Origin: Macrostomum lignano
Taxonomy: Eukaryota
Reading direction: 5' to 3'
NCBI GenBank assembly: GCA_002269645.1
Contig: NIVC01002037.1
Coordinates: 1 to 64,000 of the forward strand
DNA length: 64,000 nucleotides
The notes under the pieces were generated by a model that saw only the letters and a list, made by a program, of their open reading frames with translations, searched no databases and had not been told where the DNA came from. This document shows, piece after piece, positions 1 through 64,000 of the stretch; positions within the stretch are counted from its first letter, which is position 1; each line of letters opens with the position of its first letter. The translations under genes and the position numbers were made by a program.

Positions 1-560
1 AATAGTACTTCCGGTGTTGCTTTAAGTGATAACAAATAGTACTTCCGTGTTGCTTTAAGTGAAAACCAAATAGTACTTCCGGTGTTGCTTTAAGTGATAA
101 CCAAATAGTACTTCCGTTTGCTTTAAGTGATAACCAAATAGTACTTCCGGTGTTGCTTCAAGTGACAACCAAATAGTACTTCCGGTGTTGCTTTAAGTGA
201 TAACCAAATAGTACTTCCGGTGTTGCTTTAAGTGATAACCAAATAGTACTTCCGGTGTTGCTTTAAGTGATAACCAAATAGTACTTCCGGTGTTGCTTCA
301 AGTGATAACCAAATAGTACTTCCGGTGTTGCTTCAAGTGACAACCAAATAGTACTTCCGGTGTTGCTTTAAGTGATAACTAAAATAGTACTTCCGGTGTT
401 GCTTTAAGTGATAACCAAATGAACTCCGGTGTTGCTTCAAGTGACAACCAATAGTACTTCCGGTGTTGCTTTAAGTGATAACTAAATAGTACTTCCGGTG
501 TTGCTTTAAGTGACAACAATGGTACTTCCGGTGTTGCTATCAAGTGACAACCAAATACTG
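1..560. repeat. 35-bp tandem minisatellite (aaatagtacttccggtgttgctttaagtgataacc)n, truncated by window start
   Basis: Unit read directly; about 15 copies with small indels. Confidence 0.95.
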
Positions 561-589
561 TATTTGTTTTCTGAAGCAACATTTAACGT

Positions 590-1360
590 AATTTCCGGTG
601 TTGATTTTGGGATATTTTATGACACTCCGGTGTTGCTTTTAGGGATATTATGACACTCCCGGTGTTGCTTTTAGGGATATTTTATGACACTCCCGGTGTT
701 GCTTTTAGGGATATTTTATGACACTCCGGTGTTGCTTTTAGGGATATTTTATGACACTCCCGGTGTTGCTTTTGGGGATATTTTTATGACACCCGGTGTT
801 GCTTTTAGGGATATTTTATGACACTCCCGGTGTTGCTTTTGGGGATATTTTATGACACTCCCGTGTCACTTTAGGGATATTTTATGACACTCCCGGTGTT
901 GCTTTTGGGATATTTTATGACACTCCGGTGTCACCTTTAGGGATATTTTATGACACTCCCGTGTTGCTTTTGGGATATTTTATGACACTCCCGGTGTTGC
1001 TTTTAGGATATTTTATGACACTCCCGGTGTTGCTTTAGGGATATTTTATGACACTTCCGGTGTTGCTTTTAGGGATATTTTATGACACTCCGGTGTTGCT
1101 TTTGGGATATTTTATGACACTCCCGGTGTTGCTTTTAGGGATATTTTATGACACTCCCGGTGTTGCTTTTGGGGATATTTTATGACACTCCCGGTGTCAC
1201 CTTTAGGGATATTTTATGACACTCCCGGTGTTGCTTTTGGGGATATTTTATGACACTCCCGGTGTCACCTTTAGGGATATTTTATGACACTCCCGGTGTT
1301 GCTTTTGGGGATATTTTATGACACTCCCGGTGTTGCTTTTAGGGATATTTTATGACACTT
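590..1360. repeat. 34-35-bp tandem minisatellite (gggatattttatgacactcccggtgttgctttta)n
   Basis: Unit read directly; shares the core ccggtgttgcttt with the preceding array. Confidence 0.95.
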
Positions 1361-2332
1361 CTGATGTGGCTTCCAGCCGCAAAATTGTCTTACACGCACA
1401 ATAAAATACTTGAAGAGTTGATTCGGGAGGTGATCAGTCTCCAGAAAACTCCCACTTCCAGACACTTGAGCCTGGGAACAGAATAAGGTGTTCACTTACT
1501 GTGGCGGGCTCCTCTTCTGTGTTGGGCAGGTTCTCCGAGCTCGTTTCTTTAAATCTTCTTCTCCGGAGGAATCTTCTTGAAGTCTAGAATCGGCCGAAAG
1601 TGAGAGCGTAACAATCAAGTCTGGCGACGTCGCAGTATTTCTCGAATGCAAACCAATATAGGCCTTAGGTTCAATAATCAATATCAACAATGCGCCCTAA
1701 TAACAAGATCAACTTCTGTGATAATAACGAGGTCCTCCAAGAAAGGCGTCTTCTTCTAGAAATAACGGAATCGGAGTGGTGTGCTCCTATCGGTTAATCT
1801 AGGATAACCAAAATCAATCAACTCGATAATCCTCTAAGGGTATCGGAATCGGTCCGCAGATCCCATCCAATCCCTTAGGAAAATGGGAGGCCTCAAATTC
1901 AATGAACTCAGTTGAATAAACTGATCAATAACGGCCGGCAATAAAATCGCTCTCAGTAATCCAAATAACAAAGGCTCGAACAAAGGCTTACCGAACGGTA
2001 TTTATTTCCTCAGAGATGTAGCCTCGCTTAGCTGTTCCAGCAAGCTTCAACATCTTTGGAGGCAGGTCCGAGTCTGAGATTTTGACTCGGATTTTGGCTT
2101 GTATTTATAGTAAACTTTTGGGGTAAACAGGTTATTTTGGGAAGGTGACTCATTTGCGTTTTGGAATTTTGACCTCTCGAAAATTGCATAGAATAAACTA
2201 TATAGGTTTTGCGCGTCAATTCTATTTTTAGAAATGTTGCATAAGATGATCACTCGTTGTTTCGTGGTCTTCTAAAAATGGAGTATGATCACTTGATATT
2301 TTTAGATTCTAAAATTAAGTTTTCGCATTTTT

Positions 2333-2809
2333 ATGTTACTACTTATAGTAGTTCACTTTGTACCGTATTTGGAGATCTCTACATACTTAGCTCGTAGTTC
2401 CACCCGCCGCTGCCCCAACTCAGTCGAGAGCCACTTCTCCGGTGCCGCCCTGCTGTCAACTGGCCGAGTTCGCTACTCATCTGACGACCTGTTCCTACTC
2501 ATCGACCTCCGGCTCCGCCGTCAGCAGCAACAGTCGGCTGGCCTCGGCCAGGCGGGCGGTCTGAACCGGCGCGCCGTGGATCTGGCCAGCAGCATTCGAG
2601 TGTTTCACACGCTGGTGCAGGACTGCCGCAGGGACAGCTCCGAGATTGCTAGGCATTTCAGCTTTTCTACTTCAAGTAGTATGAGTAGCGACGTAGTTGG
2701 CGAGATTTTGCGACCAGACGAGGGCCACCTGCTTCGAGCTCTGCTGCGACAGATGTGCGACTTCGATCGGCCCAGCGGGATGTGGACTCTGAAGCCGGAG
2801 TTTCGCTAG
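2333..2809 (+). CDS. Possible terminal exon or ORF of an uncharacterised protein; C-terminus LRALLRQMCDFDRPSGMWTLKPEFR loosely resembles winged-helix ends such as TFIIF-beta
   Basis: 158-aa ORF, GC-rich island from ~2400 within AT-richer flanks; resemblance is from memory and weak. Confidence 0.35.
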   Translation: MLLLIVVHFVPYLEISTYLARSSTRRCPNSVESHFSGAALLSTGRVRYSSDDLFLLIDLRLRRQQQQSAGLGQAGGLNRRAVDLASSIRVFHTLVQDCRRDSSEIARHFSFSTSSSMSSDVVGEILRPDEGHLLRALLRQMCDFDRPSGMWTLKPEFR

Positions 2810-3189
2810 GAATATAACTTACTACTCACAGTAGCAGGGACATCTTTTTCAAGAGCTTTGTCTAACTAATACTGGTATTCCGCGTAAAGTTTTTATTCTA
2901 TAATGTATTACCTGTAATGTATTTGTTTTTTGAAAAATATTCTTCCTGCAATAATGTTTAGTTAATTTGATCTGTAGAAGTACGAGTATAGCTCGTACTG
3001 AAGTTTAAATATATTACCTTTTTGACCAAATTGACCTGTTAAGCTGTCGGTTGAATATTTTAATAATTTTGTGCCAAAACTATAAGTTATGAAGTTATAA
3101 AGTTACTTAGCTACTTTTTTAAACTTACCAATCTAAATTCAGGGTGCCAAATAAGGTGTTAATGAGATCTTATTCTCTTGCAAAGGTGC

Positions 3190-3630
3190 TAAATCAGGTG
3201 TCTAAGGGATCTAGTTGGCTCACCAAATCAGGTGTCTAAGGGATCTAGTTGGCTCACCAAATCAGGTGTCTAAGTGATCTAATTGGCTCACCAAATCAGG
3301 TGTCTATGGGATCTAATTGGCTCACCAAATCAGGTGTCTAAGTGATCTAATTGGCTCACCAAATCAGGTGTCTAAGTGATCTAATTGGCTCACCAAATCA
3401 GGTGTCTAAGTGATCTAATTGGCTCACCAAATCAGGTGTCTATGGGATCTAATTGGCTCACCAAATCAGGTGTCTAAGGGATCTAATTGGCTCACCAAAT
3501 CAGGTGTCTAAGGGATCTAGTTGGCTCACCAAATCAGGTGTCTAAGTGATCTAATTGGCTCACCAAATCAGGTGTCTATGGGATCTAATTGGCTGACACA
3601 TATCAAATGTCTATGGGGATCTAATTAGCT
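3190..3630. repeat. 34-bp tandem minisatellite (caccaaatcaggtgtctaagggatctagttggct)n
   Basis: Period read directly (cacc at 3221, 3255, ...). Confidence 0.95.
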
Positions 3631-3994
3631 TGCTCAAAATTACGAGTACTTACTTATAATAAAGGCTGTGGTGTCCTTGAAGGCTATGTATCTGTGACTA
3701 CATAACTAAGACATAGCTCGTTCCAATCCTTAGGTAGACCACCCTCTGGTACCTATTGTTTCTATCGTTAGCACGGTTAATTAGATGTTAGTGATGGAAG
3801 TACCTTGATGCTATGATCAAGCTTTTTACGGAACAGGAAGCTAGTGTCAACTCTCAAAGTTTTTTCCTGGACTGTTTGAATCAATAAAATATCAATTCTA
3901 GTGACAATTTATTCAGTTTTAATGTGGTGGTGTTGTTAACTTAATGTTTTTCGCACTGAGAAGCCTTGCCATCGATCTGTCAGCAGATTGAAAT

Positions 3995-4370
3995 ACCGTG
4001 TCGTCTACCAATTGATTTGCTCTGAGAACCAGTGCACCACCTATGCTGGAGAAAACTTAACGACAGTTGTATATGAGGGCTAAGGAGCATTAGGTTCAGA
4101 ACTCTTCAGGACAAGATTATGAATTGACCGTACGTGACATGAGTGGTTGCACTTTCCTGTACGCCCCTTGGCTTGCCCACTGGACTGGCTCATCAAAACT
4201 ACTACAAGTACCAAAGCATAATTTACCTCATTCCAGTGTTTCCTGTCTTATCAACCCAAGTATCTGATATATGTATATATATATACAATTAATGTTGTTT
4301 GTTCACTCTTTCGTTTCAAGTTAAAATCTACCCTGACGAAGTGCTACTTAGGACGAAAAGCTCCCGGTAG
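3995..4370 (+). mobile_element. Degenerate Penelope-like element remnant (GIY-YIG endonuclease fragment plus hammerhead-like motif)
   Basis: 4000-4090 reads VVYQLICSENQCTTYAGE, then after a frameshift RQLYMRAKEH, matching the PLE pattern VVYxIxC..C..Y.GET.R.L..R..EH. Confidence 0.65.
4328..4370 (+). ncRNA. Minimal type I hammerhead ribozyme-like motif, probably degenerate
   Basis: ctacc-CTGACGA-a-gtgct(actt)aggac-GAAA-agctc-cc-ggtag; ctacc pairs with ggtag; stem II has one mismatch; extra bases at the cleavage site. Confidence 0.55.
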
Positions 4371-4793
4371 CTACATGTATATACACTGCATGTACGAGCG
4401 TATGTTGCTTATAACTTTTCTTGCTTCTCTTATCATGCCAGCTTGGAATTCAGTTTATATCAGTTTGTTCAGTTTGAAATAAACGTGGATCCAGAATCCT
4501 GGCTTCTGTAATGAAGTTTTGATATATAAGGATCCAGGCCCTTCCTAGGGTTAGAATTTTGCATATAAGTGAGTTTCCTAATATGGAATAAGGAAATGCA
4601 GCTTGCCAATAGGGTTTCTCTCTTAGTTAGGTTTGCCGTTGGGCAGCGTTTACTGTCTACGAGCTAGTTAAATTGTATGGGTGCTGTGATAGAATACCTA
4701 TTTTTAAGAGCCTAGGCTTTTGTATAAATATAATAAAGCTGGACTCGGCTGCGGAGGTCAGAAATAACGCCTTTAAAGTTTATCTGACTGACA

Positions 4794-6059
4794 ATGCCTC
4801 GCTATCTTGTGTCTCTAGCCCTGCCTCTGCTGCTTCTCAGCAGCTGCTGTTTGCACGGTGAATCTTCTTTGCCGAGCTATGTCGATTTTCTTCACGACTA
4901 CAGCCGCACGTACGACTGTCGATGTCATACGGTTTCTTCGGAATACGACTTCTTGTGCGAGATCGTTAAAAAAGGATTAACGGCAGCAAATAGCAGCATC
5001 AGCTGCTCCAACCTGCCTACAAAAGTGATTGCTCACCTAAACATCAGCTGCTCCGGTTGCAGCAACTGCGTCTCAGTGAACATGCACGAGATGACTCGAG
5101 CTCATTATGACGATGACCAGCAGATAAACTTTTATCCGCCGTCGGAGATTTCACTGAACGATTGTCGGGTCAACAGTCTCAATATTAGAATGATGCAGTT
5201 GAGAGCTGAGAATGTCAGCGTCACTGAAGGCATGGAGATAGCACAGTTCGGTGTGCCACAACATCCGGGTGTTGGTGGCTACTACACCGTGAATGTCACC
5301 TACCCGACTGATTTCAACGCGTCCGATTGTTGGCTGACTTACCTGCACATCAGACGGAGCAGTATGTGGTACTTGCCCGCCTATGTTCTACACAAATGCC
5401 AGTACATTCGTAGTGTAAGCATCGTTGAGTCGCCGATCACGTGGGTATCGATGACTGACCTACTGGCCCTTCGGTCAATCGATAGCTTGACCCTGCGCAA
5501 CTGCAGCGTGAGAACGTTTGCCGATGACGCTTTGTCGAAAGCGCTGACGGCTCTAGATGAATATCTGCAACGAGTTGGTCCGCAGCCAGTCACTGAGAAT
5601 CCTCAAGTAGCAGAGGCTATTAAACGACTGCGTAAGATGAGGCAGGACTCCGGCAAACTGAACTTGGTAATCAATCTGTACGACATGATGGACTCATTCA
5701 ACATCAGCTTTTCGCTGCTATTCGGCTACCGAACCATCAGCCTGGGCAGTGGCTTTTCTCCCTCCGACATTCCGTTCGACGTAGCTCTCAGTTACTTGAA
5801 CTTGCAATACAATGAGCTGACCGAGATCCCTTTTTCTATCAGCATGTTTGGCAATTTAAATGCAATTGACCTTAGTCACAACAAAATACGCAGGCTGTAT
5901 CACAGCTGGCTGTGCTGGTACCCTCCTATACGCGAGGAAGACAAGGCAAACTCTACCAGACACTGCTATTGGTTCAGAGGATCCAGGCAGACTCTGAAAG
6001 TGCTGAACCTTTCTTACAATCGAATCAAACAAATTGGCGAAATTCAACCTTGGCACGGG
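4794..6059 (+). CDS. Toll-like receptor-like gene A, exon 1 (signal peptide, Cys-rich N-terminal region, first LRRs)
   Basis: MPRYLVSLALPLLLLSSCC signal peptide; LRRs LSYLNLQYNELTEIP, LNAIDLSHNKIRRL; donor GGG|gtaagg at 6060, at the same position as in paralog B. Confidence 0.85.
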
Positions 6060-6112
6060 GTAAGGTGCATTGAAAAAATATTATTCATATTTTCATTCGC
6101 AGGATGGCTGTA

Positions 6113-6365
6113 GGCACGTCTTCGGCGACATTGTCCCACAACCAACGCTGAGGCCATTCTGTTCATTCCACTGACTCCACAAGCGCTCCAATACTGTACG
6201 CAGGCACTCACTCATGCACTCGCTCACACAGGGTGTGAAGTGCACAAACCCCCCCCCCCCAACCATTTTTCGTGCACACAAGCCCCAAATGTATGAGGCC
6301 GCGCGCGGAATCGAACCAGGGGTCGTTGCGCGAGAGTCAGACGGGCTTACCGCTAGTTCTCTTGA
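6113..6365 (-). mobile_element. tRNA-derived SINE-like element in intron 1 of TLR-like A
   Basis: Perfect B-box GGTTCGATTCC on minus strand (6307-6317); body similar to copies at ~10430-10600 and ~50442-50570 (gcgacattgtc.cacaacc; cactca...acagg.gtgcacagc). Confidence 0.6.
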
Positions 6366-6546
6366 TAGCCTCGTATTGGGGTTTTATAATAAAACCTGTT
6401 GACAACCCACAATGTCTTTAAACGGACATTGTTCTAAATTCTACTAGCTGTTTCTATCTTCTCGGATACCTTTAAATGACGCCGCGACAATTGTTCTAGT
6501 AAAAAAAGATACCCAGCAAGTTTAAAACCCAACTCGTCACATCTAG

Positions 6547-8851
6547 GTGGCACTGGCCGAGCTGTACCTGCAGAATAATTTTATTGTGAGCATCAATTCG
6601 GACGCATTCAGCTATTCGCTGCTGTCAAAGAGCCTGCTGGCGCTTAACCTCGACGACAACCAACTGCCCTACATTCATTTAAAGTGCTTGAGCCGCCTGG
6701 AGACTCTGAGCATTCGAAATGGTGGCCTGGCAAATATCGAGCTCAGTTCCATTCCCCAGTCGGAAAGGCTTAGGTGGATCAATCTGACCAACAATTCAAT
6801 CAGCTCGATTTCCTACAACGCTTTCAACAATCGTCCAGCCTTGGAGACAATAGATCTAAGGAACAATAGCTTAGAAAATATGTATGCATACAGCTTCAAC
6901 ATGTCGGAGCGTCCAACCTTAAGCTCTCGTGTTGTCTTGTTAATAAGCGGGCAAAAGGTTAAAACGGTCTGCAACTGCTATCACGTCTACGCTTACATAA
7001 CAGAGGAAGAGACCGACTTGGAAAGGACTAACTACCACTATCCAGCGATCCCTAAGCACGAATTGGAAATTACGTCATGCCTATTCTTCTTGAAGGACGG
7101 TGCTAACTCAACTAGAAAACTAAGTGGTGCATCGTACCGCGAGTTCTTATGTGCCTTCAGTGGCGACTATGAACAGAAATTACCGAAAAAATACTGCGAA
7201 CAACCCCCACAATCTCAGTATGCGTCGTACGCAAATGAACCAATCCCCATAACAGGCCTGACTAACAGCACGTTTGAGTGTTGGGAGACTTGCGTACCCG
7301 ACTGCAGCTGCTACCACACGGCCAAGTGGGAGTTGTCCGACCTCAACTGTACCAATATTGATGTAAACATGGTCAGCATACTGCTGCGCATCCCTGTAAA
7401 GTACATGTACTTTTCCGGAATCAGGGAGTCCGACTATTTCCACAGAATAACAAATTCCACACTGAAATGGGAAACACCAAAACTCCGCGATGCCTTAGTA
7501 GTTTTGTTTTTCAACAATAGCAACATTCGCTACATCGAAGAGAATGCGTTCGTAGATAAAACTTCGATAAAGTTTCTATACTTGGACGACAACAGGCTTG
7601 AAAAAGTACCGGCAAAAGCTTTCTGCTCACCGAATTCAGATCTGATTCGGCTAAGTCTATTGAGAAACAACCTAACTTGGATTGACCCCTATTTGTTAAA
7701 TTCTAGCTGTCTTCCAAATTTAAACGAACTCAAGATCAGCAGCAATCCGTGGCACTGTCAGTGTAACGAAATGTGGACAAGTCTTCACAAATCTCTAATT
7801 AGTGTGGCGCGCACAACGCAAGTTGTCCCAGATTTCGAAAGTATGCGTTGCCAAGTGGATCCGGCAATTATTGAAGCCTGCGAATTGAACAGATGGAATG
7901 ATGCCTGGCGACTTGATTGCCAAAAAATTCTTTTAAGCAATGGATCTCGCGACTATCCAGTGAGCGATGAGGGCGGACTCGTCAGGGTGTGCGAGCTTAT
8001 AGCGGACTCGGCAGCACAGCAGTGAAGGCAGATCGTCCTGATCATTCTGTCCTCATTATTCGGTCTCGCGCTGCTCGGTTTCGCGGTGCTCGCTGTCCGC
8101 CGTCGACACCGACTGCTGGCCGTGGTTCGAGTCCTCATCCTCCTCAAGTACCAGAGCAGTCGGCGACTGCAGCAGCAGACATCTCGGGACTCGCTGCCGT
8201 ACGACGCGATGCTGTGGGCGTCGGACAGAGACCAGGACTGTCTGGTCGACGTGCTGAACTGCGTGCGCAGCGCCTCGGGCGGAGACGAGCTCGAGCTGTG
8301 CGTTCCGGAGAGCTTCCTCTACTCGGACCTGTGCTCCTGTCCGCTCACCTACTTTGACTGTCCGGCTGAGGGAGCCAAGTTCAGCGGCAAGGTGGTGGTG
8401 GCTTTGTCCGAGAGGTTTCTCGACACCCAGTACCTGGCTCTGTGTCAGGTGATTCGAGATCTCGACAGCTTAGGTCGGAATCCGTTCAAGGACATCGTGT
8501 TTCTGCGCCTGAGCTCGCGCAGAGTGTCGCTTCAGCGCCAGAGACAGCTCGGACCTGAGGACGTGGAGGCGTTCCACACTCTGCAGAGAATCCTCGCAGG
8601 GAGCGACATCGAATACAAGTCCGTTGACTGGGAATACAGACTCATCGAGCGCATTCGGAACCGAGATCCGGCCGCCGTTCTCGTGTTTGACTCGTCTGTT
8701 CCGCCAGAGACTTCAGCGGCGGCCACGCCCGCGGTAGCTGACCGCCTTGATATTACCGTCGGGACCGCATCGGAGCCTGAAGAGCTATTAGACCTTCCAG
8801 GCGAGGGGCAGCCATTAATTGTGGACGTTGAGCAGACAATAGATTTTATAA
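6547..8851 (+). CDS. TLR-like gene A, exon 2 (LRRs, internal LRRCT/LRRNT Cys cluster, LRRs, NPWHCQC LRRCT, in-frame TGA at 8023-8025, TM helix, TIR-like domain 1)
   Basis: Acceptor ctag|GTG at 6547; ORFs 6547-8025 and 8086-8904 are in the same frame; TM IVLIILSSLFGLALLGFAVLAV follows the stop; donor A|gtaagt at 8852 (phase 1). Confidence 0.8.
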
Positions 8852-8959
8852 GTAAGTACACAAATTATTGCGGCACTGTTCTGAAATCGGCTTCAAAACG
8901 ATGAGCTCGGAATTTCCACCATTACCCATATAATCTATAATCACATAACCAATATAAAG

Positions 8960-9372
8960 GAAGCCGCACCATCCTGAGCACGATTCGGGATTGGCCGCCG
9001 TTCCACTCGGACAAAGTGCCGGAGGTCTTCATCCTGTCCGCTCCTGAGTCCGCCTCTGACTCCGAGTCCCGAGCCGACCCAGATTCGAGCTCGAACACCG
9101 TCGTCGAGCTCATCGTTCGTCGCCTCCAAGGCGTTCGGCTCGGCACCAACGACGCGGCCCTGGCTGCTCGCTGGCCTGACAACTTCGAGGGCGCCTCGCC
9201 AGCCGGCCGCATCAACAGCTTCCTGATGAAGCGAACTCGCCAGTTCGTGCTGCTGCTCAGCAACGGCCTGCTCAGCTGGCTCAGAGACGAGGCCGAGCTG
9301 CAGTGCGAGTTCCAAGCCTTCCTCGCTGCGAACTCGTTCAGACGCCGCCTGCTGGTAGTTCAGGTTGGACAG
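8960..9372 (+). CDS. TLR-like gene A, exon 3 (TIR-like domain 2)
   Basis: Phase-1 acceptor aaag|GA at 8960; EVFILS...FVLLLSNGLLSWLRDE...RRRLLVVQ is TIR-like; donor CAG|gtgaga at 9373. Confidence 0.65.
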
Positions 9373-9409
9373 GTGAGACTGAGTGAGCAGGTGTGAGTTT
9401 TGACTAGCT

Positions 9410-9855
9410 TTGCCTCACTGCTGTGTGAGTGAGACAGCTGTACCTCACTGCTGTGTGAGTGAGACAGCTCTTCCTCACTGCTGTGTGAGTGAGACAGCTG
9501 TACCTCACTGCTGTGTGAGTGAGACAGCTCTCCCTCACTGCTGTGTGAGTGAGACAGCTCTCCCTCACTGCTGTGTGAGTGAGACAGCTCTCCCTCACTG
9601 CTGTGTGAGTGAGACAGCTCTCCCTCACTGCTGTGTGAGTGAGACAGCTCTCCCTCACTGCTGTGTGAGTGAGACAGCTCTCCCTCACTGCTGTGTGAGT
9701 GAGACAGCTCTCTCTCACTGCTGTGTGAGTGAGACAGCTCTCCCTCACTGCTGTGTGAGTGAGACAGCTCTCTCTCACTGCTGTGTGAGTAAGACAGCTC
9801 TCTCTCACTGCTGTGTGAGTGAGACAGCTGTACCTCACTGCTGTGTGAGTGAGAC
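9410..9855. repeat. 30-bp minisatellite (ctgtgtgagtgagacagctctccctcactg)n in last intron of TLR-like A
   Basis: About 15 near-perfect units. Confidence 0.95.
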
Positions 9856-9884
9856 ATACAGTATCGATCTTTATTCACTCGCAG

Positions 9885-10043
9885 TTGGACAGCCGGTCGA
9901 GAGCTCGCTACCGGGCGCTGGCGAATCAGCGACTGGACGGCGGGGAGTCCGGGCCGGCGACGAACTGGTTCGACATGAGCGCCGATGACTGCGACGTCGA
10001 GGCACTGGGGCTGTGGCTGGACGGAGTGCTGTACAAAAAGTGA
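9885..10043 (+). CDS. TLR-like gene A, exon 4 (end of TIR2, LDSRSRARYRAL...WLDGVLYKK*)
   Basis: Acceptor ttcactcgcag|TTG, phase 0; the four exons total 4143 nt, a multiple of 3. Confidence 0.65.
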   Translation: MDSRSRARYRALANQRLDGGESGPATNWFDMSADDCDVEALGLWLDGVLYKK

Positions 10044-10429
10044 CTCCTGAGCATGAAACTTTGATGAAGCGCACGAAAAGATTGATAAGCAGTAAGAATG
10101 TTATCCCAGTTCGACTTGTAGAATTTAAATATTGAAAAATTAAAAGTGCAATAAATTGCAACCGAATATCACTTTTTCATCGTAAATATTGACCTTAAAA
10201 ATATACAACATGTGAATACGACTAGTTGCTTCACGTTGACTAAGAGCCATTGGCCGAAAAAGAAGAAAATGCTGGGACTTCCTGCTAAACACAGGCAAAG
10301 AGTTGCAAGGCCGCTATCACCCTGGAAGGAAACCGTTAGCCACCAGATTACTCCTTGGTCAAGCGTCCATCAGCACTGACCTACTGTACACTGGGACCTT
10401 ATTGTGTTAGTTATAGGCAGGGGCTGTGT

Positions 10430-10745
10430 GTACCCTGACGCACTTTAAGCGACATTGTCACACAACCGGCGAGAGTCATTACTGCCCATTTCGCCGATTC
10501 CCCTGAGCAGGCATACAAGCTCGCGGATGCGCACGCAGTCATACGCACAGGCACACACTCACACAGGAGTGCACAGCAGCCCTAACTTCATTTATTGTTA
10601 GGCATGTACACTTCACTATGCCTTGTGAGTTGGCCCTCAATGACGTTAATTACACGAGCAGAGCCAAGCCGAAATTCCAATTTAGCTCCAAAAATGTGAC
10701 TGCACTTGTGAATCGAGACTGGGCTGCTGGCACTGCCAGGACCTC
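10430..10745 (-). mobile_element. Diverged copy of the same SINE-like family
   Basis: Shares gcgacattgtcacacaacc and cacaggagtgcacagcagccct with the other copies. Confidence 0.45.
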
Positions 10746-11089
10746 AGCGCCAATGAAGCTGCTCAGCAAGTCCTCCCGCCATCACGCCAATCACGGAACA
10801 AAAAGATACCCTTTGAAGTGCGCCTTGCATAGTGAAAACAGGCGACAATGTCTCTTAAGCTATCATCCTGAAAGTGCACAAAGTGCATGACATTTGCAAG
10901 GGGTCTTGGATGCAACAGTCCCGGCCGTTAAATGTGTTAAATTGGGTTTCCAATTAGAAGGAGCAATGAACTGACCTACCAACTAGTGTCTCTTTGTTGT
11001 CAATATCGAAGTAATAGCCTATTAAAAGGACAATGATGCAACTGGGGATCGCACGTCCTTCTTTACTAACTCATTCAAGCAATCCCCAG

Positions 11090-11640
11090 ACTAACCTTCA
11101 AGCAATCCCCAGACTAACCTTCAACCAATCCACAGACTAACCTTCAAGCGATCCCCAGACTAACCTTCAAGCGATCCCCAGACTAACCTTCAAGCGAGCC
11201 CCAGACTAACCTTCAACCAATCCACAGACTAACCTTCAAGCGAGCCCCAGACTAACCTTCAACCAATCCCCAGACTAACCTTCAAGCGATCCCCAGACTA
11301 ACCTACAAGCGAGCCCCAGACTAACCTTCAACCAATCCACATACTAGCCTTCAAGCGATCCCCAGAATAACCTTCAAGCAATCCCAGACTAACCTTCAAG
11401 TGATCCCCAGACTAGCCTTCAAGTGATCCCTACACTAACTAACCTTCAAGCGATCCACATACTAGCCTTCAAGCGATCCCCAGAATAACCTTCAAGCAAT
11501 CCCAGACTAACCTTCAAGTGATCCCCAGACTAGCCTTCAAGTGATCCCTACACTAACTAACCTTCAAGTGATCCCCAGACTAGCCTTCAAGTGATCCCTA
11601 CACTAACCTTCAAGCGATCCACAGACTAACCTTCAAGCGA
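11090..11640. repeat. 23-bp minisatellite (cttcaagcgatccccagactaac)n
   Basis: Unit read directly. Confidence 0.95.
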
Positions 11641-14219
11641 ATCGGAGTTGATTAAACGCTCATAAGAGCAAAGCGTGACTATGTCAGGGGCAGATGAAAG
11701 CTGGTACATGTAGCTCGTAGATGCAGCTATATCAAGTATCACAAAGTCAAAGGTTAGTGTTGGCGCCAGCGTTCTTGATAGCTATAGCTTTTAAACTTCG
11801 TTTTACAACCTAAATCTGACAAATCTGACAATAAATGAATCGGTGGTATACGACATATGAAATTTTAAATTTACCGTCCTGCTGTCTTACAGTCTTTAAA
11901 CCAACTGTTTTTACGATTGCACGATGCAAACTTTGTTTTAGATTGTTTTCGCTATCAACCCGTTTGTATTGCTAAAGTCTATGCATTTGCCAGCAAGGAT
12001 AGAGCCTGTGTCAGTTCGGAATTTCAACCTTTGCCAACCGGTTTGTTGTCAGCCTTCTCTCATGACACAAAAAACTGCAGAAATTTTTCTCTCTTCGACT
12101 GGATACTATCCGAAAAATAGTTGCATACTAGATGACAAAAAGAGTTTAGAAGAAAGCATCTATGCTTCCTAACCCTCGTTTTGCAGTATGTTAATAAAAA
12201 AGTGTTCTGAAAACGCCACTAGCTGTACGATATTATGAAGCAGAATGTATGCGCACGAGCTGTACAGACACAAGAAACGGCTGAAAGTTCCTTTTTTGTT
12301 TTTTATTTAAATCTACCCTGTCTGCAGGGTACTGGCAGACTGGCCAGTACCCTAGGAAGGAAACTGGCAGGGGGTATACTCGTATTATACTGCAATTGTC
12401 TCTTAGACTGCACCGTCTATATATAATTTTCAACCATTATAGAACTAGCATAATAAGAATATGTAATTACATGTACTTGTATTCGGTTTGGCTCTTCTCC
12501 AACTGCTGCATGAACTCGATATGCATGTAAAATCTGAGATGGAGTTTAAATCTGACCTGCTAAATTCAAGCCTGATATTGTAATGGACATTATGTATCCT
12601 GTGCGACAACATTATCACAATATAAGTTAATTTAGTGCTTCAATTATGCTAGCACGACTCAGCGGGTATGATGTTGCCCCAGGCGTCAGGTCACTTGCGC
12701 GGGTGATAAGCATGCAGCCCATAATCAAACGAAGCTTGCTTTCTGGTTTACAAGGACAGGTAGTGCTGCTGGAAGAAGACTTCAGCCTCATCAGGCATTG
12801 TGGTGAAGGGCGTTGTCCGCGCAGAATAGGGAGTCTAGCTACTGCTTCAGATACTCTAACGGCCTCGTTGCTCTCTGGATGTGTGCAAATGTATTTAGTA
12901 CATGTTGAAGGCCCAAGTTCTCTCTGTGAAGTGTCTGTATTGTTCTCTGTTGATGAACATTGCAGCTTGAGATCCAGGCTCTATGTACGAGTTGGGCATA
13001 GCCAACAAGAAGATTCAAGTCCATTTAGACTTAACTTGTACATGTACGTCATTCTCGCGTGACATCACGGCATGGTTGTACATATTTTTCATCAAGTTGT
13101 ACCTCGTTAGGATTTCGTTTTGGGTTATAGGGTTAGGATATTAGAGTTAGGGTTCATAGGATAGAGTTTAGGCTAAGCACACGTAAGCTATAGTAGGGGT
13201 TTGGTTTGACAGTCAACTCGCGGCTGTCAGATGTCGCAGACTCAGTGGAGTGGTTCGATGGCTTAATTCTGTAGATGCTATTACGGTCGTACTCTTGATT
13301 CCAAAAGTAAGTAGACCACGATTTATCGTTCAATATCTGTAATGTTTATTAGCTAAATACAGCTTTTCATAGTCTTCTATTGGCTATCGAATGTAGATCT
13401 GCATCTGCGCCAGAAATATTTAATGACGCTAGCTACAAACTGTTCGATTGTTGACCTGCCCGAGACCTACTGAGCTGTTTTTGCCATCGCTCAGGCTGCA
13501 GCTATTTTTTGCGTAGAACGCTTGTTTTTTCAGGAAATTGTCTACGGAGCAGTAGGAGCAGTAATTGTGCGTTCATATTCGAGCAGGGTTTTTTTAAGAC
13601 GAGCCTGTCCTCCGCAGGCACGCAATGACTGTACAGTTCCGTGCATGCACAAGAGAGATTAATAGCTAGTGTCTGTCGTGATGTGCTCAGGTGTGCTCAG
13701 GTTTATTATATAGGCTCTCCAACGCATTGCTACGCATACTTAATGATAAATATATGCAGGAAAGCGAAAAATAAATTCTGCAATAAGTGTCTGCTATACG
13801 AGTAAGTAACTTTTTCCAGGTAAGTATGAGTATTTTGTCTGAAACTTTTGGATAGATAAGCGAACAGAAAAATATTTAATCTTGAAACATGCCTCGTTTA
13901 GTGTTTTCCTTAGCATGATGCAGCTATGCAAATTTTCAAGTCAAGAATCTTCCCGCTTGGTTATTACTTATTATCCATATGCTGACGGCTTTTGATGGTT
14001 AGTGAAACGGTTTTTGCAAGCTCAAAATTTGAAATCGTCGAAAAAGTGTTGCTAAGCTAGCTCCAGGATTCGAGACTTCGATGTTGTTTCTTCGATTTGA
14101 TGTTTCGATATTGTCAAAAATTTTGTCTGGAATGATGAGAAATTCATGTCTACCCGACAATTGACTGCCACAGATTGACTGCCAACCCTAATTTAAAAGC
14201 AAGCCAAAATTGGCACTGG

Positions 14220-14535
14220 CAGCCAAATGTCACTGACAGTCAAGTGTAACTGACAGTCAAATGTCACTGACAGTCAAATGTCACTGGCAGTCAAATGTCA
14301 CTGACAGTCAAATGTCACTGACAGTCAAATGTCACTGACAGTCAAATGTCACTGGCAGTCAAATGTCACTGACAGTCAAATGTCACTGACAGTCAAATGT
14401 CACTGACAGTCAAATGTCACTGACAGTCAAATGTCACTGACAGTCAAATGTCACTGACAGTCAAATGTCACTGACAGTCAAATGTCACTGACAGTCAAAT
14501 GTCACTGGCAGTCAAATGTCACTGACAGTCAAATG
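14220..14535. repeat. 17-bp minisatellite (gtcactgacagtcaaat)n
   Basis: Unit read directly, about 18 copies. Confidence 0.95.
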
Positions 14536-16319
14536 ACGATATTCCGTGAAATTTCCAGCTTGTGAAAGATTCCAAATTCTTGTGATTCCGAAACTTGTGT
14601 GGAGGGCAAAACATCGAGATAACTTTACTTTATGCGACTTAAGCTTGAATGAAAACATTTAATAAAAATGAAACATATAATTTTAATACTGTTAACAAGG
14701 ACCACTGTAGTAGACGGACTCGGCACTCACGAACCATGGAAAAAGTTTTGAAGGCTGATTTTTTAAGTTTGATGCTGTCTCTTCAGAAACAGATATTAAG
14801 ATGATGAGTTTGCATCCCTACTGCTCATTTGTCTGCCTGTTGCTTTCTTCTGTGATGCATTTTGAGTTCGCAGTAGGCGATTAACTATTTCAAGGTGAAC
14901 ATTAGAGCAGCAGGTACTTAGCCCCCATAACACAGTATCCATATCTGCACATACTGCCTGTACAGATGTTACAGACATACGCGTGGTAAATTTTGAAAAA
15001 TCATTAAGGTATAAGCGAATTTTAAAACAATTATGGCATTGTACGAGATGGATGTCTCGTAGTTGAAAAGTCTTACGTTTAATTAGTCTGTGGTACTGGG
15101 TAGCCATTTATTGGAAATAGCTAAGTGTACTAGAAAAAATTGACAGTAAAATGCATGAAAATGAGCAAAGCAGAAATAAAAGGCAAAATGTGAGATCAGT
15201 AGAAACTTGGTATCAAAAATGTGACATTCTGGGAAACAAAAATAAATTGACTGAACTCTGAAACAATGCAGAAAAGGTAACTGTAAGGCTATTTATAACT
15301 AATACGGTAACACAATAATCATCTTTCTAAATCTGACTAAATTGCTAAATTTGGAATTGCACACCAACAAATAGATTGGGTGGCTGTACTGAAAACGGTG
15401 TGGAATTTCATTTTACTGGTGCGGAAGCCAGTGAGGAGGGGAGTGAGGGGATGGTGGGTAGGAAGGTTGAGAGTAGTAGTGTAGAGTGAGGGGATAGTTA
15501 GGAGGGAAAATGTTACCTGACTGAGCGCATGCAACTATGTTGATGAAATGAAAACAGGTCGAACGGACCAAACTAATAAATAAATAATAATAAATGGATT
15601 AAGAGCTCAGCTTACCATCAAACTCAAATTCCTTCAATCTGTAGTGCATAGATACAGTCTACAGATACAGCAAATCTAAGTACTATGTTTATACAATTTT
15701 CACAGAATATTATAATGAGTTGTAAATATTTCCTATCACTATATATAGGCCCTAGTTGTGTTGAACTGCAATTGTTTAGGCTAGGCTATGTTTAGTTGAG
15801 AGAACTAGGACTACAATCATTACAATCAACACAACTTATTAAACCATTAATTTCCAATAAGCAATAAACTGAAGAGATACAAGTTATTTATAAAGCAAAA
15901 TTGCATTATACTTAGTGATCTAGGTCAATTAGTAGAGTATTCTAAGCTAACATCTGGCTGATTATAGTTCTGGTTTCATTCTGACAAATCAAAACATTAG
16001 TTTTGTTGGTACTAAGCATTAACATTCAATACACGATTATTACAATGCTGTGAAATATAATTAAACCCTCAAAACGCATACAAAGTTTGAATATGGCTAC
16101 ATATTATTGGCTTAGTGAAGAAAGCGAGTAGCAGAGAATTAAAAAATATGGTCGCACAAACAGACACAAAGCGTACGGAAAATCAGCCTTCAATTTTTTT
16201 CCGTGGTTCGTGAGTGCCGAGTCCTTCTACTACAGTGGTCCTTGATCAAAAACACACAAAAAATGACTGTTAACTTCTCCTTCGATTTACAATACCTTGT
16301 CATAGTACACAGCCAAGCG

Positions 16320-17630
16320 ATGCAAGCACCGACAGAAAGTCTCATACTGCTACTGGCGTGCACTCTGACGGCGCTCCTGCCGGCTGCTGCAGCTGCTCAG
16401 CCTCAGTTGGATGACGATCTGAACAAATACATTATACTGCCGAAAAACTTCAGTCTAACGCACGAGTGCTGCTGCGAGAACATGATGAACTCGCCCAGGT
16501 TTGACTACTTCTGCCAGGTGTCTGAAAAACCCTACCCGAATGCCAGCTGCATGACTGGTTGGGTAGACTGCTCCGATCTGCCGGGCAGAATCGTGTACAG
16601 CTTGACGATAAACTGTACATCTTACCCATCTGTGACTGTCAATCTGCGAGCTCTCACCGTGGCTCACAACTCAAGCAGCATCGAGAACGAAATCAGCTAT
16701 CCGCCACAACTGGTACATCTAGTGAACTGCAACGTAAACGGTTTCGAAGTTGGAATCCTTGAGCTGCCAGCTGAAAATGTCTCCCTCGATTACGGCATGG
16801 AAGTTGCACCGTTTGGAAGTCCGGATAGGCCGGGCGTTGGCGGTTACTACACTGTTAACGTCACTTATCCGCGTGAATTCCGCCAGGCTGACTGTTGGAT
16901 GGTGGAATTGAACATTGAAAATGCAAGCACTCTTTGGTATCTGCCGTCCTACCTGTGTCACAAGTGCAACTCTCTCAAGAACATCTTCATATCTAATTCT
17001 CCAATCGAATGGATCTCGATTCGCGATGTTCTCTCTTTGCATAACGTACGAAGTTTTTCTCTGACCCACAGCCGCCTAAAGTACTTTGCAAGCGACGCTC
17101 TGAGCACAGCTATCAAGCTATTAGATAGATACCTGGAAGCTGGAGTGCAAACCGGCTGCATCAATGACACTGAAGCCGCGATCAAAGCTCTAAACTCAAT
17201 ACGCAGCCGCACAGGACGGTTGAGTAGCCCCACCCAGCTATACGACACGATGGGCACCGCCAATATCGACTTCACCCTGCTATTTGGCTACAGATTGAGA
17301 AGCGCTTTCTCGGGCAATAAAACCGAGCCCGCCTGCGACATGCCTGGCAAGATGGCCCTGACCGATCTCGATTTGTCTTTCAACGCTTTGACGGATATAC
17401 CTTTCTCAATTAGCATGTTCGATCAGCTGAACCGGGTCAATCTTAGCCACAACAGAATCCGCAGCTTGTACCACGGCTGGATGTGCTGGTATCCGCCAGT
17501 TCCCGAAAACCAGAAGAACACTTCAAACCGGCACTGCTATTGGTTCAGAGCGGCTCGAGCTAGTCTGAAGGTCCTGGACTTGTCATTTAACGAAATCAAT
17601 ATGATCGGAGAGATACAGCCTTGGCACCAG
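16320..17630 (+). CDS. Toll-like receptor-like gene B, exon 1
   Basis: ATG 16320, MQAPTESLILLLACTLTALLPAAAAA signal peptide; colinear with A exon 1; donor CAG|gtgagc at 17631. Confidence 0.85.
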
Positions 17631-18508
17631 GTGAGCTAATTATTAATACTAAATTGTTGGTTATCATTATACAAAGCAATTGAAAGGGAGTCATTGAAGT
17701 TTGTGTTGGTTGTGGCCGTTTCAAGACCCCGGATTCGTAAAGTGTTGGAACACGATGACACTGATATCGCTCACTCTGCGATCCTATCGATATGAGTAAT
17801 AGTCGAACCGGTCGATAAATTGAACCTTCGCAGTAATCAGACACCGTTTTATGGCTCAATTATCTTTTCATTTAGCTCTTAGCTGACTACGTAAAAAATT
17901 GTTACAGAATGATCAAACAGATTTTTAGAAACCCATGAGTCGGGCTGTGTCATTTTAATGGTTTTGAGCAAATACTCATTTAAGTAAAAAAGATATAAGC
18001 AAAATAGTTTTTGTCTCGAAAAAAGGAAAAACGTGCTTCTCCCTACTTTTTTCGGTTAATTCTGCCGTCTAATATTTTCAAAGAAACGCAATTTCTTCCC
18101 CACACTTGGCTGGGCCGTGTCTGTCTACGGTTAAATGCTTTTTCATTTCCTTGGCCAGGCCAAAGAAATGATTGGCTAGGCCAAAGAAATGAGCTCTCAG
18201 CTGGAGAATTCGGCCCAGAGAAGGGAAGAAGCGGAAAGTAAAGCTCTAAACCAAACTGACTGCAATCGATAGCTTTTCGGGCCGGTGGACTAGAAACGCC
18301 GAGACATCTTATCCAGGTCTTTTCATGGGGCTTCCAGTTGATAAAATGAGGATTTCAGGTTAACATAAGTCTCTAGAATGAAGCTTTGCTGTGGGCTCCA
18401 ATCATATGCATGTTTAACTTGAAAAAAATCAATGAGTTAAGTGTCTCAAAGAATTTTAATATGATTTTTCAGAAATATTGTTCTCTAAAATTCACCTCTC
18501 CGCTTCAG

Positions 18509-20756
18509 GTGGCGTTGTCGTATCTCATTCTCCGCGGCAACAGAATAATGAGCGTCAACCCGGATGCGTTCGCTTACTCGCCATTAGCCACGAGCTTGCT
18601 GAATTTATATCTGGATGAAAATCTTTTGTCGTATTTTCACCTGGAATGCCTGACCCGACTGGAAGTCCTGAGTCTCGAGGGCTGTCGAATCGCGAATATC
18701 GAGCAGGAATCGCTGCCCAAGTCGAAATCGCTCAGGGAAATCAATCTCGATAGCAACAGAATTTTCGCCATCGCTCCGGGCGTTTTTGAACAGCTTGAAA
18801 AGCTTGAGTTTGTTCGGCTACATCATAACAGGCTGATGCACTTTTATGCGAACAGTTTCAAAACGCCCCCAAGATCGACCTTGGCGTCCAGAGTCATCAT
18901 ACACATTGCCAACCAGAGCGATATACCCATATGCGACTGCAGCCACGTATATAAGAAGATACTGCAGGATGAGGAGTTTGGAAATCCCCAAAAAAGCTAC
19001 GTTTATCCGAGGATTTTGCCAGAAGATATGTCCACCGAGTGCCAGTTCTTCTCCAGATTCAGCTCAACCAGAGTGGTAAAGAAACTAAGCGAATCAAATC
19101 AAAGTGAGTTTCTATGTGAATTCCAGGACAATCAAAAGCACAAGCTGCCCTGGAATTACTGTAACGAAAACGTCACTATTATGGGTCGAGAAAAGTGCTT
19201 TGTGAAGTGCATCTACGGCTGCCGGTGTTACCACGATGACGGATGGGATATTTCTGACCTGGACTGCACCCCGGGCAATTCCACAGTCACCACCGACCTG
19301 GTTAAGATGCGATTCGAATTCCCAATCAAGTACATGTTCATGGCCGGACTTAAGGACTCGGAGTTCTTCCGGCACGTCTCCAAGGGATCATTTAAATGGT
19401 TGAACGAAAGCGATTCAAATGAATTACTGTTCTTGCAGCTGAATAATAGCAACGTCAAATATGTTGAGAAAGATGCGTTCGCAAATTTTGAGAACATAGT
19501 TGTTATTTACCTGCACGACAACAATATTACCAGCATTAATCCGAGCCCTTTTATTGGAAACTGCTTTTTAAATAAAAATCTAAACCAGATCACGCTGCAT
19601 AACAACAGAATGAACTACATCGACCCGGCAATAATTAATGGAACGTGTCCTGTGGGCCTTTCAGGTGTGAGCTTAAGCGGCAATCCGTGGCACTGCTCCT
19701 GCCATGGAAAATGGATCGAGCTCCACAAAACACTCATCCAGGACTCTAGAAAAACACAAACAGTATCGGACTTCCGAAATATGTATTGCACAATTGACGC
19801 GTCTATAGTTGGTGCATGCACGGAGAACCGTGAAAATCTGCAATGGAGTGACGTATGCCAAAATGCAAATGATACGGCTAATTACCCAGTTGCCGACGAA
19901 GGCAGACTTGTCAAAGTTTGCGAGCTCATAGCGGACTCGGCAGTGCAGCAGCGAAGGCAGATCGTCCGGATGATTCTAACCTCAGTATTCGGTCTCGCGC
20001 TGCTCGGTGTCGCGATGCTCGCCGTCCGCCGTCGACACCGACTGCTGGCCGTGGTTCGAGTCCTCATCCTCCTCAAGTACCAGAGCAGTCGGCGACTGCA
20101 GCAGCAGGCATCTCGGGACTCGCTGCCGTACGACGCGATGCTGTGGGCGTCGGACAGAGACCAGGACTGTCTGGTCGACGTGCTGAACTGCGTGCGCAGC
20201 GCCTCGGGCGGAGACGAGCTCGAGCTGTGCGTTCCGGAGAGCTTCCTCTACTCGGACCTGTGCTCCTGTCCACTCACCTACTTTGACTGTCCGGCTGAGG
20301 GAGCCAAGTTCAGCGGCAAGGTGGTGGTGGCTTTGTCCGAGAGGTTTCTCGACACCCAGTACCTGGCTCTGTGTCAGGTGATTCGAGAGCTCGACAGCTT
20401 AGGTCGGAATCCGTTCAAGGACATCGTGTTTCTGCGCCTGAGCTCGCGCAGAGTGTCGCTTCAGCGCCAGAGACAGCTCGGACCTGAGGACGTGGAGGCG
20501 TTCCACACTCTGCAGAGAATCCTCGCAGAGAGCGACATCGAATACAAGTCCGTGGACTGGGAGTACAGACTCATCGAGCGCATTCGGAACCGAGATCCGG
20601 CCGCTGTTCTCCTGTTGGACCGAACAGCGGAACTGGAGTTACCGACGGCAGCTGCTGGCGGTTCGGAAAGACCAGCCGCTACAGCAACTGCGGAGCTTCC
20701 TGATCTTCCTGACGATGAGCAGGCGCTGATTGTCGACGTTGAGCAGCCAGTTACGA
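18509..20756 (+). CDS. TLR-like gene B, exon 2 (LRRs, Cys cluster, LRRCT NPWHCSC, TM, TIR-like domain 1), uninterrupted
   Basis: Acceptor cttcag|GTG; open frame through TM IVRMILTSVFGLALLGVAMLAV and YDAMLWASDRD...KVVVALSERFL; donor A|gtaagt at 20757. Confidence 0.85.
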
Positions 20757-20979
20757 GTAAGTATAACTGCCAGAGCTTTTTGTAGTCTCACTTGCCCCTT
20801 TAGTTGTTAATTTCGTTCCGAAAATTAAACTCTGATACGCAACTCTAGAGTACTACACGTAGCTCGTACATTGAGTTGAATTAGACATTTTCTTATCTCG
20901 AGAAACTCATGATGCATCTAAAGAAACAATTTTTATTTGTAAAGCTCCAAGCTAACGTTTTAATCAACATATTCAAAAG

Positions 20980-21398
20980 TTCGAGCCGCCGCCGCTCCCG
21001 GTGCGGCTGTCAGTGACTGGCCACCGTTCCACTCGGACAAAGTGCCGGAGGTCTTCATCCTGTCTGCTCCTGAGTCCGCCTCTGACTCCGAGTCCCGAGC
21101 CGACCCAGATTCGAGCTCAAACACCGTCGTCGAGCTCATCGTTCGTCGCCTCCAAGGCGTTCGGCTCGGCACCAACGACGCGGCCCTGACTGCTCGCTGG
21201 CCTGACAACTTCGAGGGCGCCTCGCCAGCCGGCCGCATCAACAGCTTCCTGATGAAGCGAACTCGCCAGTTCGTGCTGCTGCTCAGCAACGGCCTGCTCA
21301 GTTGGCTCAGAGACGAGGCCGAGCTGCAGTGCGAGTTCCAAGCCTTCCTCGCTGCGAACTCGTTCAGACGCCGCCTGCTGGTAGTTCAGGTTGGACAG
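20980..21398 (+). CDS. TLR-like gene B, exon 3 (TIR-like domain 2)
   Basis: Phase-1 acceptor caaaag|TT with upstream gctaac branch-like site; donor CAG|gtgaga at 21399. Confidence 0.65.
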
Positions 21399-21429
21399 GT
21401 GAGACTGAGTGAGCAGGTGTGAGTTTTGA

Positions 21430-21610
21430 GTAGCTTTGCCTCACTGCTGTGTGAGTGAGACAGCTCTCCCTCACTGCTGTGTGTGAGTGAGACAGCTCTC
21501 CCTCCCTGCTGTGTGAGTGAGACAGCTCTCTCTCACTGCTTTGTGAGTGAGACAGCTCTCCCTCACTGCTGTGTGAGTGAGACAGCTCTCCCTCACTGCT
21601 GTTTGAGTGA
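21430..21610. repeat. Same 30-bp minisatellite in last intron of TLR-like B (about 6 units)
   Basis: Unit matches 9410-9855. Confidence 0.9.
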
Positions 21611-21634
21611 GTATCGATCTTTATTCACTCGCAG

Positions 21635-21808
21635 GTGGACAGCCGGTCGAGAGCTCGCTACCGGGCGCTGGCGAATCAGCGATTGGACGGCGGGGAGTCC
21701 GGGTCGGCGACGAACTGGTACGACATGAGCGCCGAGGACTGCGACGTCGAGGCGCTGGGGTTGTGGCTGGACGGAGTGCTGTACAAAAAGGCTGATTTAC
21801 GTAAATAA
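21635..21808 (+). CDS. TLR-like gene B, exon 4 (ends ...WLDGVLYKKADLRK*)
   Basis: Acceptor ctcgcag|GTG; the four exons total 4152 nt, giving a 1383-aa product. Confidence 0.65.
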   Translation: MDSRSRARYRALANQRLDGGESGSATNWYDMSAEDCDVEALGLWLDGVLYKKADLRK

Positions 21809-22499
21809 TATTTAATTTTAAATTGGACATCCATGGCACATTTTGACTTGAATAGCTCGTACACTCTAAGAAACTAGAAAACGTAGACTTAAATTCTGAA
21901 GTGTCATATAGACTATTTACATGTACTTATCCGTATATGGTATACGTACTTTAGTTGTTGAGGATTCAAACCTAGGCTACTATTAGTAGCTAGTAGAAAT
22001 CTTCTCCACGAAGAAATAGAAGAATTTATGCATTGAATCTGTGCCATAGACCTATTTTTCGTATTTTGTACTTTATTTCCAGCTTTTTGACAACGGTATC
22101 TGGCAGACGTATCCGGAAGACGTTTGTCTTACTGTTTGTTTGGTCGTGAGCTTTTTTGTCTTTTCTATTTATTCATCGTGCGCCTATTTTTGTTTCGGAA
22201 AAATCTTTAATCTTTTTTTTTAGTTTTAATGCCTTTAGGTTGTTGCTGTCTTATTGTAGAGATCATCACTCGAAAACTTTTATAGCGAGCGTGTGAATTG
22301 GTTATAATTTTCTGGTAACTATGCCATTTTTCTATTTTTCTTAGCTAAAGTACTAATCTTAGTTAGCTAAAAAATATGTACTTCCCTAAACTTTTAAATA
22401 TCTGTATTAACAGAGTGTTTTTCATCGTTATATATCGACAAATTATCCAAAAAGGTCGTGAGAACTTTTAACTTACGCCTGTGTACTTCTGAATGATAC

Positions 22500-24810
22500 A
22501 TGCAGCATATGAAGGAAGGTCTCAGTAGTCTATGGCTCTGAGCTGGCAGAGGTTCTCGGACCTGAAAACGTCGGAGAGGTCCGCGTTTGGGCCGAGGTAG
22601 GTGAGCCTGTCCGTAGGTGAGCCTGGGGCGTTCACAGATGAAGTGCTCCGCATTCTCAACACCGGAGGGGCAGAATGGGCATTCCTCATTGCAGATTTTC
22701 CTCTTGAGGTAACAACCGTGACCCGAGAGAGTCATGGTCACCGCCCTGATGTCCCTGCGGTTGAGTCCAAGTAGGGCCCCTCGAAGGGCGGTGGTAAGAC
22801 AGGGGACAGCCGCAGGGATTGCCGGTAGTCTGTGGCGTTAGAGGCATGCAATAGTGGGCTCAGCACCAGGCTTACGAGCTACGGTCTGCGATCCTAAACA
22901 CCTGCACCCCCTCTATTCTGGTGCAGGAATGGCAGGAGAACTCTCTCCAAGCTGACTCACAAGCCGACTCAGGGGTTCACGTTCCGCATGTGTTCAAGGC
23001 AGCTCTAGGGCTGCTGGACTGACTGGGCTCCGGCGGTGGCAACCCATCCGTGGGCTTGGCCGCTTTGGGTACGGGCTCCGCCCGGAAGTGAACCTGTGCG
23101 TATCAGGTACCTCTGGCCACGGCTCTGAGGAACAGGTATCACCCTCTGACTTTAACAGGGTATGCGGCTAGCCCGCAGGCTCCGGGGACAGCTTTTTGTA
23201 GCACCTTGCTGATGGACCTTTGGTTCGGCCTCTGGTTTCTCGAAGCCGGGCTCTTAACCGGGGAGTTTCTCGGTTGCTAGTGAGCCGGTAAGGGTAGCCC
23301 ACCCCCCGATCGCTACCTCTTGGCCTGGCTGTTGGGTTTGGGTTGCGGCGCAGCGTCTTCTCATCTCTAGCCCCCACTCGCCTTTCAGCGACTCATGGAG
23401 TATTCATTTACCTCCGCCACGTCCGAGGCTGCTGGAGCACCAAACAAGGTTGGTACCGCGGCTTAGCCGGACATTCGCAACACCGGAACCTTGGGTGACT
23501 CTTAGTCAGCCCCTACCGCCACTCAGGACAATACCGAAGTAGCTGGACAACAGGACGGCGGACCTCAGACCTCTAAAAAGAAGGCCCTTAGAATTGCTCG
23601 CTACAAAGCTTTTCTCCAGCCCAAAGTGGAGGAACGGAGGAGTGCAAAAGCCGCCCCTCCGGCCGCCTCTGAGGAGGGTGCCGGTAACTCTGCGAATCTC
23701 GGAGAGTGGAGCCGACATCCGACAAGGCCCCTCCCGTGGTGGGACCTCTGCCCGTGTGGAAACTCCCACGGCCGCGGAGAGATCCAAAGCGGGGGACGCT
23801 GGCCAACTCTCCGGAGGAGCACCTCTCCGGTGCTTTGATGCCACGCACAGGTTGATCCGAGTCGTGACAACGGGGGCCACAGACAGGGGACCAGTAAAAG
23901 AACCGGTCGAGCCAGCCTTGGCCAGGCGATCGGCCAACTTGTTGTCGGGGAGGCCCGAGTATCCCGGGATCCACCTTAGGGACACATTGTAGGAGGCGCT
24001 GAAGAGGTTAGGCTGCGCGATGCAGTCTAGGACTGTACGCAAGCAGGTGGTGGTACGTTCAAGTGGATCGTCGCTTGACTGTCTGAGTGGAGGATAATCT
24101 CCTTCCCCCGAACACGCTGATTGTACGGCTCCATGGCGCAGGAGCTGATGTCGAGAACTTCGTTCTGGAACAAAACGGTAGAGCAGGTGCCGATTTGCTG
24201 GGAGAAGGTCTTCGCGGTTCTCCCTCCAGACACGATGCAGTAGCCGTAGCCAGAGGCGGAGTTGATTTGGGACCCGTCAGTGAAGCAATGAGTTTCACGG
24301 GCTTTCCAGTTGTCTCTTGCTTCGTGACGTGGTGGAATGCTGGTTTTCAATTTGAGCGAAGGACAGAGCGAGAACGGGATTGCATCCGAGAGGGTCGACA
24401 GGCCTCCCACTGCTTTAATGTACGGCCGGAGGTTCCGCTTTCTGAAGGCGAGCAGACGGCGGGTGGTCTTCATTGCCTCCCTTCTGACAAAGAGGTCATG
24501 GGGGAAGGTCCAGGAAGGTACTCATGCCAGATAAGGGCGTCATGATAGCTCGACAAGCCCGGCCCTGCACCCTGTTAAGAGCTTCATGAACCCCTTTCAC
24601 CTTCAGGGCACTGTTCGAATGAAGCTGGCAAAAGAGATGCCGGTCTCATAATGGAAGTGTACATCCACCAGAGGCGGCGGGGTGAAGCCACAGCTATAGC
24701 GCCGAGCAAACCCAGGAAGACTTTGAGCCGGCGAAGTACTGCAAGATTTGCCCTCGCAATTTTCACCTCCATTACTTCATTGAAGCATCGGGTGGATATC
24801 AATGCATAGG
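22500..24810 (-). mobile_element. Degenerate 5'-truncated non-LTR retrotransposon (RT thumb, RNase H, C-terminal CCHC; R1/Loa/I-like), interrupted by an oppositely oriented GC-rich segment ~22870-23820
   Basis: RRLWWMYTSIMRP (thumb); FTDGSQ...FQNEV...HSDSQA and LRWIPGYSGLPDNKLADRLAK (RNase H); LNRRDIRAVTMTLSGH...CPFC..ENAEHFIC (zinc knuckle); several frameshifts. Confidence 0.85.
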
Positions 24811-24829
24811 CAATAAGAGAAGCGAGTTG

Positions 24830-25745
24830 CTGTCAAGGAGGTGTCTGAAGCCTGGAGTGGTTCTATCCATCTTCCAGAACTCTCCTACCTACTTTTTATC
24901 TGAAAAGAAGGCACCGCGAGCAACGACAGTGACATCCTGTACGTACGCATCTCAGACGTACTCAGACATGAGCATGGAGAGAGAGAGAGAGCAGAGAGAG
25001 AGAGAGAGACGGAAGAAAGGATTAATGTCTTTCTGGAAGATTACTTTATTGCTGTGACGGACCTTCAGGAGATTCGGCGCAAACTGAGCAGGAAGTGACC
25101 AAGCTAACTGAAGTTCAGACGGCTATCCAGGACCAAAAGCTCTGCGTCTTTATGCTATAGAGATACAGCCAGTGTGTCGTGTTTCTTGCTACATCTGCCT
25201 GGAAGAAGACCTTACTGTCACCTCGCCGGCAGAAGACCAAGACAATGAACTGCCGCTAAAAGCAAGCATGTTCAGTGACCTACTGACTAGAGGAAACACT
25301 TTGACTCTCAGTCAGCCTGTGACTCTCATACTGAGAATAAAGTATTGAACGGAAGATTCCTGCAAGGCCGAGTCGCCACCTGAGACCAAGGTCTCCAGTC
25401 TGCTGGATGCGGTGCAAGACCTCTTGGAGGAAGGAGAAGGGCTGAAGGACAATCGGACTGTGAGCTTTGCGCTGGAGCAGTTGAAGCTGAGCAAGAAGCC
25501 ATCGTGCACAGGATGAGGTACTCCGAGGATCTCCTTGTGTTCTACTTGATACAACATCATGCTTGAGCAGGACGCCACCTGCCTCCCATCTGATCGCACG
25601 CCGATGTCCATCACTGTAAAAGTTGGATCCTCAAGCGGCCTTGACAGCCAAGGGCTACCTTGAACTCTGAGAGCTTCAAAGCTGTCACAGATGGAGAAGG
25701 TCGTGATCCTGGTCATCGACGAGATCTATATCGTCATAATGTTAA
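24830..25745 (+). mobile_element. Degenerate P-element/THAP9-like transposase fragment
   Basis: LKPGVVLSIFQNSPTY resembles the THAP AVPTIF box; LPSDRT...EKVVILVIDEIYI resembles the P-family first catalytic-Asp region; contains stops. Confidence 0.6.
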
Positions 25746-27214
25746 AATTATTATATTAGTAGTAGAAGTGTCTCCAAATGAATCGCTTTTGTATGCTGTT
25801 GGTTGTTAAGACTTTCGTTACAGCCCTCTGAGAGATAAAACGCCCCCTGTTACTAACACAATAGCTGGGAATCGCTGCCAAAATGCGTGTGGGGAGCTTC
25901 CAGTCCAGTGATACTATTTCGAGGAGTCCCTGCTTTGACATACATGCACTCAGCCTATACATGTACACCACCAGGCCGTCTGTCCCAATCTCTAATAAAT
26001 TTGACACTTTCTTTTTCACTAGCCGGCCATAAACTTTCTTTGGGTCAAGAACAGGCTCTCGTGTTGTCTGCTTCTCATTTTAATCGCAGATTGTTGACTC
26101 TTCATCCGGGTCACAGCCTCCTGCCTTTCGCCGAGCTCTAAAAAAGGCTCTACTACCCCTAGAACTGCTTGGCAACAACCGGCTTGATCGTGATAGCGAT
26201 GCTCTTCAGCAAGGCCAAGAAGTGAAACAGGCACGACAATGGCCTGTAAACATTGGCTGTAAACCTTTTTTCGAATCTTTTCCAAAGTAAGGTTAACAGC
26301 TTTTCTAAAGATTGAAAAATGAAAAATGAAATGAAAACTGATCGAAGCCATTTTGACGGCTGAGAAGGACTCAGCAGTCATTTTGCAGTTATTCTCCTTA
26401 AAATAATCGCTCAAATGCTTTTTTACTACTGCTAGTAGTACTCGAAAGAAAACTTTTCCTGCTGCTCGAACGTCCAACAAAACGTTATAAATTATATTAT
26501 TAGTTCTTACAGCTCGGCCGGCAGATTCACGTCAAGCCAGTCAGTCAACTCGTTGATTAGCCATCCGCCCTGGAAGAATCGGCATGGAAGACCCAGTTTT
26601 CCCCAACCCGGCTTTCCTGCTATTCCAATATCATTCATCACGTATGAACGTATGTGCGTTTTAAATCGTTTCATAAGTACCGACAATTGAAATATAAAAA
26701 ACGCATTGAGCCTTCAAAGAAGCTAACTTTAGTTACCATGAATTAGTTAAACTCCCAAGAATCGAAAGATTCAAGGTTCCTTTGGTTTGGTGAGATTTGA
26801 AGCATAGTATCAGGAACTGCAAGTCTTTAAATTCGATGAAATCAATATTTCGCGCTTGTGATCTTGAATGTCCAGGTTCACCCTTAGGGACTGCACTGAT
26901 TGCAGAACAACTAAACAGAATGCCACTGTAAATGCTGTTATTAAATTTAGAAAGTCAACCTAATGATGATTATCAGTTTGCCATCCAGGGTCAGAAGCTA
27001 TCTAGCCATTCACTTGATGTTTTTGCGCAGATGGCGTTTCCTGCCATACACGAATTTCTGCAAGCATCGCAAGTATTTGTTTATTTCGCAGAACATTTCT
27101 GCCTATGAAAGTTTGGTGCTTCTTCGCAGATAGAGACAAAAAGTTAACTATATCAGTGCCTGATGACGCCTTGTATTGATTCATTTTCTGGTTCCAAATC
27201 TTCTTTTTTAAAGC

Positions 27215-27925
27215 GTCACGTCGACAAAGATGACTTAAGTAGAAGGACGGGCAACCTCATCATTTCTAGGAAAATGTTTGAAGGCAGGCTTTTCCGATAA
27301 AATACACTACGGAGATAGGAAGTTTTCATTATTTCAACACAAAAATTGTTTTTGCTTTTGATAGGAGGCAGATCCAGTGTTCATCTTTTGATATGTTGTG
27401 CTTGTCTTATTGCTCTATCGATATTTATAAAGCTTTTCGTTTAAAGAATTAGGATTCTATGTTAATTTTTACTCTACGTAATTTTCCTGCACTTAACAAT
27501 CATAAAATGCATGGCACAGCTCCAATCTTTGGATTTATGAATCTATTTTATCATCTCTGTTACACATATTTGTTACACAGTCAGCTAAGAATGATAAAAT
27601 AGACTCATAAAACCAAAGAGCTGAGCCGTGCCATTTTAATGGTTTTTTAGGCACAAGACACGTGCAAATGTACGTAGAATAAAAATTAACATAGAATCCT
27701 AATTCTTTAAACGAAAAGCTTTACAAATATCGATAGAGCAATAAGACAGGCACAGCATATCAAAAGATGAACACTGGATCTGCCTCCTATCAAAAGCAAT
27801 AACAATTTTTGTGCTGAAAAAAAGAAAACTTCCTATCTCCGTAGTGTATTTTTTCGTGAAAAACCTGCCTCCAAAAATTTTCTAAGAAACGAGGTCCTTA
27901 TACTTAAGTCGTCCTTGCACGTCGA
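27215..27925. mobile_element. Foldback/MITE-like element with ~260-bp inverted arms and ~190-bp spacer
   Basis: 27361-27480 is the near-exact reverse complement of ~27670-27790; similarity extends outward to gatgacttaagtagaaggac / gtccttatacttaagtcgtc. Confidence 0.8.
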
Positions 27926-28743
27926 GTGGGCTCAGTTAGCATTACTTTATTAACATTTCTGTATCCTCAACGAGACTTAAAAAGAAGCAGTGCTTGGACT
28001 GTGAAACCTACATTGTTTCGCATATTCGTACAAAACGCGTACATTTGTTAGGGCTTGGCCATTCCTTCTTTGGTCAGCTCGAGCGCTGCGTCAGAGCGTA
28101 AATTTATAAGCTATTTAGTTGCTGCCTAGCAGAACTCCAGCCACCAATACTATCTTCATTTTGAGAGCTCGCTATTCGAGCAAAATAGCATTTCAAATTT
28201 GGAGTTGTCTATCTATCTCGGCTCAAGAGAGTCGTTATCTAACTTGGGTAGTTATATAGCTAGAGCTATATACTACACTGCACAGATATGTGCGCTGGCA
28301 CACGCCATTTACGCTTCGGGCTATTTGCTAATTTGTAAATATGTACGCGCTTGAAATGCTCGCAATTGTTCAATAGAGAGAGGGAGAGACCAGGTGGGGA
28401 GAGACGTAGAGAAGAGATCAGCATAGTTACGCTGTATGTAATTCGCAGGGCGTTGAGGCGGGTGGACAACCATTCCGCAGCGCGATGGTTTATAATAATA
28501 AAATGCATACAAGTCATTTATAGAACCCCTGTTTTCTTTTTGAATGCATTGGGTCTGCGCCCTCTGCGTGCGGCTGTGTGCGCGATATCAGAGAGTACTC
28601 ACTCTGCAATAGCGAGAAGAGGGGACTCTTTCGTGCGGCTATTTCCACAACTATTTTCTACTGCGCATATTTACCGTATACGTTGCTTTGCTGCGTCTGT
28701 TGCGGCAAAATCTTATTAAACTGCTACGCCAGACTTGCCCTTG

Positions 28744-30079
28744 ATGTTCAAATCGTTTCGACAGCGGATGTCGCAGTCAGGCGGCTCCCGACATAGCGTC
28801 ATAGACGATGCGACCACCGAACGAAGTCGTGTCAACTCAGTGGAACTCGGCGACGGCCTGGACAGTTTGGAGGGCGACAGCGACGATCCGTTCGACTCCA
28901 GCCTGGACCGACGGACCAGGAGTCATTGGCGATCGTCCAGCGAAGAACGAAGCAAAGTTCGCCGACTTCACAGCGCCTCATCGGCTGTCACAGTTGACAG
29001 AATGGACCCGGCGACGGCCAGCAACACCGCGGCCTCAGGCCAGCCGCTCGGTTTGAAGCAGCGCGCCAAAAATTTTCTCTTCCGTCGACGATCCTTCAGC
29101 TCGCTGGACACGCACAAGATCGACGGCAGGCCGGCCCGCATCGACCCCAAGCTGGTGAGCAACTACGCCAAAAGGCATCACAGCGACGACTGCATGCTGG
29201 ACGCCGGAGATCGCGAACCGGACAGCCGGACAGGACAGAGTGGCAGCGCAACTGGCGGCGAAGGCGGGCTCGGCCTAGACAGCAGCGCGTCGGCCGGAAA
29301 GAAGAAAAGCAAATTCAGCCGGTCATTGAATTTGTTCACCTCAATGCGGCATCGATCCAGGTCGCGCGATGCGACGCATCGAAAACCTGAGAGCGGCAGA
29401 GTATCCACTAGCGGCGGCTCCTCGGACGGTGGCTGGACTGACGCCAGCGGGCCAGTCGACAGCGGCAGCGCCATCGGCAGCGAAGGCCCCGGACAAAGTG
29501 CAACTCTTGGACGGCGCGGACACCGCAACAGCGAGCAGTACATGGCGCCACCCCCTACGCAGCAAAGGCAGCAGAGGCAGCCGCAGAGGCCCTACCAGCC
29601 GCCGTATCCGCCATACCAGCAACGTCAGGTAAGCAGTGCGAGCGCCCTGGCAACTAATCTGGATGAAATTAGCGGCTTCTGTCTAGAGAGGCACCAGCTG
29701 AGAAGTCGCGTTGGCGAGGTGCTGGCGAGCTGGCCAGTCGTGCCGCTGGAGGCCGTGTCGCCTTGGCTGGTTGGCGGCAGCGGCCGCGGCGGTGGTGGCA
29801 AGAGTAAACGCCTGTCCATGGCCTTCAAAAAGGGATCGATCTTTGCATCGGCATCGCCGTCTTCCTCATCCGGCCCGTCAACACCGTCGGGCTCGTTATC
29901 GTCCGCAGTGTTCAGCGGCGGCACTGGCGGCAGCAACTTGTCAAGCGTGAGCCAGTTCTCTGGCAGCACGGCGGAGCAGCTCAACCTGCTGTGCCAGCAG
30001 TTCAATCAAGCTGTAACACTGCGCAAGAGCTACCGCGGCAAGGATCATCTTGCGGCGCGTCTTCCTCGACGGTCTAGCG
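28744..30079 (+). CDS. Uncharacterised Ser/Gly-rich low-complexity protein, exon 1
   Basis: 482-codon GC-rich ORF; first ATG 28744; donor G|gtgagc at 30080. Confidence 0.65.
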
Positions 30080-31097
30080 GTGAGCTAACGATTTTTTGTT
30101 ATAACACAGGCTCATCAACATTAAAAAGTCGCCACCTTGGAGAGTGCGCAGTAAACTCCAGCTCAGTATTGACTTTTCAGTGACTCAACTTGCGCTACGC
30201 AACGCAGAGTTGGGCTGGGTGAGAAGGGATTGGGAAGAGCGGAGAGGGAAGATTGGATGGATTGAAGCTTCCACCCGGTTTTCATTGTTTTTTCAAGCAT
30301 TTTTAAATATCAAAATGATTGGCCAGCTGATAAACGCTGATAAACTCACTGGGGCAAAGGGTGGCGACTTTTCAATTTTGCTGAGTATAGATTTGCATGT
30401 ACATAGCATTTTACATGCTAGTTAGTAATTGCGTGCATTCGTCAGATAAAGTCTAGAGAAAAGACGTCAATGAAGATTTGGAAGAAAAAATTCGCTCAAG
30501 TTTACTGGTTTACCTGTCACAGTTGGTGTTGGATATATGCCACCTTGTGATTTAAACTTGCAATGTCCTTAAACTTCTTTGTTGGCGTATAAAGTTCAAG
30601 AACCGGTCTGTCCAATCTCTTCTCTATATACTAATTTTGCGCTGTATTCGTGCGTGCGTGCGTGTAATTGATTTTTTCGAGAACGGCTCAACCGATTCTC
30701 TTCAAACTTGCACCATTCGATCAGAAATTTTCCTGGGATGTTGAATGCATCTTGGCTAAGAAATTGAGCAATATTAAATGGATTAAATATTCGAAAAACA
30801 TGATTTTCTGCAAAGGTCAAGCAGCTCTTTCGACCTGAAATGCATTGTAAGAATGCTAGAGAAAAACCTGACTGACTGAATTTCAATTCTGATAAAGATT
30901 GCATCACAACAAGATGAAAACAGTGCCAAAGAAATGCACACACGACTTGATTTAAATTGCGTAACCATATTTCTAACTTAAATTGAGACTGATACTGGCT
31001 GACTGAGAAATTGATTATGTCATAACTTTTTACTCTAACCGATTTGCTATAAGAATTGAATTATAAGGGCCACAATTCATGCTCTCCAATCGACAAG

Positions 31098-31163
31098 AGA
31101 TAGCCTAGATGCGATCAGACTGGACTGCTAATTCAGCGACCTGGGTTCGAATCTTAGTAGTGC
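31098..31163 (+). pseudogene. tRNA-like sequence (anticodon GCT), probably a pseudogene or SINE head
   Basis: A-box-like tagcctagatg; anticodon arm ctgga-ctgctaa-ttcag; T arm ctggg-ttcgaat-cttag; acceptor stem does not pair and there is no long variable arm. Confidence 0.5.
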
Positions 31164-31199
31164 AAAATAATTTTTTTATTAAAACATCTTAAAAACAAA

Positions 31200-31555
31200 A
31201 TGCTGAACATAAAAGAGCCACCATGTCAAACAAAAGTGGCACCATTTCAAACATTAAAGGCCACAATGTCAAACATATATGACTCCATGTCTAACATTAA
31301 AGAGCCACCATGTCGAACATAAAAGAGCCACTATGTCAAACATCAACGAGTCACCATGTCAAGCGTACATACATGACTTCATTTCAGACATTAAAGTGCC
31401 ACCATGTCAAATATTAAAGAGCCACCATGTCAAGCGTATAAGTGACTCCATGTCAGACATTAAAGAGCCATCATTGCATACATTAAAGTGCCACCAGGTC
31501 AAACATTAAAAAGCCACAATGTCAAACACAAAACAGCTACCATGTCAAACATAAA
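31200..31555. repeat. Degenerate ~23-bp repeat (attaaagagccaccatgtcaaac)n
   Basis: Recurring aaagagccaccatgtcaa. Confidence 0.75.
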
Positions 31556-31559
31556 TGGG

Positions 31560-32390
31560 GTGCCTACTATCTTGGAGTGCTTGCTATCTGGAGATGCGTG
31601 CTATCTGGGGGTGCTTGCTATCTGGGGGTGCTTGCTATCTGGGGGTGCTTGCTATCTGGGGGTGCTTGCTATCTGGGGGTGCTTGCTATCTGGGGGTGCT
31701 TGCTATCTGGGGGTGCTTGCTATCTAAGGGTGCTTGCTATTAGGTGGATGCTTGCTATCTGGGGTGCCTGCTATCTTGGAGTGCTTGCTATCTGGAGATG
31801 CGTGCTATCTGGGGGTGCTTGCTATCTGGGGGGGGGATGCTTGCTATCTTGGGGGTTCTAGCTATCTGGGGGTGCTTGCTATTAGGTGGATGCTTGCTAT
31901 CTGGGGTGCCTGCTATCTGAGGGTGCTTGCTATCTGGGGGTGCTTGCTATCTAAGGGTGCTTGCTAACTGGGGGTGCTTGCTTTCTAAGGGTGCTTGCTA
32001 TTAGGTGGATGCTTGCTATCTGGGTTGCCTGCTATCTGGGGGTGCTTGCTATCTGGAGATGCTTGCTATCTGGGGGTGCTTGCTATCTGGGGGTGCTTGC
32101 TATCTGGGGGTGCTTGCTATCTGGGGGTGCTTGCTATCTGGGGGTGCTTGCTTTCTAAGGGTGCTTGCTATTAGGTGGATGCTTGCTATCTTGGGGTGCT
32201 TGCTATTAGGTGGATGCTTTGCTATCTGGGGTGCCTGCTATCTGGGGGTGCTTGCTATCTGGAGATGCTTGCTATCTGGGGGTGCTTGCTATCTGGGGGT
32301 GCTTGCTATCTGGGGGTGCTTGCTATCTGGGGGTGCTTGCTATCTGGGGGTGCTTGCTATCTGGGGGTGCTTGCTATCTGGGGGGTTGCT
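31560..32390. repeat. 17-bp minisatellite (gggggtgcttgctatct)n
   Basis: Unit read directly. Confidence 0.95.
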
Positions 32391-32513
32391 TGCTGTCCTA
32401 GGATGTTTTCTTTTTGCATTGCACTTCATTTGAGCAGTTTTTCTATTGTCTATGTGAAGACTTTTTTGGCCGTCTTTTTGATACTTGTAGAGAGCCAGAG
32501 ATTCTATCTAGAT

Positions 32514-32544
32514 GCCCCCCATCGGGGGGGCGAAGATTGCTAGT
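32514..32544 (+). mobile_element. Helitron-type 3' end (GC hairpin plus CTAG|T)
   Basis: gcccccc-atc-gggggggc then gaagattg-CTAG-t. Confidence 0.55.
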
Positions 32545-32715
32545 TAAAACTAAAAAGTGAACAGTTGCTACAAAATCCGACCATGAAATAATTTGGGAAT
32601 TGTTTTAGTCTGTTGGGTTGTTATCTTGTATCGTTGGATATCGTTGTTGCGACTGTTGAAGCAAAGTCCCCTCATGTTCGATTCCACTCATGCGCAAGGT
32701 AAAATCACGATAAAG

Positions 32716-32884
32716 GCAGAGCCGCTATCAGAAAGACTATAACATTCAATCTGTTGCTCCATTTCAAAGGCCACTGGAGCAGTTCCTCCGGATCGAGCAG
32801 TCGAACAACAGCGGAATCAAGGTCTTTCACCAAGCAGGCGTCGAACTCTACCACTGCATCAAAGGATTCCGCGTTGGAGTTAAA
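32716..32884 (+). CDS. Possible internal exon of the same gene
   Basis: Phase-1 aag acceptor and phase-2 AA|gtgagt donor would bridge the flanking exons; the acceptor is weak. Confidence 0.35.
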
Positions 32885-32975
32885 GTGAGTCACTACTCCG
32901 CTCTCCTATCGATAAATTTCTACCGCCAGTTCTAACTAATTTACTGCCAATAATGCTGCACTATAAACTCTTCAG

Positions 32976-34254
32976 CAACAACAAATTCAGGTTCGATGAG
33001 CAGGGCGGAAACAGTCGCCGACAGAGTCCTTCGCAAGCCTCGTCGTCGCCAAATGAGGCATTCAGCCATCAGCATCAGTATCAGCAGCAGCAGCATCATC
33101 AACCTCATCAGCATCCAGACTATGCGGCGCACCATCGCTTCAACAATAATCGTCATCATCAGCAGTCACCCAGCTTTCTCTTTCCACCATCCGGACTGAG
33201 TTCTCAAACTTCTGAAGGTCAACGAAACTTGGCACAGTACCAGGTGAACCGTTCAATACAGCAGCAGCAGCAGCAGCAGCATCAACAAGCAACCGCTGGA
33301 TCATCAACTGCCCATGGATACGAGAACATTCCGCCGAATTTTTCCCTCGTCGGCGTCTCAAATGAACCACACGATGAAGTTCCCGCACCGATGCCACCCA
33401 GACGATCGACAAGTCTTCGTCAGAGCAACGAATCCATCAACAGGCTCGCGGTGCCGCCAACTGCCGCTGACGTGGCGCAGATTTCGCCCACCTACCTGAA
33501 CCACATGGTGCTGAGCGGCCCGCCCTCGTCAATGCCAGCAGCCTCTTCTTCGGCCTCCTCTCAGCCGATGACGACATCAATGACGAGTTCGGTGACCGGA
33601 ACAAAGCCGCAGTTAGACCAGATCTCGGAGTCTCCCGACGACGAAGCGGCCGAGGCGACTGTTCCGTCAGAGTCGTCACCGCCGATGCCGCCGCCTCAGC
33701 TGCCGGAGCGGACCTCCCTGAGGCTGCCATACAGCAGACTGCCTCGACCAGCGTCCATTTCTGGCGACGCTCAGCAGCAGCCCGACAGCCCCGGCAACGG
33801 CAGCTATCAAGTGTGGCGCGGAGCCCTGCCCTATTCTACCCAGTCGCCGTCGTCCTCCTCGTCCTCGCTGGCGCAGACCTCATCGGCGGCGCCTCCCCGG
33901 CCTCGGCCGCCGCTGTTGCCAACCGCCGACAGCGCCAAGATTGTGCGCGAGGCGCGCGCCAAGCTGAGCCAGCTTAATCGGCTCAGCGCCGAGCTGGCCA
34001 AGCGGCAACAGCTGCCGGCGCCGCCGCCGGCCGTCTGTCCGTTTGACGCCCTGTCGATGGGCCAGGTCTCGTCGTCGCCGATATCGGCGGTCCCAAGTGC
34101 AGCGGTGAGGTCGTCGCCGTCCAACGCAAATGGAGCAGCGAATGTCGGAGACGCGGCTGCGGCGAGCTGGCGGAACAGTCTGCTTCTGCAAGACGAGCTG
34201 GCAGTGCGGGAATACCTGAAGGGTCTGACCACGGCTTGCTCTACTGACTACTAG
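32976..34254 (+). CDS. Uncharacterised Pro/Ser/Gln-rich protein, probable terminal exon
   Basis: 433-codon ORF; phase-2 acceptors ttcag at 32975 or 32990; stop at 34254. Confidence 0.6.
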
Positions 34255-34574
34255 ACAAGTAGCTCAATACGCGTGGCTGAATATTTATATCACTATCAGT
34301 TTTAGAATAGAAAATCTAATCCTTAAGTTTAGGGCCTAGTAAAAGTCGCTGTATTATGAACATAGCTTGGGATGTCTACTTAACAATCAAATTACTAGAC
34401 TCTTAGCTACAGGGAACTCTGGGCGTTCGGCTGCACCGTGTGGAGGCGTCACTGCCCATTCCACTAAGCCCTGGCGATCAAGGGAACCAAATTCTGCGGT
34501 TTCCGCAGCGACTGTCGCCCCTCGGAGAATCCAAGAGGTGAACGGTCGCTACCCCGGTAGCTGCTTGCCGCTCT

Positions 34575-35102
34575 GGGGGGTGTTTCTCGAAACTCACGTA
34601 AGTTCTATGGTAAGTTAGATCGTAAGAAAGAAATTTACGTGTTGCGTAAGTTTGCTCGTAAGACGCTTTCTCAAAACTCACTTAGACTTTGCGTGGCTTA
34701 CGCTGTTCGTAAGTCGTATCTGAAACGAAAAGTTGCATGTCTATGGTCATAAATCTGCAAATATCTTTCCTTAGTCTATCGTAAGTTGCTTTCGAGAAAG
34801 ACCCACCTTCGATAAAGTTTTACTTGACTTGGCTTGACTAAAGCTTCACGTACTATGCGATTAGTGCTTAAGTGCGTCTTACGACTGATACCGAGCAGTC
34901 GTAGGGTTAAGATCAACCTTACGAAAGACCATAGACATACGAACGTTTCGAGAAACAGTCTTTTGCGCAAAGTTACGAACACGTAAAGTTGCGATCAATC
35001 TTACGCATAGCTAACTTGCGAGCCCTTCGAGCAACCCGTAAGTGTAGCTTCCCCAACTTACGTCTATGGTCGATCGTAAGTTGCTTTCGAGAAAGACCCC
35101 CC
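34575..35102. mobile_element. MITE-like element with GGG-starting TIRs (PIF/Harbinger-like), with an internal extra right-end copy
   Basis: Left ggggggtgtttctcgaaa, right tttcgagaaagacccccc; internal tttcgagaaagacccacc ending ~34809; many cgtaag/cttacg motifs; no clean TSD. Confidence 0.65.
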
Positions 35103-36127
35103 TAGGAGCGGACGAGCTGGTACACAAAGATTCTCGAGTCTTTTTAGTGATTTTATCCATTTTGAAAAAAATCAATGAACGGGGGACCTTTAAGAAAATT
35201 GTTTTTTTCCAGTGAAAAAGTCGTTTAGCTATCTTGAAAATTATAGCGAAAGGTCAAAAGTTCGTATTGCAGGTCCTCTGCTTCAATTCTAATTCTATGG
35301 GTAGCTATATGCTTTTAATTGCTTTTTTCTCACACTTCAAATCAGAAAGCAGCTATATTTGCCTGTCGATGTGCCTCTTCTGCGTAGATATCAAGATCTA
35401 ATCTTTTAGCATTGTGCGGCAAATAGTCATTCAGTTTCTTAAAAAAAAGTACCCGTGCACTGCACTGACTCTTAAACTGTATTTCCTAGAAATAAATGAT
35501 ATACTTGTCATTGACATTAAGGACAATTAAAGCAATCATGTGAAAGTTAAACAACATTCATAAAATCAGCCACAAAAGCCTTTGAAAACTCTAGGAGCTA
35601 CAGAATGACATAAATAGGTCGATCATAGTGAAACGCAAAGTCGTGAATTTAAAATAGCTGTAGCTGTTTCGTTTTAATTAGTAATACATATCTTTTCTAC
35701 TATCTAAATTTTACATTTTCAACTGTTGTCTCGCATGCAAACAATGCTGAATTTGCTCAACTATTTGTCCAAAAGCTTTCTGTGCATGTCAAAAAAAAAC
35801 AAAATTGATTTAATTAATTTTTGTTTGATTCCAGAATTCCAATTCTGCCATTAGTTTTTATACCGTTTTGTACAGATCGCTTGCTTGTCTCTAAAAATAA
35901 ATTCCTTTGTTTTACTTTCTTCCAAGGATCAAGACGGAAAACTGTCAACTTTATATTTTAGCCACTGTTATTGAGTACGTGTTTTTATTTAAATTTTTAG
36001 ACATTAGCTTTGTAATTTTAGCTGGGTGTTCTTGGTAGAAAGTTAGCTGCTGCTGATTGGGGAAACAAAACCCGGTAAATTGGAATATCTATCTGGAATT
36101 AGAATTTGAACAAATGTAACTCAAATG

Positions 36128-37298
36128 TAGCCTTCTTGTACAGCGCGCGTCCAGCCACAACCCCAGCACCTCGACGTCGCAATCCTCGGCGCTCATGTCG
36201 AACCCACACTCCCCACTCTCTAGTCGCTGATTCGCCAGCGCCCGGTAGCGAGCTCTGGACCGGCTGTCCACCTGCGAGTGAATAAAGATCGATACTGTAT
36301 GTCTCACTCAAACAGCAGTGAGGGAGAGCTGTCTTACTCACACAGCAGTGAGGGAGAGCTGTCTCACACACAGCAGTGAGGCAGAGCTGTCTCCCTCACA
36401 CACAGCAGTGAGGCAGAGCTGTCTCACTCACACAGCAGTGAGGGAGAGCTGTCTCACACACAGCAGTGAGGGAGAGCTGTCTCACTCACACACAGCAGTA
36501 AGGTACAGCTGTCTCACTCACACACAGCAGTAAGGTAGAGCTGTCTCACTCACACAGCAGTGAAGGAGAGCTGTCTCACTCACACACAGCAGTGAAGTAC
36601 AGCTGTCTCACTCACACACAGCAGTGAGGGAGAGCTGTGTCACTCACACACAGCAGTGAGGTACAGCTGTCTCACTCACACAGCAGTGAGGTACAGCTGT
36701 CTCACTCACACACAGCAGTGAGGCAAAGCTATCTCACTCACACAGCAGTGAGGCAAAGCTACTCAAAACTCACACCTGCACACTCAGCTGATTGCGAGAG
36801 TCTCACCTGTCCAACCTGAACTACCAGCAGGCGGCGTCTGAACGAGTTCGCAGCGAGGAAGGCTTGGAACTCGCACTGCAGCTCGGCCTCGTCTCTGAGC
36901 CAGCTGAGCAGGCCGTTGCTGAGCAGCAGCACGAACTGGCGAGTTCGCTTCATCAGGAAGCTGTTGATGCGGCCGGCTGGCGAGGTCGGCTCAAAGTTGT
37001 CGGGCCAGCGAGCAGCCAGGGCCGCGTCGTTGGTGCCGAGCCGAACGCCTTGGAGGCGACGAACGATGAGCTCGACGACGGTGTTTGAGCTCGAATCTGG
37101 GTCGGCTCGGGACTCGGAGTCAGAGGCGGACTCAGGAGCAGACAGGATGAAGACCTCCGGCACTTTGTCCGAGTGGAACGGCGGCCAGTCCCGAATCGCG
37201 CTCAGGATGGCCTTTATAATGCTCAATGTTATAAATTTCGAGCTTGTCGTTTTATGATCTGTTTCACAACAGTGCTGCAATAATTTGTGTACTTACTT
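36128..37298 (-). pseudogene. Inverted truncated copy (C) of the TLR-like 3' end: intron 2, TIR2 exon, minisatellite intron, last exon
   Basis: Reverse complement matches A 8850-10040 and B; indels at the exon 3 start and in exon 4 break the frame; upstream ectodomain absent. Confidence 0.85.
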
Positions 37299-37699
37299 TG
37301 TGTAGAAACAATAACAGCGACATTTAAAAAGACAAAAACAGTTGCAAACGACAGAACCTTAAGAAAATTAGTTACTCAGAAGTAGTATTTAAAGCATCCT
37401 CAGCATGCATACTTCTAGTAGTATGCTTAGATTGATATTCTTAGTCTATACACTATAAGTAATACATGTTTAGCCACAAGCTAAGGACTTTGTTAAAATC
37501 AACTTATTATGTAATATGTCATTTTTAAACCACCTGACAAGGCACCGCTAATCCTGCATCCTTTGTATTTACTCAGCTTTGAGGCCTTTCTCATAAGCTC
37601 CGTCATTATAAGACTTTACAAACAGCGCCTGCATGGGGTTATTTTAAAGCCAGAGTTGCCAACTCAACTTGCTTTTACAGTGCAAACATAACTATTGGC

Positions 37700-37704
<5 letters not shown>

Positions 37705-37730
<26 letters not shown>

Positions 37731-37757
37731 CCTTTCCATCTATCCATCTATCTCTCT
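37705..37757. repeat. (CTAT)n microsatellite
   Basis: Read directly. Confidence 0.85.
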
Positions 37758-38384
37758 ATCTGTGCATTAATCACATGCACTTTTTACAGGTGTACATCTG
37801 AGTCTTTGAGTTTCTCCCCTAGAAGTCCTCACTTCCCGTTTTCATCCATCCTCAAGAGCCAGCCAGACCAGACAACTGACGAAGTTCTCCATCCATTCTT
37901 CCCAGAACATCCGTCAGAGATGCTAATGAGCCGAAAAAATTGAGCACAAGGAAGTTCCACGCCCTGCCTGGAGGCAAAGTGATTTCCCATACAGTATTCT
38001 TCCCTTTATCTCTATTTTTATAGATTTTGCCTGTCGAACCACAACAAGCTTAGCATGCACTTTTACGGCCGAGCAAAATCGCCTGCTGCAGTGGACTCAG
38101 ACAGATGGAGCTCTGGGAGATTTTTCTCCATCGTCGCTCTCCACTTGCTTCGATTGTCAAAGCAGTTTTTGCCTGAGCAATAATAATCCCCCAATCACTG
38201 ATCCTCTCACTCGAAGGGATTCGCTAAATTCCGGACCTAGTTAGTAATAGAAAAAATATCTAATGTAACAATAGTATTTAGTGTCAAGCTCTGCTCAGAA
38301 AAAGTACACAATTTTATATTTTCATTAAACATCACACTTTTTATCACATGCACTTTTTATCAAATGCTGTATGACATCTTTATG

Positions 38385-38750
38385 ACTACTATGACTATTC
38401 TATGGCCATTTTATGACTAATCTATGACTAGATTATGACGACTACATGACTACTATATGACTACCCAATGACTACTCCGTGATTAACCATTGATTAATCT
38501 AGGATCAGTCAATGACTCATCTATGACATATCTATGACTTGTCTATGACTCATCTATGACTGCTCCATGACTTATCTATGACTGTTCTATGACTCAATCT
38601 ATGACTGCTCCATGACTTATCTATGACTGCTCCATGACTTATCTATGACTGCTCCATGACTTATCTATGACTCAATCTATATGACTGCTCCATGACTTAT
38701 CTATGACTCAATCTATGACTGCTCCATGACTTATCTATGATATCTATGAT
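38385..38750. repeat. Degenerate atgact-based repeat (ctatgactgctccatgacttat-like)
   Basis: Read directly. Confidence 0.8.
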
Positions 38751-39371
38751 AATATATTACTAATCTACATAAAATTGACTAATAGTGTGTATTTTATGAC
38801 TATAATAAAAATCAAATTTCAAATCAAATTCAAATTGCCATACGATATGAAAGCCGGTCCATTTATAAAAAGTACTTTTGCATGAACTTGTTTTGCACTT
38901 TTAAGAACGAAAGCGCTCACCGACTGAACTAACAAACTAAGCAAATTAGTTATGCTTTATACAGCCCAGATGTTTTATCGAATACCGAATACTGCCTCCA
39001 GCTTTAATACCCCTGTCTCCCCCTTGCCTCTCTGCCGCCTGCCGCTAAATGCTTTCCAGTGTGCTCAGCAAATTTCCATTAAGAGATCGAATTCCATGAG
39101 AATATGCGATTCCATGCACTCACCAGCAACCCATTCTCCCAAACTCCCTCTCTCTCATCTCCTCCATCTCCTTCGCCTCAGCTCTTCCCAGCTGAAAAGT
39201 CAGTCTCGCACAGATCAGTAGCTCGAAGGAGGTAGCTTAGGGCACCCATGCATGCCCGGATGGCTTGAGAATTATATAGACTGCATGATTCATGCACTTG
39301 TTTAGCCTAGATGTATGAAGCAGTGAAATCTTCGCTTGTCTCGATTGAGCTGCTCTGTGACACCTGTATCT

Positions 39372-40722
39372 GCCTCTCCGCTGTCCCCCCAGGGTTTTTG
39401 AATCTGCCTCTCCGCTGTCCCCCCAGGGTTTTTGAATCTGCCTCTCCGCTGTCCCCCCAGGGTTTTTGAATCTGCCTCTCCGCTGTCCCCCCAGGGTTTT
39501 TGAATCTGCCTCTCCGCTGTCCCCCCAGGGTTTTTGAATCTGCCTCTCCGCTGTCCCCCCAGGGTTTTTGAATCTGCCTCTCCGCTGTCCCCCCAGGGTT
39601 TTTGAATCTGCCTCTCCGCTGTCCCCTCAGAATCCTTGAATCTGCCTCTTCGCTGTCCCCTCAGAATTCTTGAATCTGCCTCTCCGCTGTCCCCTCAGAA
39701 TCCTTGAATCTGCCTCTTCGCTGTCCCCTCAGAATCCTTGAATCTGCCTCTCCGCTGTCCCTCAGGATCCTTGAATCTGCCTCTTCGCTGTCCCCTCAGA
39801 ATCCTTGAATCTGCCACTCCGCTGTCCCCCCAGGGTTTTTGAATCTGCCTCTCCGCTCTCCCTCAGGATCCTTGAATCTGCCTCTCCGCTGTCCCCTCAA
39901 AGTCCTTGAATCTGCTTCTCCGCTCTTCCTGGGGATCCTTGAATCTGCCACTCCGCTGTCCCCCCAGGGTTTTTGAATCTGCCTCTCCGCTCTCCCTCAG
40001 GATCCTTGAATCTGCCTCTCCGCTGTCCCCTCAGAATCCTTGAATCTGCCTATCCGCTGTCCCCCCAGGGTCCTTGAATCTGCCTCTCCGCTGTCCCTCA
40101 GGATCCTTGAATCTGCTTCTCCGCTGTCCCTTCAGAATCCTTGAATCTGCCTCTCCGCTCTACCTCAGGATCCTTGAATCTGCCTCTTCGCTGTCCCCTC
40201 AGAATCCTTGAATCTGCCTCTCCGCTCTTCCTCGGGATCCTTGAATCTGCCTCTCCGCTGTCCCCTCAGAATCCTTGAATCTGCTTCTCCGCTGTCCCCT
40301 CAGAATCCTTGAATCTGCTTCTCCGCTCTTCCTCGGGATCCTTGAATCTGCCTCTTCACTGTCCCCTCAGGGTCCTTGAATCTGCCTCTCCGCTCTCCCC
40401 TCAGGGTCCTTGAATCTGCCTCTCCGCTCTCCCCTCAGGGTCCTTGAATCTGCCTCTCCGCTCTCCCCTCAGGGTCCTTGAATCTCTCTCTCCGCTCTCC
40501 CCTCAGGGTCCTTGAATCTGCCTCTCCGCTCTCCCGTCAGGGTCCTTGAATCTGCCTCTCCGCTGTCCCCTCAGGGTCCTTGAATCTGCCTCTCCGCTGT
40601 CCCCTCAGGGTCCTTGAATCTGCCTCTCCGCTCTCCCCTCAGGATCCTTGAATCCGCCTCTCCTCTCTCTCAGGATCCTTGAATCTGCCTCTCCTCTCTC
40701 TCAGGATCCTTGAATCTGCCTC
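39372..40722. repeat. 35-bp minisatellite (ttgaatctgcctctccgctgtccccccagggtttt)n with graded variants
   Basis: About 38 units. Confidence 0.95.
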
Positions 40723-40729
40723 TAAGAGC

Positions 40730-40920
40730 ATCGGCGCCTTGCAGGAAAATTGAATGCGATGAGCGTTGCACACGCCTCTGAGTGAGGTTTTACCATAGAA
40801 CGGGGTAGAAATAGCATTTCAGGAAATAACTTCACCAATTTGGTGGGAATACGTATCCCATGGACCTTGTGAGGGCAGAACAAAGGAGAATCCAAAGGCT
40901 GTGAACTTCTCAAACGAACT
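40730..40920 (-). mobile_element. Possible short degenerate LINE RT fragment (RTE-like)
   Basis: HGIRIPTKLVKLF resembles the RT-region motif GIPxKLI; very short. Confidence 0.3.
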
Positions 40921-41699
40921 CTATGCTAATAACCAAATAAAATTGAATAAGATTAAAGCGGAGCGGCTCAAGGAAGTTCCTTCCTTCTGATAGGAATATT
41001 GAGGTAGCCCTGTTTACCACCTTCAATACCTTGCACTCAAGTGGCATGGCTGTTACGGAATAATGAAATCAATGACGGCATGCCTGATACAGGTGAGTGA
41101 GCCATGTGACCTTGCTTATTTGATGCACGCATTTCTTAAGCGCGAAATGTCTCAATACTTGCATTTTTGAGCATCGTGTTTCTACTCCATTCTAGCCACA
41201 ACTAGGCAGCATATTGACGAGAAAACGTGGTTATATTAGAGGGGTAGGTGGATATAAGAAATCGGCTTCAACTTTTTGTCCGAATTGGCAAAAATCTGTA
41301 AATAACAAATCCTTCTAATTGAAGAAACTATCTGGTATAGTTACTATATTTCTTCAGGCAAAGTAAGCCTATAAAAAGTACTTTAATGTAGTACACATAA
41401 TTATTAGATTTTCATTTGCCAGTCTGAGTGAACTTAGTCTAAAAATAGATTTTGTAAACCCCACCAAGCGAGTCTGTCCCATCATTTTTCATCGATTTTC
41501 GCAACGAACGAACTGTCTCGATCCACAGATAAACATGAGCAGTAATTACATGCACGTAGTTCGTATTAAAGAGATGCACGAGTAAGCCCTGACTTGTGAT
41601 TATCATAACAGGTGTCCCAAACGATGCTGCCTCATATTAGTTTGAGTTGTGGGCTGGCGGAAGTGGCTGAAAAGTGTCAGACACTGTGAAGCTTCAAGG

Positions 41700-41787
41700 C
41701 TTAGAGATCAAAACCTACATGTAGTTTATTCAAAACATTTTATTCCAGTCTTTGTTGCGTCCCCAACGGGGGGCGCTGATTGCTAGT
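41700..41787 (+). mobile_element. Helitron-type 3' end, same family as 47612-47700
   Basis: ctacatgtagtttattcaaaa...gcgtcccc-aac-ggggggcgc-tgattg-CTAG-t. Confidence 0.6.
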
Positions 41788-42267
41788 CCACTATACTATA
41801 ACCTATTTTACTACGTGCATGGTGGGACGCAGCTCATTTCAACAGCTCAACAAGGTTTTGGAGATGAAAAAGTGAGAAAGTGACAGGAAGCGAATGAAAA
41901 ACAAGGCTCACAGGCCTCATAAAAGTGCACTTGCACTCAATCGCTGATTGGTCTAGCAGCTATGCAGCGAGCGAACCGCTCTTCACACCCGACCGTACAG
42001 AGAGAATCTCCTTAGTCCCGAAATTGGCAATGATATATAATACACGTATACGGGTCTGAGAGAGAAGGGAGGAGAAAGCCAAGAGGGAGTATAGCTATAA
42101 GTAGACAACCAACTCAAAAAGTTCCCGCTGAGAGGAGAAAGTGAAAATCGTAGAACAGGCGCAGACTCCATGCAGCCCTTGTAGTCGAGCCATGCCGGCT
42201 CTTCAAACTTGAAGTTTCGCTTTGAACTTGCTTTCAAAAAGTCCATCCCCAACCAGCCATTCACGCG

Positions 42268-42789
42268 ATGGGCAGCGCCATGGCTCGTCTGCTGGCAGTT
42301 TGTGCCACTTCAAAGTGCCGCCATAGTGTCCATCCACGTCAGACACATCCTGTACAGCCGCTGGATCCGCTTGCAAGACAGCATTGGAAGCTGCAGAATC
42401 CTCGCTATCAAAATCAGCATCAACGAGCTCCTCTGGCCCCGATACCGTTGGAGAACTGGCGATTGACTCCGCCGCTGAGACAGTCGCTGCGTCAACGCAG
42501 GCAGGAGCCGCCACCTCATCAGCGTTCTCAAGAAGCTGCTTCTGCAGATTCTTCATCAACATTATCCAGCGTCGCAATCCGGCTGAGTCCCAACGGGGAG
42601 GATGACGGCTCTGACGGTGTCACCGTGAATTTGCGGCATCGTAAGTGCCGCCAGAAGTCTAGAGATCGGCGACAACGCAGTCTAGCAAGCGCGGTTGCGG
42701 GAGAGCTCAGCAACAGCAGCAGCAGCGGCGGCAATCAATGCCGAGTGAGATTGAAGCGAGCCACCGCTTCAGCTGACGGGCCAGCTCAG
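42268..42789 (+). CDS. Possible exon of an uncharacterised gene (5' boundary uncertain)
   Basis: GC-rich ORF ending at phase-0 donor CAG|gtgatt; the 5' half may be spurious because a better-looking antisense ORF overlaps it. Confidence 0.35.
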
Positions 42790-43050
42790 GTGATTGGCAA
42801 AGGGTTTGATTCTGTGCATGGTCGCATTTATTTGGGTTGTCGTACGATTCACAACCCAATGCACAGAGAGTGTACGAGCGTACACGCCTGACGATTAGAA
42901 ATTCAGGGCACCTGTACACCCTCTGTGAGCGTGTGCACGAGTGCGTGCTTGTGTGCGCTCAGGAGTCAGGAGTACTGCGGGACGATGGCGTCAAATTCGT
43001 TGCGTCAGGGTGCTAACGACTCTTCAACGAATATCTTTTTTGATTTACAG

Positions 43051-43449
43051 GTGATTGACAGCTGGCCTCAGGTGCAGCTGAGACTGCGTCACAAGCAACA
43101 TGAGGAGCTGCTCAGTCAGCATCAACATCGACCAGGTCAACGAGGCAACGGTGCAGCAGCTTCAGCAACAAGGCAGCAGAAGTTGCACGCATTTTGTTGC
43201 CTGCCAGTCAGCCGATGGACCCTCGACTGTCTGCGACGAAGTGCGGATAAAATTGCAGCTCTGGCGACCCGGTTCGACTGTTTGCTGAACGAGCCGGCAG
43301 CTTCAGCCGCGCACGACGCGGGGGAGTCAAGCGAATTGGGCTGCTACCTGGAAATCTGGGGACCGAATGTGAGCAGAGTGAGGCAGTTTCACGATCGACT
43401 GCTCATGCTGGCCGCCGCTAGTGAGAATTGCCCCGGCATTAGATTTTGA
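43051..43449 (+). CDS. Probable terminal exon of an uncharacterised gene
   Basis: Strong acceptor tttttgatttacag|GTG; open to TGA; C-terminus GCYLEIWGPNVSRVRQFHDRL looks folded. Confidence 0.5.
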   Translation: MIDSWPQVQLRLRHKQHEELLSQHQHRPGQRGNGAAASATRQQKLHAFCCLPVSRWTLDCLRRSADKIAALATRFDCLLNEPAASAAHDAGESSELGCYLEIWGPNVSRVRQFHDRLLMLAAASENCPGIRF

Positions 43450-43529
43450 GAGCATGTAATAGACAGCTGCACGGACTATTTAGGATACGCTCGTACTGGT
43501 CGGTTCCCTATTAGAGCTATATGCATGTG

Positions 43530-44212
43530 TCTACCCCATCTACCCCATCTACCCATCTACCCCATCTACCCCATCAACCCTATCTACCCTATCTACCCCA
43601 TCTACCCCATCTACCCCATCTACCCCATCAACCCCATCAACCCCATCAAGCCCATCTACCTTATCTACCCTATCTACCCCATCTACCTCATCTACCCCAT
43701 CTATCTCATCTACCCCATCTACCCCATCTATCTCATCTACCCCACCTACCCTATCTACCCATCTACCCATCTACCCCATCTACCCCATCTACCCCATCTA
43801 CCTCATCTACCCCATCTACCCTAATCCACCCATCTACCCCATCAATCCCATCTACCCCATCTACCCTATCTACCCTATCTACCCCATCTACCCTATCTAC
43901 CCCATCTACCCTATCTACCCCATCTACCCCATCAACCCCATCTACCCATCTACTCTATCTACCCCATCTACCCCATCAACCCCATCTACCCCATCTACTC
44001 TATCTACCCCATCTACCCCATCAACCCCATCTACCCTATCTACCCTATCTACCCTATCTACCCTATCTACCCCATCAACCCCATCTACCCCATCTACTCT
44101 ATCTACCCCATCTACCCCATCTATTCTATCTACCCCATCTACCCCATCTATCCCATCTACCCCATCTACCCCATTTACCCCATCTACCTCATCTGCCTCT
44201 CCATCTACCCAA
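43530..44212. repeat. 9-bp repeat (accccatct)n
   Basis: Read directly; resumes briefly after 44486. Confidence 0.95.
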
Positions 44213-44217
44213 GCTAC

Positions 44218-44485
44218 CAGGGGCGTTGCCATGGATTTAATGTGGGGGGGACAAAACTACGAATTCTACACGTACATGTACATTATTTTCAGAGTCGGTG
44301 TTGTCAGCGCTCATTTTTGCGTCGCAGGCACTCATTTTGGCGCCACAGGCGCTATGTTTTGTCGCCCTGAAGCAAAATTATTGATTTCCATAACGCGTAA
44401 CAAGGTTGGGTGAGGGGGGACAAAGCATTGGCATGCCACCCCACAGCTTTTACTGGGGGGGGGAATATGGGTGGCGACGCCCCCA
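44218..44485. mobile_element. hAT-like MITE inserted into the 9-bp array
   Basis: TIR caggggcgttgcca / tggcgacgccccca; near-perfect 8-bp TSD caagctac / caatctac; related sequence at 52247-52430. Confidence 0.7.
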
Positions 44486-46714
44486 CAATCTACCCTATCT
44501 ACCCTATCTACATGTACCCTACCTACCCAGTCTACCATATCTAAGTCTAGATAGATATAAAACGATTAAGTAGTCTATGTCAGATTACAAATAATTAATC
44601 TGCAAACTAGGAGGATCACCTAGCTATAAAAATTCAGCTGATTTTTGCGTACAATCTATCTTTATAGCTGTAAAGCGGTAAAACCCATGTGCAAGTGATT
44701 ATCTTCGAGTTTTGTCTTCTTGCGCAACCCACAGCAATCAATGCAGCTCTATCAATCAGTTTTTTTGTATTCTTATTTGAATCATTTTGATTACTTGATT
44801 TTTTGTAGGCGTAAGTAAAACGAACATTTTGATAACAAACTAATAAGATTGAATTTATTTTTTTCTTGGAGCAAACGAGGTTTTCTATTTGTTTTAACAC
44901 GAATTTTTTTCTTAGAAAAAAACATGCGAAGCTCTTATACGGTAGCAATAATGTATCCAGAAAAATACTTTGCCATTCGAAACACGATATCTACGCATTC
45001 GCAGTTTGGTTCTGTGCCACCTGCATTTTTTATCCAGTCAGGCAATATTGTAATATTATATGGGTAGTTCAGAGTGGATCTTCAACTTTGCAAGGTCTTT
45101 TCACACGTACGTACCTGACACCAAATTAATTATTAGCTATAAAAAATTCCAGAAAAATATTTTGTCTCAATTTATATTCAACATGCAATCAATGAAAGAT
45201 CAGAAAGTTTGTTTAAAATTATCAATTTTCGGAACTAATTTTTAATTAGTTATTCTTCAGATATCGAACTCCAGTGCAGAGAATAAATTAAGCCTTTTAT
45301 AACTCGATTCGATTATTTAATTAGCTCATTTGCATAATCTCACCCTCGAAGCTGCTGCAGAATGAAAAGTACAACCCATGCAGTCGGTACCAGCTTGTGT
45401 CAGGTTGGAACAAAGTACACGGTTAAAAGACTGTAACCTAACAGGGTTTGGAGGGTTTGGATTTAGGAGAGGCAATCGAAAATGAGAGATTAGAGGGGAG
45501 AGGAGGGCAATAGATGGGATGAGAGAAGGGATACGATAGAAGATAAGAGGGTATACGCTCGTAGAGAGATGAGAGAGAGGGAAGAGAAGAGGAGGAGAGG
45601 GCTAAAAAGTGAAATTGTTTCAAAGGACCCGAGGGCCGGATACAGAGGCTCAGCGCTGGTTCGTCAGACGATGTCGCCCAAGGCGTTGCGTCAGGGTGTC
45701 TGCAGCAACCCTCCTGCAAATATTTAATGAATTTAGTCACACGGATATATTGACATTAACTACAGTCTCTTAATGAATTTTCCTAAAGAGATATGTACTG
45801 CATTCCTATCCGTTAGTAAATTTTTGCAATATTATTTTCAATTATTTTCGGTTCACTGATTCGAGTTGCTGGTCGAAAAGTACAAGCCAAGTAGATTAAT
45901 TATGAAACTCGAAGGCACCGCTCGTACACGAGGGACCAATATTTAATTAGCGCACCCGTATACGAAACTACTGACTGATTATACTAAGTATAGAACTATA
46001 CTTAATAATAACACTGAATGTTTATACAATCGGATTGCTCGAATAGCGCACAGACATTTTACAGCAGGCGTCGATAAAATTGTCCCGATAAATTCCTCTG
46101 ATTAATTTTGAACAAGTTATTAGAAATACTAAACTATATTTCAGATTCTGTGTATCTAGAAGAAGTCTTTGATCGAGAGCTCCAAGAAGTTCATCCCCGA
46201 AGCCCCCGGCCAAAGGGCTTCGGTTTTTTGGTTTTGCGCAGTCGGACACTGATTGGTAAAGCAGAGACGCACAGATAGAGCAAGTAAAAGACGTTTGAAT
46301 TAACAAGCTCGCGCGTCAATTCAGCCGTGACTTCTGTGCTCATCCAGCGTCCTGTCCCGAGACTTAATCTGCCTTGTCAGCTTTGGCTTTTTAAGCCACG
46401 TTCGGTAGCTTGAGATGGATTAGAGCTAAAGCCAGTAGGGATTAGGGATTAGCGCGATGCAGAGTCGACTGACTGCACCCGCCAGGAGGCTGCAGAAGCA
46501 GATGCAAAGCTCTGGAGCTGTTTGGCTCTCTTTTTGTTGTTGCATTTTATCGGCAGGAAATTTATATAAGACGAGTTTATTAACAACCCAAGGCGAGAGA
46601 CTGTAGAAATAGTAGAACTATTTAAACAAAAATATTGCCAAAAAACTTATTCATAAGTCAGCAATTGAAGTTGCAAAATCTATAATGATAATATAGATAT
46701 TTGCATATTCTACA

Positions 46715-47530
46715 GTACTCTGAGATTTGGATAATCTACTCTGAGATTTGGATAATCTATTCTGAGATTAGGATAATCTACTCTGAGATTTGGATAATCT
46801 ACTCTGAGATTTGGATAATCCACTCTGAGATTTGGATAATCTACTCTGAGATTTTGATAATCCACTCTGAGATTTGGATAATCTACTCTGAGATTTGGAT
46901 AATTTATTCTGAGATTAGGATAATCTACTCTGATATTTGGATAATCTACTCTGATATTTGGATAATCTACTCAAAGATTTAAATAATCAACTCTGAGATT
47001 TTTGATAATCGAAATTGAGACTTGGATAACCTACTCTGATATTTGGATAATCTATTCTGAGATTTGGATAATCTACTCTGATATTTGGATAATCTATTCT
47101 AAGATTTGGATAATCTATTCTGAGATTTGGATAATCTACTCTGAGATTTAGATAATCTACTCAAAGATTTAAATAATCAACTCTGAGATTTTGATAATCG
47201 AAATTGAGACTTGGATAACCTACTCTGATATTTGGATAATCTATTCTGAGATTTGGATAATCTATTCTGAGATTTTGATAATCTATTCTGAGATTTGGAT
47301 AATCTACTCTGATATTTGGATAATCTATTCTAAGATTTGGATAATCTATTCTGAGATTTGGATAATCTACTCTGAGATTTAGATAATCTACTCTGAAATT
47401 TTGATAATCTACTCTGAGATTTGGATAATCTATTCTGAGATTTGGATAATCTACTCTGATATTTGGATAATCTACTCTGAGATTTCGATAATCTACTCTG
47501 ACAGTTGGAAAATTTACTCTGAGATTTGGA
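46715..47530. repeat. 21-bp minisatellite (tctgagatttggataatctac)n
   Basis: Read directly. Confidence 0.95.
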
Positions 47531-47611
47531 TAAACTGTATTATTAGCATCACCTTCACTGAACTAATATGTATTTTTTATATTAAATTGGCTACGAACAT
47601 AAAATTATATT

Positions 47612-48100
47612 ACTAGCAATCAGCGCCCCCCGTTGAAGAGCCAAAAAATGGAATACTAATTTTTGAATAAACTACATGTAGCTTTTGACCTTAGCCTTGA
47701 CGTCTCAGCAATTCCCCCCGTAAGCCTTGACATCTCAGCAATTCCCCCCGTAAGCCTTGACATCTCAACAATTCCCCCCGTAAGCCTTGACATCTCACCA
47801 ATTCCCCCCGTAAGCCTTGACATCTCAACAATTCCCCCTGTAAGCCTTGACATCTCAACAATTCCCCCGTAAGCCTTGACATCTCAACAATTCCCCCTGT
47901 AAGCCTTGACATCTCAATAATTCCCCCCGTAAGCCTTGACATCTCAACGATTCCCCCTGTAAGCCTTGACATCTCAACAATTCCCCCTGTAAGCCTTGAC
48001 ATCTCAATAATTCCCCCCGTAAGCCTTGACATCTCAACGATTCCCCCTGTAAGCCTTGACATCTCAGCAATGCCCCCCGTCAACATTAACATATCAGCAA
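47612..48100 (-). mobile_element. Helitron-like non-autonomous element end carrying a 30-bp tandem array (gtaagccttgacatctcagcaattcccccc)n at 47690-48100
   Basis: Minus strand ends ggggggcgc-tgattg-CTAG-t; subterminal sequence is homologous to 41700-41787. Confidence 0.6.
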
Positions 48101-49247
48101 TTCTCCGCAAGACGCTTCTTTTATGTTTGACATGACGCTTCTTTTATTATTTTCAAGTTGACAGAAAATTTCTTAAACTTCGACACTAGTACTTTTTTAT
48201 GAAAGTAGTAGCATTCAAACATTTTGTTTTTGTAGAAGAAAAATTCACAAATAATTTGATTGATATTTGAGAAATTCGGCTACAGCTTGGCTAGCATATT
48301 TTTGGGAGTCTTCAGAGTAGCAAAGCGGCTTATAAGAAGCTCTTAACATCTGTAATTACGAGCGTATCTTCTCGTAGCATATCAGTGCTCAGCCAATAAT
48401 GAGCAGCAATCTATAAGAAAATCAGTTCGTGCTATATAAGCCACTTCAAAAGCACACCATTTACAATTGCACCACTTCAATTGTAGCAATAGTGAGACTA
48501 CTTGAGCATTAAACTGTTGTGCAGTATTTCAAACAGTTAGACATATTCTGCCTGCCAAACAGCACAATGGATTACATAAGTGGCCAATTTTACATTGCAG
48601 ACCACTTGTCTCGGTTCACTGCGTTGCATACAGCAATTGAACAGCTACTGTTGAAATTTTGGTTGGAGATGGTAAAAACTGCATAAAGACATTGCCCGCA
48701 ATACCAGCAAAGAAACACATGTATAAAAAAGCATGCAGAAAACTAGCGTGTTCCTTTGTTTGTACATAGTCAAGTTTTTACTGTTAAAATTCTTGGTGAT
48801 GACACGTGTACGACCATAGCTACACATGAATCTTCTATTAGAAATATCACGACCGTTGCGTCATGACACATAAAAAAATTGTAACCATTTGAGTCATTGA
48901 AATTTTTAAGCTCTTTAAGGAAAAAATCGATTTTTATAACGTTTTCAGAGTATCTCAATGTCTTTTTTCATTTTGGTCGGATAGTGGTTTATTTGAAAGT
49001 TAGATATCAAACAATATAATACGAACTATAGACGTCAGTAACGCTACAAACTTATGAAAAATTACTTAAAAGGCACAGATTTCTGAGTTTTGCTAATCGA
49101 AAAACCCCATTCAGCGCTACACGGGTTCTCTAGAACGACAAATACGCGTATATGTGCAGTGCTTGATTGTGAGGATAATTCAATTGTCATACGTTCTCTT
49201 ACTATATCTGCTGATTTTAAGCTGCCTGCGAAGCACCCTAAAAACCT

Positions 49248-49444
49248 TCAAGATTGAGTCCGGTCGCTGTGCACTCTGGAGTGCTTACGCAACGATGACG
49301 GATGGCTGTAGGACTTGCCGCAGTTGGCCACCTGACAGCGATAGCCCTTGGCGCTGGCGTGCACCTGCGCGTGCTTCTTCCGATCCGAACTGTTGGCGAA
49401 GCGCCTGTCGCAGCCGGGGAAGTCGCAGGCGAAAGGTTTCTCAC
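49248..49444 (-). CDS. zic: Zic exon 3 (ZF4, ZF5, stop)
   Basis: [25 protein letters not shown]...[18 protein letters not shown] then RTQS*; total CDS 921 nt (306 aa). Confidence 0.95.
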
Positions 49445-50072
49445 CTGCAATGCCCAGGTTGACGAATTCAAGACTCTTAACAAGGGGCTAAGTTAGGAAT
49501 TTTTTATGGGAATTTCACATCTTTGAAGAGGCTTTTGACATGTCTTCGACTTGGCTGCAGGGCGATCCGAAGACGCAGCGACGAGGCGAACGTCGCCCAT
49601 TCCGCTAATTCCTGATAAGCCGCATTGGCTAGGGCGCTGGACCGGCAGGGAGGTCCGCCGGACCTGTCTGCAGCGTTGTCTTCGGTGGGGAAGAAAGGAG
49701 GCTCGTTGGTAGCCCGGAGGAATCGGATAAGACATGGAATGTTCTCGGGCCGGCAAGCGTCGTCCAGGGACGGGTTGGGCCCCGAGGTAGTGGAGCCGGT
49801 CTCAGTTGAAGGCCGGACTGCTAGCAGCTTTTGACATGTACTTAAACCAATTTTGAAGGAAGAGTTCGTTAATCAATCCTAATACATGTTATTAAAGACT
49901 ACCAATTTGACGGAATCCACCAACTACAGTAAGTTCAAAGCATTGTCTTTCAAACTTATCAAACTTTGTCGGTTATATTGTCTAAAATTCTTGTGCTTTT
50001 GAAAAGGTTGCTTCATTCAAAACACAAGAGGCCATTATGGTTGCTCTTGAAAATGATTTACAACATCTTTAC

Positions 50073-50288
50073 CTGTATGAATTCTTAGATGAATCTTCAA
50101 GTTCTCTGCCCTAGCGAATCGACGCCCGCAGTTGACGAAGTTGCACCGAAACGGTCGCTCTCCGGTGTGAACCCGGATGTGATTCACCAGCTTGTAGCGA
50201 GCGGTGAATGGCATACGCTGACGGGGGCAATTCAGCCAGTGACATACGTGACGGTCTTTTCGTTCGTCAGCCTCATGACTGTCGTTTG
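50073..50288 (-). CDS. zic: Zic exon 2 (ZF2, ZF3)
   Basis: [51 protein letters not shown]; phase-1 donor within HTG|EKP, the conserved bilaterian Zic intron position. Confidence 0.95.
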
Positions 50289-50441
50289 CTGGGGGGGGGG
50301 ACAGCAAACAATATTGATCTTATCAGCCCTTAAGTTGCACGTCGATACACCCAAAAATAGCAGCAATAAGAGTAATAATATTAACAATGGTAGTCGCAAC
50401 AGTTAAAAAGGCGTTTTGGAACCTAAATACAACGCAACTGT

Positions 50442-50570
50442 GCTACATCGTCCCAGCAGGACTGAGGCAATTCTTCTCATTCTGCAGACTCCTGAACGCA
50501 TACAAGCGAGCCAATACTGTACTCACGCACTCATGCACCCACTCACCAGGGTGCACAGCGGCCCTGACTT
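50442..50570 (-). mobile_element. SINE-like family copy in Zic intron 1
   Basis: ccaatactgtactcacgcactcatgcacccactcaccagggtgcac matches 6188-6243. Confidence 0.5.
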
Positions 50571-50823
50571 TCTAAACGTCCAGCATGTATGCTCTCTGAG
50601 CCTTTGGGGCTGGCCCTCATGGGTTCGAATCGCAGGACAACGCACGGGATATTTTTTACAAAAGACCTCAAATTAGATCGCGCTAATGAAATCGAATCCA
50701 GCACTCGTGGACTGCTATAAGCTACTCTGCCCCGGCACGCAACCAAAGGTGACTATTTCAGTTTTACACAAAATTACATGCAGAAGTAAATATAATCCAT
50801 GGTTACTCGGTGTCAGCACTTAC

Positions 50824-51331
50824 TGGAAGACTTTTGATGATCGCTGGTCACATGCTGCACAATATCGCTCACTCTATGAAAGAGTCGACCGCAGTAGCTT
50901 TGGTCTGATTCATCGTCGGTACAACTCAGCCACAGGCATCGCAATTCAGATGAAGACGAGGCTGTAGTGACGTTCTGTTTCGACGACGCTTTTGTAGACT
51001 TAGACAGTTGGGATTGATGCTGCTGCTGATGCTGCAGTTCTTCTAGCATGCAGGAAGACACATTAAACGCCGGTTTCTGCTGCTGCTGCTGTTGTTGATG
51101 ATGATAATAATGATGATAGTGATGGTGCTGAAAGTGATACGACTCAGCAGCAGGTTGAGTCAGCAGGGTGAGCTGTTGCTGCCGATAGCAGAGACAACAG
51201 CAGCAGTAGTGACCGTGATGAGTCTGGTACTGCTGGTAATAGCACGAAGGCTGGTAAGGCACGTAACAGCATAGCGCTTGAGCTCCGGCGCTGTAGTACG
51301 GAGCAACCGCAGGCTCTGGTCCAATGAACAT
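50824..51331 (-). CDS. zic: Zic/odd-paired zinc-finger transcription factor, exon 1 (His/Gln-rich N-terminus, ZF1)
   Basis: CLWLSC...YCGRLFHRVSDIVQHVTSDH is Zic ZF1; donor A|gtaagt; in-frame TAA upstream of ATG 51331; an upstream exon cannot be excluded. Confidence 0.8.
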
Positions 51332-52246
51332 TCCGCTGCGATATTAACTGATATAGTTGTGGGGTCGAATGACTTCTTGCAGAGCCGGACGGTAGGGTTC
51401 GATCTCTGCGGGAGGCTACTCAACGGAAGGTTTTATTATTGGAATTCGATGTTACGCTGGCCTCTGTTCAACACACTTACGCTATTATTCTTCTTCAATT
51501 GTGTCTCCGTCCCCACCCGCTGGCCTATCTGCATCAATCCTGGCAGGGGGTCCGCTAGCGCCATTTACTCGTATTCGACAATTACAATTGTGTAACTGGC
51601 ATGTTGTCGAATCTTGAGCCTGTATTGCAGGGCCAATCATAGCTGATCATAGCTGTATTAGCACATTTTTACCATAAAGTCTGTAAGTTAAATTTCTAAT
51701 AATATTTACCTCACAGCAATTAAAATAAACTGTCTGTATGATTGGAAAACAGTATGAAAGCAGCAGTTCGTGTACGTGTACATTTAACAGTACGTACAAT
51801 AACGTTATCATGATTACATGTACTTAAAGTCGTGCAGCTATAGATTATAAATAATTTTTTTACGATTACCAATTAGATACATGCAGGATTAAATTTCATC
51901 ACTAACAAATATAGGCCGGCGGACATCGGAATGATCGAGCGCCCTTTCAAGATCGACATATCTCGAGTGTGCATGAGTGCATGCTTAACTGACTGCCAGC
52001 AGGGCCATCAGCTGTGATCTTTAATCCATTAACTCTTACGCACGTGAATGTTTTGAATCAGCTGACAAATAATTGAAGACGGCAGATTTTTGCCTAAATT
52101 GTCTACAATAGTTTGGCACCGATTAGAATTCGGGCTCGAGATTCGTCATGGCTACTCGTACACACATGTTCTGGTTGGTGAAAATCCGATAGTTCATCCA
52201 AGGACTACTCAAGTGATGTTGAAGGATGGAAAACTACGTTTCTTAG

Positions 52247-52430
52247 CAGGCGCGTCGCCACCGGGGGGGACATGTCCCCCCCCCCCAGTAAAAGCTCTGG
52301 GGGGGGCATGCTGCGCCAAAATGAGTGCCTGCGGCGCCAAAATGAGTGCCTGCGGCGCAAAAAATTAGTGCCTGTGGCGCAAAAAATTAGTGCCTGCGGC
52401 GCCAAAATGAGTGCCTGTGGCGCCAAAATA
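52247..52430. mobile_element. Partial hAT-like MITE with internal 21-bp repeats (gcgccaaaatgagtgcctgcg)
   Basis: Starts caggcgcgtcgcca; reverse-complement similarity to 44320-44480. Confidence 0.6.
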
Positions 52431-53654
52431 ATTTTTATAAAGCTTTTCGTTCAGAAAATTAAGATTAAATGTAATTAACTTCTTTTTTACGTAATTGCAT
52501 ATCCTGCCTAAAAAAACCATTAGAATTGCACGTCTCGGTTCATTGGTTTTATGAATCTATTTAGCTGACTATTTAACAATATGTGTAGCAGCAGAAACGT
52601 AGTTTTCCGTCCTTCTAATTGAGTCGTCTTTGATCGAGTTCCTCTCGACCAGTTGTCGACAAATACAGAATGATCGAGGTGTCTCGAAATTTGGTTTCTG
52701 TATTAATTAGTTTCTCAGGGGCCTGGAGCAAGCAGAAACAGTTTCTGCTTGCTCCAGGCCCTTTCTATCGCGAGTTTAAGAACTCTAGATATCGAAAAGT
52801 ACAGCTGTTTTTTTAAGTTTGCTGGTTTATGCGAATTTACATGTATGTTTGTCTGAAACTGCAGTTGTACAACAGATGTTGTATTGAAACAAACGAAAAG
52901 CTGTAGGAAATCCCATTATAACAATGGTAACAAAAATTTTATCAAGTTATACAAATTAAAGGGAGCAGTAAATTAAAAAACTTTAAATTTTTCTTTTTGT
53001 TTTATTTTATTAGAGGAATTACACGTAGGTTAAGTAAGAGTGCAGATTTTTTGAAAAAAACATTTTGCGGGAATTTCGTAGAAACGTGCCATATTATAGT
53101 ATAGTTATAGTTTAGGTAGCGCGTAGCGGTTGCTATATTATTATATCTGCTAATCATTTTTTCATTTTGGATAATATCGACTATCGTGCAAAATTTGCTA
53201 AAGCAACAACCAACCTGTAGGGCAAGCCATAGTTGTAAAAACCCAGTTTTCATCTTTGTCTTTATATCGCTTGCTGGCTAGGCTAGGCCTAGCCCCGCCT
53301 AGGTAGGCCCTAACGGCCTAACCTAATTTGCTAACTATAAATAGGCCTAACTGATTCACTGATTGTTTTAAGTTACATTTAATTATTCAGGAGCAAAAAT
53401 ACAAAAAATGCTAGCAGTAAGCCTAGCAGACAAAAAAACAGCAGATGTAATGCCTGCACACTTTGTTTCGCATTATTTCTTTATATATATAGCCTCTAAG
53501 TCTAAGATACTAAGTTATAAATATACTATTATTGCTTTATTTATATAGAATAGGTCAATGGGCTCAATATCATAATGGGTTATACCAAATTTGTCAATAG
53601 TTAAATCAAGCTGAGCAAATTCATTAACAACAAGACAAGACTTATTTAAATTTA

Positions 53655-53958
53655 GGCAGTTGTTATTTGTCCGGTTAAAATTGATAATGCTAAAATATCT
53701 AGTTTATAAAAACCACAAGGGTAAATATTCCTAGACTTCAAAGACTTCTTACTCGTGTCTTGATTATTATATTGTTATACTAGTGTGTGTCTTATACACC
53801 AAATTATGCCAAATTGAATGCACTGCTTTGCTTACACTCAACTAATACAAGAAAATATTAATCAGTATACGAGAAAAGGTCTTAAAAGTCTAGAATATTC
53901 ATCACGAAACAAATAAGATATTTGTGTTAGCAATTTAACCGGACAAATAACAACTGCC
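53655..53958. mobile_element. Mutator-like MITE (304 bp)
   Basis: Perfect 25-bp TIR ggcagttgttatttgtccggttaaa; exact 9-bp TSD ttaaattta at 53646-53654 and 53959-53967. Confidence 0.85.
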
Positions 53959-56590
53959 TTAAATTTATTCCTTAATGCAATAATTTGTAGGCCACTTGAC
54001 TTAAAGTTAAGTAAAATTAATATTATGATTTAATTACTTTTATTGATATTACAAGATTTTTGTAATTCAATGATTTAACTAGGCCTATTGCCAAGGACTT
54101 TAACATGTTTTCATGAATGCATAATTCTAGATGCTACTGTATATCATATATTACTCAAAATTGAACAAATTGGGCAATCAATGCTATGTAGTATATATAC
54201 CACACTCCAGATCATGTAGTATATGCCCAAAAATTTGGGTATGCATTGGCCTTGCATGCCAAAATTAGGCATGCAGAGTTGGTATACATCACTCCTGAGA
54301 AAATAGTATGTGTGCACACCTGGCATGCACTTTATAAAATCACGCGTAAGAGTTATTGTAAAATAAGAAAAAATAAAATGTCAATAAGTGTCTATTATGC
54401 AATTAAAAAAATCATTTATTGTTGCAATATAAAAAGGTCATTTATTGTTGCAACACTGGTGTATTTTTGAGAATGGGCATGCACTAAATTTTTTGGCATG
54501 CATTTGTTATTATTCAATTTTTGTTTTGGCATGCATCTATAATGATATGGACTATGGTATGTACATAACACCATATTGTATATAGGCCTAGTTAAGTTTC
54601 TTAATGCAACTATATAAAGAGTTAGTCTATCAGGATATATTAGTTTATTTGTTGCATAGGCCTATGTTTTATTATACTTTATTGCATTTTTAACTGAAGC
54701 AAGTCATTTTAATTCAAATTTAATTTCAATTTTTGTTTATCTCCTTAACCATTAACAAGGTTTTGTTAGAGTTTGATTGAGGTTTCAAAATTTATACAAA
54801 AATAGTTCTAGTAAATTTATTTGTAGGTTTAAAATCTGTGGGTTTTAACAGCTTGTAAAAAATAAAAATAAAATAAAAACCATTTACCTTTATTATTGTA
54901 TATGTATCTAGTATATTATCAGGTAACTGAATTCGTCAATAATGCATAATAAGATAAACCATAAAAGGCTCATTCCATATAAGCATGGTTGTAACATGAC
55001 AGGCTATTTTTACTTATAAAATGAAATATAATAATAGAATATACTAAACCAATATTTTTAATGAAAGATTATTTTGTCTAAAATATATTTATAGAGTTTC
55101 ATATAGACATCATCATTAGTATAGATGCTATTAAACCTTAAATGACACTTATGGTCGTAACGACAGGATTTTTGACATATAGAAACTAAGAGGTGAAAGT
55201 CTTATAACATTTTTCATTTTTGATATTTTACAATACATTTTTAAAATTTGACTAAGAACATCTTTAGAAATCATACTCTCTTATTAGAATATATAAACTC
55301 AAAAGGCAACAAAGATACAAAAGAAAAGGCAGCCTTATGGTCGTAACATTATGGTTAGTAACATATTTTTTTCTGTAATTCAGTAACTTTGAGGTACTAA
55401 TACATTAAAAATATAATATATTATTTGGTCACCAATGCTTTTATCTGATGATGCAATCACTATACTTTTATCTATAGTTTGTTTCAACCTTCAAAAGCTT
55501 TCTATTTGTTTTTAAAAGGTACAAAATCTTAAGGATGTCTTTTGCTTCGAAAAATGTCCAAATTTTTACAAAAATGATTTTTTGCTATTGATAACATACT
55601 AATCCAACATTTTACCATTCCTTTATTTTTAGATTGTATATATTGCACATAAAAACATTTGGTAAAAAAAATAGGCTAATAAGGCAATGGCAAGCAAAAA
55701 TATTGGCTTTTTTCTATTTTCAAATATGTTCATCTTATATGGAATGAGCCAAAATTAGATGTTGACAAATTTGGTGGCACTTATTATAACAGTTTATAGC
55801 CCATGGGCTTCTATATTTACAATTTATTAGGTAAAACAGACATTTCTAGCAGTTTTTGAAGCTTTTTATGAAATAAAGTAATTGAAGTATATATAATGGT
55901 ATTATAGCAATGTAGCTAAAACTTGAATTTAGGTTGCTCTACATTAGTCAAAGGCCTTTTTATATCCTTGCATATATGGCTTTTAGAAATTCTAATAGTT
56001 TTATCCAAGTTTTATCCTTTCTGTTTTACCCAATATACTATTTTTGTCTTCTTTATGTATAGGGATGCTTATATTAATAGAATAGGCCTACAATTTGAAA
56101 GCATTGTGTTTATCTAATATTTCAATAATAAAAAATCCTATCAAATGATAGCAAAAATATTGAAAATATTGGTATCCTATATATATATAAGTATACAATA
56201 ATAAAACACAAGTTTTCTAACAAAGCTAGGCCTATACCATGCTAAAACAATGTTTTATTAACTTTTAAATACAAAATAGCAAAGTATATTAATTAGTTTA
56301 TTTACTAAAATGCTTATTAGAAATATAGTTTTAAAAGCTAATTTGAATGCTAGTTTAATTTGTCTTTGTCTTTTTTTATTAGCTTTCTTATTGGATTTAC
56401 TATTTGTAATTTACAACTAAATCATTTTTGGCCTTAAATTATTTGACCTACCTTAAATTATCATTTCATAGAAAAGAAAAGAAAGAGAATATCAAAATTT
56501 ATTAAAGCAAAATATTGCTGCACATTTAAACATGTATAATTGCTTATAAAAATTGAAATTTAAAAAATTATTTATTTAAAAATTGATCTA

Positions 56591-57902
56591 CGAGGGTTGT
56601 GTCATAAATTCGCTGACAACTGCAAGTATCAAAGAAACAAAACAAAGAACAGCTAATTGTCAACATTGCACTTCTCAACATAGTCACCCCCAAGCTGCAC
56701 ACATTTGTGCCATCTCTCTGGCAGCTTGCTGATGCCCTGAGCAAAGAATTCCATGGGGGTCCCTCGTACCCACTGGCTGATGGCCAAGCTGAGTGCAGAA
56801 AGGTTTCCATAGCGATGGCCATGAAGAGGCTCTTTCATTTTAGGGAACAACCAGTAGTCACTAGGGGCCAGGTCAGGAGAATAGGCAGGGTGAGGCAGCA
56901 ACTCGAAGCCTAGTCTCCTGATGACATCCATAGTTGCATTGCAGGTATGTGGCCTGGCATTGTCTTGCTGCAGCACAGTGCCCCTGGTGATCCTTCCCCG
57001 GGGCTCAATCTTGATCTTCTCACGCAGCCATTCCAATATTTCACAGTAGTACTAGGCATTGATGGTTCTGCCTTCAGGTAGCCACTCGATCAGCAAGATG
57101 CCTTCTCTGTCCCAGAACACGGTGGCCATGCGCTTACCTGCTGACTGCACCGCCTTGGCCTTGACCGGTGGGGGTTCGTGAGTAGCCTTCCAGATGCTGC
57201 TCTGCTGTTTTGTTTCCGGTTCGTAGAAGTGAAACCACGTTTCATCACCAGTCACCAGGCGACCAAGAAAGTCGGGCTTGTTTTGATAGGCGTTGAGCAG
57301 GTGGCGGCACATCTGGACCCTCTCTTGCAGTTGGACAGGAGTCAGCAGTTTAGGGACCCATTGTGCAATAACTCGTGTCATATGCAGATGGTCGGAGATG
57401 ATGCGATGAATGCTCTTCATTGGTATCGCCAACAAGTCCTCTAACTGCCTCAGGGTTGCTCCACGATCATTGTCCAGGGCATGCTGCACACGCTGGATGT
57501 TGTCACTGGAAGTGGATGACCATGGTGCACCTGGGCGGGGAGCATCATCAACTGTCTCCCAGCCGTCCTCAAAGCGCTGCACCCACTTTGACACAGTTTG
57601 TTTCGAAGGTGCATCCTCACCAAAGATTTGCAGCAGCTCGCGGTAAATATCAGCCTGCTTCTTCTGCTGCTTCTACAACGACCAAATGACAGTGCGCTTG
57701 GCAGCTTCACTTTTCTCCATACTGGCTAGAAGGGTGGTTTGAATGCCACTCGATTTCTGCTTTATCTCAAAAGCCAGAGGGAAGATTTTTCATAGACAAT
57801 AAGATCGATGGTGCCTTAGTCTGTAACAAAAAATTCTGCTCCAAAGTACAAAAGAAACAGACACTATGTAAGTTTGTCAGCGAATTTATGACACAGCCCT
57901 CG
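56591..57902 (-). mobile_element. Full-length mariner (DD34D) transposon, 1312 bp
   Basis: 29-bp TIRs cgagggttgtgtcataaattcgctgacaa (1 mismatch) flanked by TA on both sides. Confidence 0.97.
56653..57720 (-). pseudogene. Mariner transposase, 355 codons, with two in-frame TAG codons and no frameshift
   Basis: WVPKLL, TGDETW, QQDNARPH, YSPDLAPSD with 34 residues between D2 and D3; stops at 57673-57675 and 57052-57054. Confidence 0.93.
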
Positions 57903-59454
57903 TATATATACAGAATGTAAAAGTTGCTGTAGTTTCTGTAGTTGCTATATATTTAGTTCTAAAGTAGTAACTACTTTTAGATCTCTAGGCTCTTGGTCCA
58001 TTTAAAAATCAGTATATATTTGAATGACTATTTGCCTTTTAAAGGTAATTTGTGTTTTTAATTTATTAAAATTGATAAACAAATATATCAATTCCTATAG
58101 AATATTTTTATCTATTATTATAACTTATGAGTATATTAGCTTATATTTTGCTCTACCTTGTCCCAAAAAGGCGTTTAATCAGTCAGTTTAATTGAAGTAC
58201 ATTTACTATGATTATGTAAAAAAGTGTTTATAACTCAAAAATTAAATAAAATATAGGCATTGAAATAGGAGCATAAATGTTGATATTACCAATATAAACA
58301 AAATAAATGACAATATACATCAATGTTATGGATCTATAGATAAAATTAGCAAGAAATGCATTAGTTACAAGTTTTACAACAATTCTATAGTTTTCCAACT
58401 GATTTCAACAGTTATTAAAAGCAAGGAGGCTCTGTAAATTTCATTGTCATGACTATAAAAAATATTTAGAAGCTTGATTTGTGTTGTAGCTTTTCTTTTT
58501 TTGGCTACCTTTTTTGTATGCCAGACTTAAAATGGGTGAAAAGGAAAGTCCAATAGGATTGAGTTGGAGAAGATGGTTGTCAACCTTAATTTTCATACTG
58601 GGCAATTTGTCAATCCCCAGCTTGTAATCTTCTTCCCTTAGTTTGACTTTGGTATTATTTTGAACTTGTTCAATAGCAAAGGTGACAAAATTTTTAATTG
58701 AGTCGTTAGAAGTGAGAAACCATAGTTTGGATCATGCTGGGTGCATGCCCAAACAAAATTGAATAATTAGAAATGCATGCTAAAAAATGGAGTGCATGCC
58801 TTATTCTCAAAACTACGCTGGTGTTGCAACAATAAATGACCTTTTATAAATTGCATAATGGACTGTTTTTGGCAGATAATTTGGTTAATTTTTCTGCTTA
58901 TTCCACAATACTATTCACAATGGAAAATCGATACACAAAAAAATTGTTTCAATGCTTTATTGCAAGCTTATAAAACCTAGAAAACTTGAAATGCTTAAAA
59001 ATGCTTACAAGCGTGTATAGCTATTCTCACTGATCATTGCTCTATCTGCTTCATTTACCAAATATTCTCTTCATCATTAAACTGTTACAGACTGTCTAAA
59101 ATTGTGCTAACAGATAGCAAATAGTTTAAGCTTTTATTTAAGTCATCACATTTAAACTAATCTTTTAAACAATCATATAAAACTATAAAAGACCCTATTA
59201 TCTTAATTGGAAGACAAATTTTGATTTTTGTAACTAGGCATGTTGAAAATGTTTTTACCTGTGCTTAATTCTTGAATCTTAATCCCAATCATAAAAGACA
59301 AGTCTTTAGCATAAATAATGTTTCTACATTTTGTCATAAGTCATTCTAGTCATTTTAGTTGTCTTATTTTTAATAGAAAGCAGTCAGTACTTTACAAACT
59401 TGTCTGCTTTCTACTCTAGTATTTTCTAACTTGCACTTTGTTGAAATTTTTCAG

Positions 59455-59704
59455 GAGGCGCAAAATAATCAAGTAGATTTTGCTGATCTACTAGACTCCA
59501 ATGCCTCCAAAGGGTCCATTGCTGTAGCCTGCCTGAATTCAGAATCGGCTGCTTATCCAATTGACCTGCTGCTCCAGTTGAAAAATCGGATTGCTTATTT
59601 GGCTCTGGTTGATGGAGCCTGCAATCTGTTCTATGATAATCAGATGCTATGCAAAGAATTTGAGCCTCAGTTGGTTACTGGAGACTTTGATTCAGTTAGG
59701 CCTG
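59455..59704 (+). CDS. TPK1: Thiamine pyrophosphokinase, first visible coding exon (no ATG)
   Basis: VDGACNLFYD...FEPQLVTGDFDSVRP matches TPK ADGGAN...GDFDSI; acceptor ttttcag|GAG; donor G|gtgagg. Confidence 0.9.
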
Positions 59705-60039
59705 GTGAGGGTTTGGTTGGCTTTTCTTGACTAATTCTAACTATCCAAAGGTCTGGTAGGAATATGATTGAGCTGCATATTAAAAATTTATAATTTAATT
59801 AGAAACATACCCTGAAGTTCCTGAAAATTTGACTGAAAAGGTGACTGGTACTTGAAGCTTTGATTGAGGTGACTGAAATCCCTGAAAATTTGTCTGAAAA
59901 AATACCTGAACTACCTGAAGATTGAGTAGGAAAATACCTGAACTTCCCAGAGATTTAACTGTGAAAATTCTTTGAACTGCCTGATGAACTGACTATGAAA
60001 ATGCCTGATCCAACTGCAGATTTGACTTTGAAAATACCT

Positions 60040-60690
60040 AAAATACCTAAAGATTTGATTATAAAATACCTAATAAGCTACCTAAAGATTTTATTGTGAA
60101 AATACCTGAACTACCTGAAGATTTGATTGTGAAAATACCTGAACTACCTAAAGATTTTATTATGAAAATACCTAAACTACCTAAAGATTTGATTATAAAA
60201 ATACCTAATAAGCTACCTAAAGATTTTATTATGAAAATACCTAAACTACCTAAAGATTTGATTATAAAAATACCTAATAAGCTACCTAAAGATTTTATTA
60301 TGAAAATACCTGAACTACCTAAAGATTTGATTATAAAAATACCTAATAAGCTACCTAAAGATTTTATTATGAAAATACCTAAACTACCTAAAGATTTGAT
60401 TATAAAAATACCTAATAAGCTACCTAAAGATTTTATTATGAAAATACCTGAAATACCTATAGATTTGATTATAAAAATACCTAATAAGCTGCCTAAAGAT
60501 TTTATTATGAAAATACCTGAAATACCTAAAGATTTGATTATGAAATCGCCTGAACTACCCGAAGATTTGAATGTGAAAATACCTGAACTACCTGAAGGTT
60601 TGATTGTGAAAATACCTGAACTACCTAAACATTTAATTATGAAATTGCCTGAACTGCCCGAAGAGTTGACCACAAAATACCTGAAGTTAT
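60040..60690. repeat. Intronic minisatellite with alternating 33/36-bp units
   Basis: aaaatacctgaactacctaaagattttattatg alternating with aaaatacctaataagctacctaaag... Confidence 0.9.
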
Positions 60691-60710
60691 TTCAATCGCG
60701 TCACCCGCAG

Positions 60711-61225
60711 AAGTGCTGCAGTATTATAAAGACCTACCCAGCACAGAAGTGATCCCAACGCCAGATCAGGACAGAACAGACTTTGACAAGTGTCTCTCCT
60801 GTCTCCTGGATTCTCAACGTTTGAATTTAAACAAAGAAATTGCCTGCATATTGGTGCTTGGCGGCCTAGGCGGCAGGGTAGATCACACGTTCGGCAATTT
60901 GCACACACTTGTGAAATGGTCTAGCCAGTGCAAGCCTAGAATCTACTTTGCTACTCAGCATGATCTGTGGGTATGCCTGCCGCCGTGTCAAGAGTCTGTT
61001 GAGTGCCGCCTGTTGCGGCCGAGGCAGGGCAAATACGCCGGTCTGATCCCGTTAGATCAGCCTTGTCTGAACGTTTACACTAGCGGGTTGAAATGGAATC
61101 TTGCTGGCGACACTCTCAGCTTCACTGGTTTAGTATCAACGTCTAACGAAGCTGTTGACGAGTTAATAATAGCTAGATGGAGTGGCGGTCACCTGTTGAT
61201 TACGGTTACTTATGAGTTGACCTAG
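60711..61225 (+). CDS. TPK1: Thiamine pyrophosphokinase, terminal exon
   Basis: TPDQDRTDFDKCL, LGGLGGRVDH, GLIPL, TSGLKWNL, GLVSTSN motifs; phase-1 acceptor cccgcag|AA restores E-V-L-Q-Y-Y. Confidence 0.93.
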
Positions 61226-61479
61226 TTTTAGTTATTGTTTATTACAATTTACAGAGGAAGATATGTTTTGGAAACAAATATATATGTTGCGAACATATAG
61301 TTGGATAGAAAGTCGGTAGAATAAGACTTGTTCTTTAGCCCATACCGTTGATCTGCACTTTCAACACAAAAATATTTTTCACTTCTCACAAGTTCCTCGT
61401 TAATTTTGCTGATGTCTTGCATATTTACTGTGGTTAGTTTTTTTAGAATACTTATACTTTTACTTAGTCTTAGACATAT

Positions 61480-61810
61480 AACAGGAATACCCCTGGATAC
61501 AGACTCTGGAATACCCCTAGATACAGACTCATGAATACCCCTAGATACAGACTCTGGAATACCCCTGGATACAGACTCTAGAATACCCCTGGTTACAGAG
61601 TCTGGAATACCCCTAATTACAGAGTCTTGAATACCCCTAATTACAGAGTCTAGAATACTCCTAGTTACAGACTCTGGAATACCCCTGGTTACAGACTCTG
61701 GAATACCCCTGGTTACAGAGTCTGGAATACCCCTAATTACAGACTCTGGAATACCCCTGGTTACAGAGTCTGGAATACCCCTAATTACAGACTCTGGAAT
61801 ACTCCTGGTT
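61480..61810. repeat. 24-bp minisatellite (ctggaatacccctagatacagact)n
   Basis: Period read directly. Confidence 0.9.
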
Positions 61811-62464
61811 ACCCTAGTTAGAGTTTTTTTTAGAGATTTTTAACCTTTGCAAAAACGCAAAATATTTTTAAGTTATTCAGTGTTTAAAAACCAGTTAGAA
61901 ATTTTAACAGTCTTTAGATTTTTGACTAACTCATGGAATAGTTTTTTGCGAGAATATGTTTTACTTCTATTTGCACCAGTTGCCACTCTAAATAGTGTAG
62001 TTGAGATTTGCGTTTAGAAATTTGATATTACTTTTATTCGCAATCAGCTCTAGATTATCGTCTCTATCGATGTCTTACTTTGATATGGATTATTTTCCAC
62101 GTTGTCGCTCAGCTAATTGTAGGAACATGACAAAATATGCGTTATTTTGTTAGTTATTTTTTCCACATTTTGTTTCTATATTTTAGTAGTCTTTGATTCC
62201 TTTTTAAAGGCGTTGTCTTTGAATTTCGCAATTTCGCTAACTTTTATAATATCAATGTGAAGCATTCAATATAGTAGTATCCTTTTAATTACAAGCTATA
62301 GTATTATTTGTTCTGTATTTGTACCGGTACAGAAGTGCGGTGAACCTACATGTACAGTAAAACATTTTTTATGCTTTTTACAGTTAGACCGAGTTTTTAC
62401 GCAAATGTTAGCAGATACAGATAGATACAAGCGTGAATAGTTAAATAGATACATAGTTAGACAT

Positions 62465-62551
62465 AACACACAGACAGAAACACACAGGCAGACAGAAACA
62501 CGCAGACAGGCAGACAGACAGACAGACAGACAGACAGATAGACAGACAGAC

Positions 62552-62630
<79 letters not shown>

Positions 62631-62680
62631 AACAGACACAGACAGGCAGAAAGATAGACAGACAGACAGACAGACAGACT
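62465..62680. repeat. (GACA)n microsatellite
   Basis: Read directly. Confidence 0.9.
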
Positions 62681-62774
62681 GACTCTCCGCTCCGCTCTCC
62701 CGCAGCTCCTGCAGGCCAGCACTCGCTAAGCACAGGAATCCAACAGAAAGCCTCATCAGCAGCCTCAGCCGGCC

Positions 62775-64000
62775 ATGTCCCGCCAAACGATGCCGCCTCC
62801 CACCGGCTCCCTGCCGCTGCTCACCGCCTACGATGATGACGAAGAAGAGGATGAAGAAACTCAAGCGGAGGCTGCAGCAGCAGAATCTCCACAGGCTACT
62901 GCCAGTAGTGATGACAACAATTTCAACGATGATGCAATGGGAGAAGGTGAGGTCGGACCCGAACAGCAGGTGGGAAATTCTCCCTCAGCTGTCATCAAAG
63001 AAGCAGCGGACGAAGACGACGCTCAGATCTGGAGCGGGCCGCAGCCAAAACGGCAGCGCTCCAGCAGCAGCGGCCGCGGAGACGGCGGCGCCGGCGGGAT
63101 GACCTTCGACATCTCCGACGATGAGGGCGGCGGAGCTCACAACGATGACGAAGAAGGCGACAGCAGCCAGGATGCTGATGCTGCTCCTCCACTTTCGGCT
63201 CCATCAGTTAAATCGGATTTGAAAAGTTCTCAAGACCAGCCGCGATTAGCTAAAGTGAGCAGTTTGGTCAACTACGGCTTGGGGCCGAATGAGAGCGACT
63301 CGGAGAAGGAGGAAAATGATGAAGGTGGCAGTGATGCCGATCGGGATGTTTCTGATGATGAGGCTGAGGCGCCAGTCGATGCAGAGGATGCCGAGGTTGC
63401 TAATGACAATCCCGACGCAAAACAGACTGGCTTGTCGACTCCGCCGGAGACTTCCAGTGCAGCCGCTGAAGTCGGAGTTGCCGACAGGAAAATTTCCGAC
63501 AATGTTGACGTTGACGACATGGCCCGAGCCAATGCCAGGGCTAAAGCCGACGAGCTGCTGCTGTCGCTTGACGCTTCTTCCTCATCGTCGGCAACTCCGC
63601 TCGTGCAGTCCTCGCCGCTGAGTCTGCCTCCGCCGCCGAAGGAGCCGCCAAATCGTGAGGTGCAGGAGAAGGTGAACAAGCTGCTGCAGATGAAGCGTCA
63701 GGGCGTCGGTATCAGCATGATGAACCGCATCACAAACAATAAGAAGTATAGAAATCCGTGCATGTACGAGAAGTTTATTATCTACCAGGGTATTGACGAT
63801 AAAGGCACCAACTTCAATCCCAGCGTGTTCGATCCCTACATCTGGGACAAGCACAGCTATTACGATGCGCTGCTTCAAGCGCAGGTGGAAGCGGAATCCA
63901 AGCGGGTACGGGCGACAGGCAATCGGGATCAGCAGCAGCAGCAGCAGCAGCAGCCTCCGCCATTGATGCAGATGGCTTCTAGGCGGCCCGCAGCTGCCGC
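62775..64000 (+). CDS. SAP30BP: SAP30-binding protein / HCNGP family, truncated by window end
   Basis: ATG 62775, [14 protein letters not shown], long acidic region, then LPPPPKEPP...[39 protein letters not shown], the HCNGP domain. Confidence 0.9.

Follow-up and report, generated by a model that had tools for sequence, protein, structure and literature searches.

In the present study, a tandem pair of genes, A (4794-10043) and B (16320-21808), was characterized on the forward strand of the window, the whole 64,000-nucleotide stretch of contig NIVC01002037.1 of Macrostomum lignano that was analysed. Sequence comparison supported the assignment of both to the protostome-type (multi-Cys-cluster) Toll-like receptor (TLR) genes. 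The locus is best explained, with good confidence, as a tandem pair from a small, lineage-restricted M. lignano family of such receptors.

Organization of the tandem genes

Genes A and B are same-strand paralogs of four exons each. All introns are GT-AG and interrupt homologous codons in phases 0, 1 and 0, in agreement with the preliminary description of three shared intron positions and phases. Intron 1 lies between QPWH(G/Q) and VAL (phase 0), intron 2 in the linker ahead of DWPPFHSDK (phase 1), and intron 3 between VQVGQ and (L/V)DSR (phase 0). In gene A, exon 1 (4794..6059) encodes the signal peptide, a Cys-rich N-terminal cap and the first LRRs; its GT donor follows CACGGG at a phase 0 junction, and its identity to exon 1 of B is 45%. 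Exon 2 (6547..8851) encodes LRRs, the internal Cys cluster and an LRRCT, followed by an in-frame stop and, 3' of that stop, by the TM (8032-8097) and TIR1 (8182-8679) regions, and ends at a phase 1 donor, ATAA/GTAAGT. Exon 3 (8960..9372) holds the end of the linker and the first two thirds of tail domain 2; its acceptor, tataaag/GAAGCC, matches model P0003, and its donor is CAG/GTGAGA (phase 0). The final third of domain 2 and the stop (10041-10043) lie in exon 4 (9885..10043).

Gene B is intact and begins at the same start codon as GenBank PAA61381.1. Its exon 1 (16320..17630) encodes the signal peptide (16320-16400), the N-terminal cap and the first LRRs. Exon 2 (18509..20756) extends from LRR block 1 through the internal Cys cluster (18932-19267), LRR block 2, the LRRCT (19694-19858), the TM (19961-20026) and tail domain 1, the diverged TIR1 (20111..20608; aa 972-1137), to the linker. 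Exon 3 (20980..21398) contains the linker end and tail domain 2, which starts at 21015, and use of the acceptor at 20980 gave a CDS exactly equal to P0078; exon 4 (21635..21808) completes domain 2 and carries the stop (21806-21808). Moreover, TRF detected a 30-bp minisatellite of the same unit in intron 3 of both genes, with 15 copies in A (9406..9856) and 6 copies in B (21432..21611).

The B translation has the 1383 aa anticipated in the preliminary description and is identical to PAA61381.1 (P0078), a transcript-derived model (StringTie/TACO/TransDecoder assembly) that contains exons 3-4. For the locus, identity with UniRef entries was established as well. Exactly two hydrophobic segments were present, the signal peptide (aa 5-27) and the TM (aa 922-943). 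The ectodomain has 36 Cys and ~13 LRR motifs, with the internal Cys cluster at aa 579-690 and NPWHCSC at aa 829-835, and the cytoplasmic tail comprises 438 aa. LRR_8 was matched with an E of 7e-25. A BLASTP alignment with a Tollo-like receptor (E 2e-24) was colinear across 790 residues: it takes in the LRRs, the CDC.../C.C.C.CYHD..W....DC cluster, NPWxCxC and the TM and reaches into the first tail domain. This colinearity with insect Tollo-type receptors upheld the earlier reading of the genes as protostome-type receptors. The best full-length matches outside the species were arthropod protostome-type Tolls of the Tollo / Toll-6/7/8 / 18-wheeler group.

The earlier claim that each paralog encodes a full receptor is correct for B; for A it overlooked an in-frame TGA at codon 915 (8023-8025, forward strand), two codons before the TM helix, where B has CGA. 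The GenBank product of A, a transcript-based annotation, is an LRR-only protein of 914 aa that ends at this TGA, and the older model P0003 removes the TGA by a 45-nt GT..AG skip (7987-8031). Past the TGA, the exons for the TM, TIR1 and domain 2 stay open and are 98% identical to B. As assembled, gene A would yield a secreted 914-aa LRR-only protein.

In tblastn searches of B against A, exon 1 gave an E of 2e-104 and exons 2-3 an E of 0.0, and two DNA stretches shared by the genes match at 96-97%; judged by this similarity the paralogy of A and B is far above chance. The tails differ by only 1.8%, and two homogenised blocks were found on the forward strand. The first (A 7954..8691, B 19883-20620) is gap-free at 95.7% identity, with a pS of 0.03 in its cytoplasmic part and 0.30 in its juxtamembrane part; the second (A 8989..10040, B 21015-21790) covers exon 3, intron 3 and exon 4 at 92-97% identity, intron sequence included. 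The pN/pS of the tails was 0.33, from only 20 differences. Because intron 3 is as conserved as the exons, gene conversion is favoured over selection, and the identity of the tails probably arose by gene conversion or very recent exchange. A partial duplicate, copy C, lies on the reverse strand (36089..37298) and consists only of an intron 2 homolog (37298-37212), an intact exon 3 (37211-36807; 97% identity by tblastn), the minisatellite (36760-36300) and an exon 4 (36271-36089) that has lost 15 nt and 1 nt in two deletions. Its homology to A starts exactly at the exon 2 / intron 2 boundary of A.

The two cytoplasmic tail domains

The string YDAMLWASDRD...KVVVALSERFL, previously read as a TIR, is present in tail domain 1, which was compared with a profile built from 25 TLR TIR domains. 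HMMER gave 15 bits (E ~5e-7 for one target). Local hhalign gave a probability of 95%, an E of 2.8e-8 and a score of 52.0, with control maxima of 22.1 in 100 column shuffles and 29.7 in 40 block shuffles; the global score was 44.2 against a shuffle maximum of 20.5. Furthermore, the reciprocal TIR1 HMM matched other TLRs, in register, at their TIR domains, and a sub-threshold Pfam TIR match (E 0.18) was located at the expected place in the paralog P0069. TIR1 retains box 1, the betaC core 'S..VVV.LS.RFL', betaD and the Trp of box 3, and lacks the RDxxPG motif of box 2 (the BB loop) and the Glu of WCxxE. Pfam TIR and TIR_2 stayed below threshold for every member and for both tail domains, and phmmer and hmmsearch against PDB sequences found no TIR. 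These profile comparisons indicate that TIR1 is a genuine, highly diverged TIR that lies beyond Pfam detection. Box 2 is required for MyD88 recruitment by characterised TLRs, and canonical signalling by TIR1 is doubtful because this box is missing.

Tail domain 2 of B (aa 1199-1383; ~165-180 aa), encoded by exons 3-4, is a conserved, family-specific domain of alternating beta/alpha type. It is conserved at ~32% identity in P0069, a paralog (28-33% identical) at another locus that has a two-domain tail in the same order as A and B and a phase-1 intron just upstream of domain 2. The stretch EVFILS...FVLLLSNGLL...RRRLLVVQ, previously described as a second TIR, is present and does span exons 3 and 4; the TIR fold itself was not borne out by hhalign (probability 7.7%).

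Domain 2 may nevertheless be a second TIR. A true twin-TIR receptor, as the preliminary description proposed, would extend the best explanation to a stronger claim, with domain 2 a TIR fold more diverged than TIR1 and a tail like that of the bivalve twin-TIR Tolls; its chance is put slightly below even. The global alignment of domain 2 with the TIR profile was colinear over 148 columns at z ~5 relative to column shuffles, the betaA-to-betaC and betaC-to-betaD spacings fit a TIR by inspection, and acidic residues at W+3 and W+4 recall WCxxE. In addition, two low-confidence AlphaFold2 models alternate strand and helix (E-H-H-E-H-E-H-H), and the twin-TIR Tolls of molluscs provide a precedent. However, the local hhalign score of 23.2 stood one unit above the best shuffles (22.1), and in global mode two of 40 block shuffles reached the real score. 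The domain 2 HMM showed no enrichment of TIR domains among 134 fetched proteins; when domain 2 was compared with the TIR1 of its own protein, no similarity was detected (P 0.66), and domain 2 had no matches in Pfam, PADLOC, NCBIfam or PDB. The AlphaFold2 models were unusable, with pLDDT values of 35 and 38, the latter from a 4-sequence alignment, and Foldseek searches with them returned no matches.

That domain 2 is instead an unrelated, family-specific C-terminal module of a single-TIR tail, with a regulatory or docking role comparable to that of the extensions at the C terminus of Toll-family receptors in Drosophila, is also credible, at not quite an even chance. In favour of this reading are the TIR tests on domain 2 that came out negative or marginal, and homologs of the domain were found in M. 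lignano only. Moreover, the domain behaves as a separable cassette, with a conserved phase-1 intron border, and was duplicated by itself as copy C. On the other hand, it matches the betaC-alphaC-betaD core of TIRs in register with a score above all local shuffles, and its beta/alpha alternation and length suit a TIR.

Proposed function and alternative explanations

Protein B is predicted to be a type I membrane protein. Its signal peptide is followed by an irregular N-terminal cap that contains Cys, and then by LRR blocks 1 and 2, which are separated by an internal LRRCT/LRRNT Cys cluster; an LRRCT next to the membrane and one TM lead to a tail of two globular domains connected by an acidic, Ala-rich linker. 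Binding of ligand by the LRR ectodomain would bring two tails together, and TIR1, possibly aided or regulated by domain 2, may then nucleate homotypic assembly with TIR adaptors in the cytosol. In planarians, MyD88 and SARM homologs have been reported.

It is rather unlikely that the family has ceased to serve as TIR-signalling immune receptors, whether with box 2 gone and a role in adhesion or guidance, as in part for Toll-6/7/8, or with A and B as decaying duplicates in a recently polyploid genome. Such a loss would suit a TIR1 that lacks RDxxPG and the WCxxE Glu, the nonsense codon in A, the extensive recent duplication in the M. lignano genome, and nearest ectodomain relatives that are Tollo/18w and chaoptin-like proteins. 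However, B is intact over 1383 codons, has at least three near-identical genomic copies and is represented by an assembled transcript; both tail domains are kept between paralogs of only ~30% identity; and the tail pN/pS, although drawn from few differences, points the same way.

It is very improbable that exons 3-4 are a separate downstream gene (e.g. SL-trans-spliced from a polycistronic precursor) fused by annotation to a receptor that stops in intron 2 (8902-8904 in A, 20783-20785 in B): older model P0002 does run into intron 2 and end in ...VTSKYNCQSFL, an ATTAAA (20824-20829) lies 39 nt past the stop of B, polycistronic units make up ~7% of the transcriptional units of M. lignano and copy C is an exon 3-4 cassette without exons 1-2, but a pipeline in which units are split at sites of trans-splicing and poly(A) addition still joins exons 2-3-4, the frame runs on over the phase-1 junction not only in A and B but also in P0069, at 30% identity, no in-frame ATG occurs in exon 3 before mid-domain (the first Met is in FLMKRT, after the putative betaA), and a conserved (D/E)WPP motif lies 5' of every possible internal start. 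The GenBank CDS, built from transcript assembly, joins exons 2-3-4, and the earlier proposal that exons 3-4 are spliced to the receptor is thereby sustained.

Comparison with known receptors

The preliminary description had rightly hinted at a lophotrochozoan source, and M. lignano is a flatworm. Toll-like receptors have been reported absent from flatworms, and published surveys, which screened with a TIR HMM first, counted 0 TLRs in M. lignano; the family was missed by these censuses because of that order of screening. Diverged TLR genes in a flatworm matter in view of this reported absence and of the blindness of standard screens to this TIR, and the host gives the locus more interest than the twin-TIR point alone. 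A search of 1.84 billion representative proteins returned no ortholog from any species other than M. lignano, and constraint was therefore judged solely from paralogs.

The predicted product of A resembles LRR-only 'TLR-like' proteins and soluble TLR ectodomains in having a signal peptide and a complete ectodomain but lacking both TM and TIR. Unlike independent LRR-only genes, A is a full-length receptor gene with a single nonsense codon and open exons beyond it. Twin-TIR Tolls of bivalves have been described at oyster loci (Gerdol et al. 2017) and in Hyriopsis, as a Toll with tandem TIRs (both cited in PMC5845394). Compared by description, they share with B an LRR ectodomain, a TM, two tandem cytoplasmic globular domains and a spiralian host; as far as these accounts describe them, both of their domains are recognisable TIRs, whereas the second domain of B is not demonstrably one.

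Relative to the Tollo group, the M. lignano family has just 21-25% identity, a TIR under Pfam thresholds and without box 2, an N-terminal 340 aa that is LRR-like only loosely, and an additional conserved C-terminal domain of ~180 aa. Nevertheless, B and the Tollo group have in common the CDC... LRRCT, FLC, the C.C.C.CYHD..W....DC LRRNT, the second LRR block, the NPWxCxC LRRCT and the TM, as well as a TIR that starts with (Y/F)DA and contains S..x(V/I)xVLSxxFL. The order of parts in the arthropod P-type (multiple-Cys-cluster) Tolls is identical to that in B and colinear from the LRR block through the TIR.

Receptor architecture

A Toll-like receptor (TLR) is defined by leucine-rich repeats (LRRs), a transmembrane segment and a TIR domain (Orus-Alcalde et al. 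2021, PMC8609888). The product of gene B, the downstream member of the tandem pair, matched Pfam LRR_8 with an E-value of 7.2e-25 (87 bits against a cut-off of 27) in five stretches and LRR_4 at 2e-11, and approximately 13 simple LRR motifs (LxxLxLxxN) were counted in it. Pfam returned LRR families only for this protein, and the LRRNT and LRRCT models gave no match. Only residues 5-27 and 921-945 were strongly hydrophobic (Kyte-Doolittle above 1.6 in a 19-residue window), corresponding to a signal peptide and a single transmembrane segment, the latter directly followed by RRRHR. The ectodomain carries 36 cysteines and 20 N-glycosylation sequons.

BLASTP of the B protein against the Tollo-like receptor P0008 gave one colinear alignment of 790 residues at an E-value of 2e-24. 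In this alignment, cysteines 579, 581, 615 and 640 and those at 655-690 of B fall on CDCSMEWL..FLC and the segment ending in ..VDC of P0008. The paired elements are CDCSHVYK with CDCSMEWL, FLCEF with FLCPY, NPWHCSC with NMWSCEC, and one transmembrane segment with the other; the B segment CFVKCIYGCRCYHDDGWDISDLDCT is paired with a 25-residue segment of P0008. More than one cysteine cluster, the hallmark of P-type (mcc) receptors, was therefore found, with an internal LRRCT (and LRRNT) between LRR blocks and a membrane-proximal LRRCT. Beyond the membrane, the first tail domain, TIR1, is brought into register as well, with YDAMLWASDRD...ELELCV...SGKVVVALSERFLDTQY of B placed on FDAFVSYSKKD...IRLCLHYRDL...SRRTILVISENFLKSEW of P0008. 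By architecture and by homology of ectodomain and TIR1, genes A and B are P-type Toll-like receptor genes; the colinear alignment and the order of the cysteine clusters bear out the preliminary description, which had called the pair tandem protostome-type Toll-like receptors.

Gene structure and transcripts

Both genes lie on the plus strand in four exons, at 4794-6059, 6547-8851, 8960-9372 and 9885-10043 in gene A and at 16320-17630, 18509-20756, 20980-21398 and 21635-21808 in gene B. All six introns are GT-AG and interrupt homologous codons in phases 0, 1 and 0. The exon 3 acceptor of B at 20980 was chosen because the spliced coding sequence then equals the GenBank protein PAA61381.1 (P0078, 1383 aa) residue for residue and includes a (D/E)WPP motif that is kept in a distant paralog; it lies 63 nt upstream of 21043. 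The acceptors 9017 and 21043 were dropped for 8960 and 20980, which give the exact GenBank protein and the conserved DWPP motif. The span 4794-21808 and the 1383-aa B protein had thus been predicted exactly.

The window covers positions 1-64000 of contig NIVC01002037.1 in assembly GCA_002269645.1 of the free-living flatworm Macrostomum lignano. The annotation of this assembly was built by genome-guided transcript assembly with StringTie, TACO and a de novo transcriptome; trans-splice and poly(A) sites served to cut the units, and ORFs were called with TransDecoder (PMC5730564). GenBank gives B as a four-exon coding sequence of 1383 aa and A as a 914-aa product ending at a TGA. Transcripts stopping short of exons 3 and 4 had been named beforehand as the observation that would speak against a two-domain tail; the assembled transcript behind the GenBank model joins exons 2, 3 and 4. 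Both tail domains lie in one predicted mRNA, since the frame is continuous across the GT-AG junctions and the coding sequence equals the transcript-derived protein. The tail arrangement of P0069, a deep paralog at another locus, matches, with two domains in one reading frame. In UniRef, the proteins are named "TIR domain-containing protein" and some fragments "Protein toll", and NCBI lists them as hypothetical.

Readthrough of the exon 2 donor of B ends at a stop codon at 20783-20785, and an ATTAAA lies beyond it at 20824-20829. P0002, an older model from another assembly, runs into intron 2 and ends at this stop, and a short B isoform lacking domain 2 could arise by such readthrough. In gene A, an AATAAA lies at 10150-10155, 3' of the exon 4 stop.

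The preliminary observations were essentially correct, but they overlooked an in-frame TGA at 8023-8025 of gene A (codon 915), two codons ahead of the transmembrane helix, where B has CGA. In P0003, another older model, this stop is removed by a 45-nt GT..AG skip. Such a mini-intron was rejected as an annotation device, as the homologous 45 nt are coding in B and the transcript-based GenBank model ends at the TGA. The region of B is present on at least two further near-identical contigs, which is expected because the M. lignano genome is partly duplicated (PMC5730564). The duplicate contigs were checked for an intact A-type copy: L003 begins downstream of A, and L004 (NIVC01000230.1, 1-3300) has A-type exons 3 and 4 upstream of its B copy, with unrelated sequence and a 255-N gap where exons 1 and 2 of A would lie.

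The first tail domain

At the gathering thresholds of Pfam TIR PF01582 and PF13676 no match was obtained, and B had none at E of 10 or less; P0069 gave a sub-threshold PF01582 match at the right place (12 bits, E 0.18, cut-off 21.3). The TIR domains of 25 TLRs were combined into a reference profile. HMMER with filters off placed TIR1 (residues 972-1137 of B) on this profile from position 4 with 15 bits (E about 5e-7, single target). When a three-sequence family alignment was compared with the reference by hhalign, TIR1 scored 52.0 at 95.2% probability (E 2.8e-8), with 99 columns aligned between box 1 and betaD. The highest score was 22.1 among 100 column shuffles and 29.7 among 40 block shuffles, the latter preserving local hydrophobic patterns; in global mode, the real score was 44.2 and the shuffle maximum 20.5. 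Reciprocally, the domain-1 HMM gave in-register matches of up to 19.6 bits to TIR domains from other TLRs. Profile-profile comparison and colinearity thus identify domain 1 as TIR by homology, and the earlier assignment of TIR1 stands on the hhalign probability, the reciprocal search and the colinearity with P0008.

Box 1 and box 3 are both recognizable, with YDAM (A and B) or FDVF (P0069) on box 1 and, in the global hhalign alignment, an invariant DWEY on the box 3 FWEK. Box 2, the BB-loop RDxxPG with its conserved proline, was not found in A, B or P0069: the segment aligned to LCLHYRDLPVASG reads LELCVPESFLYSD in A and B and MDYAVHRGSGFMQ in P0069, with VPESFLYSD and VHRGSGFMQ, respectively, at the RDxxPG position. 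The glutamate of WCxxE is also lost from TIR1. RDxxPG is the motif by which characterised TLRs recruit MyD88. Judged by its sequence, TIR1 is a real TIR domain that is degenerate in the MyD88-recruiting motif.

The second tail domain

Domain 2, of approximately 180 aa, is encoded by exons 3 and 4. An exhaustive phmmer search of the tail against 1.84 billion representative proteins returned M. lignano proteins only, namely the B/A group, P0068 (an older chimeric model that includes copy C, a partial duplicate of exons 3 and 4) and P0069. The last of these, BOX15_Mlig015932g1 (1357 aa), is encoded on another contig, has the overall architecture of A and B and is 28% identical across the whole tail and 32% identical to B in domain 2. 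The invariant residues of domain 2 (WPP, V..L, RRL, PD.FE, GAS, K.TRQFV.LL, W, RR.LV and YR.LA) are spread over its whole length, which is consistent with a folded domain. A W-x-x-(D/E)-(E/D) motif is likewise preserved in domain 2. P0069 has introns at three sites: a phase 0 intron at the site of intron 1 of A and B, one inside TIR1 that is found in P0069 alone, and a phase 1 intron in the linker, at most one codon from intron 2 of A and B. The conservation in P0069 and these intron sites argue that domain 2 is an old, constrained part of the receptor family and no annotation accident.

The preliminary description had read domain 2 as a second TIR domain. Its derivation as an internal duplicate of TIR1 was dismissed, as hhalign found no resemblance between the two (P 0.66). 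Against the TIR reference, hhalign gave 7.7% probability (P 0.0045, score 23.2), and the alignment was limited to TRQFVLLLS..LLSW...RRRLLVVQVG on betaC-alphaC-betaD, in the correct register. This is narrowly above the best of 100 column shuffles, which scored 22.1, and the best of 40 block shuffles, which also scored 22.1 (mean 15.4, sd 2.7). Under global alignment, two of the 40 block shuffles scored at least as high as the real domain. HMMER gave 4 bits for domain 2 against the reference profile, and the reciprocal search with the domain-2 HMM showed no enrichment for TIR domains. Pfam, PADLOC and NCBIfam yielded no usable match on either tail domain. Searches of PDB sequences by phmmer and hmmsearch with the tail, the TIR1 profile and the domain-2 profile found chance matches only (designed coiled coils, YpkA and obscurin), which says little about domain 2 because TIR1 was equally missed there. 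AlphaFold2 reached a pLDDT of 34.9 for the whole tail from a single sequence and 37.9 for domain 2 with four sequences; strands alternate with helices in these low-confidence models. Foldseek on both found nothing at E of 0.001 or less (TM-scores about 0.2), and the models are too poor to count against a TIR fold. On balance, we give a TIR-derived fold for domain 2 about an even chance. Of the preliminary interpretation, the protostome-type receptors and TIR1 are upheld, and the twin-TIR tail is a reasonable but unproven hypothesis.

Homogenised tails and copy C

The ectodomain exons of A and B are barely alignable as DNA and encode proteins of 45-56% identity. In the tail region, two blocks reach 96-97% identity. 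One pairs A 7954-8691 with B 19883-20620 and covers the juxtamembrane region, transmembrane segment and TIR1; the other, covering exon 3, intron 3 and exon 4, pairs A 8989-10040 with B 21015-21790. The tails differ at 20 of 1104 nt (pS 0.036, pN 0.012); pS is 0.30 in the juxtamembrane codons beside them. The flanks of intron 3 match the exons in conservation, and between the blocks the linker is 59% and intron 2 is 49% identical. Gene conversion or recent exchange of the tail blocks, rather than selection alone, is the likelier cause of this pattern and also explains why the tail of A is open downstream of its stop. The tail-coding parts have a GC content of 0.58 (8001-10000) and 0.55 (20001-22000), much higher than the approximately 0.45 of the ectodomain exons and their neighbourhood, which is consistent with GC-biased conversion of the two blocks.

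Copy C (37298-36089, minus strand) consists of an intron 2 homolog, an intact exon 3, a 30-bp minisatellite and an exon 4 with 15-nt and 1-nt deletions, and its homology to A begins exactly at the exon 2/intron 2 boundary. P0068 joins the copy-C-type exon 3 acceptor in phase 0 to an exon further upstream, the equivalent of 42203-42577. On the minus strand, 42203-42577 is an acidic ORF without a Pfam match that ends in a GT donor. By this arrangement, 42203-42577 and copy C may together encode a free-standing domain 2 protein of approximately 315 aa.

The intron 3 minisatellite occupies 9406-9856 in A (15 copies), 21432-21611 in B (6 copies) and 36300-36760 in copy C (about 15 copies). Each 30-bp unit, AGCTCTCCCTCACTGCTGTGTGAGTGAGAC, contains a GTGAGT string resembling a 5' splice site and a short inverted repeat, CTCAC...GTGAG, and the array may provide cryptic donor sites 3' of the true exon 3 donor.

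Other features of the window

Just downstream of B, a retroelement remnant lies at 22394-24042 on the minus strand, with one ORF that matches RNase H below the threshold (E 7e-4) and a neighbouring ORF with a Cys/His-rich motif; its peptides are contained in P0068. A mariner-type transposase fragment was found at 57052-57594 (minus; Pfam Transposase_1 E 1e-14, with an HTH), and 60713-61225 (plus) contains a thiamin pyrophosphokinase exon (TPK_catalytic E 5e-16, TPK_B1_binding E 4e-14). The minus-strand exon at 50813-51331 encodes a His/Gln-rich region followed by a Zic-type zinc finger (zf_ZIC E 2.5e-7) and probably belongs to a Zic-family transcription factor gene. At 28735-34254 (plus) there are two long Ser/Gln/Pro-rich ORFs without a Pfam match, and GenBank has a 904-aa product starting from 28744. 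Minisatellites are unusually dense throughout the window (39 TRF rows, periods of 9-69 bp, up to 74 copies), for example at 1-1359, 3191-3630, 11065-11640, 14214-14535, 31206-32394, 39368-40723, 43530-44194, 46716-48103 and 59899-60685, and some of them yield long artefactual ORFs on both strands.

Discussion

Orus-Alcalde et al. counted no TLRs in the M. lignano genome and inferred a loss in Platyhelminthes (PMC8609888); Saco et al. and a review of planarian immunity agree that the phylum is without TLRs (PMC10279657, PMC7958881). The absence has thus been read as complete loss of the family in three independent surveys and reviews (PMC8609888, PMC10279657, PMC7958881). MyD88 and SARM are reported in planarians, with no LRR-linked TIR (PMC7958881). 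In the literature that was searched, no description of TLR-like genes in Macrostomum was found. The censuses missed the A/B family because they filter first by TIR HMM and TIR1 lies below threshold; by that criterion, A and B are not TLRs. On sequence grounds, M. lignano, a flatworm said to lack TLRs, nevertheless has cryptic ones. As GenBank and UniProt already list the proteins under automatically assigned names, what is new is the interpretation rather than the sequence.

At least for Macrostomorpha, these findings would change the status of TLRs from lost to diverged beyond recognition. MyD88, SARM and TRAF components are known in flatworms, and the A/B family becomes a concrete candidate for a receptor acting upstream of them; this is testable because RNAi and transgenesis are possible in M. 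lignano. A more comprehensive scenario, which we regard as doubtful taken as a whole, is that TLRs were not lost in flatworms and that a small P-type family persists in the early-branching macrostomorph M. lignano, with tandem TIR-derived domains that are both past detection by standard HMMs. In this scenario, the product of the copy C domain 2 cassette could act on its own as a homotypic partner or adaptor, gene A would newly encode a soluble decoy ectodomain, and gene conversion would keep the tails uniform as the ectodomains diverge.

Outside M. lignano, the best full-length relatives of the A/B proteins are the arthropod Tollo/18w-type TLRs, whereas the similarity to chaoptin-like LRR proteins is confined to the LRRs. 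Twin-TIR Tolls are known from oyster and a freshwater mussel (cited in PMC5845394), and if the twin-TIR tail is later confirmed, this rare mollusc architecture would be extended to flatworms.

Follow-up and report, generated by a model that had tools for sequence, protein, structure and literature searches.

An apparently very young premature stop ahead of the transmembrane segment in one copy of a Toll-architecture receptor gene of Macrostomum lignano

Two tandem Toll-architecture receptor genes

The window analysed here, a stretch of 64,000 nucleotides at the beginning of contig NIVC01002037.1 in the Macrostomum lignano assembly Mlig_3_7, contains two tandem genes for Toll-architecture receptors, denoted A and B, both on the forward strand. 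The exon structure of gene A follows from the gene models P0001, P0003 and P0076. Exon 1 (4794..6059), an open reading frame that closes with the donor GG|GTAAGG, encodes the signal peptide and the N-terminal part of the leucine-rich repeat (LRR) ectodomain (amino acids 1-422), contains Pfam LRR_8 and LRR_4 matches and agrees identically with the GenBank protein PAA61380.1; its hydrophobic N-terminus, MPRYLVSLALPLLLLSSCC, is a putative signal peptide identified by eye from the sequence. Exon 2 (6547..8851; acceptor TAG|GTG, donor A|GTAAGT in phase 1) encompasses the remainder of the ectodomain, a premature stop, the transmembrane (TM) segment, a first cytoplasmic module and a linker. The TM segment, IVLIILSSLFGLALLGFAVLAV (8032-8097, forward strand), consists in translation of 22 hydrophobic residues followed by RRRHR and is colinear with the TM segment of insect Tollo. 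Exon 3 (8960..9372; acceptor AAAG|GA, donor CAG|GTGAGA) encodes a second cytoplasmic module, and exon 4 (9885..10043), located by tblastn with the exon-4 peptides of P0001 and P0003, ends with the natural stop TGA at 10041-10043. All GT/AG splice sites of the gene are present, and the spliced coding sequence of the four exons (4,143 nt) has a single internal stop, at codon 915, with the natural stop after codon 1380. The introns span 108-512 nt, and intron 3 harbors an array of 30-nt tandem repeats (9406..9856, forward strand) with a counterpart in gene B at 21432-21611. Gene B (16320..21808; PAA61381.1, 1383 amino acids) consists of exons 16320-17630, 18509-20756, 20980-21398 and 21635-21808.

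The ectodomains display the hallmarks of Toll receptors. Pfam LRR_8, LRR_4 and LRR_5 are detected in both ectodomain exons of A and B, and the best database matches outside M. lignano are Tollo, 18w and Toll-7; in the BLASTP comparison of B with Tollo (E=6e-21), the alignment is colinear through the motifs CDCS, C..C.CYHD..W...DC and NPWHCSC. Several features of P-type Toll receptors are thus present outside the cytoplasmic part, namely, a signal peptide followed by LRRs, internal and membrane-proximal cysteine clusters (LRRCT/LRRNT) and a single TM segment, the signal peptide and the TM segment having been recognized by reading the sequence.

Cytoplasmic modules and gene conversion

The first-pass annotation of this DNA described the region downstream of the premature stop as intact, with two TIR domains. 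The reading frame, the TM segment and the splice sites are indeed intact, but support for the TIR label is mixed for module 1 and absent for module 2. In the hhalign profile-profile comparison, module 1 (8179..8691, forward strand) aligns in register with insect Toll TIRs at a probability of 81% (E=1.3e-6), compared with 0.1% for module 2. The custom insect-TIR HMM yields ∼12 bits for all A and B proteins and no matches among decoys, and these proteins are named ‘TIR domain-containing' in UniProt. The Pfam TIR models find no match in A or B even at E<=10, and sequence and profile searches of PDB with modules 1 and 2 retrieved no TIR. A Foldseek search of PDB with a structural model of module 1 (pLDDT 72, one of five models built from a three-sequence alignment) produced no significant match and no TIR (TM<=0.33), which, given so shallow an alignment, is weak evidence against a TIR, and the AlphaFold2 model of the 847-residue intact A product, obtained from a four-sequence alignment, has a pLDDT of 44 and is unusable in its cytoplasmic part. 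A phmmer search with the post-stop translation of exon 2 against 1.84 billion representative sequences returned only M. lignano paralogs, and in the databases searched, the gene family is confined to this species. Judging from these comparisons, module 1 appears to be weakly TIR-like and module 2 is apparently not a TIR.

A and B are Toll-architecture receptors in a flatworm that was reported to lack Toll-like receptors (TLRs): a published survey counted zero TLRs in M. lignano and used this result in its argument for an early loss of TLRs in flatworm evolution (PMC8609888). Should module 1 prove to be a genuine TIR domain that has diverged strongly, that argument would have to be revisited.

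The similarity between the two genes is uneven. Positions 8104..8690 of A (forward strand) are ∼98.6% identical at the nucleotide level to 20033-20619 of B, and exon 3, the second such patch, is 99% identical between the genes. The synonymous divergence (dS) is saturated in the ectodomain and in the linker, drops to 0.035 in module 1 (the first patch) and is ∼0.1 in exons 3-4. This distribution points to patchy gene conversion as the process that keeps the cytoplasmic modules of A and B nearly identical, and the locus appears to be a clean example of domain-specific conversion. The window additionally contains fragment C, an unannotated orphan partial copy on the reverse strand (36122..37298) that comprises exons 3 and 4 together with the repeat from the intron between them and is ∼88% identical to A.

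The premature stop and its origin

The premature stop of gene A, TGA at 8023..8025 (forward strand), is in frame with exon 2 (open reading frame 6547..8025), and gene B has CGA at the corresponding positions, 19952-19954, in agreement with the original reading of the sequence. Exon 1 joined to exon 2 up to the TGA encodes exactly 914 amino acids, identical to PAA61380.1, and this product is already represented in GenBank as a hypothetical protein. As initially claimed, it is a complete ectodomain without an anchor: the signal peptide, all LRRs and the LRRCT are present, the C-terminus reads ...ADSAAQQ, and only two codons (R-Q) separate the stop from the TM segment. Gene A originally contained 18 CGA codons one CpG transition away from TGA, so that codon 915 is a 1-in-18 outcome; the placement of the stop before the TM segment was noticed post hoc. 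The A-specific 22-mers GGCAGCACAGCAGTGAAGGCAG (T variant) and GGCAGCACAGCAGCGAAGGCAG (C variant) span the site, and A-specific residues are encoded after codon 915, for example, IVLIILSSLFGLALLGFAVLAVR or QQQTSR.

The genome of the DV1 line contains about three homeologous copies of most loci, in three subgenomes, and the divergence between homeologs is 1.1% in coding sequences and 2.2% genome-wide (PMC10733133). The closest copy of the locus, on contig NIVC01000178.1, is syntenic with the window, including the same upstream CSB/Rad26-like gene. It is identical to the window over positions 3836-8022 (4,187 bp), the first difference being a C at 8023, and its A product, PAA88685.1, passes the site, reading ...AAQQRRQIVLII...; throughout the 12.8-kb overlap of the two contigs, there are only ∼15 substitutions once the tandem arrays are set aside, to be compared with the homeolog divergence given above. 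Only the A copies of the window and of contig NIVC01004999.1 carry the T at 8023. Because the A copy of NIVC01000178.1 and each of the four B copies have C, with an arginine nearby in the third paralog as well, the T is the derived state, apparently resulting from a C>T transition at a CpG. The possibility that the CGA of NIVC01000178.1 was restored by conversion from B was considered and rejected given that bases diagnostic of A are retained on either side of the site, at 7-8 nt upstream and at 16-20 nt downstream. Taken together, these comparisons indicate that the T variant is derived, very young and not fixed among the copies.

The B gene on the second T-bearing contig, NIVC01004999.1, is 1.2% divergent. 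If this contig is not chimeric, the T allele has either spread between homeologs or gained copy number; a neutral null variant could spread by conversion, and a favored variant would fit as well. Chimeric scaffolds account for 36% of the assembly by length (PMC10733133). Further homeologous copies of the A/B pair carry lesions of their own, namely, a 1-nt deletion, an 86-nt deletion and frame changes, which could be errors of long-read assembly. Another copy that seemed to lack exons 1-2 of A (L004) was rejected as such because a run of N, that is, a scaffold gap, lies directly upstream.

It appears unlikely that the T is an artefact of assembly or polishing, or else a low-frequency somatic or pool variant, with CGA in all real copies of A. 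Such an origin gains some plausibility from the fact that the window and NIVC01000178.1 overlap as contig ends with ∼99.9% identity outside tandem repeats and possibly represent one locus assembled twice, and from the polishing of the assembly by Pilon with multi-mapping Illumina and RNA-seq reads. Of the read pairs, 93% map to multiple loci (PMC10733133). However, when both variants are assembled, short reads would map best to their own copy, so that a real difference would be kept; two polished contigs share the substitution; and errors in long-read consensus sequences are mostly indels rather than C>T changes at CpG. In addition, both older A-type gene models splice around codon 915, and none of the three older B-type models does; these models are not fully independent evidence because the ML2 and Mlig_3_7 assemblies share PacBio reads. 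The sequencing error that was initially listed as a possibility is therefore improbable, the T being found in two polished contigs and implied by two older models.

Fate of the truncated copy and relation to known systems

The explanation that we consider likely is that the A gene on the window contig is a nonsense allele, or homeolog copy, of very recent origin that has probably lost its function completely or in part (null or hypomorphic). One C>T transition at a CpG turned the arginine codon 915, CGA, into TGA two codons ahead of the TM segment, and the truncated copy would be tolerated because intact A copies and gene B remain. The exon junctions 8851/8960 and 9372/9885 lie at least 826 nt downstream of the stop; because of these two junctions, nonsense-mediated decay (NMD) is predicted, as the first-pass annotation reasonably anticipated, and the mRNA of the T allele, with ∼1.5 kb of former coding sequence beyond the stop, is probably an NMD target. 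Any protein made would be the 914-residue anchorless ectodomain. The existence of a transcript-based GenBank model at the locus implies some transcription of an A copy. The gene identifiers were not found in searchable full texts or in the supplements of two expression papers, nor were the contig accessions found in the supplement of the subgenome paper. A very recent null allele produced by a CpG transition was among the possibilities listed at the outset, and it is favored here given the nearly identical CGA copy on NIVC01000178.1 and the arginine in all B copies and in the third paralog; the stop is derived relative to both alleles and paralogs, and intact redundant copies coexist with it. 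Two observations do not fit this explanation as easily: the stop leaves a complete ectodomain, from the signal peptide to the LRRCT, which makes it the most ‘useful' truncation point, and the T is present on two contigs.

Vertebrates have soluble TLR ectodomains, and the headline proposal of the first-pass annotation was a possible secreted decoy receptor. In this reading, truncated A would function as a secreted Toll ectodomain that meets the ligands of the full-length A or B proteins as a soluble decoy or co-receptor, and it would be maintained alongside intact copies as a new division of labor between homeologs. The stop two codons before the TM segment leaves every LRR untouched, along with the signal peptide and the LRRCT, the T allele is found on two contigs, one of these with a diverged-homeolog B neighbor, and there is the transcript-based gene model. 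However, the T and C copies show no other differences over 4.2 kb, leaving no sign of age or selection, and the stop is absent from all other copies and paralogs, its position being expected by chance once in 18. The second T contig may be chimeric or redundant, and the predicted NMD would act against production of the protein. The undecayed state of the downstream coding region is accounted for by the youth of the mutation, which has left no time for decay, and by the homogenization of this region with B, and is not evidence of function. A fixed, stable anchorless product would not be expected to show what is seen here, a stop in two contigs that is missing from an otherwise identical third copy. 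Hence, we regard such a decoy as very unlikely, and positive support for it was not found, the stop being unfixed among copies. There is a similarly slim, if anything slimmer, chance that the T allele arose recently and is already favored, such that one homeolog became a secreted ectodomain modulating the intact copies, a first step of subfunctionalization spread between subgenomes by gene conversion.

The databases disagree on the model of gene A, which terminates at the stop in one case and is spliced past it in two. In UniProt, A0A1I8HAC1 and A0A1I8JIR6 skip the TGA by removing, as an ‘intron', an in-frame 45-nt GT..AG segment (7987..8031, forward strand), and the models P0003 and P0077 read DEGGLVR|IVLIIL across it. 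This ‘intron' is probably an artefact of the gene predictor: its 3' end is purine-rich, its length falls well below that of the real introns (108-512 nt), all B-type older models keep it, as do the transcript-based GenBank models of A and B, and the GenBank model for the A locus of the window ends at the TGA. Users of the two UniProt entries should be aware that the 15-codon gap is probably not real. A cryptic donor that the mutation might have created at 8022 (CA|GTGAAG) was also considered and rejected: it is weak (A at -1 and A at +5) and, being in phase 2, would not preserve the frame if joined to the acceptor of either exon 3 or exon 4. TGA followed by C is the leaky tetranucleotide type. 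That the stop is bypassed by readthrough, by selenocysteine insertion or by splicing of the 45-nt segment, with continued production of a receptor of full or nearly full length, is extremely unlikely, even with the downstream frame open to the natural stop and the GT..AG pair picked twice by the predictor. The codon arose recently from an arginine codon, and its context is TGA-A, which is not the leaky one, as correctly noted in the initial reading. The RNA fold beyond the stop does not reach significance (z=-1.0), nor does any Rfam element, SECIS included, reach the gathering score between 4 and 24 kb; regulated readthrough, also proposed initially, thus shows no signal.

As a young null variant, the stop itself would be of little note, a commonplace nonsense change of very recent date in a redundant copy.

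In the architecture of the encoded proteins, the closest known systems are the P-type (multiple-cysteine-cluster) insect Tolls, such as Toll, 18-wheeler and Tollo/Toll-8, which share with A and B the signal peptide, the two LRR blocks split by an internal LRRCT/LRRNT cluster that includes C..C.CYHD..W...DC, the C-terminal LRRCT, the single TM segment and, next to the membrane, a ‘YDA.....D.D' motif that lines up with TIR box 1. Unlike those receptors, A and B have a cytoplasmic domain that is missed by the Pfam TIR models and by PDB searches, with an unrecognizable box 2, as well as a second cytoplasmic module of ∼180 amino acids without detectable relatives.

With respect to the relationship between the two genes, the locus resembles tandem immune-receptor paralogs that undergo concerted evolution: signaling modules are homogenized (dS 0.035-0.1), ligand-binding ectodomains are saturated, and the boundaries are sharp and the pattern patchy. 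The differences are that here the conversion patches are interrupted by the fully diverged linker and intron 2, and that an extra orphan copy of exons 3-4 is located 15 kb downstream on the opposite strand.

The truncated A product, which would retain the signal peptide and the entire LRR ectodomain but lack an anchor, would be similar to the soluble TLR ectodomains, vertebrate sTLR2 and sTLR4 and fish TLR5S. The known soluble TLRs are fixed in their species, where they are produced from dedicated genes, by regulated splicing or by shedding, whereas the truncation of A is a single unfixed point mutation.

The young nonsense allele that we favor is matched by the nonsense alleles and early pseudogenization that follow whole-genome duplication, that is, neopolyploid fractionation: a single derived premature stop in one copy coexists with intact, nearly identical copies, the genome comprises three homeologous subgenomes, mutation to a stop takes place most often through CpG transitions, and other copies of the gene pair carry lesions. 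In contrast to typical fractionation, there is so far one lesion here and no downstream decay; furthermore, the downstream modules are apparently converted from the paralog B, which may slow their decay.

The premature stop of gene A and its genomic surroundings

The window contains two tandem genes on the forward strand, A (4794-10043) and B (16320-21808), which encode receptors with the Toll architecture and match Macrostomum lignano proteins in homolog searches. In gene A, codon 915 is TGA (GCA GCA CAG CAG TGA AGG CAG ATC; TGA at 8023-8025), whereas paralog B has CGA at the homologous site (GCA GTG CAG CAG CGA AGG CAG ATC; CGA at 19952-19954). The four coding exons of A, set from database models of the same genes together with the junction sequences, span 4794-6059 (donor GG/GTAAGG), 6547-8851 (beginning TAG/GTG), 8960-9372 and 9885-10043, and are separated by introns of 487, 108 and 512 nt. 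The ORF closed by the TGA starts at the exon 2 acceptor, 6547; joined to exon 1, it encodes exactly 914 amino acids, an exact match to PAA61380.1 (BOX15_Mlig012993g2), so that the truncated product is already deposited in GenBank (B is PAA61381.1). The TGA is followed by Arg-Gln, a 22-residue hydrophobic segment (8032-8097) and RRRHR. The joined coding sequence, 4,143 nt, is in frame, with codon 915 as the sole internal stop and the natural stop after codon 1380. The first-pass annotation was therefore correct about the TGA of A against the CGA of B, the length of the product, the transmembrane segment right after the stop, and the open frame with intact splice sites downstream.

The rest of the window is a mixture of gene pieces and repeats. 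These include the 3' end of a CSB/Rad26-like helicase gene, truncated where the contig begins (2333-2809, plus strand), a retroelement RNase H remnant downstream of B (23506-24042, minus strand), an ORF with a Zic-type zinc finger (50813-51331, minus strand), a mariner-type transposase fragment (57052-57594, minus strand) and a thiamin pyrophosphokinase exon (60713-61225, plus strand). An orphan partial copy, fragment C (36122-37298, minus strand), duplicates exon 3, the 30-nt array of intron 3 and exon 4, the last with 5 codons deleted, at ~88% identity to A. It lacks upstream receptor exons and annotation, is present also at about 20508-20657 of L003 (the start of NIVC01001362.1), and may be either a pseudogenic remnant or a short gene for cytoplasmic module 2 alone. 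Tandem arrays with periods of 17-35 nt occupy 1-557, 595-1359, 3191-3630, 9406-9856, 11065-11640, 14214-14535, 21432-21611, 31206-32394 and 36300-36760; a 30-nt array is common to intron 3 of A, intron 3 of B and fragment C. The segment 38001-44000 has a strongly negative GC skew (-0.16 to -0.29), and low-complexity ORFs, proline/histidine-rich and serine/threonine-rich, are found at 42268-44240 (plus strand).

Copies of gene A and the origin of the T

The Mlig_3_7 assembly, to which the window (contig NIVC01002037.1) belongs, was produced by Canu from PacBio reads and polished by Pilon with Illumina DNA and RNA-seq reads, and its GenBank annotation is transcript-based, with StringTie/TACO and a de novo transcriptome (PMC5730564). 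The sequenced line, DV1, has three homeologous subgenomes, S, L1 and L2, which diverge by ~1.1% in coding sequence and 2.2% overall and stand in the assembly as separate, partly redundant contigs, with chimeric scaffolds accounting for 36% of the assembly length (PMC10733133). Three contigs end or begin in the locus, at or near tandem-repeat arrays, namely that of the window (1-12852), L001 (the end of NIVC01000178.1) and L003 (from window-equivalent 10380), and their overlaps are ~99.9% identical outside repeats. Because the assembly is redundant and broken at this locus, contig counts cannot simply be taken as subgenome counts.

One member of the A protein cluster, PAA88685.1 (P0076), is of the A type and has Arg at codon 915 (...CELIADSAAQQRRQIVLIILSS...). 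Its locus, L001, is syntenic with the window, with the same CSB/Rad26-like gene upstream, and matches it base for base over 4,187 bp, from 3836 to 8022, a stretch that takes in the whole of exon 1 and of intron 1 and the ectodomain portion of exon 2; the two first part at 8023, where L001 has C for T. Copying of this C from B as a patch was considered and rejected since the A-diagnostic bases 8015/8016 and 8039/8043 are kept on both sides. The 12.8-kb overlap contains ~15 substitutions outside the tandem-repeat arrays, far below homeolog divergence, so that both contig ends stand for one subgenome locus, be it in two alleles, in L1/L2 copies homogenised locally, or in an overlap assembled twice. 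The A copy in L005 (NIVC01004999.1) is the same as the window from 5838 to 8927, TGA included; beyond the equivalent of 8927, this contig departs from the window by 1-2%, and exon 1 of its B gene by 1.2%. In another scaffold, L004, a run of N lies directly upstream of A exon 3. Site by site, T at 8023 is found solely in the window and L005, and C in A of L001 and in each of the four B copies, and the third paralog also has Arg in the neighbourhood of this codon; C is therefore ancestral and T derived, through a very recent CpG transition.

The T might be an artefact or a rare variant of the pool, which is unlikely given that it is found in two polished contigs, where a repeated consensus C>T error is itself unlikely, and that older models of A splice around the same TGA. 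Both of these UniProt models (A0A1I8HAC1 and A0A1I8JIR6), which we take to come from the earlier ML2 assembly, drop exactly 15 codons, VCELIADSAAQQ*RQ (7987-8031), as an in-frame 45-nt 'intron', and the homologous segment is kept in three of three older B-type models; the simplest reading is that the predictor avoided the same TGA twice, but the two assemblies share their PacBio reads, which makes this support independent only in part. The two models also omit 35 ectodomain codons (AFSGDYEQ...PITG), where the present sequence has no defect, and both the 'intron' and this skip are likely gene-prediction artefacts.

Concerted evolution and the TIR question

Apart from the stop itself, copies of A with T and C agree throughout the 4.2 kb upstream and differ only once in the 826 nt of exon 2 that follow. 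Synonymous sites of A and B are saturated with differences in the two ectodomain exons (pS 0.77-0.80) and in the inter-module linker (dS 2.3), and intron 2 is saturated too; dS is 0.035 in module 1 (the cytoplasmic module of exon 2), 0.11 in exon 3, which encodes module 2, and 0.085 in exon 4. The low-divergence patches (8104-8690 against 20033-20619, 8985-9372 against 21011-21398, and 9885-10040 against 21635-21790) have sharp boundaries, a pattern that is the signature of gene conversion: the cytoplasmic modules evolve in concert. The intact downstream frame follows from the youth of the mutation and from this concerted evolution, each being sufficient and neither involving function. The placement of the stop 'exactly before the TM', a pattern noticed post hoc, is not improbable either because the original A offered 18 CGA codons, any of which a single CpG transition would turn into TGA, this site being a 1-in-18 outcome.

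The first-pass annotation also gave A two TIR domains, a reading that is not verified. Pfam finds LRRs alone, with no TIR even at E<=10, and PDB yields no TIR match to the cytoplasmic part by sequence or family profile. Beyond M. lignano, the best matches are to Tollo, 18-wheeler and Toll-7 of insects; in BLASTP (E=6e-21), B aligns with Tollo colinearly through the LRRs, the internal cysteine cluster C..C.CYHD..W...DC, LRRCT, the TM and TIR box 1 (YDAMLWASDRDQD against YDGYIIYNERDQD), which is the architecture of a P-type Toll. In profile-profile comparison with insect Toll TIR profiles, module 1 matches in register with 81% probability (E=1.3e-6), compared with 0.1% for module 2, and an insect-TIR HMM gives ~12 bits for all A/B proteins in the same register, with no score for reversed decoys or TIR-less LRR proteins. 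Foldseek with the module 1 model (pLDDT 72, built on three sequences) retrieves no TIR. Module 1 therefore counts as weakly TIR-like and module 2 as an uncharacterised domain. With the exon 2 translation after the stop as query, an exhaustive search of 1.84 billion representatives returned M. lignano paralogs alone, including the third, P0083 (BOX15_Mlig015932), elsewhere in the genome. A published survey counted zero TLRs in M. lignano, in support of early TLR loss in flatworms (PMC8609888); a TIR filter of the Pfam or SMART type would have passed over A and B, and the escape of their cytoplasmic domain from Pfam TIR models would explain the missing TLRs.

The truncated receptor and known systems

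Probably, a nonsense variant has arisen recently in one (or two) of the redundant A copies of a neopolyploid genome. A single CpG change would have hit such a copy and, as intact copies of A and B remain, would be tolerated. With 826 nt between the stop and the exon 2/3 junction downstream, and a second junction beyond, the T transcript is a predicted NMD target, and a protein escaping NMD would be an anchorless ectodomain. Other homeologous copies of the pair are damaged too, which fits a decay of redundant copies that is still in progress; part of this damage may come from long-read errors. B has lost 1 nt from an A-run of exon 1 in L004 (9893, window-equivalent 16689) and 86 nt where exon 2 begins in L005 (about 12191, window-equivalent 18510-18595), and, adjoining the scaffold gap in L004, exon 4 of an A remnant (3245-3368) is split over three frames.

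It is quite improbable that truncated A functions as a soluble decoy: the likeness to soluble TLR decoys consists in the predicted anchorless product of A alone. To be made regularly, as a fixed trait of the species, is the one defining feature of such decoys that can be tested, and truncated A lacks it. Bypass of the stop, with the receptor still made, is highly implausible, given the TGA-A context, no SECIS or other Rfam family at threshold in 4-24 kb, a fold of the 100 nt downstream of the stop that does not surpass those of shuffled sequences (z=-1.0; z=+0.2 for B as control), and the retention of the 45-nt GT..AG segment (7987-8031) in every transcript-based model, including that of this locus, which ends at the TGA. 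The 3' end of this segment is rich in purines, and the gene's real introns are far longer. A new donor at the GT created by the mutation (8022-8023) was rejected as weak and out of frame with the exon 3 and exon 4 acceptors.

More interesting than the preferred nonsense variant are two by-products: a family of the Toll type, in a phylum labelled 'TLR-less', whose TIR-like domain is cryptic, and domain-specific gene conversion. A and B resemble insect P-type Tolls in the LRRs, the internal CxxCxCYHDxxW cluster, LRRCT, the TM and a box-1-like motif but differ in a very divergent cytoplasmic part. As for the stop, nonsense mutation at a CpG of a redundant duplicate is a familiar kind of event, of which A adds one more case.

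Follow-up and report, generated by a model that had tools for sequence, protein, structure and literature searches.

Probable repeated gene conversion between two tandem receptor genes with Toll-like architecture in Macrostomum lignano

Within a window of 64,000 nucleotides of Macrostomum lignano DNA (contig NIVC01002037.1, positions 1 to 64,000), two tandem receptor genes, A and B, are near-identical over most of their 3′ halves and highly diverged in their ectodomains. Repeated interlocus gene conversion between A and B is, with high probability, the best explanation of this pattern. The A/B alignment is a mosaic with statistical support, and synonymous and intronic divergence is low in the near-identical parts. 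Conversion between paralogs is an ordinary process, already known for mammalian TLR1/TLR6. The initial annotation of this DNA had proposed that recurrent gene conversion or exon shuffling keeps a common signalling module while the sensors diversify; we retain gene conversion and the argument from synonymous and intronic sites, but not exon shuffling, the labelling of both cytoplasmic domains as TIR, or modular design.

Genes A and B are tandem paralogs derived from an old duplication, and each combines an LRR ectodomain, a TM segment, and two cytoplasmic domains in a Toll-like architecture. Gene A (4794–10043, forward strand) consists of four exons (4794–6059, 6547–8851, 8960–9372, and 9885–10043) totalling 1380 codons, for which open reading frames, GT-AG junctions, and the reading frame were checked, and it is matched by the B protein in tblastn. 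Its order is signal peptide, LRR ectodomain, TM segment, cytoplasmic domain 1, linker, domain 2, and tail. The model of gene B (16320–21808, forward strand) also has four exons (16320–17630, 18509–20756, 20980–21398, and 21635–21808) and gives an intact protein of 1383 aa. The two genes are spaced by an 11.9-kb offset (11929 without gaps in block 1, see below). Pfam detects LRR_8 in gene A and in both exon 2 (E = 9e-20) and exon 1 (E = 7e-8) of gene B, and the PDB sequence matches are LRR proteins, TLR9, TLR13, and TLR5 among them. Clusters of cysteines, internal and membrane-proximal, are visible by eye in the LRR ectodomain. A single TM segment is predicted between the LRR region and the cytoplasmic domains, and the translation reads directly as a 22-residue hydrophobic stretch, IVRMILTSVFGLALLGVAMLAV, followed by RRRHR. 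The B protein is represented in UniRef by A0A1I8HBV3, a model in which intron 2 is read through and domain 2 is missing, and UniRef protein names include ‘TIR domain-containing protein’ and ‘Protein toll’. Apart from the protein itself, a search of all representative proteins returned just two entries, a distant paralog from M. lignano and a repeat protein judged spurious, and a search of contigs with A0A1I8HBV3 and the exon-2 and exon-3 open reading frames found no further copy of the A/B locus.

The ectodomains of A and B are recognisable as related at the protein level, as the initial annotation had stated, with 40–46% amino-acid identity and about 50% nucleotide identity; blastn returns a single match between them, of 253 nt at 68%. 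Synonymous sites of the ectodomains are saturated (pS 0.77–0.81), and third-position identity is 37.7%. A recent whole-gene duplication followed by fast ectodomain divergence was considered and rejected, since the ectodomain synonymous sites are saturated and intron 1 is saturated or unalignable.

Downstream of the ectodomain the relationship changes abruptly in degree. Block 1 (8095–8691, forward strand) spans the juxtamembrane region plus cytoplasmic domain 1 and differs from B 20024–20620 at 9 of its 597 nt (dS 0.028). Specifically, the stretch 8095–8682, for which about seven substitutions from B 20024–20611 had been counted by eye, has exactly seven (8179, 8343, 8460, 8600, 8625, 8634, and 8676). 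Block 2 (8989–9405, forward strand) contains domain 2 in exon 3 and runs 33 nt into intron 3; over its 417 nt it differs from B 21015–21431, at an offset of +12026, in 7 positions (dS 0.053), six in exon 3 and one in the intron. Block 3 (9860–10040, forward strand) takes in exon 4 together with the 25 nt of intron 3 that precede it; 7 of its 181 nt differ from B 21610–21790 at an offset of +11750 (dS 0.085), and the 25 intronic nucleotides are identical. The near-identity reported for the start of intron 3, its acceptor region, and exon 4 is thus confirmed, and the flanks of intron 3 together have one difference in 58 nt. Blocks 1 and 2 are separated by a heterologous gap (8692–8988, forward strand) comprising the linker, intron 2 (8852–8959), and the first 29 nt of exon 3, which is unalignable to B 20621–21014. 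Over the linker and intron 2, A and B resemble each other at chance level (third-position identity 36.8%, amino-acid identity 30%), in agreement with the earlier observation that these parts cannot be aligned, and all that A and B have in common here is a short motif, LIVDVEQ, at which exon 2 ends.

The contrast between these regions has statistical support. Third-position identity is 96–97% in the blocks versus 37.7% in the ectodomain; the longest identical run is 163 nt versus a permutation maximum of 39 (2000 permutations), and the maximum chi-square on third positions is 319 versus a permutation maximum of 16 (500 permutations), with the breakpoint near 7992. Chance is thereby excluded as the source of the block identity. 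The left edge of homogenisation is gradual rather than sharp. In particular, a transitional zone (7954–8094, forward strand), in which the ectodomain ends and the TM segment lies, matches B 19883–20023 at 84% with a dS of 0.39, and its 12 third-position mismatches in 47 differ significantly both from the 6 in 199 of block 1 (Fisher P = 5e-6) and from the 538 in 864 of the ectodomain (Fisher P = 8e-7). We interpret this zone as an older conversion tract. Consequently, dS is far from uniform along the gene, running from saturation in the ectodomain through the transitional zone to 0.028–0.085 in the blocks, and such a drop within one gene counts in favour of conversion. The identity of the intron 3 flanks, together with a minisatellite unit common to the two introns, counts in the same direction, and the initial argument that protein-level selection cannot account for synonymous and intronic identity is upheld.

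The position of the block edges bears on whether the 3′ modules arrived in one piece. According to one alternative, recent partial duplication or exon shuffling, a segmental duplication pasted 3′ modules onto old ectodomain genes. A third copy in the window (copy C, below) indicates that 3′ fragments of this gene can duplicate and invert on their own, and the 98–99% identity of the cassette is close to the divergence between duplicated genome copies in M. lignano. A pasted segment would, however, have brought the linker and intron 2 with it, and both are unalignable between A and B. In addition, the block edges at 8095 and 8989 are exonic, the left edge is gradual, and blastn shows neither junction debris nor duplicated sequence flanking the blocks. 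We therefore consider this alternative quite improbable. The second near-identical stretch, which had been described as beginning again at the second TIR domain, indeed has few differences but begins inside exon 3 (which starts at 8960 in A and 20980 in B) rather than at the intron boundary. Because the linker and intron 2 are unalignable and the edges fall inside exons, a single duplication or a single module swap is excluded, and the exon-shuffling part of the initial proposal is dropped. Conversely, heterologous sequence between the blocks and significantly different tract ages argue for more than one event, which bears out the proposal that conversion was recurrent.

Intron 3 carries a 30-bp minisatellite with the unit AGCTCTCCCTCACTGCTGTGTGAGTGAGAC (Tandem Repeats Finder), present in 15 copies in A (9406–9856, forward strand), 5.9 copies in B (21432–21611), and about 15 copies in copy C (36300–36760). 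The window as a whole is rich in minisatellites. Repeats of this kind raise the concern of an assembly or polishing artefact, in which reads from one paralog corrected the other and falsely homogenised the blocks; the many repeats and the duplicated genome copies in M. lignano assemblies add to it. Yet the blocks are not identical, with 23 substitutions in total, 15 of them transitions (in block 2, all five silent changes are third-position transitions), and the minisatellite differs in copy number, 15 versus 5.9. Moreover, cross-mapping requires high similarity beforehand, which sequences at about 50% identity could not have provided. The UniRef entry A0A1I8HBV3 also matches the TM segment, domain 1, and linker of B exactly (100% identity over the 268-aa query), although it possibly does not derive from an independent assembly. 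An artefact thus appears slightly less probable still than a pasted duplication.

Copy C is an inverted orphan (36132–37298, reverse strand) located about 14 kb past B and containing intron 2, exon 3, intron 3, and exon 4; no upstream exons resembling A or B were found there. Its exon 3 (36807–37190) is 97.7% identical to A and to B, while its exon 4 reaches about 80% and carries both a 15-nt deletion and a 1-nt frameshift, and its intron 2 is decayed, alignable to that of A at 78%. An exon at 97.7% amid decayed flanks is hard to explain by selection on C. Homogenisation of C is confined to exon 3, which also favours several tracts over one duplicated segment. At the exon 3 sites that differ between A and B, copy C agrees now with A and now with B, so that the direction of conversion is unreadable; the three-way comparison of these sites was tried for a donor direction or a clear mosaic and gave neither. 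The closeness of A, B, and C to one another counts in favour of conversion.

Gene A itself contains an in-frame TGA (8023–8025, forward strand), identified by direct reading and translation, at a position where B has CGA. It is the sole stop among the 1380 codons and sits between the ectodomain and the TM segment. As it reads in this assembly, gene A would be truncated or a pseudogene, and its cassette, downstream of the TGA, may be untranslated. A tiny intron removing the TGA was considered and rejected, since the corresponding stretch is plainly coding in B and in the M. lignano paralog Mlig015932 (PAA67356.1). With a stop codon upstream of the cassette of A, selection on that cassette is not needed to explain its state and is perhaps not available.

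The stop codon also bears on a further alternative, that old paralogs have stayed alike without exchange because the region is constrained at the nucleotide level, for example by strong codon bias or by an RNA or antisense role, or mutates slowly at this locus. GC3 is higher in the A/B cassette (0.77–0.88 versus 0.55–0.61), and a similar but smaller contrast in the unlinked paralog PAA67356.1 (0.80 versus 0.63–0.72) suggests some compositional or codon constraint. Against this, the cassette of PAA67356.1 has a protein identity of only 29–33% to A and B, indicating that the region is not intrinsically slow; the intron 3 flanks are near-identical as well; and A has a stop codon and C is decayed, but the block is nonetheless kept in both. 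This is the least probable of the three alternatives, and we give it very little weight. GC3 was also considered as a specific sign of GC-biased conversion and rejected as such, because the unlinked paralog shows a similar contrast.

Under repeated gene conversion, non-reciprocal interlocus (ectopic) exchange would have overwritten the 3′ halves of A and B on several occasions, leaving at least three tracts that differ in age: 7954–8094, which would be the older, 8095–8691, and 8989–10040, the last taking in intron 3 with its minisatellite. The tracts would end where the copies differ too much to pair, namely in the ectodomain, in the fast-evolving linker and intron 2, and in the 3′ flank, and the inverted fragment C would join the exchange at exon 3. 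The likely mechanism is repair of breaks templated by the paralog, and the intron-3 minisatellite is a possible initiation site. By analogy with TLR1/TLR6, a common cytoplasmic module may have been favoured because both receptors would share downstream partners. Alternatively or in addition, homogenisation may in part be a mechanical by-product of proximity and similarity rather than a selected design. The phrase ‘modular route to receptor diversity’, used in the initial annotation, overstates a locus of two full genes, one of them with a premature stop, and an orphan fragment.

The identity of the cytoplasmic domains is less clear than their homogenisation. Pfam gives no TIR match at E ≤ 10 for either cytoplasmic domain of A or B; domain 1 of PAA67356.1 matches PF01582 at no better than E = 0.12, with a score of 12.6 bits where the cut-off is 21.3. 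Sequence and profile searches of PDB for TIR gave chance matches only, PADLOC gave no match on the cytoplasmic domains, and the BB-loop motif RDxxPG is absent from the A/B cytoplasmic domain. Domain 1 nevertheless has a weak match to a profile of TLR2, TLR1, and MyD88 TIR domains in hhalign (probability 32%, P = 4.8e-4, 76 columns). This weak alignment is in register from beta-A to the beta-C/alpha-C region, such that the N-terminal half of domain 1 is aligned with TIR box 1 and the beta-C ‘VLS..F’ motif. AlphaFold modelled domain 1 with a pLDDT of 36 from the single sequence and 54.7, still weak, from a three-sequence alignment, and in a Foldseek search with this low-confidence model (pLDDT 54.7) the top three hits were the TIR domains of MAL, MyD88, and TRIF (E 0.05–0.5, TM 0.23–0.28). 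Domain 2 has no similarity to the TIR profile (hhalign probability 0.16%) or to domain 1 (probability 0.1%), and no match in Pfam. Of the two TIR labels assigned initially, the one for domain 1 therefore keeps a weak profile match in place of a Pfam assignment, and the one for domain 2 is not supported.

A published survey based on HMMs (PMC8609888) arrived at a count of 0 TLRs for M. lignano as well as for other Platyhelminthes. The A/B cytoplasmic domain is missed by standard TIR models, which is probably why surveys report no TLRs in this phylum. It is conceivable, though we hold the idea only tentatively, that M. lignano, and perhaps other flatworms, has kept a small family of highly derived Toll-type receptors with a degenerate TIR domain and a second, lineage-specific domain, in which ongoing conversion, possibly seeded by the minisatellite, keeps the cassette uniform between tandem sensors. 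If domain 1 does have a TIR fold, the claim of complete TLR loss for the phylum needs qualification.

The A/B pair presents a clean textbook case of partial concerted evolution, in which sensor halves diverge and DNA exchange keeps signalling halves alike. It adds an invertebrate example whose exchanged region includes introns, a minisatellite, and an orphan fragment as donor or acceptor, and it comes from a phylum reported to be without Toll-like receptors. On a practical level, conversion complicates assembly, read mapping, and tree placement for the 3′ halves of A and B.

The closest known system is the mammalian TLR1/TLR6 pair, for which gene conversion was described by Kruithof et al. 2007 (PMC2077338), and similar conversion occurs in the vertebrate TLR1 family, including avian TLR1A/B and TLR2A/B (PMC3125219). 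Like TLR1 and TLR6, A and B are tandem paralogs encoding receptors of the LRR-TM-signalling-domain type; in both systems homogenisation of the DNA covers the C-terminal portion, from the membrane-proximal ectodomain through the TM to the intracellular domain, while divergence continues in the LRR region that binds ligand, the events are repeated, and the same explanation is offered, namely that diversified sensors share one signalling or partner interface. In the TLR1/TLR6 paper the key test was independence across species; the comparison of A and B covers one M. lignano assembly. Four features set A and B apart: their ectodomains have diverged much further, to saturation of dS; the converted region is interrupted by a linker and intron that cannot be aligned; the cassette comprises two cytoplasmic domains and introns, minisatellite included; and A has a premature stop, with the inverted orphan fragment C also involved.

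Compared with Toll/TLRs of the protostome type (multiple cysteine cluster), A and B share the signal peptide, LRRs, cysteine clusters, single TM segment, and a cytoplasmic alpha/beta domain, but differ in having neither a Pfam TIR match nor RDxxPG and in having an extra conserved cytoplasmic domain that is dissimilar to TIR. Within M. lignano, the paralog Mlig015932 (PAA67356.1 and PAA88883.1) agrees with A and B in overall architecture, carries both cytoplasmic domains (29–33% identity), and shares the position of the first intron. Unlike A and B, it is unlinked, with one gene per locus and neither a tandem partner nor a mosaic. Its two genome copies are mostly 98–99% identical over the gene and 3′ flank with no internal step, indicating that the mosaic is specific to the A/B pair.

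Genes A (4794–10043) and B (16320–21808) lie in tandem on the plus strand and comprise four exons each, at 4794–6059, 6547–8851, 8960–9372 and 9885–10043 for A, and at 16320–17630, 18509–20756, 20980–21398 and 21635–21808 for B, with GT-AG junctions and a frame followed by hand and by translation. The encoded proteins are composed of a signal peptide, an LRR ectodomain, a TM region formed by one hydrophobic segment followed by RRRHR, a first cytoplasmic domain (domain 1), a low-complexity linker, a second cytoplasmic domain (domain 2) and a short tail. Both ectodomains match Pfam LRR_8 and PDB LRR entries that include TLRs, and display internal and membrane-proximal cysteine clusters by eye. 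B is intact and encodes 1383 aa, while A carries an in-frame TGA at 8023–8025, just N-terminal to the TM region, where B has CGA; on translation, this is the sole defect among the 1380 codons of A. In the present assembly, A would yield only a secreted ectodomain or would be a very recent pseudogene. When all representative proteins were queried with the TM region, domain 1 and linker of B, UniRef A0A1I8HBV3 of Macrostomum lignano matched at 100% identity and a distant paralog of the same species at 29%; the window, which is eukaryotic, thus derives from this free-living flatworm. Compared with B, the public model A0A1I8HBV3 omits an internal piece of exon 1. It also runs past the donor of exon 2 and terminates within intron 2 (...SKYNCQSFL), so that domain 2 and the tail are missing.

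The similarity between A and B changes abruptly along the gene. A 8095–8682 and B 20024–20611 (ungapped offset 11929) differ at exactly 7 sites, the number counted in the initial annotation, and extension to 8691 gives block 1, with 9 differences in 597 nt. The domain 2 region with the start of intron 3 (block 2, A 8989–9405, including the first 33 nt of the intron) and the acceptor region with exon 4 (block 3, A 9860–10040, including the last 25 nt of the intron), likewise annotated as near-identical, differ at 7 of 417 and 7 of 181 nt, respectively. Blocks 1 and 2 are separated by the linker, intron 2 and the initial ~30 nt of exon 3, where identity falls to the chance level, in agreement with the earlier reading that linker and intron 2 are unalignable. 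The ectodomains, correctly described there as highly diverged, are 40–46% identical in protein and ~50% in DNA. Synonymous divergence (Nei–Gojobori), which had been proposed as a check for uniformity, is stepped: pS is 0.77–0.81, that is, saturated, in the ectodomain and 0.72 in the linker, whereas dS is 0.028, 0.053 and 0.085 in blocks 1, 2 and 3. Third-position identity follows the same steps (37.7% in the ectodomain, 36.8% in the linker, 96–97% in the blocks). Identical runs reach 163 nt, against a permutation maximum of 39 (n = 2000), and the maximum chi-square is 319, against values of at most 16 in permutations (n = 500). The A/B mosaic is real and far beyond chance. Its left edge is graded: A 7954–8094 is 84% identical to B with a dS of 0.39, and differs significantly from both the ectodomain (Fisher P = 8e-7) and block 1 (P = 5e-6), indicating that it is an older tract.

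Because silent sites are saturated and intron 1, intron 2 and the flanks are unalignable, the A/B duplication must be old. Given that age, three separate stretches in which silent and intronic sites are nearly identical require recent sequence transfer between the copies. The initial annotation had invoked recurrent gene conversion or exon shuffling. A single pasted 3' module is excluded, since its middle is unalignable and its edges lie inside exons; repeated interlocus gene conversion fits best and is probably the explanation of the mosaic, with tracts that would end where the copies are too diverged for pairing. Nucleotide-level constraint could also keep the cassette, the homogenised cytoplasmic half, alike, but is unlikely, as the same domains are only 29–33% identical in an unlinked paralog and the block is retained both behind the stop codon of A and in a decayed fragment, copy C. 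The two genome copies of that paralog, L001 and L002, are mostly 98–99% identical over the gene and 3' flank with no within-gene step, and the A/B cassette divergence is of similar order, so the last exchanges were recent. Cassette GC3 is elevated in A and B, resembling GC-biased conversion; it was rejected as specific evidence because the unlinked paralog has a similar contrast.

Copy C (36132–37298, minus strand) is an orphan inverted copy comprising only intron 2, exon 3, intron 3 and exon 4; tblastn revealed no A- or B-like upstream exons elsewhere in the window, and the DNA upstream of C is AT-rich and non-coding. Exon 3 of C shares 97.7% identity with each of A and B and, one 17-nt cluster aside, equals the A/B consensus. 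Intron 2 of C aligns to that of A at 78% and not to that of B, while exon 4, which has lost 15 nt and carries a 1-nt frameshift, is ~80% identical to both. In intron 3, all three copies share the unit of a 30-bp minisatellite in differing copy number (A 9406–9856, 15 units; B 21432–21611, 5.9; C 36300–36760, ~15), and the unit contains a short inverted repeat, CTCACT/AGTGAG. We infer that this array may be an initiation site for the recombination underlying the exchanges.

Further minisatellite or tandem-repeat arrays lie at 1–1372, 3147–3630, 11065–11640, 14208–14535, 31206–32414, 39365–40723, 43530–44218, 46686–47536, 47693–48106 and 59849–60685, an unusual abundance for a window of this kind, and GC skew is strongly negative across 38–44 kb. 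The GC-rich DNA at 23506–24473 (minus strand), between B and C, contains ORFs that match RNase H weakly (E = 7e-4) and is probably a degraded retroelement. Two long plus-strand ORFs of 482 and 433 aa (28735–30183 and 32953–34254) are low-complexity, Ser/Pro/Gln-rich and without a Pfam match. Also present are an ORF encoding a ZIC-type zinc finger (50813–51331, minus), a mariner/Tc1-type transposase fragment (57052–57594, minus; Pfam Transposase_1, E = 1e-14, and HTH_32) and a thiamin pyrophosphokinase gene exon (60713–61225, plus; TPK_catalytic and TPK_B1_binding).

The predicted architecture of A and B is Toll-like, with neither protein matching the defining Pfam TIR model; domain 1 of the unlinked paralog gives only a sub-threshold match (E = 0.12), and PDB sequence and profile searches returned no TIR. 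Alignment of domain 1 by hhalign to a profile of the PDB-verified TIR domains of TLR2, TLR1 and MyD88 gave P = 4.8e-4 and a probability of 32% over 76 columns, in register all the way from box 1 (YDA...) to the 'VVxLSxxF' strand. A Foldseek search with a low-confidence model of domain 1 (pLDDT 54.7) ranked the TIR domains of MAL, MyD88 and TRIF first, with non-significant scores. Both comparisons hint that domain 1 might be a TIR domain, a reading in line with the names that UniRef assigns automatically, 'TIR domain-containing protein' and 'Protein toll'. Domain 2 resembles neither TIR nor domain 1, leaving its earlier label 'TIR2' unsupported. The proposed function, a common signalling module with diversified sensors, is supported only in part, given the truncation of A in the assembly and a TIR signal that is weak in domain 1 and absent in domain 2. 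In an HMM-based survey, M. lignano and other Platyhelminthes were reported to have no TLRs (PMC8609888); that survey took a TIR HMM as its starting point and would therefore have missed these genes. The interest of the locus lies in a clean mosaic and in the hint that derived Toll-like receptors exist in a phylum believed to be without them.

The distant M. lignano paralog, PAA67356.1 (Mlig015932g1; 29% identity to the TM, domain 1 and linker query of B), has four exons at L001 10001–15038. It shares the first intron position with A and B, but its introns in the cytoplasmic part are placed differently: one directly follows the TM region, and domain 2 and the tail contain none. Among known systems, independent conversions in the tandem mammalian TLR1 and TLR6 genes have homogenised the last LRRs, the TM region and most of the TIR domain, while the N-terminal LRRs diverge (Kruithof et al. 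2007, PMC2077338). More conversion cases are reported within the vertebrate TLR1 family (PMC3125219). The phenomenon is already known, and A and B, which show the same kind of partial homogenisation between tandem receptor paralogs, are a further case of the TLR1/TLR6 kind.
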